Below are positions 1-64,000 of a stretch of DNA of 64,000 nt, one piece after another. Both the position numbers and the translations under genes were made by a program. The DNA comes from Tubulanus polymorphus (taxonomy: Eukaryota; Animalia; Nemertea). Position 1 is the stretch's first letter; each line of letters begins with the position of its first letter. The notes beneath the pieces were generated by a model. That model made no database searches and was not told the origin of the DNA. It saw nothing but the letters and a program-made list of their open reading frames with translations. The stretch is taken from the NCBI RefSeq assembly GCF_964204645.1, contig NC_134027.1, positions 19,740,560-19,804,559 on the forward strand, in the 5' to 3' direction.

Positions 1-39
1 TGAATTCCAAGAGTGTTTATATCGTAATCGTAATCCCAG

Positions 40-850
40 GACTCCCCCCAGTCACTTGCATTAGAATCTGACTGGTCTGTGTCACTGTCTCCAAGATGAA
101 TAATAAACTTCTCAATCACTGTATCTAAGATTCCTTCGAGCACGATCATTTCATCTTCAACTTTGATGACATGATTGATATATTTGAGCCAGTCTGCCGC
201 AGTAACACCATCAATCGCTTCCATCAGCAAAATTTTCACGTCATCCAATTTAAAAGTAGTATCGTTTGATGAATAATACGATTTGATTTTAGCCCAAATC
301 ATCTCATTGGGTTTCAGTTTGCAGGGGTACGGAGGCAGTCTTAAAACATGGTGTCGATTTTCATCAGCCAGAACATCTATTCTATAGGATGATAGATATT
401 GTGGTTTGCGCTGAAGAATCTTTTTGTATAAGACTGGCTTCGGCATATCAGGAGCCCAAAAAATTGATTTTGACCTGAGCCAGACTTGCATGTCTTCTTA
501 GCTGGAATTCGCTCAGTTTGCACAAAATGGTAGCTGGCATTGTCCATAACGATAACACTATTCGGAGGCAGCTTTGGTAATAATTTCGCCGTGAACCAGC
601 GCTCAAAATTGTCTCCATTCATGTCTTGGTGGCATTCAGCATTTTTTCCACCAGATTTAAACACTAAATCAGCCACATCAACGAATCCATCAGTGCTGCC
701 AACTTGTAGAATGATTAGTCCTTTTCCAGTAGGGTCTTTCAAACTGCACGACAGTCCATTATTTTTGTGTCGTACCATATCTTATCTGGAACTGATCCTG
801 CATTTAACCAAGTCTCGTGCAAATAATATATATTTCTACCTTCACACCTG
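40..850 (-). pseudogene. Decayed IS630/Tc1/mariner-superfamily DDE transposase, catalytic half (long D-E spacer, Sailor/DD82E-like)
   Basis: ORF 377..778 has 'PTGKG.IIL..GS..GF', 'HQDMN..NFERWF...LLP.LPPNSVIVMDNASYH'. After a frameshift the minus strand continues 'HVLRLPPYPCKLKPNEMIWAKIK'. D-to-E spacing is about 79 codons. Ends approximate. Confidence 0.8.
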
Positions 851-1812
851 AATTGTTATACGTCCCTTAGATATTTATAGTGCCAGCTTACGATTTCATC
901 CTTTCAATCAGTAGAGAATACCTGCTTCTTTTTGGTTTACCTTTGTCATCGATATGATGTTGGCATTGAGCCAATTCATGTAAAATCGCGGTACGTTTTT
1001 TATGTGAGCATTTGTTTTATTGGTTCTCGGTTTAAACGACGTATAATCGATGCGATTGAAGACATGGCGAACCTCCATCGATGACATGGTCAACTGAGTT
1101 AAAATTCTACGAAAAGCTGTTTTTGGCGGAAAAATTCTTAGCTCTCGCGTATGAAATTGCAATGACCTCGATTGGGGGGCGTCGTCTCTACGAGCGAATG
1201 GGATTGGCTGTTTCGGGGATATACGGGGAATACACGGAGAATTTCCGGCGCTACTAAAATAATTATGGGAAAGCCATAGAATGGCTTACGTTTCATTTAG
1301 GAGCCGTATACGTGCGAATTTCAAATTCTCATTGCTGGTGAGGATGTAGTTATTTCACACATCTGCCATAGGTATTGTTTCATTTTAATACTTGGTAATT
1401 GTTTTGATTGACATTGAAGTGTAATCAAACATTCACTTACACGAGGCCTCCACGTGTGCGGAGTGCTACACGACACACACACACAAGCTCGGACAGTACA
1501 CTACTAAAGGTGATGCTGTAACGTGTGCACGTTTGACATGAAAATAGGCTGAATAATCGCAGCAGAAGATGGGCGCTGTTTTCTGTTTTATAGAATTAGT
1601 AATAAATTGTAATTTCTTGTGACCTGAAAATATTAAGCAGCAAACTACTAGTATAGTTCGAGGTCTGAATAATGTAGTGGTAAATTCCAGGATTTAAAAC
1701 GATCTAATAGCCGATTTCTTCTGTACCGGTATTTTAACTTCCGCGGCCAACATTGGAAAAGGTTTCCAAGACCCAATATTCAGCCACTGATATGTGACAT
1801 CATATGAATTTT

Positions 1813-2356
1813 AGGCCATCCCATATTAATGGTCTGTTTGCCGTAACCCGACCGACCCGAATTCAAAGGGACCGAGTGAAAACTTTTTTTCTGCGATTCA
1901 TTGTAATAAATTTTTTTTTTGATAAAAAGGGCCGACCGACCGACCCGACTATGAGCTACGTATGTTTGAATTCAAGTGTGCATCGTGTGAAAACATGCCT
2001 TGACATGTGGCCTAATTTAAGTTTTCCAGGAAACTGGCAGTGTTCCAATAAGCTGCCATTCATTTTCATAGTGACTATATTAAAGCTGGTAACGTAAAAG
2101 CTCGCACATATTCAATGTACTGTTTCATTTTTAACACAGCTATGACGCTCTGGACGAATAATTTTAGAATTATTCTCGAAATCTACGCTAATAGACAAAT
2201 TTCCCGTGCACAACCTGCGATATTGTTTCCATGTAAAATAGATGATTAATTTTTTTTTGCCAAAATTTATGCAAAAAAAATTCTACCTACCTACCGACTC
2301 ATCTTGAAAAGTTGAGTCGGTGTTACGGCAAACAGATAATTATTTTGGGATGGCCC
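1813..2356. mobile_element. MITE with ~35-bp imperfect terminal inverted repeats
   Basis: ggccatccca-tattaat..ctgtttgccgtaac (1814-1847) is inverted at gttacggcaaacaga..tattttgggatggcc (2322-2355). Internal ccga/ccta microrepeats; no coding capacity. Confidence 0.7.
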
Positions 2357-4939
2357 TTTTTGAATATTTTTTTTCATATTGTGATACATAGAATAGTTTC
2401 CCTGCCGCGCCTACCCGACCCTACAAAATTTTTGGACGTGGACCGTAACCAAATGTATATCTTTGGTCTTATTTGACTACAAAATAATTCTAAAAAGATA
2501 AAATACAATATAAACTTGTGGAACTGTAGCGTTTCGTAGTTAGAATACATTAACAATTTAGCATGTTTCTTCATCCACATAGTACCTGAAAATACTCACC
2601 GGGCGAGTGTGTGCACTCACTCGCACCAGAGTCGATCATAGCGGTAGCGTGATCCTCTTATATGTCCTCAGAGTGTATATATGTAAATGTGTACTTATGT
2701 AATAGATGTATGTAAAATGGCGCCGCTACAAAGGGTCCGCCTGTGTCACGTAAACAACGGGAAAGATGTTTATGAAGGGGTCTACGACCACCACAGGAAG
2801 TTATGTTTGTGTGTAGAATAATAAATGACTCTCAGGCTTAACTCGACCTAGCACACGAGTAAGCAATTCCCGCAACCCCGGGTGTAGATTGCTGATAGAT
2901 CCAGGAACGTAACGACTGGGTCGATTCGAAAACTATCCTCCGGGAACTAAGGATCGGGCCCAACCCTATGTTAGAACCTACAGATAGCGATGCGCACCCT
3001 TCTGTTCACCCAATAACATACGACCTCGTAGTTATACATGAACCCGAATCGACCGTATCACACACCACGTCACCCACCCCCGACGTGGAATTTCCTCGCT
3101 TGAGCCTAAATTGGATAGCGGAATAAACAGAAACCGCCCGTCACCCGAACGGGATTGCACTACGTTCCGCTGGACTCTACCATTTCTGAGAGTAAGCCTC
3201 TATACAGACCATGGACGCTCCGACCAACTCCACGGTTTTACTACCCAACATCTATTACTAAATCGTTAATACCATTACGTGCTGCGACAGCAGCTTTTAT
3301 TCGTCTATCAGAAACTGACATACGTCATGCTCAAATACAAGACAGGTTCATACTCCACAAATGCTTACATACTTACAAAGGGAAAAGATAATGCGATTGA
3401 CACATGCTGTTACGCTTCAAACTTATACAACGAACATATAGACCGCGAACATTATACCTATATAAAATTTATTGAAACTTAAAGATACGCGCCTGAAAGC
3501 TGGTCTTAAGGACCTATACCACACATACATGAAGGCAGAATAATAGTTTGATAAAGCTATAAGCACAAGTAATGGTCAAACCCGTCTCTATATACTTAAG
3601 TATAAACGGGGAGAAACACAAGAACCCAAGGCCTGGTATCAAGAATCCATACCTAATACATAAGTATTGACGGATTATATATAGTTCAACGATCCTAAGG
3701 ACAAACGAGAAACACAGGGCCCGTCAATAATACATAAGTATGGACGGTAAACGTAATGCCCAATGGCTTATGGCCATAGGTGAGGAAATCGTACTATGAT
3801 TTTGCCGTAGCTTAATGCTTAACAAAGAGTAATACTCAAGACTAGTAACGTATTTACAGTAAGGGGGATTCTGTGGGCCTGAGGCCCTTAATTTCTAACT
3901 CAGAAAGAAGGAACAGAGACGAACGGGTACAAGACCCGAAACGCCGCCAGGCGGCGCTGTCCCGGACCGACTTACATCTTAAAGACGTTCTCCGAGTAAC
4001 TAACTGAAAGAGAAAAACTGCGCGCCTTATATTCTGATATTGCCGACTCCGATGTGTTGCATCTTTACTCCGCGTCGCTTCACTGGTCGCTCAACAATGG
4101 CCGCCCCGTCGGATGTGCTTCCTAGGATTCTTCCGAGCCGCTTTGCTGCTGAACTACGTTGTCTTCTTATCGAAGTAATATACCATTAAAAAGGTTGGAA
4201 CTTGTACTTTCCGATGATATGAAATTCGTGTCAGATAGTTCGGTCGTAAAGACAAGTGAGGTCCCGAAAGGCTGTCGTCATGCGTGACCGCGTTCGAGAT
4301 CGCAGGTTCAACCGTCGAATACTCATTAGCTTTAAGGCACGAAGGTGCCGAAATCATCTTCTAGATTTGTAATAATGATAATTATCTAAGAACTTAATTT
4401 ATGTGACTAAATACTAAGGTGATATGTTATGGTGACAGTAACAAGACGTCATCGTAGAAACTTTAACTCTTCCGCTTATCGAGCGGATCATGTGGCCGGA
4501 CCGGAAGTAAACAAACCGGCGAAATCGGTTCATCTACCAAACTACAACTCGTGTCGCCTAAAAAAACGATGACATTAGTAGATGCTTTCACCGAGTCAGG
4601 ACTTTATATTCCTCTTTCAAACGGTATCGTACATGATGACTTTCGATAATTATTTAGTGTGTAAAAGGCGAGATAAATACAGCGGCGGTACTATTTACCA
4701 CCGGGAACAATTTCGGGACTAAGGAGCCGCGGGTTATCGCCGGAGTTGAAGTAAGGGGAAATGTATCTTCTGCACGGTCGCTGATAACCAAGGGGATAGA
4801 GGTATCTGTCTTGAGAAATGAAATTTTGTTACAGAACTTTGAAGTCACGAATTTAAAAAAAAGATTTTTCAAGCAATGCCCTTATTCCAATCAACCTCTA
4901 GCTTTCAAGGTAAACCACACTTTGCCCATGGGCAATTTA

Positions 4940-5230
4940 TTTTTAATTTGAAGCCAATTTCTCGCAAAATTCTATGTAGTGATGTCCTGAATATATTAGG
5001 TAATGTGTCATCGTTTTTAATTTTCTGGAGCACTTTATTTAAATTTGGAGGCTCCTTTGCGTGGAAAAAAATCGTGAACTTTCTGTCAGATTGCAGATAG
5101 CACAATTTCGTTCACAACTAATTTGGTACAATGTTTCAGCTTCTCAGATTTTGGCCTGCCTGGTGTTGCCACTTTTCCATTTCTTTATGCTCTTTCTTTG
5201 CACTGTTGCACTGAACACTCACTAACACCG
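4940..5230 (-). pseudogene. N-terminal DNA-binding fragment of a Tc1-like transposase
   Basis: 'KEPPNLNKVLQKIKNDDTLPNIFRTSLHRILREIGFK' resembles the HTH region that precedes the DDE domain in the family seen at 40-850. Confidence 0.55.
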
Positions 5231-7729
5231 GTCCCAGACGTTTAGGATCACTGTTCTCTCTTTACTCGTAAATCGGTGTTTTTTGCTATTGTTATTTAAA
5301 TCCAGTAGATAAAGATGGTGTAGCAGGGCCAGCATCATATATTGAAGGATCAAGAAAAAAATAAATCCACAGGAACAAAGAGAAACCCTTTTTTAGACTC
5401 CAATGTTGCTATGAGCAGTACATAGCTGAGTCTGAGGAATTCTGACCCTGGTTCCACCTATAAACCCAATCTAAAAGGATTGTGATTAGATCCATGTGTA
5501 GAGGGCTCAGACAATGGATAATAAAGAGTAATTAGTGTTACCATTAAGTATCTCAGCAAACATAATGGTTTGGTGATTTTAAAAAACTGCGAACAAAGCT
5601 TATGTACTATAGATTTTGAATGTGACTATGAAAATCTTCATCTATCATTTGATGAATTATTTATACGCAAATCAAATCTGTGTGCAACATGAAATGATAA
5701 TTCTTAAAATGAAACTAAAAATTCAAGAAAGGATTAAGTCAAAAATGACCAGTTGATGGGATATTATTCACTCTTGAAAGCAGTAGTCGCTTGAACTCAA
5801 TTCCTCTGAAGACTGAGCGATAGAAACCACAGGGATCCTGATGTGTTATGATAACAACTTTTTGATGCATCGCGGTCATAACCTCTGGGATAGACTTTAG
5901 AGCTGAAACACCAAAGAACAAACAATCACTAAAGAGTGAAAACAGTTCAGCTTCACTGGTTGACAAATCTGCTCATTTCTTTCCTTGACCCACAACTGAT
6001 AGTCCACCGTTGAGACAAGCAAGACAAAGCGGACGACCTGTCGAAATGATGTCAGCGTAACGAAAATGAGTATGACTCATTTTTGTTCAAGTGCTCGCTC
6101 AATAGGTTTCGAACTTACTTAATTTGAGGCAGTTTTTGGGGACAGAAGCAGTGAAAGTTGCTTCTTGTTTTATCTAATATTTCAAACATATTTTTGGGTA
6201 GCTTCCTGAAATGCTTTCATCAGTAAATCCGCTGTTTCTTGCATCGTACAATTTAGGACGCAATTTGTACATGTACAGGAAAAACCCCGATTTACCGCCC
6301 CTGGCATACCGCCACTGCCAACTTAATCTCCTTACAATCCTTTACAAATGTATTACAATATTTCCCGACTTGTTGCCATCGTAAAAGTTGAGTAACTTGA
6401 TCTCTAATAATATTATGATACGCCACCATAAAACGATACCGATGACCTGGTTCATCGATCCCATGACCACCTCACTTTGTTGCAAGTCTAGTCCACCAGT
6501 AAGTTATGGTAATTAAAACTATTTCATTAGATGGCACGGACACCGAAACCAATTGAATTAGCGGTAAAAGATAAAAGGAAGGAATAAAGATCTATCGCAA
6601 TAGAAAATGGCTGACCATTATTTTACATACGATGGAATAAGACAGTGATTTACAGCGATATATGCATTAAAGGCGGCGTACAGTGGCGTGTCTATTTACA
6701 AATCGATCTGCAGCGATTGGTATCGTAGTATGAACAATAAATGTTGCATGTGATATGATTCCTATTCTAGCCTACGATGTTTTCCTGATGATGTGCCCCG
6801 ATGTTATGTAAAAAGTTATTAATTGTAAAAGGATGTTTTTTTTCAGATTTTTTTCTATATTCATCACATTAATATACATCGTAGCCTACTGTGCAGATAA
6901 TAGGTTAGTTATTTAAGTGACTTGACATAAACCCCGATATACCGTCACACTCTATTTACCGCCAAAATCAGGAATCCCCAAGGGTGGCGTTAAATCGAGG
7001 TATGACTGTACTTCCGTACCATATTTCTATGAAACATTTTGTTCAAATAGATTTCTTTTGTCATCATATCATAGATAAGAAGTAGTTATCTTTTTCTTTA
7101 TGGAAAATGGCTCTATTTTGAGGATTACTTTTTTTCCAGGCTGCGATTCCAGAAATTTTTCCATGGTACTTCCAAATCCAAGATGGCTGACATTGGTCAC
7201 ATGACCTCAACGCACCAATCTGAACCATGGAAAATTATTCTATAATGTAGCCCTGATTCATATCTCAAATTTGGTATATAGTTTGTTTATTTAGGTTGAG
7301 TAGTTTCTGAGTAATGACAAGTTAACTGGAGACACTAGTATCACCCAAAAATCATTGTCAGTCTTATACCATATAGAATGGCCAGTACTGAAAGGGTGAA
7401 GTGATTTAAATAGTTTAAGTTAATATCTTCTTCCATACCTTCCAGATTTCAACATTTGGGAATGATTATTTCCATTACTGATAGCATGAAGTGCGCTTTA
7501 AGTATGCCAGGTTATGTTGATCTCGGTTCTTCCATTTTATCAGCCTTGTGGGTTGCATGCTAAGCATTTTCGTTCAGGTATTTCTAACCAAGCCGATGCT
7601 TCGACTTTGACAGCTGTTTTTGAACATGCCCCCACCCTCACAAGGCTTTTCCTTGAATGAACATCGCTCAGTGTCACTGCATGAATACTCCGAGCCATCA
7701 GCCAAGCCTCGCACACCTTTCACTGTATA

Positions 7730-8193
7730 GAAATTAGAAGAAATAGAAAGAAATAAAACGTGTCAATATTGTAATAAGAAAATTTAACATGTTGATGAAA
7801 ATACTTATTATAAATCAAAATTACATCTAATTAATGTTTATAAAAATGAAAGTATGACACCATTGTTGAATAACCCAAAGAAATATATCAAATATTTTCT
7901 ATAAGTTGTTATTTGATAAATTATTAGCTTATGCAGAAGATAATCCTAAACAAATATATAAATTATTATATTCGAGAAAAATAGATTTAAGTTATCTAAC
8001 AAAAAATTTTGGATATCATTTTGATATCTATTTTGATGAATACTTTGAAAAATTAAGAAAAGAAGGTAAGATACATACTAATTATTATTATCTGATGGCT
8101 CAACTAAAATTAATAAATCTACCTAAGTATTATTATGAATTAGATATAAACCAAGATGATTTTATAAATTTATTAGAAACAAAATTAGAATAA
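7730..8193 (+). pseudogene. Fragment of a Polinton zinc-finger protein
   Basis: 'KTCQYCNKK...KSKLH' lies upstream of ORF 7906..8193 and resembles the CxxC..H fingers of 61285..62598. Confidence 0.4.
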
Positions 8194-8195
8194 TT

Positions 8196-8720
8196 ATTAT
8201 AAAACTAATTTATATATCTATGTACTAGACGTACGTAAGAATCCAAGAATCCAAGAAAGTAAGAATTCTTACTTTCTTACTCATACGTCTAGTACATACA
8301 TATATAAATAAGTTTTTATAAACATTAAAAATATAAATTATTCATTGAAGTATAGAAATAGTTATAACATAATCTATTTTTATTTTTATTGAGTGAAAAC
8401 ATATAATTTATTCATTTTTATTTATTTCATTTAATAATTTATATTTGTAATTATTATAAATATAAATTATATATATATATATATATTTGTACCCCTGTGT
8501 AAACGTAAATTATAAACATAGTTTTAATATGTAATTTATTCATTACATTATTATATATTTCATTTAATAATCTATATTTATAATTTTTATAAAAACTAAT
8601 TTATATATCTATATACTAGACGTATGAATAAGAATCCAAGAATTCTTACTTTCTTAGCAAGAATCTTGGTTTCTTACTCATACGTCTAGTACTTAGATAT
8701 ATGAATAGTTATTCTATAAA
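8196..8720. repeat. Two related imperfect palindromes (~125 bp each; 8196-8322 and ~8585-8720)
   Basis: Arms tatatatcta-tgtactagacgta ... tacgtctagtac-atacatatata surround aagaattctt / aagaatcc subrepeats. Confidence 0.75.
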
Positions 8721-9319
8721 TTTATATTCATAGGGATATTGTAGTCTCAGACGTAATTTTGAACCTTAATTATTCTTTAATTTATTCATATATTCATCAT
8801 GTAATTCAGTAGGTATAATTTGATTTTCTTCCAAAGATTGTTGCATCGATTTTCTATCTTTATTATAGAATAAAACTAAAAATCTTATGTTTTCTCTAAA
8901 ATCTTTAACAATTGAATTACATTTTTGATTTAAAACCCATGTTGTTATCCCAAAATGTCTACCAGAGAAAGCTAAATAGCATAACTCACTTTCTCTAACT
9001 TTTGAATCATGTAAATTTGCACAATCATCAATAATGAATAATGTATTTGATCCTTTATAAATATCAATTGCTATGTTTATACAATTATCTAAATTTTCTT
9101 TTACTGTTTTAGGATCTAATATAATAAACTTTTTTATCTTAACTATATCCCTATTATACGTTTTATTTATTTCATAAGTAGGGCAGAATAATATTGTATT
9201 ATCAAATGATTCTTATAAATAGTTTCTGACAAATCTAATATGAAATGTGTTTTACCACTGTTGGTTACTCCAGTAACTAAAATATTATGCAGTTCAAATA
9301 TAAATAAATCTTTGTTCAT
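8709..9319 (-). pseudogene. Polinton packaging ATPase (A32/FtsK-HerA type), frameshifted
   Basis: Minus strand reads MNKDLFIFE..NILVTGVTNSGKT (Walker A) and LFIIDDCANLHDSKVRESELCYLAFSGRHFG. Close homolog of 53118..53726. Confidence 0.9.
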
Positions 9320-10564
9320 TTATTCTTTCAATTTTACTAGATAAAATCCATTCATTAAATTTATCATCGTACCCTTTATATTTCACCAGAGAATACTTTT
9401 TTCCTTTAAGAGATTTTGTTTTCAATACTTTTTCTATTTTATATTCTATATCATCTGGATTTGGCACAAGTGATAATTCTTGTTCATAGAAATAACCTAA
9501 TACTTCTTCATCTTTTAAATCTTCTAATTTATAAACAAAAGGTTTAGTTAATATTATCTGTTTAATCTTGAATATTTCTTCGGTAAAATTTGGAGTATAA
9601 CCTTTATAAAATGTTTTTCGATATTTAGATATTCTTACATGTTGTCCTATTTTAAATTTAGGTTCTCAAAAATCATGTGTAACAAATGCTCCATATAAAT
9701 TATTCCAAACTATTTCTGAATTATCTTCTTTTCTAGCTTGTATCGGTTTCGTACCAATACTTGAATGTTTAGAATTATTATAACCTTTCACTAAATCATC
9801 TAATACATCTATATATTTATATGTTTCATTAGCAGTAAAATTTTTCCGCATTCTAGTTTTCAATGTTTTATTAAATCTTTCTATAATAGATGCTTTTTTA
9901 TCTGAGTGTGTTGAAAAATACTCTAAATCGTTATCAGATAATAATTTTTCAAAATGTTTATTATAAAATTCCTTACCTTCATCAAATTGTATCTTATCTG
10001 GGATAGCTTCTTTAAATATATTTCTAAAAGCATTAGTAACTTCTATACCTGTTTTATTTTTGATTGGTATTGACCATGCGTATCTACTGAATATATCTAT
10101 AACATTTACTATCCAAAAATAGCCTTTGTTGTATCCTTCTAAGTTCTTCATGTCAATTAAATCCGCTTGCCATTGTTGATCAATATATGAAACAATTTCT
10201 TTTCTTGTTAAATAATTCTTATCCATTTTCTTATGGATTTGATATGTTGGTTGATTTTGTAACCATTATCATAATTCACTATATTTTATATTTTCTTTAT
10301 CAGATTTAATTTTATCCCATAATTCTGTAACACTAGTATATGATACTTCACTCTCGTAACTTTTCTTGTTAAATAAGTTTTATCCATTTTCTTGTGGATT
10401 TGATATGTTGGTTGATTTTGTAACCATGATTTCAATTCACTATATTTTATATTACCATTTTCCTTATCAGATTTAATTTTACCCCATAATTCTGTAACGT
10501 TAGAATATGATACTTCACTTTCTGGGTTATAATATAAATCTCTTAAATATTGTTCTTTTTTCAT
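9320..10564 (-). pseudogene. Polinton retroviral-like (rve) integrase with C-terminal chromodomain, disrupted
   Basis: ORFs 9666..10226 and 10286..10564: 'QWQADLIDM', 'IDIFSRYAW', 'QFDEGKEF', 'IERFNKTLK'. Tail 'YKIEKVLKTK..GKKYSLVKYKGYDDKFNEWI'. Diverged ~160-bp tandem duplication (about 10196-10352 / 10359-10520). Confidence 0.92.
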
Positions 10565-10570
10565 CTTCTT

Positions 10571-10930
10571 TTAATCAATTAATAATAATCTTGGTTTATT
10601 TTCAATGACTTTATCATTTAACTTATTTTCTGGTATAAAAGGTTTATTATTATCATCATCTTTATCATCAGATTTATACTTATATTCATGTATTACACCG
10701 GAGAATATAATAACTGTTACTAATCCAATTGTAATATATAATTTATTATTACTTCCAGCATTAGAAGCATTAGATGAATTATTATTTGAATCAATAACAG
10801 ATAATTTCTGTGATTCATTTATATCAGTTAATTTCTTTTTCTTGGCTCTTTTTAATTCTGCCGATCTTTTACCCAATTCCCTTGCCCATTTAATTTGTTT
10901 CTCAGATCTAGGCTTAACATCTTCACTCAT
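10571..10930 (-). CDS. Polinton small basic single-TM protein
   Basis: 'KPRSEKQIKWARELG.RS.E.K' plus a hydrophobic segment; homolog of 52045..52413. Confidence 0.7.
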   Translation of the reverse strand: MSEDVKPRSEKQIKWARELGKRSAELKRAKKKKLTDINESQKLSVIDSNNNSSNASNAGSNNKLYITIGLVTVIIFSGVIHEYKYKSDDKDDDNNKPFIPENKLNDKVIENKPRLLLID

Positions 10931-10943
10931 TTATTTTAGTTAA

Positions 10944-11514
10944 TTATTGTTCCGAGTCAATATCTTCTGATTTATTTTTATCTTTATATTCTATAGGTTT
11001 GATATTAGAAAATGTTATAACTCCGGTGGAAATTAATGTCATAATTCCTCCTAATTGGAATGAAGCGTATCCGACCCATTTTTGAAGTTCTGTCATAACT
11101 AAATAATCATTTTTTAAATCACTATATAATTTATTTTTCATCATCAATTGGTATAATCCGGTTACATAACTTAGAGTAAAATTTTACTATTCCATCACTT
11201 AAAGAATCATTTATTCTAGCTAATCTAGCTTCTTCATATATTTTGAAATGTTTTATTACTTTATCTGGTTTCATGGCATCTAATTCTTGAAAAGTTATCA
11301 TTTTCCCCAGGAAATCCTTAGATTTTCCACCAGCAATCAATAATTCACGATGGTGCTTACATGCCAAATCGTATTCATAATCAATATTATTAATAACTGG
11401 AGCACAATTAGTGGCTACATTATCATTATCATTTTCAACTTTAGCTTCGGTTAATCCTAAATCATCTAGTGTTTTTTCAATATCAATATTATTCTTATTC
11501 GATTTCCTTGACAT
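10944..11514 (-). pseudogene. Conserved Polinton hypothetical protein (frameshifted)
   Basis: Two ORF halves align with 52346..52951 (IEKTLDDLG; LYSDLKNDYLVMTEL.KW.GY.SFQLGG). Confidence 0.8.
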
Positions 11515-11814
11515 TTATATTAGAGAAAAAGTGAAAAGAAATATTATTCTCATTCTTCAAATGGTACTAGTTAGTTAAGTTATTGATAGTAAATTGACTA
11601 GGTTAGTTTAAGTTAAAGAATTTCTATTCAAATCTATTCAAAATATAAAATATTCTCTTTTTGAAAAGAAATATTAGAATTTTAATAAAATTAAAATTAA
11701 AATAATGGCTAGTTGAAGGTATGTAATTTTTAATATATTTTATTTGCATTCTATTTGATATCTCACTACTTTGGTCTATCTATAGGAGCAGTAACTATAA
11801 CGGTCCAGATAAGT

Positions 11815-12486
11815 CATTTCGGATCCTTGATATCAAATTCCTCAACGTATTGTTCATTATTTGGATCATTGTTCCATAATTCAATGAATTTCTTTGCTTT
11901 ATCTAATTGATCCAAATATAACTGAAAGTCTAGTTTATTAGATTTAATTATATTTCTTCTTTTCAAGAGGCCTTACATTTCTCCAATTCCATATTAACTT
12001 CTGATTGTATTCATCATTCATGTTAAATTTAGAAATCGGCAACACATGATCAATATGAAAGTATTCACCATAGTTTTTTTCATTCATTTTATCGTCGAAT
12101 TGATATACAATCCATGATTTGAGAAATTCATCTGAACACCCCAATAAATTAGATAGTGTAACTGAATGCGCTTCTTTACTGAATAATTGTGATAATCTAT
12201 TACCTAGACATTGTTTCATTTTAAAATTAAAATCTGCTTGATATCTTTCTTTATGATATTTATTTTGATACGCTTTAACGCGTTCTGGATTATTTTCCTT
12301 CCATTGCTTAATTCTATCGTTGCGTACTTCAATATTATCTCTATAATATTGTTGATTATTCTGATTATAACAGCTTTTGCAATTATGACGTAAACCATCT
12401 TTACCAATCTTACGTTTATAATAATCTGTAAATGGCTTACTTATTTTACATTTGCAACATGTCTTCTGATATATATATATATTCAT
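11815..12486 (-). CDS. Free-standing HNH endonuclease with N-terminal CxxC zinc ribbon (frameshift near the 3' end)
   Basis: 'KTCCKCK..KP..DYYK....KDGL...CKSC', 'LLGCS..FLK.WI..QF...M...NYG..HIDHVLPISKF', 'WNWRNVRPL'. A shifted frame continues to ...EFDIKDPK*. Confidence 0.8.
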
Positions 12487-12599
12487 AACTCTATTTGTAA
12501 TATTGATAGTTTGTAATTGTTCCTTGTTAAATTGATTAACACGTTATAATCCTGTTCATTATTTCCTTTTCTTTCTCTTCTTCTCTTTTAAATTTTAGA

Positions 12600-13050
12600 T
12601 ATTCTTCTAAATTTCAACCATAAGCAACTGTGTGTATACCATCATTCAGAATATATCTTTTATCATCGAATGGGTTTAGACTAACCTTTTCAATTTCTTC
12701 AATAAACATCTCGTGGTACTCAGATCTTAAACATTTCATCTTGTGTTTTCTAACTTCTTCATTGAATAAACAATTGATGTAATCTTTGAAATGAATATTT
12801 TTTTCTACTACACTTTTGGTTATTCCTTTTAACTTTTAAGCTTCATGAGTTTTAGGTCTATAACTATACATTTTAGATCTAATACCTGTAAATTCTATCA
12901 TTTCTTCACCTCCTAATTCATCTTTGAATTTACCTGGCACCTTTTTATTATCATTGTTAAACAATTCATGATTTTTAGGATAATTACTGAAATCAAAATG
13001 ATGTTTTAATGTTTTTAAATCATCTCTTATGTTATTAGTTTTTAAATATT
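12600..13050 (-). pseudogene. C-terminal fragment of protein-primed DNA polymerase B
   Basis: Minus strand reads LKHHFDFSNYPKNHELF..NKKVPGKFKDELGG..IRSKMYSY..KLKGI..LRSE.HE..LNPFDDKRY, with internal stops. Homolog of 62595-63050. Confidence 0.9.
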
Positions 13051-13788
13051 CAATGATTTAAATATGAATTATTTCACTCGTTAATTACTCATTACTTTTT
13101 ATGTTAAAAATTGATTTTTTTTTATTCGAAATCTATATTTGATCTTATTTTTCTAGATTATTATGCTTACATTTTACTCTCACTTTTAAAACATGAAATT
13201 TATTTTAAAATATATGAAATTTTAAAATATATGAGATGTTCATATATATGAAATTAACATTCGACGCGGACAAGACTTGTGCAGGCGGGTCTCGGTCCCA
13301 TGAGTCTTCCGCGACTTCGAGAATACGCACTCTCTCTTCGTGATATTTGACGTGCCCGCGAGCCTTCAGTTTGGTGGCGAACTGTTTACCACATTTTTCG
13401 CACTCAAAAACCTTTCCCTCGCGGATCCGGCCTTCACAATACCGATTGTGCGCGTGGACATTTTCTTTATCGACTCTTCGCGCACAGTAAATACATTTAA
13501 CTTTGGCCGATTTATCCCTACAAAATAAAACGGATAAAAAACATGATGATTAACGATGGTAGACGACATCTGGACAAGAACCAGTCACCATATCTATCAG
13601 GTGCTCCGATGTACGCCCAAAAAAAGTGGTTCTAAAATTGTCGCTTTTGATTTCGTCTGAGTATTTCTCTGAATAGTCGGAAGTCCTCAGGTCAGTTGAG
13701 GTTAGCTCAAGGTAAGGTTTCAGTCGGTCGAAATGCACGGTCATACGCTTGTTCGAATTAGGAAGCGCTATAGTATAGACTATGTCGT

Positions 13789-14849
13789 TTATTGTCCCCC
13801 GCGCGGCGTAGGCCACGGGCGGGGGACTTGGTATCCGCCTCTGTCCGTCCGCATGAGCTTGTGAAAGCGATTCATGAAGAACCGTTGATCGCATGAGTAT
13901 GATTACCCCTAGGGAGAGGATGTGCCCTATTGATTCTGGGGTCCAAGGATCAAAGGTCAAGGTCACTACAGGTCATTCATGTAAAACCTTGTGAACGTGA
14001 TTCAAGTCGATAGCAGGACCATGATATTACGTAGCATGATTACCCCTAGGGAGAGGATGTGCCCTATTGATTATGGGGTCCAAGGACCAAAGGTCAAGGT
14101 GACTTTTGGTCATTCATGTGAAAGCTTGTGAACGTCATTTGAGAAGAACCGTTGATAGCGGGACCATGATATTACGTAGTATGATTACCCCTAGGGAGAG
14201 GATGTGCCCTATTGATTTTGGAGTCCAAGGACCAAAGGTCATGGTTACTACAGGTCATTCATGTGAAACCTTGTGAATTTCATTCAAGAACAACCGTTGA
14301 TAGCAGGACCATGATATTATGTAGTATGATTACCCCTAGGGAGATGATGTGCCCTATTGATTCTGGGCTCAAAGTATCAAAGGTCAAGGTCACTTCAGGT
14401 CATTCACGTGAAACCTTATGTCGTGAATGTGATTCAGAAAGAATGTTGATAGCAATACAATGATATTACATCGCATGATTACCCCTAGGGAGAGGATGTG
14501 CCCTATTGATTTTGGGGAAAAAGGTCAAGGTCACTAGATATCATTCAAGAAGAACCAATGATAACGGAACAATGCTATTTCATTGTATGATTACCCCTGG
14601 GAAGAGGATGTGCATTAGTGATTTTGGAGTTCTAGGGTCAAAGGTCATGGTTGGTGGACGTCGTTTGCCTAAAACCTGTAAACTCAATTCTTAAATAACC
14701 ATTCATAGCAGGAAAATGATATTTCATAGTACGGTTATCCCTGGATACACTCATCATTTTTCTATACCAAAGATCAGTGTTTTCAGGTGTCATTCATTCT
14801 ATACCGGCTATCGCGGGGACATAGATACGTAGTATCGAATTGCCTTGTT
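13789..14849 (+). mobile_element. Helentron-associated (HINE/pearl-like) non-autonomous element with a ~145-bp internal tandem array
   Basis: Subterminal IR tgtcccccgcg / cgcggggaca, gtcc microsatellite, about 7 repeats containing gattacccctagggagaggatgtgccctattga..aaggtcaaggtca, and a 3' hairpin gatac-gta-gtatc. Inserted at TT within the Gypsy integrase tail. Confidence 0.75.
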
Positions 14850-16041
14850 ATCTTGAAAATCTGGCACGGTCCTACCCAACGACAGGCCAGCTTCGATGAC
14901 TTCATGCCAGATGTGACAGGTCGGAAAAGCCATACCCTATCACCGACTTTATAGTTCGTTCCATGATTATGCGTATCATAATGTCTCATTTCTTTTAGCA
15001 CGTAGCGCTAAGTTCTTTCTGGTGTGTGAAAAAGCTAAAGTAAGGCGTTCTATCCGTTCTGTCGCGAACGTCTCAACTGGGAGTTGTATTGAAGGGTGAG
15101 GAGTTCCTGAGAGAATATCTATGGGTAGGTTTATATCTCCGCCTAGCATTAAATAGTTTGGAGAAAATCCGGTCGAATCATGTGTCGACGCTCGGTACGC
15201 CATCATTAGAAATGGCGGCTGCTCGTCCCAGTCGTCCTGGTTTTTATTCACAAGCATGGCGAGCCCATTCAACAGCGTGCGATTGTTCCGACGAATAATC
15301 CATCAGACTGCGGATGGTAGGCAGTACTTCTAATCTTACGCATTTCTAACATAGCGCAAATTTCAGTCATTAGTTTTGACTGGAAATTAGACCCTTGATC
15401 GGGGTGAAATTGTCTTGCTACTCCAAACCTACTTATGAGTTCTCGGACGAGTGTTGCCGCTACAGTCTTGGCTTCCTGATTGGGTAGAGGATAGGCCTCT
15501 ACCCAACGAGTAAAATAATCGGAGACAACTAAAATTACTGTTTTCCCGGCTTTCGTTTCGGGTAGCGGCCCCAAAATATCTAAAGCTATTCTTTCCATAG
15601 GTAGTCCAACGCGCTAGTCTTTTAAAGTTTTGCTTTTTTACTTCTAGGTGGACTCTTCCTGGATGCACATAGGTGACAAGTCGCACACCAGAGTTTGACA
15701 TCGTCCCGAATTTCTGGCCAGAAATATCTTTTGTGAATGCTAGTGAGGGTCTTCTCGTAGCCAAAATGTCCGGCGGTTCTAGAAGCATGAATTTCGATGA
15801 ATACTTCGTGACGGTAAGTTTTAGGCAAAACTAACAACGTGGACGGTTCTAACCCTTCTCTTTCCTTGGTGATATACAGGAGGCCCTCGACCAATCTTAA
15901 TTAATTGTTCCCACCGGGTCGCTAGAAATTTGCTAGTAGCGCCCTCACTCGCCACATCCTGCCAGCTTGGTCGATTTTGGGACTTATACCACTCTACACT
16001 ACATCTCAAATCAGGTTCGTTTGTTTTTGCTTGGCCTAATC

Positions 16042-17581
16042 CAGACCTGCCAACCTTGTGTCTGACTAAATCAGAACAATTTCATAAATTATCAGTAATT
16101 TTTGAGGTTTTTCAGTAACAAGCATACAATACTAAAACACTGTTATACTATATAAATCATTTTATTTATCAACGAAAAAACAAATTGTGATTGTCAGAAC
16201 AATTAATACTGTAATAATTGATTCCCGGCAAATAAAAACAACTGAGAAAAAACCGCTGCAAATTAATTAGCAAAGACATCTTTTGAAAATTATCATCTAA
16301 ATTGTTCAACTTTCACGGACAATTGAACATTAATAAGCATAATACGATTATCGTTTCGATAAAGCTGCCGCTGTAGCCTTCTTAGCTTTCTCTAATAATT
16401 TCACGCTTGGATCATACTCATGACAAACAATGCCTTGAGCTTTCATGATGAGCAAACTTTCCAATGTCTTTTGTCCTAATGACGCTCTGAAGTCATTTCG
16501 ATTCTTCCTGACGATACTAAAAATTCTCTCGCACTGCGCATCCGAAACTGGTATCAACAACACTTGAAGCATCACCCTGGGTAAAATAGTAAACCTGCAG
16601 AGAAAATATAATTTGGTGGATAAATTTATATTCTATACAACAAAGTTTCTCTACCCACTGTTTATGGATTATAGTTTTACTACATAAAACATGTAGGCTG
16701 ATAATCTAATAGCCCGGATAGCGTCTAATTCAAGACCAGACGATGCTGGAGTGAAAAAACGACTTATCTTACATGTTTTTGCGTTAGTCTTATGTTTTTT
16801 CGTCTCCAAATGACGCTGTATGTCAGTTATACCGCCGTGCGCTATGTTAATAGCAAAACTCCACAGTCCGTACAAAACGAGTGTTTCGAGCTCTTCGAGG
16901 CCTTCATGCAGGGGAATTTAACAGTGTAACTACTCCGAAACGTTTGCGTACCGGTCGGCCTCTTTCTTTTATTTGCTGGTTCATTGTTATTAGGGTCTTC
17001 ATCGCTTAAATCCATCAAACAAACCATCGCCGAATTCGTCATGACTTCTGTCGGCAGCCGTCATTATAAGTCACACTAATTACAGCCGAAAACCGATGCG
17101 AATGGTTGGCGAAGGGAGATCGTGTTTGCAAATATTTTATAATTTAATTTGTTTATCATTGACCAAGTAAATAAAGCAGAATCGTGAATTGATAGACGAA
17201 TAAAATAACTTCAGTCGGGTTATTGCAAAAAATTCCGCGCTTGCAAGCAACGTTGATATATGTTACAGCAGATGCGCTGTTGTGTTGTACTGTATAGTAA
17301 GGCGCTCGCGCAGTGTATAGGTTGCCACGGTGACAGCCGGCGCCAGGCGCGTGTATGTCAGCTCACACCAGCGGTCTGTGTACACAAACTGCTCGCGTGG
17401 CGTGCCGATAATCAAATCATCTTTCGTCATTTTTAAAGAATATCGTAACGACGCTAGAATTTTCCGTAGAACGTAATGAAAATAAACTAAAATCGTAATT
17501 TTGAACACCCAATCGTAACATCGTAATTTGTAATGTTAATCCGAAACGATTACGGGAAAATCGTAACAGTTGGCAGGTCTG
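16042..17581 (-). mobile_element. Internally deleted hAT DNA transposon
   Basis: 13-bp TIRs cagacctgccaac (16042-16054) / gttggcaggtctg (17569-17581). hATC dimerisation motif 'LLIPVSDAQCERIFS....RASL...TLESLL' (16348..16575). BED-like 'FCTDC...IAHGG..DI.RH..T.KH'. Subterminal cgtaa repeats. Splits Gypsy RNase H from integrase. Confidence 0.85.
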
Positions 17582-20500
17582 CTTATCCTGTCGGCGACCA
17601 TTTTGCGACCGCATGATAATTCAGTGGAACAGTCTCTGATAGCTCTCACCCGCTTGGCGTGGGTGCATGGACTCTCGATTGTTTCATATCTTTCAGAGGC
17701 CCTCAAGCAATGCTGACATTCCCTACGACCCAAAGCATCTGCGTTTGTATGTAGACGGCCGGGACGATGTTGAACCTTAAATTCATATTCTGACCGCAGG
17801 TTAATCCACCTGGCAGTCTGCCCCTCCGGATCTTTAAAAGACATGAGCCAACGTAGCGAACCGTGGTCGGTGCGGATCAGAAACTCTGTCCCTAATAAAT
17901 GTCTGAAATGCTTGACGTATGTGACTACTGCCAATAGCTTACGTCTCGTGACACGATAATTTCGCTCTTGCTTTGACAAGGTGCGACTGCCATAAGCGAT
18001 CACTTTCTCTGCCCCATCGTGTACTTGTGACAAAACAGCCCCCAAGTCTATCCCACTAGCGTCTGTATCTAAGATAAACTGGGTATCCGGGAGTGGAAAA
18101 GCCAGTATAGGCGCTGTCATGAGCGCGTCTTTCAATTCCTCAAAAGCGGACTGACATTCCATAGACCATTCAAATTTCCTTCCCTTCTTGGTTAATCCGT
18201 GGAGGGGTTTCGTCGTCGATGCAAAATCCTGGCAAAAACTCCGGTAGTACGATGCCAAACCCAAAAATGATCTCACGTCAGTTTGACCCCGCGGTACAGG
18301 CCAAGACTTAATTGATTCGATTTTACCCGGAGACTACATGTCCTAAAAACACAACTGATTTCTCAAAGAAGTGGCACTTCTTGGATTTGAGTTTTAGATC
18401 GAATCTTCTAAGCCTTTCGAATACTTGGCGCAGGTTGCCCAAAGTCTCTTCAAAATTCTTTCCGAATACTATGCAATCATCCAAATAGACTAAGCAAATC
18501 TCATACTGCTGGCCACAGAGAACCTGTACCATGAGTCTTTCGAACGTCGCGCCACTATTACATAACCCGAAAGGCATCTTTCGAAATTGAAATATACCAT
18601 CTCTCATGACAAATGCGGATTTCTCTTGCAGATTCTGATAGCTCGACCTGCCGATAACCAGATGCGAGATCCATGGTACAAAAATATCGAGAGCCAGAGA
18701 GAGAACGGATAGAATCATCAATTCTGGGTAGGGGATAAGCATCTTTCATAGTGACGTCATTCACACGCCGATAATCTACGCAAAATCTAATTCCCCCGTC
18801 CTCTTTGACACAAGAACTATCGGACTAGCCCACGGTGAAGTTGACTGTTCGACCACCCCGCCATCTAGCATCTCTGACTAGGCGACTAGCTACCTCTTGT
18901 ATTGCTGGTGGTAAGCGACGAGCCTGCTGTCTAACCGGCTTAGCGTCCTCTGTGTGTATATCGTGCGTAATTCCCGGAGATACCCCTAAATCTGCGTCGG
19001 ACCGAGCGAAGATGTCTCGATACTCTTACTATCTCGATACTTATCTAGCTGGCATTTCTTCCCGTAGATGATTTGTTCACCGTGACACGTGATACTTTGC
19101 CTGGCTGGATGAATCTGGCAGTCATAGTGTGAAAGAAAATCTAAACCTAAGAGGTTTCATCTTCGATATCAGCCACGGCGAATGGCCAGGGCATGACCTC
19201 ACCGAAAATCTCGACTCCGACCTCAAGTTTACCGTATGAGGGGAATTAATTGATACTGTATAGCTGTAAATTCGATTCTTCTAGATTCTCTTTTGACGCT
19301 GGGTGTAATTTCTCGAATACGCTTTTACTTAGAACTGAAACACACGCACCGGTATCGATCAAAAATTTGGTTTGTACACTATCAACTTTACCGCCAATAA
19401 TTATGCTAGATACTGGGTTGCCGATCGCGCTTACAGCAACTCGGTCATCTGAGGGGGTTGGTGATGAGAGTTTGGTTTTTAAGCTCTCCTCTGGCTTGAT
19501 TCTCTTTGAGCCAGGGGTCGCCCGTTTCCCCGTCTCGGTCCTTCTCGTCCTTCCCTTTGACCACAACTATAACAGACTATGGAATGATTGTCTCGATGAA
19601 CGCTCTGTTGGGATTGTAGGCCCACTAACTGCTTCACTTTTGTCGTCAACTCGGTCACCTGAGATCTCAATGTCTCAATTTGGTCATTCTCTCATACTTT
19701 TGTTGCTCTTACAAACCCATGGGAGCCACGCTCTCTACCTTCCTCCAATCTCTTAAACCCCTCTAGCTCTACGGCTAAACAGACTCGTCGAGCGATTTAC
19801 AATGATTCTGATACAATTGCATACGCAGCTCTCTATCGTCAGTAGTTAGGGTCTGTCACTATGGGGCCGCAGTGGAGTGAGGGAGGAGGGGGAGGGGGAT
19901 GACGTCACACCGTCTGTCACGGCCGCCATGTGCATCATTTCGTTTAAGAGCAGGGCCGGGTGAACAGGTGTGTTCTTTGAAATTCCAGTGTTGTTAAAAC
20001 CCCAAGCGCCTGTATTGAGGACTGATGTGTCTTCTTCCCCTCCCCACATTTTGTTGAGGAGGCCCAGTTCGCTCTCACCTTTTTTGTTTGCATGAAATTG
20101 CTTTTAGTATTCTTCCACCTTCGTCAGTTGTTATTAGTCCGTAGCCGTTGGTCTGCTTTTGGTGTGGCTGAATGCCGCTACGCTGTAAGTTTCAAGCTTT
20201 TGGTTTAAACCGTATTTATTGTTGAACTCCTGCAGTTCCGGCTTCGTACACCGTATTTATTGTTGAACTCCTGCAGTTCCAGCTTCGTAATGCTGTTATA
20301 CCCGATTGTTTTTCCTCCAACCGAAACACAAACGGACATTATGTAAGTATTTAATGACGTTTCATTCATTGTTGTTTTGACGGCTACATTGACGGCCCCG
20401 GCAGTGCAGCAGTGGCAGTTAATATATTTGCTACTGGTATGCCAACATTACAGTTGTATGCCTGTTCATGTAATTGAAGTCAGTGCTACGTCTCTTCTTT

Positions 20501-20879
20501 GAATATGTGTTCCCACGAAAACTTTTCCCTATATGCTGATTTGTACAGCTTGTCGATTCTCTCCTGTTAGAATTTACTGTTTGACATCTTTCTATGTAAG
20601 GGGCCCATGCAGTGATTGAGGGTATCTTTATATGAAGGTAATTAGTGTGACATCATGGCGGACCGTGTTCATTTTGTAGCAGAAAACTTGTAGTGACGTG
20701 GTCCTGATCGGTAGGCTTCCGTTACGAGGTCCGCCCCGGGTCACCTTGCTTCGGGGAGTGAAGCAAAGAAGGAGCTGCCTTTAACTGCAGCTTCCCCCGT
20801 AAAAAGGATTCACACATAGACAAATATTATAGCTTCGAGGATTTTCTATCATACTAAGTTTTGTCAACTCCACTGTTGT

Positions 20880-23690
20880 CGCTCCTGCTCTCCCCACTCC
20901 ATATATAGTCATTCGGATATAAACATTATTAGAGGAGTTTGTGGGGAAGCACATTCAGTAATTGGTAGAATTGATGTACCCATTTGCATTCAATCTCATG
21001 TAGGTGGAGGTAAAACATTATGCAAAATCACGGACGGTAAAATTTTCGCTACTATTGTGAATCCTACTAATGAGCCGATTCAAATTTCAAAAGATTATGT
21101 GCTTGGATTTGCATACAATGTAACTGACGATGATTGTTTTGATTTTGCAGATGACACTACTAGTGAAAACATTTTCTCCGTGGATACTAAAACACCACGT
21201 AATTATGATGAAAAAATTAAAACAGCGGAAAATTTAGGCATAAAAATTCCAGCAAACTCACGATTGACTCTGGAACAAAAAGAGAGATTAATGAATTTAA
21301 TTGGATGTTATAGGTCAATATTTGCTAGTAACTTACAAGAAATCGGCAAAAACTTCATTAGTTACCCATAAGATAGAAACAACTGATGACGACCCTATAA
21401 TTCAAGGACCTTATCGGAAAAGTCCACACTTAGGTAGAAAACGACTTGGTGAACGAACTGTTAGATGCCGTTCTTATTGAACCAACTGATTCTGTTTTCA
21501 ATAATCCTATGGTTTTGGTCAGAAAACCAGACAATACGTATAGGTTTATTATTGATTTTAGAAAACTGAATTCGAAGACCGTAACGCAATCATTTCCACT
21601 ACCTCATTTTGATGATGTATTTGACACGATAGCCGATGCTAAACCCATGATATTTAGTAAATTAGATCTTAATTCAGGATTTCACCAGATACCGTTACAT
21701 GAAGAATCGCGTCATAAAACAGCTTTTCAAACGACGCAAGGCAAAATGTGCTTTATAAGAATGCCGATGGCTATTAAGAATGGTCCTATGGCTTTTCAGA
21801 TGCTTATGTCAAATTGTTTAGGTCATTGGAATTGGCAATATGTATTGTGTTTCATTGATGATCTAATCATATTCTCTCAAGATTTTGACAGTCACCTAGT
21901 TCATTTATCGAATGTTTTTGAGAAGCTTAAACAAGGTCTAACTGCAAAACCGACTAAGTGTGAATTTGCAGTCCCAGACATTGAATATCTGGGTTATACG
22001 TTATCTGCTGAGGGTCTTCGTACTTGTAAAAAGAACACCGAAAAGGATAACAGCTTTCCAGTTCCGTCCAATGTCAAACAATTACGAAGTTTTCTAGGGT
22101 TGACAAATTTTTACAGGAAATTCATTCAAAATTATGCATCAATAGTTTCTCCCTTGAATGCTTTGACCTGTAAAGATGTGAAGTTCAAATGGACCCCTGA
22201 TTGTCAGAAAGCTTTTGATACGCTTAAACAGAAATTAACTAGTGTCCCAATTCTGATATTCCCTGATTTCAATTCTCGTTTCTATCTCTCAGTTGACTCT
22301 TCGGACTATGCTATTGGTTACGTTTTGTCTCAGAAAAAGAATAATTTAGAACATGTTATCGGATATGGTGGTCGCACGTTACGTGTAAACGAAAAGAAAT
22401 GGCATATTAGTGGTAAGGAAGGATTAGCTTTGATTAAAGGAATTCAGAATTTTCATCCCTACCTGATTGGAAATGAATTCACTGTGTATACTGATAGTTT
22501 AACGTATATTCATGAAAACCGACTAAATTAACGTATAGGACGTTGGGAATTGGCTCTTCAAGCATATAATTTTTCTGTTGATCACCGACCGGGTAAGAAA
22601 AATGGCAATTGCGATGGTTTAAGTAGACGAGATTATGATAAACCTCCTCCTCCTAGACCTGATGATCCTTCACAAGAAACTGTTTTCACAGCAATGACAA
22701 ATGGATCTCAGTCTTATGAAGTCGTGTTTGATTATACTAGCCCCGTGGTGGCTGAGTTAACTCCTTATACTTATAAGGAGATTGAACTGATTAAACCTGC
22801 TAATATAACTCACTTACAGAGGAATTGCCCTGAAGTTTGTCACATGTTGGAACATAAGTTAGATCCACCATATGCTGTCAACGATGAAAAACTGTTTCGA
22901 AAGCTCAGTTGGAGGGCCGACCAATATGGTATTATCGATGGCACGTTATATTATTTGTGTACGCCTAGAGTTACTGGTATTCCTAAAGCCGAGAAGGTCA
23001 TCCCAGTTCTTGAAGTCCTTGGTATTATCGATGGCACGTTATATTATTTGTGTACGCCTAGAGTTACTGGTATTCCTAAAGCCGAGAAGGTCATCCCAGT
23101 TCTTGAAGTTCCTAGGTCATAACGGTCGGAAATATTGAAAGCTTACCACGACGATTCATTAGTGGGAGGTTGCCACCAGGGTCAAGATCGTCTCTATGGT
23201 GTTTTACGTAATAAATATCATTGGGATTCCATGTATGAAGATTGCGGGAAATATGTTCTACTTGTGAGAATTGCCAACAGGTCAAACGGAATTATCATAG
23301 TCATCAAACACCCGTACAACCATTACCAATTGAAGGCTAATTCTCCAGATGGCACATTGACTTCCTTTGCAATCTTCCGGAGACACCTGATGGTAATAAG
23401 CATATCCTACTGGAAGTAGATAGCTGGAGTAAATGGCCCGAGGCTTTTCCTCTCAAAACTCAGGAAACAACAGAGGTAGCAAAGGTTCTCTTTAAAGAGA
23501 TATTTTCGCGGTATGGTGCGCCTCATTCTTTGGTCTCTGATCGCGGTAAAACATTTATGTCTAAGTTAGTTGGAGCTCTCTGTGAATTGTTTCACGTGAA
23601 ACAACATTTCACCGCTCCGTACCATCCTCAATCAAACTCGGTTTGCGAGAGAACTAACCAGTACATTTGGCAGTCGCTGAGGTCCTACTG
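20880..23690 (+). mobile_element. Second decayed Ty3/Gypsy pol fragment (RT-RNase H-integrase)
   Basis: ORF 21446..22531 (DFRKLN, LDLNSGFHQIP, FIDD, VDSS), 'HRPGKKNGNCDGLSR', 'GCHQG..R', and downstream 'VSDRG', 'YHPQSN..CERTN'. Confidence 0.92.
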
Positions 23691-24116
23691 ATAAAAGTGT
23701 TTATGTGCTTGAAGTGTTTATCGAGTTTGACGCGGCTTTAGGCCTACCGGTACTGAGCTTTACTGTATCAAACAAACGCAGTACAATTGTTGCGTTTATT
23801 AACGGACTCATTGGATTGAACTTCAAAACAAAATTTACGATATTTAGGTGGGTTGTTAAATTCAATAGGCCTACGACCAATCTGTCCGGATGTTAGGCCT
23901 ACGCATATACATAGGCCTAAATAGGCTAGTAGCGTTAAGCGTTCGCTGTGGGGAAAGGAGATCGTTCGCTGTGTCGCTTGAAGTGTTTATCGAGTTTTAC
24001 GCGACCTTAAGGCTTAAGTATGGTGGCTGATAAGGGCCATGTGTAAAAAAACACGTATATGCAAATGAGGGCGACATTATGACAAAACGACAAAACTAAA
24101 ATAACGCGACAAAACA

Positions 24117-25492
24117 ATAATTTTGGTTTTGTCGCCCGCGACAATTCATTATTTTGGTTTTATCGCCCACGAAAATTCATTATTTTGGTTTTATCGCCCG
24201 TGACAATTCATTAATTTGGTTTTGTCACCCGCGACAAATCAATATTTTGGTTTTGTCGCCCACGACAATTCAATATTTTGGTTTTATCGCCCGCGACAAT
24301 TCATTATTTTGGTTTTATCGCCCGCGACAATTCATTAGTTTGGTTTTGTCGCTCGCGACAATTCAATATTTTGGTTTTGTCCCATGCGACAATTCAATAT
24401 TTTGGTTTTATCGCCCGCGACAATTCATTTTTTTGGTTTTGTCGCCCGCAAAATTTCATTAGTTTGGTTTTGTCGCCCGTGACAATTCATTAATTTGGTT
24501 TTGTCACCCGCGACAAATCAATATTTTGGTTTTGTCGCCCACGACAATTCAATATCTTGGTTTTATCGCCCGCGACAATTCATTATTTTGGTTTTATCGC
24601 CCGCGACAATTTTTTTTTTGTCGTGGTTTTATCGCCTGCGACACTTCAATATTTTGGTTTTATCGCCCGCGACAATTCATTATTTTGGTTTTATAGCCCG
24701 CGACAATTCATTAGTTTGGTTTTGTCGCTCGCGACAATTCAATATTTTGGTTTTGTCCCATGCGACAATTCAATATTTTTGTTTTATCGCCTGCGACAAT
24801 TCAATATCTTGGTTTTATCGCCTGCGACAATTCAATATTTTGGTTTTATCGCCCGCGACAATTCATTATTTTGGTTTTATCGCCCGCTACAATTTTTTTC
24901 TTGTCGCGATTTTATCGCCTGCGACACTTCAATATTTTGGTTGTATCGCCTGATGCGACAATTCATTATTTTGGTTTTATCGCCCGCGACAATTCATTAT
25001 TTTGGTTTTATCGGCCGCGACAATTCATTAGTTTGGTTTTGTCGCTCGCGACAATTCAATATTTTTGTTTTGTCCCATGCGACAATTCAATATTTTGGTT
25101 TTATCGCCCGCGACAATTCATTTTTTTGGTTTTGTCGCCCGCAAAATTTCATTAGTTTCATTATTTTGGTTTTATCGCCCGCGACAATTCATTATTTTGG
25201 TTTTATCGCCCGCGACAATTCATTATTTTGGTTTTATCGCCAGCGACAATTCATTAGTTTGGTTTTGTCGCCCTCGACAATTCAATATTTTTGTTTTGTC
25301 GCCCTCGACAATTCAATATTTTGGTTTTGTCGGCCACGACAATTCAATATTTTGGTTTTATCGCCCGCGACAATTCATTATTTTGGTTTAATCGCCCGCG
25401 ACAATTCAATATTTTGGTTTTATCGCCAGCGACAATTGATTATTTTGGTTTTATCGCCCGCGACAATTCATTTTTTTGGTTTTGTCGCCCAC
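24117..25492. repeat. 32-bp satellite array
   Basis: Unit tttt(a/g)tcgcccgcgacaattca(t/a)tattttggt repeated head to tail. Confidence 0.95.
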
Positions 25493-28400
25493 TCTATTAG
25501 CTTTTGAATAATTAGGCCAATTAATAACGTAATAAAGACTTATGCTTTCGCCTATTTTGAAGTCGATTAATCTGATTAATCTGACAACTCGAGGCCCTTT
25601 ATCGCTTCCGTACAGTCGTCATATCACTGGCGTCCTCAACTTTCAGCAACGCCAGTCACATGGAGTCGTACGTGTTCTACTTTCTGCGACGCGACACGAC
25701 TGTCACAACCAACTGACACAATCGTATTGCAACCGACATGCACCAAAACTTGCGAGGATCGCATCGTGTCACAAGACCTACCTACGTCCGGCTTTAAGTT
25801 ACTGCGGAGCACCAGAAATATCTTTTTCTTTCGTTCAAAAGACCTTTCGCTTGAAAATTCTTTCGTCGGAACAAAATTTATTTCGTTCGAACCAATAATA
25901 TTCTATACGATTGAACCAATTTAAAAAAATCGTTAGAACAAAGTTGAACAAACTTTTTTTTGTCCAAACGAAAGGTTTTTCGTTCGAACAATCGTTCAAA
26001 TTTGAACAGAATTTTCTTGTCAGAACATTAAGTTTTTCGTTCGAACAAGTATATTGAAAAAAGTTTTTTCTCCGAACCGAAGGTATTAAGTATTTCGTTC
26101 AATCGAACAGAATTGTTTTCATTCAAACATTGGTTCGAAAAAATTGTTTTTGCTCAACCAAATTTTTTTGCCGGGACTAAAAATTTTTCATTTCAACAAT
26201 AACATAGCTTTTTATTCGAACACATTTTTTGTCAGGATGAAGAAAATTTTTGGTTCAAGCAAAAAGCGTATTGTTCGATCAAACAGAATAACTTTCATTC
26301 GAACGAGATTTTCTTGTTGGAACATTAAGTTTTTAAGTCGAACAGCGTGTTAAGGTCGATTTGGAAATTTACTCGGTCTGGTATATGTTGGATTACTGTG
26401 TATATCATTTGTCAGGACATTAAACACAAGACAACTTAGGATACTACCTTGCGTGACTCCACTAGTTTGATCGACTTATTCCAAGATGAGGCTTTCCGTT
26501 GATTTCGGCTACAAGTTTTCGTTCAGAGATAACTGCTGAGCCATTTGGGCGACCTATCATTGATACTGTTTCCTAATAGCCTGTTTAGTAATGGCTGATG
26601 TTGTGCCTTATCAAATGCTTTGTCGAAATCCACCGTTGAACAGGATTCTAAGACTGTGCAGAAAACCCGTCATCGCTGCTTTGCAGCTATATTTATTATT
26701 ATTATTATTATTTTTTTCCACACTTTTTTTGTCAAAAGTACATAGGCTTTTTTACATTACCGCTGTTGCCGATACAATCCGTCTGATATCATTCAGCTCA
26801 CTTCGATCTACAAATACTCCGTGCGAATTTTGAAGAATCAACGTTACAAAAGCACTGTCGGGCCGTAAACATCGAAAATTGAGCCCAATTCAAAGAGCCG
26901 ACATGTTTTTCTAAGTCGTCTTTCCGAAATCTACCGCACGTGTCTTGACACATCGATTATCAATTCAAGCATAAATTAACAAATTTATTACCCAAAGATT
27001 GCACATTCTGTCGCGGTTTTTAAAAACTAATTTTAACAATAACCCATTTTCCTCATCAAATTATAATACCAATACACAGGAAATTTACTACTTTAGATTT
27101 TAAAAGCACTGTCGAGCCGTAAACATCGACAAATTCGGCGAGTTTCTCCTCATTCTGAGAATCAAATCGAGTACAAATTAATTTATTACTACCAGTGATT
27201 TGGCTGCGGGCGTCAAGCAGTTAATTTAGCAATACCTATTTTTCAATACCAAATTTACCGTGTTTTTACTAAGATAAATCATAAGTGTACCGGGGAGTCG
27301 TAGGCCTAAACTGAACACGCCGAAGAGATTATAGCGGAGAAAAGCTGTTATGTCGACGAGGTATCAAAATAAAAGAATATATTACTTTATTCGGCCGCGG
27401 GCCTCCATATCAATACCATCAATACTCTATATTTCCTACAGTACATACCGATCATTGTCAAATCCACAAGGTATTTACTAAATACAAGTATAAAACACAC
27501 TCCTATCCGTATGCTGGAATCACACTTGACATTCGGAGTAAGCGTTCGCTGTGGGGGAAAGGAGATCGTTCGCTGTGTCACTTGAAGTGTTTATCGAGTT
27601 TTACGCGACCTTAAAGCTTTAGTATGGTGGCTGATAAGATGTCACGAATATGCAAATGAGGGCGACATTACGACAAAACGACAAAACTAAAATAACGTGA
27701 GAAAACAATGATTTTGATTTTGTCGCCCGCGACAATTCATTATTTTGGTTTTATCGCCCACAACAATTCATTACTTTGGTTTTATCGCCAGCGACAATGC
27801 ATTATTTTGGTTTTGTCGCCCGCGACAATTGTTCTTTTTGGTTTTGTCGCCCGCGACAATTCATTATTTTGGTTTTATATTTTGTTTTTGTCGCCCGCGA
27901 CAATTTTCTTTTTTGGTTTTGTCGCCTGCGACAATTCAATATTTTGGTTTTATCGCCTGCGACAATTCAATATTTTGGTTTTATCGCCCGCGATTATTCA
28001 TTATTTTGGTTTTGTCGCCTGAGAAAATTCATTATTTTGGTTTTATCGCCCGCGACAATTCATTATTACGGTTTTATCGCCCGCGACAATTCATTATTTC
28101 GGTTTTGTCGCCCGCGACAATTCACCATTTTGGTTTTGTCGCCCTCGACAATTCATTATTTCGGTTTTATCGCCCGCAACAATTCATTATTTTGGTTTTA
28201 TCGCCAGTGACAATTCATTATTTTGGTTTTGTCGCCCCGACAATTCTTTTTTTTGTTTTGTCGCCCGCGACAGTTCATTCGTTTGGTTTTGTCACCCGCG
28301 ACAATTCAATATTTTGGTTTTGTCGCCCGCGACAATTCAATATTTTGGTTTTATCGCCTGCGATAATTCATCATTTTGGTTTTATCGCCCGCGACAATTC

Positions 28401-29878
28401 ATTATTTTGGTTTTGTCGCCCGAGACAATTCATTATTTTAGTTTTATCGCCCGCGAAAATTCATTATTTTGGTTTTATCGCCCGCGACAATTCATTATTT
28501 TGCTTTTGTCGCCCGCGACAATTCACCATTTTGGTTTTGTCGCCTGGACAATTCACCATTTTGGTTTTGTCGCCCGCGACAATTCATTATTTTGGTTTTG
28601 TCGCCCCGACAATTCTTTTTTTGGTTTTGTCGCCCCGACAATTCTTTTTTTGGTTTTGTCGCCCGCGAAAATTCATAAGTTTGGTTTTGTCGCCCGCGAC
28701 AATTCAATATTTTGGTTTTATCGCCCTCGACAATTCATTACTTTGGTTTTATCTCCAGCGACAATTCATTATTTTGGTTTTGTCGCCCGCGACAATTCTT
28801 GTTTTTGGTTTTGACGCCCGCGACAATTCATTATTTTGGTTTTATACTTTGTTTTTGTCGCCCGCGACAATTTTTTTTTTGGTTTTGTCGCCCGCAACAA
28901 TTCAATATTTTGGTTTTATCGCCCGCGACAATTCAATATTTTAGTTTTATCGCCCGCGATAATTCATTATTTTGGTTTTATCGCCTGCGACAATTCAATA
29001 TTTTGTTTTTATCGTCCGCGACAATTCATTATTTTGGTTTTATCGCCCGCGACAATTCAATATTTTGTTTTTATCGTCCGCGACAATTCATTATTTTGGT
29101 TTTGTCGCTCGAGACAATTTATTATTTTGGTTTTATCGTCCGCGACAATTCATTATTTTGGTTTTGTCGCTCGAGACAATTCATTATTTTGGTTTTATCG
29201 CCCGCGACAAATCATTAGTTTGGTTTTGTCGCCCGCGACAATTCAATATTTTGGTTTTATCACCCGTGACAATTCATTAGTTTGGTTTTGTCGCCCGCGA
29301 CAATTCTTTTTCAGTCCACTTGGGACTTTAGTCCCAGCGGGCTATTGTGTTCACTTTTCGTCCGTCCGTCCGTCTATAGACGGAATCCAGTTATTTTGGG
29401 AAGTTTTGAAGACGCTTCAAGGTCATTGGTTTTAGTATGTGGCCATCAGGGGGCGTTGAATAATACAATAACTTAGTATTGCTATATTATATTTGTACCA
29501 AGGCATATTTTGTTACCATGATCAATTGCAAAGTTGTAGTTCATGACATCGTCTATGATAGTGGTGAGTTTTTAAGGACATTAGTTTTTCCATATAGTCA
29601 CCAGGGGGCGTTGAATAGTAGAAAAGCTTAGTTTTTCCTTATTAGATTGGTACCTAGGCGTAGTTTGTTACCATGATCCATTGCAAAGTTGTAGATCATG
29701 ACATCGTCTATGATTGTGGTGAGTTTTCAAGGACATTAGTTATTCCATATAGTCACCAGGGGGCGTTGAATAGTAGAATGGCTTAGTATTTCCTTATTAG
29801 ATTGGTACCTAGGCATATTTTGTTACTATGATCAATTGCAAAGTTGTATTTCATGACATGTACTACGATTGTGGTGAG

Positions 29879-30131
29879 ATAAATGAAGAAATCCCACACT
29901 TCGAATTTGAAATTATACTATCAAATTTATTATTACGAAACCACAACGTTTCGGCTGTTGACTAACAGCCATCATCATCATCATTCCACCTGATGATGGC
30001 TGTTAGTCAACAGCCGAAACGTTGTGGTTTCGTAATAATAAATTTGATAGTATAATTTCAAATTCGAAGTGTGGGATTTCTTCATTTATCTACAGTTTAC
30101 ACGGATTATAGTGTTTATTCGACAACTAACT
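29879..30131. mobile_element. Penelope-like inverted pseudo-LTR insertion (101-bp perfect inverted repeat)
   Basis: Arms 29877-29977 and 29991-30091. Flanking 12-bp duplication gattgtggtgag (29867-29878 / 30132-30143). The host 155-bp period is lengthened by about 265 bp at this point. Confidence 0.8.
29986..30027 (+). ncRNA. Minimal type I hammerhead ribozyme
   Basis: ccac-CTGATGA-t-ggctgtt(agtc)aacagcc-GAAAC-GTT-gtgg: intact core, stem I ccac/gtgg, 7-bp stem II, palindromic short stem III (aacgtt). Confidence 0.85.
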
Positions 30132-31293
30132 GATTGTGGTGAGTTTTAAGGTCATTGGGTTTTGCATATGGTCACCAGGGGCGTTGAATAGTAGAATAAC
30201 TTAGTATTTCCATATTAAATTGGTAACGAGGCATATTTTGTTATCACAATCAATTACAAAATCATAGCTGCTCACATGTTCTATGATTGTGGTGGGTTTC
30301 AAGGTCATTGGTTTTTGTATATGGTCACTAGAGGGCGTTATGTTTTGAAATTGTTAGATTGTTGAGCATTTGAAACCACTTCCCAAGTGAGCATGGTGTC
30401 CCTGGACCCCTAGTTTGGTTTTGTCTCCCGCAACAATTCTTTATTCTGGTTTTGTCGCACGCAACAATTCAATATTTTGTTTTTGTCGTCCGCGACAATT
30501 CATTATTTTGGTTTTATCGCCCGCGACAATTCATTATTTTGGTTTTATCGCCCGCGACAATTCATTATTTTTGTTTTGTCGCCCGTGACAATTCAATATT
30601 TTGGTTTTGTCACCCGCGACAATTCATAATTTTGGTTTTGTCCCCGTGGTTTTGTCGGAACATTAAGTTTTTTGGTCGAACAGTGTGTTAAGGTCGTTTT
30701 GGAAATTTACTCGGTCTGGTATATTTTGGATTACTGTGTATGTCATTTGTCAGGACATTAAACAGAAGACGACTTAGGATACTACCTTGCGTGACTCCAC
30801 TAGTTAGACCGTCTCATTCCGAGATGAGGCGTTCCGTTGATTTCGGTTACAAGTTTCCGTTCAGAGATAACTGCTGAGCCATTTTAACGACCTATCATTG
30901 ATACTGTTTCCTAATAGCCTTTTTAGTAATGGCTGATGTTGAGCCTTATCAAATGCTTTGTTGAAATCCACCGTTGAACAGGATTCTAAGACTGTGCAGA
31001 AAACCCGTTATCGCTGCTTTGCAGCTATATTTACTACCAGTGAATTGGTTGCGGACTTCAAGCAGTTAGTTTAACAATACCTATTTTTCTTTACCAAATT
31101 AACCGTGTATTTACTAAGATAATCATAAGTATACCGGGGAGTCGTAGGCCTAAACGAAACACGCCGAAGTGATATAGCGGAGAAAAGCTGTTTTGTCGAC
31201 GAGGTATCAAAATAAAAGAATATATTCCTTTATTCGGCCGCGGGCTTCAACCTCTATATCAATACCATCAATACTCTATATTTCCTACAGTAC

Positions 31294-32565
31294 TGATCCG
31301 CAGCAAGATTCCGTAGTAACTAAAAAATGTTTGTAATGATGGTTTTTGTTTACGTTGGTGGTTTCTTTATGGGTATCAGACAGCAAACGATGTGTGCAAG
31401 TTGTTGTTTGATGCTTTGATCTACCAGCGCTGACAATAAATCAGCCAGGGGTAAAAATAATTCTTCCTCGGTTCTTGTGCTGCGATATCTGGCAAACATT
31501 CAGAATTATTTTTAAAAAACTTAATGATAGACGGAACTGTAATTGGTTGGGTCGGAACGATGAGGTGCTTTGATAGTGTGGTTTGTGCAGGGATCTCGCT
31601 GTTACTTCTTGATACTCCCGACTACTTTCTATAAAAGGAAGAACCGGAAGTATAGGAAGACATTGTTGTTTTGCTTTATCCTGTATTATTATAGAGTTAG
31701 TTAAATTATAAATGAAAATTGGTATAATAAGTATAGAATGATTTTAGATTTGATAATTAATTACATTGTATTTCTGAATCAAAAGTTTACTATTGTTGAT
31801 TGGAAAAAGAAACGATGAGTTTGTTCCATAATCTAGGTGAAAACTAAGTTTTGAAAATATATCTAAATTAAGTATCCTGGATGTTAATTAAGGACAAGAC
31901 CTTTATAATCGCTTAAGTTTTATGGAAGTTTAATTGTGGCAAATATCAATACTAGCTCTCTAAGGTTTCTGTTGGTGTACATGTCTGTTGGTAACTCGTA
32001 GAGAATGGCTGCTCTCTCAACGATGATGGGTAGGGAGTGAGTAAATCAAAGCGCGTTATGACAGGAGGGTTGGAAAGAAAAGTTACTTTGGCAAATCAGT
32101 TTCTCAAATAATTTTAGATTAGCGAATCATTAAGGCTAATTCTACATGTCCAAAACCGTCATGACAGCTAGGTTGCTGCTCCTTGCCAAAAGTCGAACGG
32201 GAGAGTCGGCGTTCTAGGAATGCCGATCTTTTCCATAAAAGAGGCCCGCAGTCTTGAGAAAGCAGACTTACCCGGGGACGCTCGTTAAGATACTTGAGAG
32301 TTGGGTGGAAATACCAGAATTAAGACGGGTTACCAACAGTAGTGTACAATAGGAATTTAGAGTTAGGAATTGAACTGTGTGCTATCTGGAGATATTACTA
32401 TTATCAAGGTAAATAAAATCTATTTTATTATTATTATATTCAATCAGAATTTCGGCATTTTAGTTTAATTATTTGGGTTTGTGCACGGACACGTTCTCTC
32501 GCCAGGGACCGATCTTTACGTTTTTATATTCAACGATTAAGGAGAGGATTGTGACCGGTGTATCA
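31294..32565 (+). repeat. 5' LTR (1272 bp, TGAT...ATCA)
   Basis: Direct repeat of 44930-46182 with few substitutions and one ~19-bp indel. TATA-like cataaaaga and aataaa signals present. Confidence 0.95.
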
Positions 32566-32566
32566 C

Positions 32567-32580
32567 TGGTGCCGAAACCC
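32567..32580 (+). promoter_or_regulatory. Primer-binding site, tRNA-Phe-type
   Basis: tggtgccgaaaccc, 1 nt after the LTR, is complementary to the 3' end of eukaryotic tRNA-Phe (..GGGUUUCGGCACCA). Confidence 0.85.
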
Positions 32581-32638
32581 TTACTGTTTAGTTCTTTTGT
32601 GCCGGAAACTTTTGCATTAGTAATTAATTGTTGTTCAA

Positions 32639-33166
32639 ATGGTATACATTTTTATATGCTCACATTGTGGTGCGAGGAACGCATTCTCTAAGAAGCACCG
32701 CACTACAACCAACTCACCATACAAAAAGAAATTGTGGGGGTTGAACCCACCTAATACCAAACCGTTTGAAATTCCGGTCGAGTTTCGGGAACCATTGTGG
32801 GATTTGAACCCACTGCCAACTCCGGTCGACCCTGTTGAGACACTGCGGGATTCGAACCCCAGAGGTGCACAGCCATTTGAAATCCCGGAAGAGTATCGGG
32901 AGCCGTTGTGGGATTCGAACCCACTGCTGACTTTGGCCGTATCTGCTGAGCCTTTACGGGATTCTAACCCGACCGACACTCAGCGCGAAGCTTCGATCAC
33001 CTCGAGGGATCCAAACCCTCTCGAACGCCGGCAAAGGGTAATGCCAGTGAAAGTGCCCGAGAAATTCGACCCATTTTGGGCACATTTCTTTCGTGATTTT
33101 GCAAACCCGGCCGAGTTGTTCTTTGGTGATAAAGACGCTGACGGCTATTTCCTTTGTCCAGCATAG
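32639..33166 (+). CDS. Putative accessory ORF upstream of gag (CxxC; (W/R)DSNP repeats)
   Basis: 175-aa ATG-initiated ORF between AT-rich spacers; repeats coincide with hairpin motifs. Confidence 0.45.
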   Translation: MVYIFICSHCGARNAFSKKHRTTTNSPYKKKLWGLNPPNTKPFEIPVEFREPLWDLNPLPTPVDPVETLRDSNPRGAQPFEIPEEYREPLWDSNPLLTLAVSAEPLRDSNPTDTQREASITSRDPNPLERRQRVMPVKVPEKFDPFWAHFFRDFANPAELFFGDKDADGYFLCPA

Positions 33167-33260
33167 ACTAAGGGGGTCTTATAGTACCAGTCAATTGTTA
33201 ACTTTATGATTGCCTGATTGTTATTTGTGAAAAATATTTGGTGTTGTTTGTGATTGATAC

Positions 33261-33701
33261 ATGTCAGCTGGGTTGAGGCGTGGTTACTGTGGGGCAACGG
33301 TGTACAAGATGCACACGCTTGCCCCAGTCCCCAAGTCTAGTTGGGAGGTACCAGCTCATTTAAGGGAGCCACTGTGGGATTCGAACCCACTTAGCACCAA
33401 GGGGACCACTAACAACAGAGCTGCTGAACAGCCACTGTGGGATTCGAACCCACTTAGCATCAAGGGTATTACCAACGACAGAGCTGTTGAACAGCCACTG
33501 TGGGATTCAATCCCACTCAGCACAAAGGGTACCAATAACGACGGAGCGGTCGGACAGACTCTGAGGGATTCGAACCCTCCACCCAGCGGGCTTAATACTT
33601 ATACGTCTACCTGGGATCAGGGGGATTTCAGTTTATGTGCTATCCCTGACCATAACGTATTGTTGGCTGATAAGTCGCGAATATACAGCTACTTTGATTA
33701 A
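33261..33701 (+). CDS. Putative accessory ORF 2 (21-aa PLWDSNP repeats; C-terminus resembles the Env tail)
   Basis: 146-aa ORF with 63-bp repeats; ends DFSLCAIPDHNVLLADKSRIYSYFD. Confidence 0.45.
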   Translation: MSAGLRRGYCGATVYKMHTLAPVPKSSWEVPAHLREPLWDSNPLSTKGTTNNRAAEQPLWDSNPLSIKGITNDRAVEQPLWDSIPLSTKGTNNDGAVGQTLRDSNPPPSGLNTYTSTWDQGDFSLCAIPDHNVLLADKSRIYSYFD

Positions 33702-33793
33702 ATTGGGGTTATTTATTGAAATTATAATAAGCAATTAAACTCGAATTGTATAATTTTCTTTTTGGTGATTATTATTTGTAAGTTAGTACGTTA

Positions 33794-34507
33794 ATGTCGG
33801 GGTCGATTACGGTAAGGTGCACAAACAACCGTCGTAGCACTGGTTATTGGAGTACACTACCCCGAAAAAGGTGTCTCACTACTGTGAGTATAGCACCCGC
33901 AACACCTACCATCATAACTGCTTCCCCTGGGACCAGTGCTGGGACTCCAACTTCTCAGTCTTCAGACTTTGACTTTTTGGATAGTTGTTTGTATTGTGAG
34001 TGCCCAACGTTAGCGGTTTTTCAGGACCAGGTAAATTGTACTTGCTCGTCTTCAGTGACCCCTTCTCCGCCCCTAAGTCCTTCGGGTACGGATTCGAACC
34101 GAGATAGCTCGATACGGACTGGTGAACCTTTCACACGGCCGCCGTCATCAGCTGGATCAACCGGTTCCAGCGACTCAAGCTTTTCATGCTGTTGTTCGGT
34201 GCCGCCTGGTTCACCTATAGGGATTGATCAGTTCGACTCAGAGCAACCGGCAGACCTGTCTGCAACTCGATCTTTAAACAGACCATTAGCAATTGTTACG
34301 CCTGTAGCGGGCCAACTGTTGGGCGGACATTTGGGCGCACCTGTCCAAAGTTTTCCAGTAGACCTGTCCTTAGGTGCGTCTGCGGGTGACCAATCGTTGG
34401 ATCTGTCGCCCAGCAGGGGTATAGGCCGATTTTCGGAAAGTCAGTCTGCCCTTGGCCCTTGCACCTCGTGGATTTTTGAGGAGATGACATTCTTTCGTCA
34501 TTTTTAA
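33794..34507 (+). CDS. Putative accessory ORF 3 (Ser/Pro/Cys-rich)
   Basis: 237-aa open frame; no recognisable domain. Confidence 0.4.
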   Translation: MSGSITVRCTNNRRSTGYWSTLPRKRCLTTVSIAPATPTIITASPGTSAGTPTSQSSDFDFLDSCLYCECPTLAVFQDQVNCTCSSSVTPSPPLSPSGTDSNRDSSIRTGEPFTRPPSSAGSTGSSDSSFSCCCSVPPGSPIGIDQFDSEQPADLSATRSLNRPLAIVTPVAGQLLGGHLGAPVQSFPVDLSLGASAGDQSLDLSPSRGIGRFSESQSALGPCTSWIFEEMTFFRHF

Positions 34508-34645
34508 GGGAAGGGATTACGGTGGAGGAGGTTGCCCGTACTTGGGAAAACCTACTTTGTTGGGCTGATCGCCAGGATCAGGTTTAGAATTTAAAAGTAG
34601 CATCATCGTAGGGATAATAATAATTTGATTACTCTGGTTTAGAAA

Positions 34646-35800
34646 ATGGCAACTAGAAGCGGGACAACATACGGGTCGGACGATGCGGGTGGCTTGCAGG
34701 GGCAAACCTCTACAGGAGGGAACCCACAGGGTCACCCCCCAATTAGCAATGACACGGTTTTAGAGGCCCTCTCGGGCTTACGCGAACAGGTGGACACGGC
34801 CACCGCGTTTATGAACTTCTCCATGCTCCCGAAATTTACAGGACGAGACAGTCAGTGCGTCTCTGATTGGTTCAGAGGGTTCAATCGTTTGGCCGATCTG
34901 AGAGGCTGGGACGAAAATGCCAAAAAGAAACAGTTGTATTGGTTTTTGGCTGGCCCAGCCCTAGTTCTATTCAATGACCTCCGCATTGATCAGGCGACCG
35001 ATTCGACAAAAATTACCACTCCCTGGGAGCATATTGTCCATGCATTTTGCACGCAATTTAGCCCTACCTCGTGGGCCTTGGTCAAGGAGTCGGCCTTGAC
35101 GACAATGCGACAGGGGGAAACGCAACCGGTCGATAGGTTTCCGGAGGAAATTGATCGGGTGGCCTCAAGTTTGAAGTTCTCGGACCACCAGAAAAAGATG
35201 TTATTGATCAATAACTCTCGGCCTGACATTTCAGTCTATCTGTTGTCGCAACGTCCAACAACTTTTAGGGATGCATGGGAGGCAGCCAGAATGGCTGAAC
35301 ATATCGAACAACGAAAGGCCCTGTCGTCTCCCAAGATATCGCAAATTGGGACCGAACCAAATAAGGCGATAGGGGATGTCATGACGGAGCTACGGGACAT
35401 GTTCCGCCAAATCATGGACACACAAAAGTCTACCCGAACTCAGCGGAATGATAGGGGTACTTATTATAGCGAGAACCGTCCATCACAACGGTCACAAGAT
35501 GGGCAGGTGGTGTGCTACCAATGTCACGCCCCCGGTCATTACGCCAGGAATTGTCCAACTTGGCGTTACGACCAACAAAGGTCGCGGGTCTCGCCAAACC
35601 GGGACGCATTTCAGCGTGATAATCGCCGTCCCCAAAACTTTGGTAGGGGCCAGTTTCGGTCACAGAATATTGGACGTGGTTCCCAAGGGGCTAATCGAAC
35701 ATTTAGTCAGGGAAACGACCGGGGACCTCATCTTATGGACCGACAAGGGTGGGGTCGCGCAATGAATGGTCAACAGAGCCCTCGCCCGATTCGGCGATAA
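34646..35800 (+). CDS. gag: Gag with CCHC zinc knuckle
   Basis: 'LPKFTG', 'W...F...A...GW', 'L.GPA..F', 'RQGETQPV' (MHR-like), CYQCHAPGHYARNC. Confidence 0.92.
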   Translation: MATRSGTTYGSDDAGGLQGQTSTGGNPQGHPPISNDTVLEALSGLREQVDTATAFMNFSMLPKFTGRDSQCVSDWFRGFNRLADLRGWDENAKKKQLYWFLAGPALVLFNDLRIDQATDSTKITTPWEHIVHAFCTQFSPTSWALVKESALTTMRQGETQPVDRFPEEIDRVASSLKFSDHQKKMLLINNSRPDISVYLLSQRPTTFRDAWEAARMAEHIEQRKALSSPKISQIGTEPNKAIGDVMTELRDMFRQIMDTQKSTRTQRNDRGTYYSENRPSQRSQDGQVVCYQCHAPGHYARNCPTWRYDQQRSRVSPNRDAFQRDNRRPQNFGRGQFRSQNIGRGSQGANRTFSQGNDRGPHLMDRQGWGRAMNGQQSPRPIRR

Positions 35801-37287
35801 GGAGTGATTTTTGGTGGGACGACTCATATTCATATCATAGATATGACGATGACAGTCCTGTAATCGACGATTATATTTTTAATGATGTTGATGATTATTT
35901 TGAGGACGATAGGGATGATATATTCGACATGTCATTTGATCAGGGCGACATGCTAGCTGACTCATTTTCTCTTTATTTTGACCCTGAGGGGAACTGTAAT
36001 GTAGATTACTTAGATGAACATGAACCTTTACATTTAGATAAGTTTATTGATCATCACACTCCTTCATGGGGTGCCGATGACGTATATGACATTCAAGATC
36101 GTAACTTTGGGAACAGCTGGAGGGACAATACCCAGTTGTCGTTTGATGGAAATTTTTATATGGATCGGGGATCCAATTTTGAGGACGGCTGGATGAATAA
36201 TTCCCAGTTGTCGGTTACTAGAGAGCCTGTAAAAAGACACAGGAGGGTCACATTTAGCGATCCGGTTGAATTGCAGGAGGTACGTGCTGATATGGCGTGC
36301 TCGGGTGACAATATTAGTATAAATAGGTCACACCCTAGAGGGGTTAATGGTCCGACGGATTCGGCAGAAGATGACCTTTTTAGAGATAAGAAGTCTCAAT
36401 TGAATTGTCACGAACGCACTCTTGATCAGTATAAGTACCCGGTAACTTCCGAATCAGCAGTACAATGTGACCTAGTGTCAGTTGATTTAAGTAATAACAG
36501 TCCACGGACGGAATGTCGTAATGATCATCATGATACGGAGACTGTCGTATCGAATGTATCAAATCAGGTGTCAACATCGGAAAATTGTTGTCGGTTATTC
36601 GGTAATGAAATGTCCAACGTACGGGACGGAGGTCAGGTTGTCCCCACGTCTGAACCAATTATGCCAACCAACGACAATGTTGGAATAGGAGATTCGAACT
36701 CCGAGTTTCAACCTACTATTCACTGTCAGGAACAACTTCCGCCTATTACGACGACGTTAGGTGACACGCCAACCAACGACATTTGGTCTCTTTCTAGTCA
36801 GAATAATCCTGTTGAACAAGAGGTTTATTCCCCGTCGATCATGGCAACTGTCGCTAACCGAGTGACAGGTAGCCATTCGGGGACACCGTTAAGTATTTTG
36901 ATCGACACTGGCGCCGAAATATCTGTATTATCGAACGATTATTTTACGACTCATCCTCGGATATCAAATGGCCCTTTGCAGGTCGGTCAATTCCAATCTG
37001 CCCGTGGGGTAGATGGAACTAAATTTGACCTGAGAGGAGTTATTTGTGTGGATTTTGTGTTAGGCAATTTGGAAATTACGCACTCTATGTACGTGGTAGA
37101 CGGTATCACGTCCGATGTAATTCTTGGAGCTGATTTCTTAGAACAAAACCGGGCAGTTATTGATTATGCAAGAAAGGCCCTTTTGTTACCAGGGGCCGAT
37201 GCAATTTACTTCAATAATACTGTCAATTTGGGCAAGTCTTCGTCCGTCAAGATTACGCGAATGACTGTCATTCCCCCCCTCATGTGA
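35749..37287 (+). CDS. Aspartic protease preceded by a long acidic/disordered region
   Basis: 'ILIDTGAEISVL' and 'VILGADFL'; overlaps the gag end in another frame. Confidence 0.88.
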   Translation: MGSRNEWSTEPSPDSAIRSDFWWDDSYSYHRYDDDSPVIDDYIFNDVDDYFEDDRDDIFDMSFDQGDMLADSFSLYFDPEGNCNVDYLDEHEPLHLDKFIDHHTPSWGADDVYDIQDRNFGNSWRDNTQLSFDGNFYMDRGSNFEDGWMNNSQLSVTREPVKRHRRVTFSDPVELQEVRADMACSGDNISINRSHPRGVNGPTDSAEDDLFRDKKSQLNCHERTLDQYKYPVTSESAVQCDLVSVDLSNNSPRTECRNDHHDTETVVSNVSNQVSTSENCCRLFGNEMSNVRDGGQVVPTSEPIMPTNDNVGIGDSNSEFQPTIHCQEQLPPITTTLGDTPTNDIWSLSSQNNPVEQEVYSPSIMATVANRVTGSHSGTPLSILIDTGAEISVLSNDYFTTHPRISNGPLQVGQFQSARGVDGTKFDLRGVICVDFVLGNLEITHSMYVVDGITSDVILGADFLEQNRAVIDYARKALLLPGADAIYFNNTVNLGKSSSVKITRMTVIPPLM

Positions 37288-37333
37288 GGTCATCATAGAC
37301 GGAAAGTACTCGATTGACGGGACACAAGCATCG

Positions 37334-37738
37334 GTGGCAGTCTTTGAGCCGGCAAATCAATTAAGGGCACATGATCTTATGAGTGCAAGGTCAGTTGTCG
37401 ACGTTACGCAATCAGGCATTCCGGTTCGGGTCATGAATCCCACATCACGACATGTCACCCTCTATGAGGATATGTGTCTTGGCCACTTATGGACAGATGG
37501 GTGGTCACTTGACCAATCCCTGAAGAATGAAGGGAATTCGGGACAGCTGACCCGACCTCCAGAGGTGTCTGTCACACATGTGGACTACCCTCAGACATCT
37601 GCTGACATTGGGATACCGGAAATAGATATGTCAGACTCGGACCTTTCTGTATCACAGAAAGCGAAACTTCTTGAACTAATACGATCGTATCGGGACATTT
37701 TGCACGAACACCGGACGAACTTGGTAAAACTGACTTAG
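37334..37738 (+). pseudogene. Protease-RT spacer of pol, cut off by frameshifts
   Basis: 'IPVRVMNPT...VTLY', 'SDLS..QK.KL.ELI..Y.D' typical of the pre-RT region. Confidence 0.75.
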
Positions 37739-37806
37739 TCAAACACGTCATTGACACAGGGGACGCGGCCCCAATTCGGAAAAGGCCTTATAGAGCCTCT
37801 CCGGCC

Positions 37807-40749
37807 ATGCAAGAAGTTATTGACACGCATGTCAAACAGATGTTAGACATGGGGATAGTACAGCATAGTACTAGCCCATGGGCTGCCCCGGTCGTTCTCG
37901 TTCGGAAGAAGAGCCCGGACGGAGATGTCAAGTGGAGATTCTGTGTTGACTATCGGGGATTGAATGCTGTCACCCGTTCAGACTATTTTCCCCTGCCTAG
38001 AATCGATGATCTCTTGGCTCAGGTTGGTCAAGCGGCACCTACATTCTTTAGCTCACTTGATTTTCTGAGTGGCTACTGGCAAGTTGAAGTTGACGAGGCC
38101 AGTAGGGATAAGACTGCTTTCATTACACAGTCGTCTCTTTTGGAATTTAAGGTACTCCCATTTGGTCTGAAATCGGCGCCATCTACCTTTCAGCGGTTGA
38201 CTGGTGGTCTGCTGAGAGACTTGGTTGGGAAATTTTGTCTAGTATATTTGGACGATATTATCTGTTACTCGAATTCTTTTGATGGTCATTTAATTCACCT
38301 GGCTCAAATTTTCGATCGATTTCGTGAGTCAGGTCTTCGCCTAAATCCAAAGAAATGTCGGTTTGCTGTCAAAACCATTGACTTCCTTGGGCATCGAATA
38401 TCTAAGGACGGGATCGCTACTGACCCGGAAAAGGTAGCAGCCGTACAGGAATGGCCTGTCCCCACGACTTTAAAAGAACTACGAAGTTTTCTGGGGTTCA
38501 CCAATTATTATCGGCGTTTTTGTAAAGGTTACAGCACTATGGCGGCCCCCTTACACCAGTTGACTAAGAAAGGCGTGCCGTATAGATGGGACGCTTCTTG
38601 TCAACAGGCTTTCGACACCCTTAAGCAAGCGATGCTCGAAGCCCCAGTATTGGCCTTCCCCATTTATGGGGCATCGCCATTTTTATTGTATACTGATGCC
38701 TCCGATGAGGGTATCGGCATGGTCCTGGCGCAGGTCCAGGATGGGCTAGAAAGAGCAATTGCATATGCGGGGCGAGGATTGAATAAAGCGGAGAAAAATT
38801 ATTCTACAACGGACCGTGAACTCTTAGCTGTTGCAGCAGGAGTCAAAAAGTTTGAACCCTACTTACGGGGATATCATTTTGAGATTATCACAGACCACAG
38901 TTGCTTACGGTATCTTCAGACCATGAAAACACTTTCGGGTCGTGTTGGCCGTATTGCACTCTACTTAGAGCAATTTGACTACTCCATATCGCATCGTCCA
39001 GGCAAGGCAAACGGGAACGCCGATGGGCTCTCTCGTCGCCCGTATCCCATCTCTGATAGTATGGAAGACACTATCGACACGTGTGCTCTCGAGGCTGACA
39101 ATGAGCGGCCTGTACCCTTCAACATGGGCGAGCTCCAGCGGTCTGATTTACAATTAGTGTGTCTTATAGACTATTTACTTGATGGTACCTTGCCAGATGA
39201 TGACAAGGAAGCCAGGAGAATTATCTTGCAGTCAGACTACTTCTTTGTTGACGATGATGGAGTTCTTTACCATGTGGACTCTAAAAAGAAAATTGAGGCT
39301 GATGGGCCTCGTCAGTTGGTCATACCTAAAAGTATGTATGCGGAAATGTTAGAGGCTGGTCATGATTCAATGACTGGCGGTCACTTGGGTCACAAACGGA
39401 CCTACGAAACCTTGCGAGCAAGGTATTACTGGCATGGTATGTATCGAGACGTTGAAAATTGGATTAAATCCTGTAAGGACTGTGCGACTAAGAATCAGCC
39501 AGGGAAGCCCATTAGGGCCCCGGTTAACCCCATAGCTGTCACAGGGCCGTGGGATAGAGTCTCAATGGATGTCTGTGGTCCTTTTCCAACAACGGACTCG
39601 GGAAATAAATACATATTGGTCTTTGTCGACTATCTTACAAAGTGGGTTGAAGCTTTTGCTATGACTAATCAAGAAGCCACGACGGTCGCTACGATCTTTT
39701 ATGAACAAATCATTTGTCGCCATGGGGCGCCCTCTGTTTTGCAGAGCGATCGCGGAACAAATTTCCTGAGTAAATTAGTCAGCGAGGTTTCGCGGCTATG
39801 TTATACGCCACGGGCACGGTCCAGTGCGTATAGACCACAAACTCAGGGACAAGTCGAGCATATGAATCTTGTGATTGTCAAGGCTCTGAGCATGTACTGC
39901 AATGAACGCCAAACCGATTGGGACGAATACCTTTACCCCATTCTATTTGCATATCGGGTAAGTCCAGCTTCGGATACGTCGCAATACTCGCCATTCTACC
40001 TCATGTATGGCCGAGAACCGAGGTTGCCGATGGACGTTGCTTTACTTAATCCGAGGGACGTTTACTTTGATGCAGGAGGCTTTGTCCAAGCAATGTTGCC
40101 AAAGTTAAAAGAGGCCAGGAAGTTGGCCAAGGCTAATATCAAAAAGGCGCAGGAGAAGATGAAGGAACGTTTCGACAGGACTGCCGTTCCCCCAAATTTC
40201 GCAGTAGGTGATCAAGTGTTGCTATTCACTCCAAAGAAAATAAAGAGGCTTAGTAAGAAATTGCTTCATCAATGGACGGGCCCTTATCGAATTGTCCGAC
40301 AGATTTCTCCTGTATCTTTCATTTTGGAGAATGAGAGGAATCAAGATTTGGCCGTCCCAGTACATTGTAATAGAATGAAGCATTTCTTTTCAACGGACAT
40401 TAGGCCGCTTGAGGACGACATACCTGAGAATCCACCTATTGACAGGGAGGACGGGGATCAACCTGAGGAGGGGCCTGTCCTCGCACCGGATGATCCGGGC
40501 GATCAAAATCAGCCTGCGAATCCGGTTGAGCCAATCTATTACGTAGAACGAGTGATTCGTCACAAAAAAGAGAAAGGCATTCTGAAATATCTTATAAAAT
40601 GGGTTGGCTATGACGATAATGAGAACACGTTTGAGCCAGCCGAAAACCTGCCTCCTGAAATCATTCGAGCCTATTGGGATGACCATGCCGCTAAAGTAAA
40701 GCGTAAAACTCGTAAAAATAAGAAGAGACGTCGAGAAAGAGACGACTAG
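37807..40749 (+). CDS. pol: Pol: RT, RNase H, integrase, C-terminal chromodomain
   Basis: WRFCVDYRGLN, LPFGL, YLDD; LYTDAS, ITDH; GHLG..CKDC, SMDVCGP, SDRGTNF, GQVE; YYVERVIRHK...YLIKWVGYDDNENTFEPAENL. Confidence 0.97.
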   Translation: MQEVIDTHVKQMLDMGIVQHSTSPWAAPVVLVRKKSPDGDVKWRFCVDYRGLNAVTRSDYFPLPRIDDLLAQVGQAAPTFFSSLDFLSGYWQVEVDEASRDKTAFITQSSLLEFKVLPFGLKSAPSTFQRLTGGLLRDLVGKFCLVYLDDIICYSNSFDGHLIHLAQIFDRFRESGLRLNPKKCRFAVKTIDFLGHRISKDGIATDPEKVAAVQEWPVPTTLKELRSFLGFTNYYRRFCKGYSTMAAPLHQLTKKGVPYRWDASCQQAFDTLKQAMLEAPVLAFPIYGASPFLLYTDASDEGIGMVLAQVQDGLERAIAYAGRGLNKAEKNYSTTDRELLAVAAGVKKFEPYLRGYHFEIITDHSCLRYLQTMKTLSGRVGRIALYLEQFDYSISHRPGKANGNADGLSRRPYPISDSMEDTIDTCALEADNERPVPFNMGELQRSDLQLVCLIDYLLDGTLPDDDKEARRIILQSDYFFVDDDGVLYHVDSKKKIEADGPRQLVIPKSMYAEMLEAGHDSMTGGHLGHKRTYETLRARYYWHGMYRDVENWIKSCKDCATKNQPGKPIRAPVNPIAVTGPWDRVSMDVCGPFPTTDSGNKYILVFVDYLTKWVEAFAMTNQEATTVATIFYEQIICRHGAPSVLQSDRGTNFLSKLVSEVSRLCYTPRARSSAYRPQTQGQVEHMNLVIVKALSMYCNERQTDWDEYLYPILFAYRVSPASDTSQYSPFYLMYGREPRLPMDVALLNPRDVYFDAGGFVQAMLPKLKEARKLAKANIKKAQEKMKERFDRTAVPPNFAVGDQVLLFTPKKIKRLSKKLLHQWTGPYRIVRQISPVSFILENERNQDLAVPVHCNRMKHFFSTDIRPLEDDIPENPPIDREDGDQPEEGPVLAPDDPGDQNQPANPVEPIYYVERVIRHKKEKGILKYLIKWVGYDDNENTFEPAENLPPEIIRAYWDDHAAKVKRKTRKNKKRRRERDD

Positions 40750-40795
40750 TACGTGGTTTCGAGATTACTGATTCTTGCTATCCCTATTTTTCAGG

Positions 40796-43429
40796 ATGCA
40801 AATTGTCGTAATCTTGGTGGCCATATGGTCGTCGGCCTATTGTCTGATGCCCTCGACGGTCTTGAGGCCAAACTATGGTGTCGCCTTTCATCGGATTGGA
40901 GGAGTCCATAATGGCGACAGTGCCTGGTTTCACACGTTCGCGATACCATGGCTAGTTGTTAATGACCCCCCGAGTAAAGGCTTGCGGCTACGCTGTTCTC
41001 TTGTCCAGCCAGAACTTCGTTCTCACTGCTCCGGCTATTTGGAAATGTTTCGTGAGGCGCATCGCCTACAGTTAGACACGTTGACCCATATCAGGGGACA
41101 ATTGGCTGATATGAGACAAATGATACCTGATGCTGCAGATACCGACTCACGAAAGAAACGACACGCCAGTGGGCGCAGGGTCAAACGTGCACCACTTTCA
41201 TTTATCGGATCGATTTCGTCTTCCTTGTTCGGTACGGCTACCGAAGATGAAGTTCAGCAAGTAGAAAATCACGTCGAAAAAGTAGAAAAAATAGTCAAGT
41301 TGAATTCGGATCAAATCACCCACATACAGGGGACACTCTCTTCATTTATTAACGCGACTGACAAACGAATCAGTAGCCTGACCTCTGCATACGTGGCCAA
41401 TTCAAAAGAGCTTAAATCAATTCGAACGACACTGCTAAAGCAAAGTGTCGATGCGAGTATGCTAGCATTGGCGTCTGACATGACAATAAGAAATATCATC
41501 CTAGTGGAACGACTGACGGCAGTTTCCAGTGAGTGGTTGCAGGGGGTTGAAAAGTTATTGGAGGGATATTTGCCTAGAGCCCTGGTTAATCCAAAAATGG
41601 TTTCGAAGGTTCTTGACGATGTGTCCGAAAAATTAAATAGGATGCATTCTGGGTTTTCAATAGCTAATAGGGATGTAGGCTATTATTACATAGTTAAGGA
41701 TGTGTGCTTTACTAAGACCAATAAATTTGTTTACATATCAATCAAAATCCCCTTGCAATCTGGTCAGACATATTTTGATTTATACTCGGTTGTCTTAATG
41801 CCAGTGCCAATAAACGCGACGTCCTTTAACACTTCAATGATTGTTGGTACAGCCCCTTATTTTGGCGCTACTAGGGACGGTAGTTACTACACTGAAATGG
41901 GTCACGATATATTTGCTACTTGTTATGGAACCGATGTGATGACTTGCCGGCAGCGCGTGTCCATGCGCGAAGCAACCGTAGAATCATGCCTGAGTAGCCT
42001 TTTCTTCGATAAACCCTCACAGGTGCTAGCATTATGCCACATACGGTATGAGGTCCAGGGCCTGGCCGAACTGGCAGTCGACGTAGGGGATGGCTACTTT
42101 GTTGTTTCAGGCACTGACGATTTTTGGACTCTCGCCTGCCCTGGCAAGTCACCAAAAGCAATAAAAGCATGTCGTTTTTGTTTGGTAAAAATTGGGTGTG
42201 CATGTGCATTGCGTGGATCAAAATTTTTTGTGCCCGGTAGAATTAACAAATGTATTAACCAAGACACGGTGACCATTGCGCACGCTGTTAATTTACTAGT
42301 CCTACATAGTTTCTTTTCAAAGAATGTAGTGTCCAACGTTACTGGAGCGACAATGTTTCAGGGCACGCCATACGCACCGCTGCCTAGTTTGGATTTCAAG
42401 GCTAATAACTGGTCAAAAGTGGCTGCGGTGGACACTAAATTTAGCATGGATTTCAAAAAGTTAGCAAGAACCGTTCAAACTGACGCTAAACTGTACCGAT
42501 CGCAAGCAGACGCTTTATTTGATCATTCTGAACCTGTTATTTCGTCTGGAACCGGTACAGGGTGGCTCACTTGGCTCGCTATTGGTCTCTCTGCGGGCAG
42601 CATGCTGCTCTCAATATTCGTTTTGCTAAAGTCGCAAGGATCCTTATCAATTCTGGGAGCAGGACTTCTTCCGACCGCTGAAGCTATGGTGACTGTTCAC
42701 CCCGCTATCCATGACCTACGACGAGGTGGCTGGAATAATACGGTCATTCGGGAGGTTGTCACAGCCAAGAATGTGCGCGTCGATGTCGTCCTGTTCTTAG
42801 TTATTGTAGTAGGTATAGTTATAATTGTGTTCAGACCTTTATTGCGTGCTATGTTCTATAGGTGCCGACACTGTTTGCCTGCACCTTGTTCACCGGGAAA
42901 ATATCCGGTTAGGCTAGCCATAAGGCTTAAGAATGGAATTCAGACATTGGACTTGCCTCTACTAACATTGTCCGGTTGTGAAACGAGATGTTGTTTCGAG
43001 CCTCCAGCTCTTACTAAGGTTGCGTTACGAGTCGTTTGTGGAGTCGCCCGCTTGAACTTAACCTGGCAGGCTAAGCAACTGACTTGTTCGCAAGGGACGA
43101 TGTATAATCTGCCGACTTCCTGCTCGGTCCCCATACGAGTAAGTCTCTTCACAATGAGACAGCTCGTGTCAGTTCCGAGTAAGGTTGTGGTTGTTGCGGT
43201 TTATCGGTCGTTTACTACCGAACTACGAGAAGCGACCCAGCTGACAGTTTCGTCAGTGGAACCCGAGATCGTGGTTATACATGATGAGGCTCGGACTGAG
43301 CATGGGCCCGGTGTACTGGCACTCACAGCTTCCCCTGGCGGCGATCTGTCGCCACCAGACTATTCGGTGGGGATTCCCAGGAATTCGCTATTGGCTGATG
43401 CCAGTAGGCTGTACCCATATCTGTACTGA
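40796..43429 (+). CDS. env: Envelope/class I fusion glycoprotein (baculovirus F / errantivirus Env-like)
   Basis: Signal peptide MQIVVILVAIWSSAYC; furin sites RKKR and RVKR followed by fusion peptide APLSFIGSISSSLFGTA; heptad repeat; Cys-rich region; TM helices. Splice-acceptor-like tactgat...ccctatttttcag lies just upstream. Confidence 0.88.
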   Translation: MQIVVILVAIWSSAYCLMPSTVLRPNYGVAFHRIGGVHNGDSAWFHTFAIPWLVVNDPPSKGLRLRCSLVQPELRSHCSGYLEMFREAHRLQLDTLTHIRGQLADMRQMIPDAADTDSRKKRHASGRRVKRAPLSFIGSISSSLFGTATEDEVQQVENHVEKVEKIVKLNSDQITHIQGTLSSFINATDKRISSLTSAYVANSKELKSIRTTLLKQSVDASMLALASDMTIRNIILVERLTAVSSEWLQGVEKLLEGYLPRALVNPKMVSKVLDDVSEKLNRMHSGFSIANRDVGYYYIVKDVCFTKTNKFVYISIKIPLQSGQTYFDLYSVVLMPVPINATSFNTSMIVGTAPYFGATRDGSYYTEMGHDIFATCYGTDVMTCRQRVSMREATVESCLSSLFFDKPSQVLALCHIRYEVQGLAELAVDVGDGYFVVSGTDDFWTLACPGKSPKAIKACRFCLVKIGCACALRGSKFFVPGRINKCINQDTVTIAHAVNLLVLHSFFSKNVVSNVTGATMFQGTPYAPLPSLDFKANNWSKVAAVDTKFSMDFKKLARTVQTDAKLYRSQADALFDHSEPVISSGTGTGWLTWLAIGLSAGSMLLSIFVLLKSQGSLSILGAGLLPTAEAMVTVHPAIHDLRRGGWNNTVIREVVTAKNVRVDVVLFLVIVVGIVIIVFRPLLRAMFYRCRHCLPAPCSPGKYPVRLAIRLKNGIQTLDLPLLTLSGCETRCCFEPPALTKVALRVVCGVARLNLTWQAKQLTCSQGTMYNLPTSCSVPIRVSLFTMRQLVSVPSKVVVVAVYRSFTTELREATQLTVSSVEPEIVVIHDEARTEHGPGVLALTASPGGDLSPPDYSVGIPRNSLLADASRLYPYLY

Positions 43430-44916
43430 GGGCAGTATTTGAAAGCTATTTAAGAATAGCTATTCTGAATAAGGGTGCTCGAATGCCCTCATTGGATTTG
43501 ACGTAAGTATAATTTAATCAGTAATAAGGTCAGGATGCATATGTCCTGCAAAATTGTCGGAAAGTTGTTATTATATGATGATGAAACACAAATATATTAG
43601 AAATAAGTACTATTAAGCCTTTAAGTTATGTGAGATAAAGACAACCATAGAATAAACATAGATTATAGGTTTAACTGTCGTGTTATTGGCCTATCGCCGT
43701 AATATCAATAATCTCCAGTGTTTATTATCCGTAGTCTGAGTAGAAGTTGTTAATTGTCAGTTAGAAAAGAAAGAGTTATGAAATTTTTATATAATCTCTG
43801 TGTTTTTATTTGATTGTAAGGTACCCTTATCGGATGTGTGAAGATGGGACCGTCGGGATATGACAGCACAACGATGGAAGAATGCCTTCTTCTGTCAACC
43901 GCGATAGATGTCGACGGGTACCCCCCTGATAGTGACCATATGGAGATGGGGACTTGTTGGGAGGTATCCTGAGACTCTATTCGACGCAACTGATAGTATG
44001 ATAAACCAACAACTGGTATGCTCTGGTCGAGATGAGTGATATTAATTTGCCGATTCGTCAAATAACGGAGAAACGGAGCGAATATACGACGTACAACAGC
44101 GAACTTTGGGCGTTGGTTTTAACGGGATGGAATCATGCTCGATGATTAGTCATGCGATTCTGGCCATTGTTAGTGGTGTTGTCACTCTCGAAGACCTGTT
44201 ATATACTCACGAACTTAAGTGATGAAGGGTGGACAAAGACACCTGGCCAATGCGATACGAAATATGAAGGAAAGTGATAATTTCCGTAGACATCTTAGCG
44301 GAGTAAAGCCGAGTGTGTAGATGGCTCCCGTGTAGTTACATTAACATTCGATGGAATGTTGTTCGCTCAAGCCGTAAGATGCGAATACATTACTGTTCCG
44401 TTTCTATAGTAACTGTGGAGAAAAGACTCCGATATAGTAACCGTAGTACTATAGCGTCTATGAATAGCGAGCAAGTATCAGCTGAACATGAATGCGTTTT
44501 GCCGTACTATCAACGTAGCAGTACGCGCTTCGAGGAACTGCGGTGGATGACGTCATTCGTTCGTCCATGACGTACCTTGTTGTGTCTGGTAGCTATTGCG
44601 TCACTTCGCGGTAAATTCTAAACTCGAACTGTGAACTGTTTTGTGCTTAGCTTTCGACTGTTTAGTGTGCGGGGACAGCGGTCTCGAATGAACTTTTTTT
44701 TCCGATTGGGTATCCAGAACTTTAAATGCGGTTTTATGATAAACTGTATCCTGAACTTTAACACGCGTTTGTTGTGTTGAACTTTTAAACAGTTACTCGT
44801 TGCATGAATTGTTTTTTTTTGCAATTGATGTTCTTTTTCAGGATCTGTCTAGGGAAGTTTCAGCGCGATTTTCATGAGTCAGTCTAAATTCAAAATTTCG
44901 GGACGAAATTTAAACT

Positions 44917-44926
44917 GGATAGGGAG
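44917..44926 (+). promoter_or_regulatory. Polypurine tract
   Basis: ggatagggag, 3 nt before the 3' LTR. Confidence 0.65.
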
Positions 44927-44929
44927 TGA

Positions 44930-46182
44930 TGATCCGCAGCAAGATTCCGTAGTAACTAAAAAATGTTTGTAATGATGGTTTTTGTTTACGTTGGTGGTTT
45001 CTTTATGGGTATCAGACAGCAAACGATGTGTGCAAGTTGTTGTTTGATGCTTTGATCTACCAGCGCTGACAATAAATCAGCCAGGGGTAAAAATAATTCT
45101 TCCTCGGTTCTTGTGCTGCGATATCTGGCAAACATTTAGAATTATTTTTAAAAAACTTAAGGATAGACGGAACTGTAATTGGTTGGGTCGGAACGATGAG
45201 GTGCTTTGATAGTGTGGTTTGTGCAGGGATCTCGCTGTTACTTCTTGATACTCCCGACTACTTTCTATAAAAGGATGAACCGGAAGTATAGGAAGACATT
45301 GTTGTTTTGCTTTATCCTGTATTAATAAATGAAAATTGGTATAATAAGTATAGAATGATTTTAGATTTGATAATTAATTACATTGTATTTCTGAATCAAA
45401 AGTTTACTATTGTTGATTGGAAAAAGAAACGATGAGTTTGTTCCATAATCTAGGTGAAAACTAAGTTTTGAAAATATATCTAAATTAAGTATCCTGGATG
45501 TTAATTAAGGACAAGACCTTTATAATCGCTTAAGTTTTATGGAAGTTTAATTGTGGCAAATATCAATACTAGCTCTCTAAGGTTTCTGTTGGTGTACATG
45601 TCTGTTGGTAACTCGTAGAGAATGGCTGCTCTCTCAACGATGATGGGTAGGGAGTGAGTAAATCAAAGCGTGTTATGACAGGAGGGTTGGAAAGAAAAGT
45701 TACTTTGGCAAATCAGTTTCTCAAATAATTTTAGATTAGCGAATCATTAAGGCTAATTCTACATGTCCAAAACCGTCATGACAGCTATGTTGCTGCTCCT
45801 TGCCAAAAGTCGAACGGGAGAGTCGGCATTCTAGGAATGCCGATCTTTTCCATAAAAGAGGCCCGCAGTCTTGAGAAAGCAGACTTACCCGGGGACGCTC
45901 GTTAAGATACTTGAGAGTTGGGTGGAAATACCAGAATTAAGACGGGTTACCAACAGTAGTGTACAATAGGAATTTAGAGTTAGGAATTGAACTGTGTGCT
46001 ATCTGGAGATATTACTATTATCAAGGTAAATAAAATCTATTTTATTATTATTATATTCAATCAGAATTTCGGCATTTTAGTTTAATTATTTGGGTTTGTG
46101 CACGGACACGTTCTCTCGCCAGGGACCGATCTTTACGTTTTTATATTCAACGATTAAGGAGAGGATTGTGACCGGTGTATCA
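44930..46182 (+). repeat. 3' LTR (1253 bp)
   Basis: Direct repeat of 31294-32565. Confidence 0.95.
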
Positions 46183-46202
46183 CTGGTGCCGAAACCCTTA
46201 CT

Positions 46203-49200
46203 GTACATACCGATCATTGTCAAATGCACAAGGAATTTACTAAATACAAGTATATAACACAATCCTTTCCGTATGCTGGACTCACACTTGACATTCGGAG
46301 TAAGCATTCGCTGTGGGGGAAAGGGATCGTTCGCTGTGTCGCTTGTGTTATCGAGTTTGACGCGGCTTTAGGCCTACCGGTGCTGAGCTTAACTGTCTCA
46401 AACAAACACAGTATAATTGTTGCGTTTATTAACGGATTCATTGGATTGAACTTCAAACAAAATTTACGATATTTAGGTGGGTTGTTATTCAATAGGCCTA
46501 CGACCAATCTGTCCGGATGTTAGGCCTACGCATATACATAGGCCTAAATAGGCTAGTAGCGTTAAGCGTTCGCTGTGTCGCTTGAAGTGTTTATCGAGTT
46601 TTACGCGACCTTAAGGCTTAAGTATGGTGGCTGATAAGGGCCATGTGTAAAAAAACACGTATATGCAAATGAGGGCGACATTATGACAAAAGGACAAAAC
46701 TAAAATAACGCGACAAAACAATAATTTTGGTTTTGTCGCCCGCGACAATTCATTATTTTGGTTTTATCGCCCGCGACAATCATTATTTTGGTTTTATCGC
46801 CCGCGACAATTCATTAATTTGGTTTTGTCACCCGCGACAAATCAATATTTTGGTTTTGTCGCCCACGCAAATTCAATATTTTGGTTTTATCGCCCGCGAC
46901 AATTCATTATTTTGGTTTTATCGCCCGCGACAATTTTTTTTTGGTCGCAGTTTTATCGCCTGCGACACTTCAATATTTTGGTTTTATCGCCCGCGACAAT
47001 TCATTATTTTGGTTTTATCGCCCGTGAAAATTCATTATTTTGGTTTTATCGCCCGTGACAATTCAATAATTTGGTTTTGTCACCCGCGACAAATCAATAT
47101 TTTGGTTTTATCGCCCGCGAATTCATTATTTTGGTTTTATCGCCCGCGACAATTCATTATTTTGGTTTTATCGCCCGCGACAATTCATTATTTTGGTTTT
47201 ATCGCCAGCGACAATTCATTATTTTGCTTTTATCGCCCGCGACAATTCAATATTTTGGTTTTGTCGCCCTCGACAATTCAATATTTTGGTTTTGTCGCCT
47301 ACGACAATTCAATATTGTGGTTTTATCGCCCGCGACAATTCATTATTTTGGTTTTATCGCCCGCGACAATTCATTATTTTGGTTTTATCGCCAGCGACAA
47401 TTCATTATTTTGGTTTTATCGCCCGCGACAATTCATTATTTTGGTTTTATCGCCAGCGACAATTCATTAGTTTGGTTTTGTCGCCCTCGACAATTCAATA
47501 TTTTGGTATTGTCGCCCTCGACAATTCAATATTTTGGTTTTGTCGCCCACGACAATTCAATATTTTGGTTTTATCGCCCGCGACAATTCATTATTTTGGT
47601 TTTATCGCCCGCGACAATTTTTTTTTGTCGCGGTTTTATCACCTGCGACACTTCCATATTTTGGTTTGATCGCCTGATGCGACAATTCAATATTTTGGTT
47701 TTATCGCCAGCGACAATTCATTATTTTGGTTTTATCGCCCGCGGCAATTCAATATTTTGGTTTCATCGCCAGCGACAATTGATTATTTTGGTTTTATCGC
47801 CCGCGACAATTCATTTTTTTGGTTTTGTCGCCCACTCTATTAGCTTTTGAATAATTAGGCCAATTAATAACGTAATAAAGACTTATGCTTTCGCCTATTT
47901 TGAAGTCGATTAATCTGATTAATCTGACAACTCGAGGCCCTTTATCGCTTCCGTACAGTCGTCATATCACTGGCGTCCTCAACTTTCAGCAACGCAAGTC
48001 ACATGGAGTCGTACATGTTCTACTTTCTGCGACGTGACACGACTGTCACAACCAACTGACACAATCGTATTGCAACCGACATGCACCGAAACTTGCGATG
48101 CAACGCGAGGATCGCATCGTGTCACAAGACCTACCTACGTCCGGCTTTAAGTTACTGCGGAGCACCAGAAATATCTTTTTTTTTCGTTCAAAAGACCTTT
48201 CGCTTGAAAATTCTTTCGTCGGAACAAAATTTATTTCGTTCGAACCAATAATATTCTATACGATTGAACCAATTTGAAAAAATCGTTTGAACAAAGTTGA
48301 ACAAACTTTTTTTTGTCCAAACGAAAGGTTTTTCGTTCGAACAATCGTTCAATTGAACAGAATCGTTTTAATTTGAACAGAATTTTCTTGTCAGAACATT
48401 AAGTTTTTCGTTCGAACAAGTATATTGAAAAAAGTTTTTTCTCCGAACCGAAAGTATTAAGTATTTCGTTCAATCGAACAGAATTGTTTTCATTCAAACA
48501 TTGGTTCGAAAAAATTGTTTACGCTCAACCAAATTTTTTTGCCGGGACTAAAAATTTTTCATTTCAACAATAACATAGCTTTTTATTCGAACACATTTTT
48601 TGTCAGGATAAAGAAAAATTTTGGTTCAAGCAAAAAGCGTATTGTTCGATCAAACAGAATAATTTTCATTCGAACAAGATTTTCTTGTTGGAACATTAAG
48701 TTTTTAAGTTGAACAGCGTGTTAAGGTCGATTTGGAAATTTACTCGGTCTGGTATATGTTGGATTACTGTGTATGTCATTTGTCAGGACATTAAACAGAA
48801 GACAACTTAGGATACTACCTTGCGTGACTCCACTAGTTTGACCGACTTATTCCAAGATGAGGCGTTCCGTTGATTTCGGCTACAAGTTTTCGTTCAGAGA
48901 TAACTGCTGAGCCATTTGGGCGACCTATCATTGATACTGTTTCCTAATAGCCTGTTTAGTAATGGCTGAAGTTGCGCCTAATCAATTGCTTTGTCGAAAT
49001 CCACCGTTGAACAGGATTCTAAGACTGTGCAGAAAACCCGTTATCGCTGCTTTGCAGCTATATTTATTATTAGGGTTTTCTGTTATTTCACAGAAAACCC
49101 TATTGATATCCGCGTGGTTATTATTATTATTATTTTCTTCCACACTATTTTTACCAAAAGAACATAGGCTTTGTTACCTTTCCGCTGTTTCATATACAAT

Positions 49201-50361
49201 CCATATAATATCGTTCAGCTCACTGAGATCTACAAATAGCCCGCGTGTTTTTTCACGAATCATCGTTACAAAAGCGCTGTCGGGCCGTAAACATCGAAAA
49301 TTTAGCCCCATTCAATGGGGCAACATGTTTTTCGAGTCGTCATCCCGAAATCAACCCGCAGGCCGACTGTCACTTCGATTATCAATTCAAGTATAAATGA
49401 ACTAATTTATTGCCGCAGACTTCACATTCAGTCGCGGTCTTCAAACAGTGATTTTAACAATAGCCCATTTTCCTCATCAAATCATATTACCGATACACTG
49501 GAAATTTACTACTTTAGATTTTAAAAGCACATCGACGAATCGACGTGTGTTACTACATCGACGTTCCGGGGATCAGCTGCGAGTTTCTCCTCATCATGAG
49601 TCAAATCGAGTACAAATTAATTTATTACTACCAGTGATTTGGCTGCGGGTTTCAAGGAGTTAGTTTGACAATACCTATTTTTCTTTACCGAATTAACCGT
49701 GTATTTACTAAGATAAATCTTTAGTGTACCGGGGAGTCGTAGGCCTAAACTAAACACGCCGAAGAGATATAGCGGAGAAAAGCTGTTATGTCGACGAGGT
49801 ATCAAAATAAAAAAATGTATTACTTTATTCGGCCGCGGGCTTCAACCTCTATATCAATACCATCAATACTCTATATTTCCTACAGTACATACCGATCATT
49901 GTCAAATGCACAAGGTATTTACTAAATACAAGTATATAACACACTCCTTTCCGTATGCTGGACTCACGCTTGACATTCGGAGTAAGCATTCGCTGTGGGG
50001 GAAAGGAGATCGTTCGCTGTGTCGCTTGAAGTGTTTATCGAGTTTTACGCGGCTTTAGGCCTACCGGTACTGAGCTTTACTAAACAAACACAGTATAATT
50101 GTTGCGTTTATTAACGGACTTATTGGATTGAACTTCAAAACAAAATTTACGATATTTAGGTGGGTTGTTATTCAATTGGCCTACGACCAATCTGTCCAGA
50201 TTTTAGACCTACGCATATACATAGGCCTACAAAGGCTTGTAGCCTCTACTAGGTTAAAGCTAAGTTCACTGTAAAGGAGGAATCAAGATTTATTAAAATG
50301 CAGAACTAAATACAAGTATACAACACACTCCTATCCGTATGCTGGACTCACACTTGACATT
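46203..50361. repeat. Macro-repeat units, right part (includes 32-bp array 46725-47835)
   Basis: Collinear with 23700-27700. Confidence 0.88.
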
Positions 50362-50560
50362 AGTAATAGGGGTTTAGTTGTTCTAGATCAAAGGTCGAAC
50401 GGTCGAGCTCGTAAAAAATGAAAAAATATGAAAATAACTATAATTTCTATTTGAATTACTCGCGAATTTCATAAAAAATGAGTAATTGGGAAAGTGGGGT
50501 TTCAGATCAGAGGTCGAAGGTCGAACACTCATCACCACAAGTAATTTTTTTTCCTAATAA

Positions 50561-50887
50561 ATGGGAGATAGAAAAGCATTCTTAGCAACAATAAATAACA
50601 GAATTAAACCAACAAAAAAACAATTTGAAATAAAAAAGTTAGTTGATGTTACAAAAGAAATTGAACATAAGATATTGAAATTAGAAAAGATAAAAACTAA
50701 ATATGGAGAGAAAGTATCAGCGAATTTAAGCTACTGTAATGTTAGTACATCGCGAGAATTTAAAGTGTTTTTACCTGATAAATGGGTTTCATTGAGTACA
50801 GAGGAATTAAAAGATTTAGAAGGATTTAAAATAATCTATCATGGGAAAAATGAAGACGGGCATCATGATTTAGAAATTGTTGATTAA
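50561..50887 (+). CDS. Polinton small hypothetical protein
   Basis: Intact 108-aa ORF with the element's T-tract/TAAATG start; 'TKYGEKV...FKVFLP'. Confidence 0.7.
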   Translation: MGDRKAFLATINNRIKPTKKQFEIKKLVDVTKEIEHKILKLEKIKTKYGEKVSANLSYCNVSTSREFKVFLPDKWVSLSTEELKDLEGFKIIYHGKNEDGHHDLEIVD

Positions 50888-52044
50888 ATAAGAAATAAAA
50901 ATAATGAATATCTAGAATCCAAAATTACCTTAGTCGTTTTATAAACAACTACAATCATACAATCAAACATCTGTTACATGTTATTATAAGAGAGTGCTTC
51001 ATTTGAATATTGATCAATCAAACAGGTGTTGCACAACGTTGTTGTTATATTGGATAGCTAGCAGTTATATAATAAGCACGCAGTACATACAACACACACA
51101 GGCCAGTTAGCCGGCATTGAACGCAGTACATACAACACACACAGGCCATTTAGCCGGCATTGAACTACCACGTTTTCATTGGTTGCTGAAAGCGAGGTTT
51201 ATTTAAATTAGCTCGGCCGTGACGACAGGAGGATAGTCATCATTCTCTCTCGTGATTAAAAGGAATATTTCAATGTTTTTACGGTAAGTTTTAGCAAAAC
51301 CACCCGACAGGGGATAAGCATCCCGTTATTGAGAGGCGCCACGAGATACCTATCCCCAAGCATTTCTACTTACACCCCTGTGACCCACACCTCGCCAATT
51401 CTCCTTCAATGGTTGACAGGAAACACATTATATTAAAGGCGCCTAATGCATTTCCTATCAACCCCTTACCCCCGAAAGGAGGATCGAAAGTCGAAACTGA
51501 AGGAGAACCACGGAGGGTGGACAAAGGTGCATTTTCGAAATGCCCCTGCAAGCCAAGCCCGGCGGCACTACAGTGGTCGAATGAATTGCCTTATATACTT
51601 AGCTAAAACACCTAAGTAAATGTTGCTGGTGCTAAAAAAAATATGTGAAATTTGAAATTATAAATTATTCCGAATGAAAAGAATATAAGAATGAAAACTG
51701 ATAAATGAATTATGGATTTTTAACTTAATTATAATATAATTTTTAATCAAATTAGTAATCAATTACTATGTTAATTGATAAACAAATTCAAATTCAAATA
51801 TTCATTTTAGCATACCCAGTGCTGTCATCTTTCAATTTAAGAAAAAACTAATAGTAAGAAACGACTGTAATACAATATTCAAGTAAAAACAAAATAAATT
51901 AATAAAAATAATGAATATCTAGAATCCGAAATGACTTATCTGGACAATTTAATTGCTCCGCATAGATAGACAAAAGTAGTGAGATATTCAATTAATATTC
52001 AATTAATTAAAAAAAATTATTTTTTTTGCTTTTTTTCTAAAATA

Positions 52045-52413
52045 TTAATCCATTTTCTTTATTATCAATTTTGGAATTTCAGAAGTATTTTCATTTTTGA
52101 TCGCAGTTGTTTCAGAATTATTAATATCATGAATTTTATTTGATTTCTTATACCAATTACACCCAATCAAAATGAATACAATTACAAATCCAACTGTAAA
52201 ATATAGACATTTATCAAATATTCTACTATCAGAAGGAGTAGAAAAAACAATATTTTCACCATTTTTATTAACATTTTTATTACTTATTTTTTCTTTTACA
52301 GCTTTTTTATATTCTTGTGATTTAATTCCTAATTGCCGAGACCATTCAATTTGTTTCTGAGTTCTCGGTTTTTTCTTCACAGTTAATTCCTTCACTTCTT
52401 TCACCTCGCTCAT
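52045..52413 (-). CDS. Small basic single-TM protein
   Basis: Homolog of 10571..10930. Confidence 0.75.
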   Translation of the reverse strand: MSEVKEVKELTVKKKPRTQKQIEWSRQLGIKSQEYKKAVKEKISNKNVNKNGENIVFSTPSDSRIFDKCLYFTVGFVIVFILIGCNWYKKSNKIHDINNSETTAIKNENTSEIPKLIIKKMD

Positions 52414-52951
52414 TTATTAAAGAAATATTTTTACTTTCAATATTTGAAAATGTTATAACCCCAGTTGATAATAATGTCATAAATCCACCTAATTGAAACG
52501 ATAAATATCCAATCCATTTATTTAATTCAGTCATAACTAAATAATCATTTTTTAAATCGGAATATAATCTATTTTCATCTTCAATTGGTAGTATATAATT
52601 ACATAATTTACTATAACCTTTTACTACATTTTCTGATATCGCGTCATTAATTCTAGCTGTTCTCGCGGCTTCATAAATCTTAAATAATCTAATAATTTCA
52701 ACTGATTTCATTGTATCTAATTCATTATAAGTTAAATTTTTATCGACAAAATTTTTACATTTTCCAGATGCTATTAATATTTCTAATTGATGTTTGCAAT
52801 AAAGATAATATTCATAATTATTATTTGTTGTAACATTATTTAAAGCACCATCATCTGGAATTAATTTGTTTTCTGTTATTCCTAAATCATCTAAAGTTTT
52901 TTCAATTGGAACATCACCATTTTTAGATTTTATTTTATTTTCACCTACCAT
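52346..52951 (-). CDS. Conserved Polinton hypothetical protein
   Basis: Homolog of 10944-11514. Confidence 0.8.
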   Translation of the reverse strand: MVGENKIKSKNGDVPIEKTLDDLGITENKLIPDDGALNNVTTNNNYEYYLYCKHQLEILIASGKCKNFVDKNLTYNELDTMKSVEIIRLFKIYEAARTARINDAISENVVKGYSKLCNYILPIEDENRLYSDLKNDYLVMTELNKWIGYLSFQLGGFMTLLSTGVITFSNIESKNISLINERGERSEGINCEEKTENSETN

Positions 52952-53117
52952 TTATATAACAAAAAAAATTAGTTGTGATGTTGCAACTAGAATTTAACTA
53001 GAATGTAACTAGAATTCAACTAGATTAACAAGCTAGTTAAAATATTGTCAAATCTAGTTGATTTTTGTTCCAACTACCAATAACTAGAATTCAACTAGAT
53101 TAACAAACTAATTGAAT

Positions 53118-53726
53118 TTAAATAAATTCATATTTAAATGGGTGTTGTAATCTAAATAATAATTTTGATCTTTTAATATTTTTCAACTTATCCATATATT
53201 CATTATGTAAATCATGTGGAATAATATCATTTTCCTCAAGTGCATTTTTCATCGATTTTCTATCTTTACTGTAGAATAAAACAGGAAATCTAATGTTTTC
53301 TCTAAAGTCTTTAACAATTGAATTATATTTTTGATTTAAAACCCATGTTGTTATCCCAAAATGTCTCCCAGAGAAAGCTAGATAACATAACTCACTTTCT
53401 CTAACTTTTGAATCATGTAAATTTGCGCAATCATCTATGATGAATAATGTATTTGATCCTTTATAAATATCAATTGCTATTTTAACACAATTATTTAAAT
53501 TTTCTTTTACTGTTTTAGGATCTAATATAATAAATTTATTATTTTTAGTAATATTTCTATCATAAGTTTGATCAAATTCATACGTTGGGCAAAATAATAC
53601 TATATTATCAAAATAGTTTTCATAAAGAGTTTCTAATAAATTTAATATAAAATAAGTTTTTCCACAATTTGTTACGCCAGATATTAACATATTATGAGGC
53701 TCAAATATAAATAATTCTTTATTCAT
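53118..53726 (-). CDS. Genome-packaging ATPase (A32/FtsK-HerA type)
   Basis: Walker A GVTNCGKT, Walker B LFIIDD, 'GRHFGI...LNQKY..I....REN'. Confidence 0.92.
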   Translation of the reverse strand: MNKELFIFEPHNMLISGVTNCGKTYFILNLLETLYENYFDNIVLFCPTYEFDQTYDRNITKNNKFIILDPKTVKENLNNCVKIAIDIYKGSNTLFIIDDCANLHDSKVRESELCYLAFSGRHFGITTWVLNQKYNSIVKDFRENIRFPVLFYSKDRKSMKNALEENDIIPHDLHNEYMDKLKNIKRSKLLFRLQHPFKYEFI

Positions 53727-54855
53727 TTATATATTTTTAATTTTACTTGATAATATCCATTCGTTGAATTTATCTGGCCATCCAACCCATTTTACTAAAG
53801 AATATTTTTTTCTTTTAATAGTTTTTGTTTTTAATACTTTTTCAATTTTATATTCTTGTTCTAGATTTTCAGTAGTTAAACTCAATTCTTCTTCATAAAA
53901 ATACCCATCAACTTCTTCACCATCTAAATCTTCTAATTTATAGACATATGGTTTTGTTGTTATTACCTTTTTTATTTTATATATTTCCCTAGTAAAATTT
54001 CGATCGTATCCTTTGTCAAATATCTTTTTTATACTTAGAAATTCTAACATTTTGACCAACTTTAAATTTAGGTTCACCAAAATCATCTACAAGAAATGCT
54101 CCATATAAATTATTCCAAACAATTTCAGCATTTTCAGGTTTTCTAGCATCAATAGGTTTCATTCCAATAGAAGAATGATAAGAATTATTATATCCTTCTA
54201 TCAATTTTGGTAAAACATCAATCCATTTAAAAGTATTATTTGCTGTAAAATATTTCCACATTCTTGTTCTTAATGTTCTATTAAATCGTTCAACAACTGC
54301 TGCTATTTTATCCGATTTTGTTGAAAAATATTTAATATTATGATTATCTAAGAGTTCATGAACAAGTGAATTATCAAATTCTTTTCCATCATCAAATTGT
54401 ATTTTTTCTGGTTTTATTTTATCATCCGAAAGAAATTTTCTTAAAACATTTGATGTTTGTACAGCATCTTTTCTATAAAGTGGGAAGCTCCATACATAAC
54501 GACTAAAAATATCAATTATATTCAATAACCACCAATAATCATCATTATCTTTCTTAACATTTTTCATATCAATTAAATCTCCTTGCCACTGTTGATCTAC
54601 ATAACTTACCATAGTTTTACGAGTTTTATATTTTCTAACAATTTTTTTATGTGTTGTATATGTTGGTTGTTCTAACATAAATTCATTTATATCTTTATAT
54701 TTAACTAAATTTTGTGGGATTATCTTATCTAATTTATCTTGTTTTACTTTACGCCATATATTTTTGGTAGAAGAATAAGCAACCGAACTCTCAGGGTTGT
54801 AATATAAATTTCTTAAATATTGTTCTTTAGTATTAGGAGTTTTTTTACCTCCCAT
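53727..54855 (-). pseudogene. rve integrase with chromodomain (one frameshift near 54020)
   Basis: QWQGDLIDM, IDIFSRY, QFDDGKEF, VERFNRTLR; tail YKIEKVLK...SLVKWVGWPDKFNEWI. Confidence 0.93.
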
Positions 54856-54885
54856 TTATATATCGTTAATTTTAACTTTATATTT

Positions 54886-56133
54886 CTAATATTGAATACT
54901 ATCTAACTGTGAATTTACAATATTTAATTGTGCGTCAGATATAATATAAATGTGCATTTTGAAATTTTTGTCTCCTTTTTTTTTCATAAATAATTGTATT
55001 CCATCTTTAGTGTTCTGTAATTTCTTCCCTGAACCATGTAATGAATTATCCCCTGTTGTTCTAAAATCTAACCATAATGCATATTTATTGCCGGTATAAT
55101 AATCAATTTGATTAATATTACAATTTCCAAATGATTTTACTTTTTCATTCATAAAATGTTTTCTAATTTCTGGCCACTGATCTATCATTCTCATTCCTTG
55201 ACAAAATATTTTATTTGCTATTCCTTCGATAGTTATTTCTACTTTTGTTATTTCAGGATTATAATAATTATCAACATTTATTGCGCCATTAGTATATGTT
55301 GCAATGGTAAAAAATATTAATATGCCTTTAATAGATCTTCTTGGGAAGTTAATATTCTCATTAATTATTTCATCATTTGCATTAATAGTTACGGTTTTAA
55401 ATTTATCAATATAATCATATAATAATGAAAATCCTTGATTGTATTGAGTTTGAATTATACTTGAAATATTTTCATTAGTTACTGTATCATATTCTAAACA
55501 TATATTCGATAATTTATAACTCATATCTTTAACAACGCTAGATAATACAATTTCATTTACAGGAGCAAATGTTATCTCAAATATAATATCTTCTTGAATT
55601 GCGTATTTATATAAAGGTGCATTATTATTTATCAATTCAAAGTCTAATGGAATTTTATATTTGTTCCACATATATATTTTTTTAATCAATTTATCTACAG
55701 CATTAGTTAATATTGCGCTATTAGCTTCTGATCTTAATTTATTTTGGTTTTCTGATTGGATGCCTTGAAATATCATATTATTTCTATTTTCTTTAGTTAA
55801 CCATAAATCTTTATAATGCATAAATAAATTATAATCATCTAATGAGAAAACTGTTTCTGGACCAATCTTTATTGTTAACTTTTTAATCAAATATCTTCCA
55901 ACATTATCAACAACATAATTATTATTATTACCGATTACTTTTATATCGGCCGATAAATAAATACTATTTGGAACATAAAAAGTATTTTGTGTTAATCGAG
56001 GGATTCTAACGTATAAAGTTTCATCGGGATTAATATTTGAAGGGTTATGAGTAATTATATGCTGTGATCTTTCTGCTTTAATAGCATTAGATATTCTAGA
56101 AATCTTAGAAGGATTGATATAACTCCCACTCAT
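54886..56133 (-). CDS. Major capsid protein (double jelly-roll, hexon-like)
   Basis: 415 aa, beta-rich; 'NPSNINPDETLYVRIPRL', 'Y.LSNI.LEYD', 'YNP.ITKV.ITIEG', 'K.ALWLD.R...D..LHGSG'; size and position fit. Confidence 0.8.
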   Translation of the reverse strand: MSGSYINPSKISRISNAIKAERSQHIITHNPSNINPDETLYVRIPRLTQNTFYVPNSIYLSADIKVIGNNNNYVVDNVGRYLIKKLTIKIGPETVFSLDDYNLFMHYKDLWLTKENRNNMIFQGIQSENQNKLRSEANSAILTNAVDKLIKKIYMWNKYKIPLDFELINNNAPLYKYAIQEDIIFEITFAPVNEIVLSSVVKDMSYKLSNICLEYDTVTNENISSIIQTQYNQGFSLLYDYIDKFKTVTINANDEIINENINFPRRSIKGILIFFTIATYTNGAINVDNYYNPEITKVEITIEGIANKIFCQGMRMIDQWPEIRKHFMNEKVKSFGNCNINQIDYYTGNKYALWLDFRTTGDNSLHGSGKKLQNTKDGIQLFMKKKGDKNFKMHIYIISDAQLNIVNSQLDSIQY

Positions 56134-56153
56134 TTATTTAATAAAAAAATTTA

Positions 56154-57590
56154 TTATTTATTTTTTGATATCATATTTACTAACCCAAAAATAATAGCAC
56201 TTACAACTGTAATTAAAAATAAAATAATATGTTCAGCAGCAAAGTTAAGAATATTACCTGCAGATTTCAATATAAAACCAACAAATGATGCAATAATTCC
56301 TGGTAAAGCTGCAGCAGATTTTTTATATAGTCGCCATAAATATTTTGCTAATTTTTTTAAACCATCCTTAACTTTATCTTGTATAGAATTGTTATCATTC
56401 TGGGGTTTATCCGGTTTATTGGTAGTAGGAGTAGATTTCAAAGCATTTGATATTGCTAAACCAATTGTTGTAAATAACATAGTTACAGCTGTTAGAATTG
56501 AAAGAATTGTTATTCCTTCTAATTTAAATAATAACTTTATTCTATCTTTCAGTGATATTTCAGAATTTGGTTTAATCAACAAATCTTTAAAAATAACTTT
56601 TAATCTATTTATATTATAATCATATGATTTTAATAATAATTTAATTTCTTCTTTTTGTACTTCTAAATTATCTTTTAAATTATTAATTTCTTTTTCTAAA
56701 CGTAATTCTTTTTGTCTATATTCTATTTCATCAATTACTTGATGATCTAAATCAGACTTTAATTGTTCTATTTCTTTATTTTTATCAGTTAATTCTTTTT
56801 CCGAATACATAATTTTTTGATCTCTTATACTTTTATTATGTGCAATTTTATCAGATGCAAGTCTTATACTAATAATTTCTCCAATTGCTTTATCAGAAAA
56901 TATATCTAAATCTTCTAATTCTTGATCTGTTGCATCAAGTAATCCATTCGGTAAAAGTTTTTCAATTGGAACTTTATTTGATTTAAGTTTACTATTTTTG
57001 AAAGTTATATTCTGTTCAGAAGTTGTTTCTGTTTCTGATTTCTTTTTGATTATTTCAAATAATTCATTAATTCTTTGTTTAAATACGTCTATATTATCAT
57101 CTATTTCTTTTTGTGTAACATCAGTTATTTCATTACTATTACTTATTATTTTAATTCTCTCTGGTTTTAATTTTTCTAAAGTTGATTCTGATAATATTTC
57201 ATTTTTATTATTTTTATAAGTGATATCAATATAATAATCACCTTTCAAACGATAATAACATTTACCATTATCTAAAAATTTTAATTGATCTGCTAAAAGT
57301 CCAACGTCTTCATCATTTATGTTAAGTTAAGATTTTTCAATTAAATCTTCTAATTTAGGTATTTTGTTTAAATTATCTAAATCTTGTTTTACTAAATCTG
57401 GGTCTAAATTTTCAGGATTTAATTGTGATTCTGCATTTTTAATATAATCAGGCATATTTAAATTATTATTATATTCTGGTTCATTACCATCATTAAAACT
57501 TGTTTCATCAAAATCAGGTGGTTGTTCATCAGTTATACCAGGTTCATCAAAATTATCCATTCCAATATCTTCTCCACCTTCTACATCCAT
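56154..57590 (-). pseudogene. Coiled-coil protein with acidic N-terminus and C-terminal hydrophobic helices (split into 57327..57590 and 56154..57248)
   Basis: Single gene-start motif at 57590; 'EGITI.SILTA..M...TI', 'AAALPGIIAS.V.FIL'. Confidence 0.65.
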
Positions 57591-57606
57591 TTATATAATA
57601 AAAAAA

Positions 57607-58978
57607 TTAAAATTTAAAATATAATATTCCTCCGATTACAATTCCTATACAAGTTATAGCTAATTTAGTATTTTCATGGGATTTATTATCATCATTTAGT
57701 TTAATTATATCATGTTGAATATTATCAGTTTTAATATTTTCTGTAGTATCTTTTATTTTGGAATCATTATCCAATTTAATATTCTTAGTTTTAGTTTCTG
57801 TTGATTGAATGTGTTTTTTATTTTTGGAGCAGTAATAATCTTTTTATTTATATCATTTAACCCAAATGAATTATTTATTGTTGCAGTTTTAATTAGATTA
57901 TTATAACCAATTATATTTCCCATCTTTCATACTAAATCATTAGAAATAATTAATAGATTAGGGCCTATACAATAATTAAGCCTTACATGAGATTTATCTA
58001 AATAATTTTGATATCTTATAATGTTTTCTGGAATCGAACTATTTTTATCCTTATGAATTGAATCTTCAAATAAAACTTTAAATTGTTTCTGTGTATCGAA
58101 TGATGTATTTAAATTTCCAATTATTGGGGATCTTGTTTCAACTTGCGCACCTAAAATACATATCAAATAAGTTCTAATAGATTGATTTATTCTTTGTATA
58201 CCTGATTTTGTAAAACCTTCACTATTTTCTAAAATAAAATAAACCCAACCATTATTGTTTTCTTGTTCTAAATTATCATAAAATTTCGGTAATTTATTGA
58301 AATTAAATGTTTCTAAATCCTTTGTTTCTATTTTACCATAACCTAATTTATTAATTTATTATTATAGATATTATAAAAACTATTAGATGGTATGGGAAGT
58401 GCGCAATATTCTGCAATCTTTTTAGGGCAAGGAAATGATCTTATTGTTCCAATTTTTTTTCTAAAATGAGAATTATTTATATCTATATTAAATTCATTGC
58501 AAATTTTATAAAACTTTGATAAATTGATATTATTATCTAATTCTTTAAAATACCTAGATCCTGGTAAAGCGCACTCTAATTCATTTAATATTATTCTTAT
58601 TTTAAAGTATGTATGAAATCTAAATAAACTTTGAATTAATTTATATTTAGAATTATTCAAATGATCATTCCAACTAATTCCACATCCTGTTGTTGCACAA
58701 TAAACAGCAAAATTTAATTGGTTCTGCCAATACTTCATATTAGATTTTAATAACCATTGTTTTTCATCTTTCAATTTTTTAAAATTAATTAAATATACAT
58801 GAAATATATTTTCCATCTTTGCATTAAAATTATTAGTTTCAGTAACATAAATTTCTAATTTAGTTAATGAATCTAAAACTTGATTTCTATATGTTATATC
58901 TTTATTAAAATCTATTGCTGGAATATTATATTTAATTGATTTATTATATTGGAAAGCTTTTGGAAAACTATCTACCAT
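57607..58978 (-). pseudogene. Conserved Polinton hypothetical protein, multiply frameshifted
   Basis: ORF pieces 58343..58978 (WQNQLNFAVYCATTGCGIS) and 57927..58166 (ILGAQV.TRS.I.G) with a hydrophobic C-terminus. Confidence 0.6.
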
Positions 58979-58994
58979 TTATTTAATTAAAAAA

Positions 58995-59430
58995 TTAATA
59001 ATTTATTAATTCTTTTAATAATTTATCTTGTTCTTCAACTGTTATATGACCATTTAAACTTATTATATAATCTAGTGTATTCTTTAATTTATCAATTTCT
59101 TTTATATTAGTTTTAATTTTTTCTTTATTACTTTTTATATTTAATTTTGAACTTATACCAGTTAAAACACTTGAACTTAATCCTAACACACCAATTGATA
59201 TAGCTAAAGGTGTTAATGGACTGAATATTGCTAAAAATGTTATTACAGAACTAATTGTAACCGAACCACTTATAATCAAATAATATATAATTTTACTTTT
59301 TAGATATTTTTTTCTTTTTAACTTTTAAGTCACTTTCAAATTCTAATATTTGTTTTTCTAAATATATTTTTAATTTAGTTTTATTTATATCATGAGGAAT
59401 AATATCAATGCTATCAACTTTATCTTCCAT
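58995..59430 (-). pseudogene. Small two-TM protein (frameshifted)
   Basis: Start motif at ~59430; hydrophobic ORF 58995..59279. Confidence 0.55.
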
Positions 59431-59450
59431 TTATTTAGCAAAAAAAATTA

Positions 59451-59873
59451 CTAATTAGTAAATTTATATGCTACAAATATAACAATAACAGTTCCACCTA
59501 AAATCCATATTATTTCATATTTCTGTTGTTCTTTACTTGGGGTATAATAATCTGATAATTTAGGTTTGTATAGATGTAATTTTTCTTTATTGGTTACCGC
59601 GTTATATAAACTCATTGCATCATCAACTGATTGAAAATCTCTATGTGAAATCTTCTGATCATATAATTCTTTATTGATGTAATCCATATAGTTTTGTCTC
59701 TTTTCTCTATATTCTTCTGCAGCTTTATTGTATTTCTCTAACGCTAAGTTATGTCTTCTTTGTTCTCCTAATGAACTATTTTTATCAATATGTTTAAATA
59801 AATAACCACCACCAGTAAATGCTAAAGCGTTAACAATTGCCGATCCTATAATAGTTATAATTGCAGAAGCCAT
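59451..59873 (-). CDS. Small membrane protein
   Basis: 'GSAIVNALAFTGG.YLF', 'E..RHNLA.E', 'P.LSDYY.PS.EQ..YE'. Confidence 0.75.
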   Translation of the reverse strand: MASAIITIIGSAIVNALAFTGGGYLFKHIDKNSSLGEQRRHNLALEKYNKAAEEYREKRQNYMDYINKELYDQKISHRDFQSVDDAMSLYNAVTNKEKLHLYKPKLSDYYTPSKEQQKYEIIWILGGTVIVIFVAYKFTN

Positions 59874-59898
59874 TTATTTAGCAAAAAAAATTATGCAT

Positions 59899-60120
59899 TT
59901 ATATGGGAGGAATATATTTTTGTTTTTCCAAATAATCAATAGTTAAATTAGATAAAGTAATTGCTAATGTTAACTTTAAAATATCATTTATATCAAATCT
60001 ATCAACATTAACACTTCCCATTTTGAATACTTTTTTTAATACCATTGAATAACCAACAGTTCCATCTGATAGTAATGCTCCATTATATAATCCAGTTATT
60101 ATCCACTTATTATCACTCAT
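59899..60120 (-). CDS. Small hydrophobic protein
   Basis: 73-aa ORF with start motif; ends DYLEKQKYIP. Confidence 0.7.
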   Translation of the reverse strand: MSDNKWIITGLYNGALLSDGTVGYSMVLKKVFKMGSVNVDRFDINDILKLTLAITLSNLTIDYLEKQKYIPPI

Positions 60121-60137
60121 TTATTTATCAAAAAAAT

Positions 60138-60477
60138 TACTATCTTCAAAATATTTAGTTATCTTAGTGATGATTAATTCAACATTTATTTTATTACTAG
60201 TTTCATTTGTATATATTTCAATTATTATTTTTCTAATATCATCAATGATAAAATCTTCATCTAATTCATAAAATCTTAAAGATTCTCTAATTTAATTAGT
60301 AATCTTTTCTACATTTAAAGTTTCTTTATCTATTGTTGTTTTATACTCAAATGTTGTTTCATTAGAAAATACAATATTTTTGATTTGTGTAATTACATCA
60401 TTAATGTTAAATTTCATTTCTTTCTCACGTTTAAAATCGAACCCAAAACATATACTCGGTCCAACAGTTATATTCAT
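60138..60477 (-). pseudogene. Small hypothetical protein (interrupted)
   Basis: Start motif at 60477; ORF 60292..60477, with coding-like sequence continuing to ~60138. Confidence 0.45.
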
Positions 60478-60493
60478 TTATATAGTGAAAAAA

Positions 60494-61216
60494 TTACTCT
60501 TTACATCTTATAACTAATTCATAAATTACAGGAAAGTTATTCAAATCAATTAAATAACCATTATGATGTCTTATTTCTAATTTAAAATTATTGAAATGTG
60601 GAATACAAGGTTTGAAATCACATTCAGCTAAATTATAATTTATTTGAGTTCCAAATTGTTTGACATTTTTTAATGGTAAAATATTTAATAAACTAGAATT
60701 AAAAATTGTATCTTTAGTTGCTTCAAATGTTTTTGTTGGGTCAATTAGATTACAATAAATATAGAAATGTGTGTAAGGTATTATATTTGAGCTACCTTCT
60801 ACGTTTCCAGTAACAATACGCGGTTTAATTCCTAACATTTTAGCTATTGGTTTGTTTACCATAAATTTATTTTGTTCATTGGCTAACTTTATTTTAATTT
60901 TATCAGAACTATCACTTTTTATAAATCTAATTGAAAATTTATCTTCACTTTCAAGTTTTAATCGTGCTTTCCGATTAATTTCTTGGGCTAATGTTTCTAA
61001 ATTATATAATCCTAGTTTTAAAAATAGATGAAACCATTTATTTTTATTTCCAATATGAATTAAAAAGTCTCTATGTTCAAAAGTTTTAGCCGTTATATTA
61101 TAAAATGAGTTACATAAACATAATTTTCCATCTAATTGAACTAGTAAATTATGTGATTTATAATTTGTAAGTTTTCTAGAATCAACAAATATTCTGTATT
61201 CTTTTAATTCTACCAT
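60494..61216 (-). CDS. Minor capsid protein (penton-like)
   Basis: 'GLYN...L', 'YIYCNLID', 'SSLLNILP', 'I....G..IDLNNFPVIYELVIR' pattern; 240 aa. Confidence 0.7.
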   Translation of the reverse strand: MVELKEYRIFVDSRKLTNYKSHNLLVQLDGKLCLCNSFYNITAKTFEHRDFLIHIGNKNKWFHLFLKLGLYNLETLAQEINRKARLKLESEDKFSIRFIKSDSSDKIKIKLANEQNKFMVNKPIAKMLGIKPRIVTGNVEGSSNIIPYTHFYIYCNLIDPTKTFEATKDTIFNSSLLNILPLKNVKQFGTQINYNLAECDFKPCIPHFNNFKLEIRHHNGYLIDLNNFPVIYELVIRCKE

Positions 61217-61284
61217 TATTTATAACATAAAAAAATCACCGCTCATCACTAAAAATTAATTTTAATAAAATTTTTCCTAAATAA

Positions 61285-62598
61285 ATGGATGAGAAGATAG
61301 CATGCGAAATTTGTGGTGAACTTCTAAGAAAAAGTAATATGGCTCGACATATGAAAAAACATGATGAAAATTATAAACCCCCTAAAATAAACTGCCCAAA
61401 ATGTAATAAATTATTCTCAAGAAATTATGTTAAAAAACATTCAGAGAAGTGTAGAATTAATGGCGCAACGGCTAATGTTGATAGTAATGAAAGTAATAGT
61501 AATTCTGCTGAAGTTGAACCTGAAGTTATTTGGAAAAGACCCTTCTTATTCTATGATAAGGATAATATAAAAGATCATTTCTGCGAGCCTTGTCGAATAA
61601 AATATGGCCCTGAAAATATAGAAGATTGGGAGAATCATCAATTTCGTAAAGTACATATAGATAAAATTTCTAATAAATTTGAAACTGAATTTAATGAAAG
61701 AAAAAATAATTTATTAGAAAAAATAAAATATGAGAAAACGTTACCAGATAATAAAGAAACAGTTGAAAAGTTAGAAAAACAATATAATGAATTAACAAGA
61801 AAAACATATTATTGTAAATATTGTAAATTGATTATTACAACAAGTAATTCAAATCTACATAATAGAACAATAAAACATAAAGAAAACGTAAGAAAATACC
61901 AAGAGTTTAATGAAGATCTATTACCAATAAATTATGAACAAAAATGCCCACAATATATTTATGCGACCTTAAGGCAAGAAGGTACTGTGTTATTTTGTGT
62001 TGATTGTGGATGGCAAAAGAATTTATGGGGTGAAGAAAAAACTAGAAATTTTCTAATAGATCCAAAATTAAATTATCTAGATGAAATTTTTAAAATATTT
62101 TCTATGGAAGATCATACAGCAGAATATATGCAATGGCTTGAAAAAATGAAAATAATAGAAAATAAAAATGGTGAAATAACTAAAAAAGATATTATAAATA
62201 CAATTATTCCGTCAACATTTAACACAAAACAAAAGAAAATGTATTTATATTTATTATTTAACGATTATTATGAAAAACCTAAATTAACAGAAGAAGATAC
62301 GGAAAATATAAAAAAAAAATTCAAACAAATATTAATGTATCATTTGGAAAATAGAATAACAGATTCAATAAATTATGAATTCTTTTTAAATAAGATTGTA
62401 AATTATTTAAACCTAGATATTATAATTCCATTTGACGAATTAACAAACAAAAAGAAACAAAGAGAGCGAGATGAAATGTGGAACAAGATAGAACTTTATT
62501 TAAATGAAAAAAATGGAATGGAAGAAGAACCTAAACAATTAAATGAAAATGAAGAAACCAATAGTGATTTCGAGTTTGATGATATAGATCCATTTTAA
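61285..62598 (+). CDS. Multi-zinc-finger protein with a C-terminal VLTF3-like domain
   Basis: C2H2-type fingers (CEIC..H..H; CPKC; CEPC..H..H; CKYC..H..H; CVDC) and C-terminal 'PKLT.E....I...F.....SINYEFFLNKI...L......K.K...RDEMWNKI...L'. Confidence 0.7.
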   Translation: MDEKIACEICGELLRKSNMARHMKKHDENYKPPKINCPKCNKLFSRNYVKKHSEKCRINGATANVDSNESNSNSAEVEPEVIWKRPFLFYDKDNIKDHFCEPCRIKYGPENIEDWENHQFRKVHIDKISNKFETEFNERKNNLLEKIKYEKTLPDNKETVEKLEKQYNELTRKTYYCKYCKLIITTSNSNLHNRTIKHKENVRKYQEFNEDLLPINYEQKCPQYIYATLRQEGTVLFCVDCGWQKNLWGEEKTRNFLIDPKLNYLDEIFKIFSMEDHTAEYMQWLEKMKIIENKNGEITKKDIINTIIPSTFNTKQKKMYLYLLFNDYYEKPKLTEEDTENIKKKFKQILMYHLENRITDSINYEFFLNKIVNYLNLDIIIPFDELTNKKKQRERDEMWNKIELYLNEKNGMEEEPKQLNENEETNSDFEFDDIDPF

Positions 62599-64000
62599 TA
62601 ACCATAAGGTAATGTTTTTATACCATCATCTAAAATATGCCTTTTATCATCAAATGGATTTAAACTAGTTTTTTCAACTTCATTAATGTACATCTCATGA
62701 TCTTCTGATCTTAAACAATTCATTTTGTGTTTCATTACAATTGATTTATATAAACACATTATATAATCTTGAAATTCTATATGTTTATCAACCACATGTT
62801 TTGTTATTCCTTTTAACTTTTTAGCTTTATGATCTTTTGTTCTGTAACTATACATTTTACTTCTTATCTTAACAAATTCAATCATTTCATCACCCCCTAA
62901 TTCATCTTTAAACTTACCAGGAATCTTTTTATTATCATTGCTAAATAGTTCATGATCTTTGGGATAATTGCTAAAATCAAAATGATGTTTTAATGTTTTT
63001 AAGTCTTTTGTTATGTCATTTGTCTTGATTTTTAGTATGTAACTGTCGGTATTTTTTTGTATTAATGGGAACCCAGAATTGAATGTTCCATCATCTGTTG
63101 ATAAATAATAAACATAGTCAGTTGGGTTATATATTTCAAATAAATCTTTAACTTCTTCTGTTAATTCTTTTTCTACATGCTTTAAATTAAAACAATTTGG
63201 TTTAGATTTAATTAATTCTATATTCATATTAAATCCTAATGAACTGCATAATATATTCAATCCTGATATAGCAACTTTTCCTTTTTGAGCAAAGGATATT
63301 GTTTTGCGGTTTTGGAAACTTTTTGAACCATCTGCGGCATAGAATCCAATGAAGAACCACTTTCTTAAATTATTTTTTGCATTCAATACATAATCTGGAA
63401 CTATCTTTTCTTTTGTTGAAGTATTACTTTTCACTATTGCATGAATATAGAATTCATCATTATATTTTGCAGCAGAATCTTTAGGATTATTTACAAATAT
63501 TCTATAAACCGCGGATGATTTCATATGATCCATGATTCTAAATGTTTTATATGAATAAACTTCTTCGCAGAATTTCTTTATTCTTTCTAATAATTTCAAA
63601 TCTTCATTGCATAAATACCAACGATATTGAGTGCGATTAACATAATTATACACACCTGCTGAACCATCTCCCATGAAAAATCCTTTGATAAAATATTCTT
63701 TTTCTTCTAATGTTTCAGGTTCTATATTATAAATATTATCAATAATTTCATCAAATGACATATGATTCATTCTTTGGAAAAATCTTTTATGTAATAATTC
63801 ATCTCCAATTTTTATATCAGTTGGTTTTATTTCATCACCATTTCGTTTAATTAAACTATGATCTTCTGTAACATCTACAAATCCTAATTTAGTTCTAACT
63901 CTATAGATTTTCTTATTTGTTTTATGCCTAATAATATTCTTTAATTTTTTCCATCCATTTCTTGTCCAAACATCTATTAAACCATTTATTTGTATTAATT
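62595..64000 (-). CDS. Protein-primed DNA polymerase B, C-terminal part, containing an intein (frame open to the window edge)
   Basis: C-extein TDSY...FDFSNYP..NKK.PGKFKDE..IRSKMYSY..KLKGI..LNPFDDKR..TLPYG. Confidence 0.93.
   Translation of the reverse strand, partial: LIQINGLIDVWTRNGWKKLKNIIRHKTNKKIYRVRTKLGFVDVTEDHSLIKRNGDEIKPTDIKIGDELLHKRFFQRMNHMSFDEIIDNIYNIEPETLEEKEYFIKGFFMGDGSAGVYNYVNRTQYRWYLCNEDLKLLERIKKFCEEVYSYKTFRIMDHMKSSAVYRIFVNNPKDSAAKYNDEFYIHAIVKSNTSTKEKIVPDYVLNAKNNLRKWFFIGFYAADGSKSFQNRKTISFAQKGKVAISGLNILCSSLGFNMNIELIKSKPNCFNLKHVEKELTEEVKDLFEIYNPTDYVYYLSTDDGTFNSGFPLIQKNTDSYILKIKTNDITKDLKTLKHHFDFSNYPKDHELFSNDNKKIPGKFKDELGGDEMIEFVKIRSKMYSYRTKDHKAKKLKGITKHVVDKHIEFQDYIMCLYKSIVMKHKMNCLRSEDHEMYINEVEKTSLNPFDDKRHILDDGIKTLPYGY
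63051..64000 (-). mobile_element. Intein with LAGLIDADG homing endonuclease (N-terminus outside the window)
   Basis: VWTRNGWKKLKNIIRHKTNKKIYRVRTKLGFVDVTEDHSL (block B TxxH), FIKGFFMGDGS and FFIGFYAADGS (LAGLIDADG pair), VYYLSTDDGTFNSG..IQKN|TDS. Confidence 0.9.

Follow-up and report, generated by a model that had tools for sequence, protein, structure and literature searches.

A Polinton-Type Element in a Host Repeat

The right part of the window, i.e., of the whole stretch of 64,000 nucleotides that was analyzed, is occupied by a Polinton-type element, which extends from position 50,362 to the window edge at position 64,000 and continues beyond it. Its left end, AGTAAT, is located in a host repeat; Polinton ends begin with AG. 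The GC content is 22–25% in the element versus about 39% in the flank. Three genes on the reverse strand encode a retrovirus-like integrase (rve, positions 54,016–54,855, E 5.5e-11), whose frame is broken near its 3' end and whose tail is found in 53,727–54,086, an A32-type packaging ATPase (53,118–53,726, E 1e-12), and a candidate double jelly-roll major capsid protein (54,886–56,133). The capsid assignment is weak: the protein has an Atlas value of 0.98 to viral clusters, some of which carry capsid Pfams, and its recognition lies below the reliable level. A further open reading frame on the reverse strand (63,998–62,595, 467 amino acids), which is open at the window edge and has its stop at 62,595, combines an intein with the C-terminus of a protein-primed DNA polymerase (pPolB).

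The repeat that contains the element start at 50,362 has other copies that continue differently, and many reads depart from the window sequence at 50,361. Of the words sampled for a comparison with a first study, 42–52% were present in four runs. In the reads of a second study, which carry the same species label, the depth was 130–220 on the intein, about 300 on the C-extein, and about 230–245 on the neighboring ORF. These depths were obtained from 1,934 million letters of raw reads, and therefore at least several copies of the element can be inferred for any genome larger than 100 Mb. Of 60,457 aligned reads, 3,807 were 99% or more alike, 25,901 were 95–99% alike, and 25,273 were 90–95% alike; over the 14 kb, most reads fall between 90 and 99%. 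A reading of the sequence alone had implied an integrated, multi-copy element. The insertion in the host repeat confirms that the element is integrated, and the read depth makes it probable that it is present in multiple copies, as a diverged family.

No host gene was found in the 64-kb window. The genome is rich in repeats, and an animal host is probable, likely a marine invertebrate; this view is based on a neighboring retrotransposon: In a Ty3/gypsy element 5 kb away, a chromodomain is combined with an ORF that resembles an F-type envelope gene, the envelope match being weak by the Atlas measure. The combination of a chromodomain and an F-type envelope in Ty3/gypsy elements has been described for one clade, with members from Cnidaria, Mollusca, and Annelida; the survey was, according to its description, limited to invertebrate genomes (PMC13524379). 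This limitation, the lack of a host gene in the window, and the origin of the relatives from environmental assemblies would also be compatible with a host that is not an animal or with a chimeric assembly, i.e., with an element of a protist or symbiont or with a free virus in the sample. We regard this as quite improbable, as the host repeat at the left end is cut by the element while its other copies run past that point, runs from both studies, which share a species label, contain the stretch, and the pairing of domains in the nearby retrotransposon is the one described from the three animal phyla. A marine metagenome run had a share of 0.08, which is too weak to be informative about the habitat.

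Anatomy of the Intein

The C-terminal 316 of about 355 intein residues are encoded at positions 63,051–63,998 of the reverse strand, and the remainder runs off the window. The Hint blocks B, F, and G are arranged around a LAGLIDADG endonuclease with two motifs. Intact are the Thr and the His of block B (TEDH, 63,858–63,869; Thr 63,867–63,869, His 63,858–63,860), the acidic Asp of LAGLIDADG motif 1 (63,666–63,668), the Lys of endonuclease block D (63,405–63,407), and the acidic Asp of LAGLIDADG motif 2 (63,330–63,332), all on the reverse strand. The C-terminal splice junction, Lys-Asn/Thr(+1), is located at 63,048–63,056 (Lys 63,054–63,056, Asn 63,051–63,053; here and below the slash marks the splice point or, in empty alleles, the corresponding site). 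It is followed on the same strand by the pPolB C-extein of 151 amino acids, which starts with TDS (62,595–63,050). Based on the alignment to the pPolB P0003, block A and the N-terminal junction are expected about 40 codons beyond position 64,000, outside of the window.

Profile searches with the window ORF yielded a LAGLIDADG_3 match above the cut-off (Pfam, E 3.6e-7), while the matches to Intein_splicing (Pfam, E 1.1e-3) and intein_Nterm (NCBIfam) remained below the cut-off in this incomplete copy; Intein_splicing is above the cut-off in the related P0004. The AlphaFold model of the window intein, which was built from an alignment of 81 rows, has a pLDDT of 92.5. The best solved structures that resemble this model are TliVMA, PI-PkoII, PI-SceI, and PI-PfuI (E 3e-14 to 9e-11), followed by I-DmoI, and the top nine Foldseek matches in the PDB are all whole intein homing endonucleases. 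An intein with block B, two LAGLIDADG helices, and block F/G ending with Asn had been proposed from the letters alone, and the motifs, the LAGLIDADG_3 match, and the fold of the model confirm it. Therefore, the identification of the insert as an intein with a LAGLIDADG homing-endonuclease domain is secure as far as motifs and modeled fold can tell, and the intein is predicted to splice.

The Insertion Site and its Occurrence in Other Polymerases

A search with the C-extein retrieved 48 proteins. All of them are continuous through xxD/TD and none contains the intein, a ratio that does not represent a frequency, as this search missed known intein-bearing pPolBs. The four nearest relatives, which are 74–83% identical to the window C-extein, read YFD/TDS and are thus empty at the exact point of the intein. 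The intein itself was used for a second search among longer proteins, which had 202 matches, 120 of which were listed and examined. Among these 120, at least nine pPolBs carry the same intein at D/Ser; they were recognized as pPolBs by Pfam (P0003, P0005), by likeness of the C-extein (three proteins), or by inspection (four incomplete ones, including P0043). At shorter lengths 22 matches were found, 20 of them fragments nearest to pPolB inteins, and a search of representatives added one more intein-bearing pPolB. The total is about 30 other pPolB clusters, proteins or fragments, with the same intein, and D/Ser is seen at the N-terminal junction in many of them; some 20 of them are one family, so that about six lineages are represented.

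The full-length pPolBs P0003, P0005, P0007, and P0008, as well as P0004, have the D/Ser junction at the N-terminus and the Asn/Thr junction at the C-terminus of the intein. The N-terminal junction reads D/SVT in P0003 and in P0171. The latter, 69% identical to the window intein (YQD/SVT), and P0173, 73% identical and ending with Lys-Asn/Thr, are the closest fragments. The assignment of the host protein is supported by P0003, which matches PF03175 (5e-17) and is 59–60% identical to the window C-extein. In a second Polinton relic the sequence breaks off about eight codons before the junction, so that it gives no information on the presence of an intein. Judged from these sequence comparisons, the insertion site is between the Asp and the Thr of the catalytic motif YxD/TDS of a Polinton protein-primed polymerase. 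This is the site that the sequence-only reading had deduced from the TDS at the start of the C-extein, and both the intein-bearing pPolBs and the empty ones, which came from a protein search, agree on the same point.

No pPolB intein was found in IMG/VR, where the window protein, the junction pattern, P0003, and P0005 had 0 matches. The block B pattern retrieved six IMG/VR loci, all of them giant-virus-type PolB genes with an intein of this family and two of them from giant-virus bins, and P0123 as query retrieved three pPolB loci with an empty site. Searches for the intein in prokaryote genomes had 0 matches, and a phage collection yielded nothing beyond two matches with 27% identity. A pattern search in metagenomes led to three loci, two chance matches in an unrelated gene and one true, frame-broken copy (L002).

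Splice Residues and the State of the Window Copy

Two residues of the window copy had been suspected to be non-canonical on reading the sequence, the penultimate Lys and the second Tyr of VYYL in block F. For the Lys, the residue was read correctly, but it is not an oddity. Among 84 pattern-bounded inteins, which stem from the 120 listed of the 202 matches, it is the most common residue before the terminal Asn (Lys 32, His 25), and among 133 further pattern-bounded inteins it is found in 40 cases (His 85). It is also present in P0173, the closest relative of the window intein. A penultimate Lys was therefore rejected as a splicing defect.

The suspicion about VYYL, in contrast, was well founded. 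Position 4 of block F is Asp in 84 of 84 and in 133 of 133 pattern-bounded relatives and also in P0173, and it is Tyr in the window copy alone (63,105–63,107, reverse strand). The residue at this position, usually Asp, has been described to help several steps of splicing, in an assisting rather than a defining role (PMC4031507). Because the Tyr is located at such a position, it may impair splicing of the window copy. In addition, the frame of the integrase is interrupted near 54,025, a place at which 207 of 271 reads do not agree with the window, and an in-frame stop is present within the ORF 57,590–56,154. Taken together, the block F Tyr, the broken integrase frame, and the in-frame stop in another ORF make it likely that the window copy is decaying. 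The nuclease residues are intact in this copy, and the six other pPolB inteins that could be aligned across the whole nuclease have all retained its catalytic residues. The window copy is probably impaired, while the family of pPolB inteins to which it belongs shows signs of mobility.

Relationship to Giant-Virus-Type Inteins

The pPolB inteins form one clade, with a support of 100 in a quick tree of 89 rows, 99 in a tree of 50 rows, from which 39 long, gappy, or redundant rows had been removed, and 100/100 in a careful tree of 32 rows. The clade sits on a long stem. All intein trees are unrooted, and the other rows are inteins of delta-like PolBs and of topoisomerases. The same surroundings became apparent from 140 new representatives, which included intein-bearing delta-like PolBs (122), one pPolB, one topoisomerase, and six unclassified proteins, as well as 10 intein-free pPolBs. 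Among the 120 of 202 matches listed, the nearest metagenomic inteins of delta-like PolBs are 37–43% identical to the window intein. The best named viral fold matches are polymerases of a phycodnavirus, Pandoravirus, Marseillevirus, and Megavirus; poxviruses are absent among the named intein relatives.

The sister group of the pPolB inteins shifts between tree runs. A shared FNxGFPL motif links them to P0009/12/14/16/19/22 (support 88), and a tree constrained to this sister group was 13.7 log units better (AU p 0.78), whereas other runs place the clade near P0072/84/98. Kinship to giant-virus-type PolB inteins had been suggested by the sequence-only reading, and it is borne out by the matches, the viral folds, the IMG/VR loci, the representatives, and the position of the clade in the unrooted trees. 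A PolB of the giant-virus type is the likely donor of an intein that was probably acquired once; with unrooted trees and a shifting sister group, this direction of transfer is the most economical interpretation.

Probable Sideways Spread Among Polinton Polymerases

Several observations bear on the question how the intein reached its present hosts. The grouping of the intein-bearing C-exteins in one clade was rejected (AU p 3.4e-34), as was that of the window and P0003 alone (p 3e-7); the tree used for the test had 29 rows, contained 24 of the 48 empty matches, and left out P0005. In the C-extein tree five changes of the intein state are needed among 54 rows, and at least four are forced. The host polymerases are thus not a clade, which indicates sideways spread or repeated loss.

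One old entry into an ancestral pPolB, followed by vertical inheritance and repeated precise loss without any recent homing, would account for a single intein clade on a long stem, and a patchy distribution also fits ancient presence and repeated loss. Intein and C-extein identities are similar for several pairs, namely 63% and 59–60% for the window and P0003, 48% and 49% for the window and P0004, and 77% and 85% for P0007 and P0008. The near-equal values for the window and P0003 in particular fit co-divergence with loss. However, P0005 does not follow this pattern. Its extein identities are only 20–31%, yet its intein is 42–49% identical and is nested in the pPolB clade; in the comparison with the window, the intein is 47% and the C-extein 31% identical. 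A similar intein in such a distant polymerase favors sideways transfer. The forced changes on the extein tree and the conserved nuclease residues of the six other pPolB inteins also argue against purely vertical descent, to which we assign little probability. Therefore, as judged from identities and trees, the intein has likely spread sideways among Polinton polymerases.

Gene Starts of the Poxvirus Late Type and a Possible Setting for Homing

Between 50,540 and 61,290, gene starts of the element have the sequence TAAATG, most of them with a T-run upstream. TAAATG is found at the ATGs at 50,561 and 61,285 of the forward strand and at 52,413, 52,951, 53,726, 54,855, 56,133, 57,590, 58,978, 59,873, and 60,120 of the reverse strand. 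It is thus the start of 11 of the 15 Polinton ORFs of at least 70 amino acids, compared to 8.3% of all ATGs (p about 1e-9). A T-run 3–8 bases in front of TAAATG occurs 11 times in the 13.6 kb of the element but nowhere in the 37 kb of flank; 200 shuffles had a mean of 0.77 and a maximum of 3. The pattern matches a published description of vaccinia late promoters (PMC5294985). A scarcity of TTTTTNT on the coding strands was also considered as promoter evidence and was rejected; it is explained by A-rich coding strands and has no control.

By analogy with vaccinia, the Polinton genes are likely transcribed by a large DNA virus during co-infection, although no helper was found; alternatively, factors of the host, or factors encoded by the element, could recognize TAAATG. 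The gene starts suggest that the element replicates beside a large DNA virus, which is a likely route of intein transfer, as co-infection is a setting in which the polymerase gene of a parasite meets a viral PolB intein and in which many copies could undergo homing.

In intact members of the family, Ser1 would form an ester, Thr+1 would take over the N-extein, and the Asn would cyclise. Splicing would rebuild DTD, so that the polymerase would work only after splicing. The endonuclease would cut empty alleles, and repair would copy the intein into them. Because the genes of the element start at promoters of the poxvirus late type, contact and homing would occur mainly in cells in which infection with a large DNA virus coincides with replication of the element. 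The sequence-only reading had instead envisaged homing among integrated Polinton copies in the germ-line nucleus of the animal, without a helper virus. The many diverged copies seen in the read identities and the intact nuclease residues would be in accord with that, and the higher depth on the C-extein than on the intein would be compatible with additional, empty copies in that genome. However, gene starts resembling those of poxvirus late genes imply viral transcription in the cytoplasm, and on this basis homing during co-replication with a helper virus is the likelier process, and homing in the germ line is unlikely.

The explanation as a whole, i.e., a pPolB intein at YxD/TDS of an integrated element, which was acquired once from a source of the giant-virus type and has spread sideways, has in our view a probability of roughly 70%. 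A more far-reaching and tentative picture is that of a Polinton family in an animal germ line that depends on splicing for its polymerase, parasitizes an unseen poxvirus-like virus, obtained its intein from a giant virus, and still trades it among widely differing pPolB lineages. If true, animal chromosomes would harbor an intein that functions, and the exchange of genes between a helper virus and its parasite would be documented in them.

Comparison With Known Inteins and Implications

The closest known counterparts are the pol-c inteins of Mimivirus and archaea, which are described to be inserted at YGD/TDS, to have about 350 residues with Ser at the start and Asn/Thr at the end, and to contain a LAGLIDADG endonuclease (Ogata et al., 2005; PMC549080). 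Site, length, ends, and endonuclease are thus shared with the pol-c PolB inteins of Mimivirus, other Nucleocytoviricota, and archaea, as far as that description goes. In contrast to these, whose hosts are RNA-primed, delta-like PolBs, the host protein here is the protein-primed polymerase of an integrating Polinton, the pPolB hosts differ in the residue that precedes the Asp (YGD, YQD, YMD, YLD, ASD, SSD), and their inteins form a clade of their own.

Viral-like DNA polymerase inteins have been reported on nuclear scaffolds of Klebsormidium, Tetrabaena, and Hondaea (Gallot-Lavallee et al., 2023; PMC10710043). In those cases, too, the nuclear genome of a eukaryote received a polymerase intein by way of a virus; the hosts named there are algae and a protist. 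The terms Polinton, Maverick, protein-primed, and metazoa are absent from two supplement files of that study, and Maverick, metazoa, and animal are absent from its main text. Polinton pPolBs with insertions of HNH or VSR nucleases have been described (Jeong et al., 2023, PMC10748475; Krupovic et al., 2024, PMC11071308), and an origin from invading inteins has been suggested for such insertions (Krupovic et al., 2024; PMC11071308). The text of the nematode Polinton study (PMC10748475) does not contain the words intein, Hint, or LAGLIDADG. The window likewise has a nuclease in a Polinton pPolB, but here the insert also comprises a complete Hint domain for splicing and is placed within the catalytic motif. 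A precedent for splicing in animal cells is the intein of Chilo iridescent virus, a DNA virus of animals, which ends with Gln (cited in PMC549080); iridovirus inteins belong to a free virus, whereas the element described here is integrated into a chromosome.

Metazoan genomes are said to lack inteins in the relevant statements of two reviews (PMC5784728, PMC8529194). An intein with a splicing domain in a pPolB or in an animal genome is unreported in the literature that was searched, which did not extend to subscription journals, Repbase Reports, and preprint supplements. What is new is, therefore, a known intein allele, pol-c, in a new class of host protein, and probably in an animal genome.

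An intein carried by a Polinton would break the rule that metazoan genomes are free of inteins and would reveal one route of entry. This also concerns ideas for drugs that inhibit inteins, which lean partly on the absence of inteins from metazoans. Protein-primed polymerases are added, across a deep divide, to the hosts of the pol-c allele, which had been described from archaea and giant viruses. If a single multi-copy family contained alleles with and without the intein, genome data would suffice to test for homing. The intein would, moreover, mark animal Polintons as sharing their host cells with large DNA viruses during replication, a point that bears on the life cycle of these elements.

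Polintons and Host Repeats in the Window

TAAATG was found at the start of 11 of the 15 ORFs of at least 70 aa in the first Polinton (window 50,362-64,000), compared to a background of 8.3% of ATGs, and a T-run usually precedes these starts. Three of the four ORFs without TAAATG have internal or broken starts. This arrangement at the gene starts, a T-run and then TAAATG, resembles poxvirus late promoters. The same element encodes a zinc-finger ORF of 437 aa (61,285-62,598, plus strand; zf-U1 match, E 1e-6), which is convergent with the gene of the intein-bearing protein-primed polymerase (pPolB), the stop codons of the two overlapping. A minus-strand ORF (57,590-56,154) is broken in two at 57,327, where a stop codon lies in frame, and hydrophobic segments are present toward its C-terminus.

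A decayed relic of a second Polinton lies on the minus strand at about 8,700-13,060 and comprises an ATPase, an integrase, and a pPolB C-terminus. Its DNA is 71-79% identical to that of the first Polinton, and the polymerase homology stops about eight codons before the intein junction. The window also contains a near-intact Ty3/gypsy element (31,289-45,624) with direct repeats that are 99-100% identical and about 13.6 kb apart, a Pol that bears a chromodomain, and an F-type envelope-like ORF of 885 codons (40,772-43,429). Host repeats, including a 31-bp tandem repeat in long arrays, occur at 23,993-29,400 and 46,700-48,000.

Related Inteins in Other Proteins

Inteins of the same family were also found in the type II topoisomerases P0006, P0046, P0085, P0102-P0106, P0111, P0113, and P0118. 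They form a single clade and are mostly inserted at the acidic motif, D|TDG; P0006 appears to contain three. Another clade is located about 66 residues after the start of short PolB proteins of about 560-960 aa (P0017, P0026-P0036, and kin), which suggests that the polymerase genes are split.

One intein-bearing pPolB family is represented by many, mostly truncated copies (P0004, P0018, P0062, P0067, P0172, P0174-P0177, P0179-P0189, and P0191), one cluster alone having 55 members. The respective ENA contigs are long, up to 620 kb. This pattern is as expected for a decaying endogenous family of another eukaryote.
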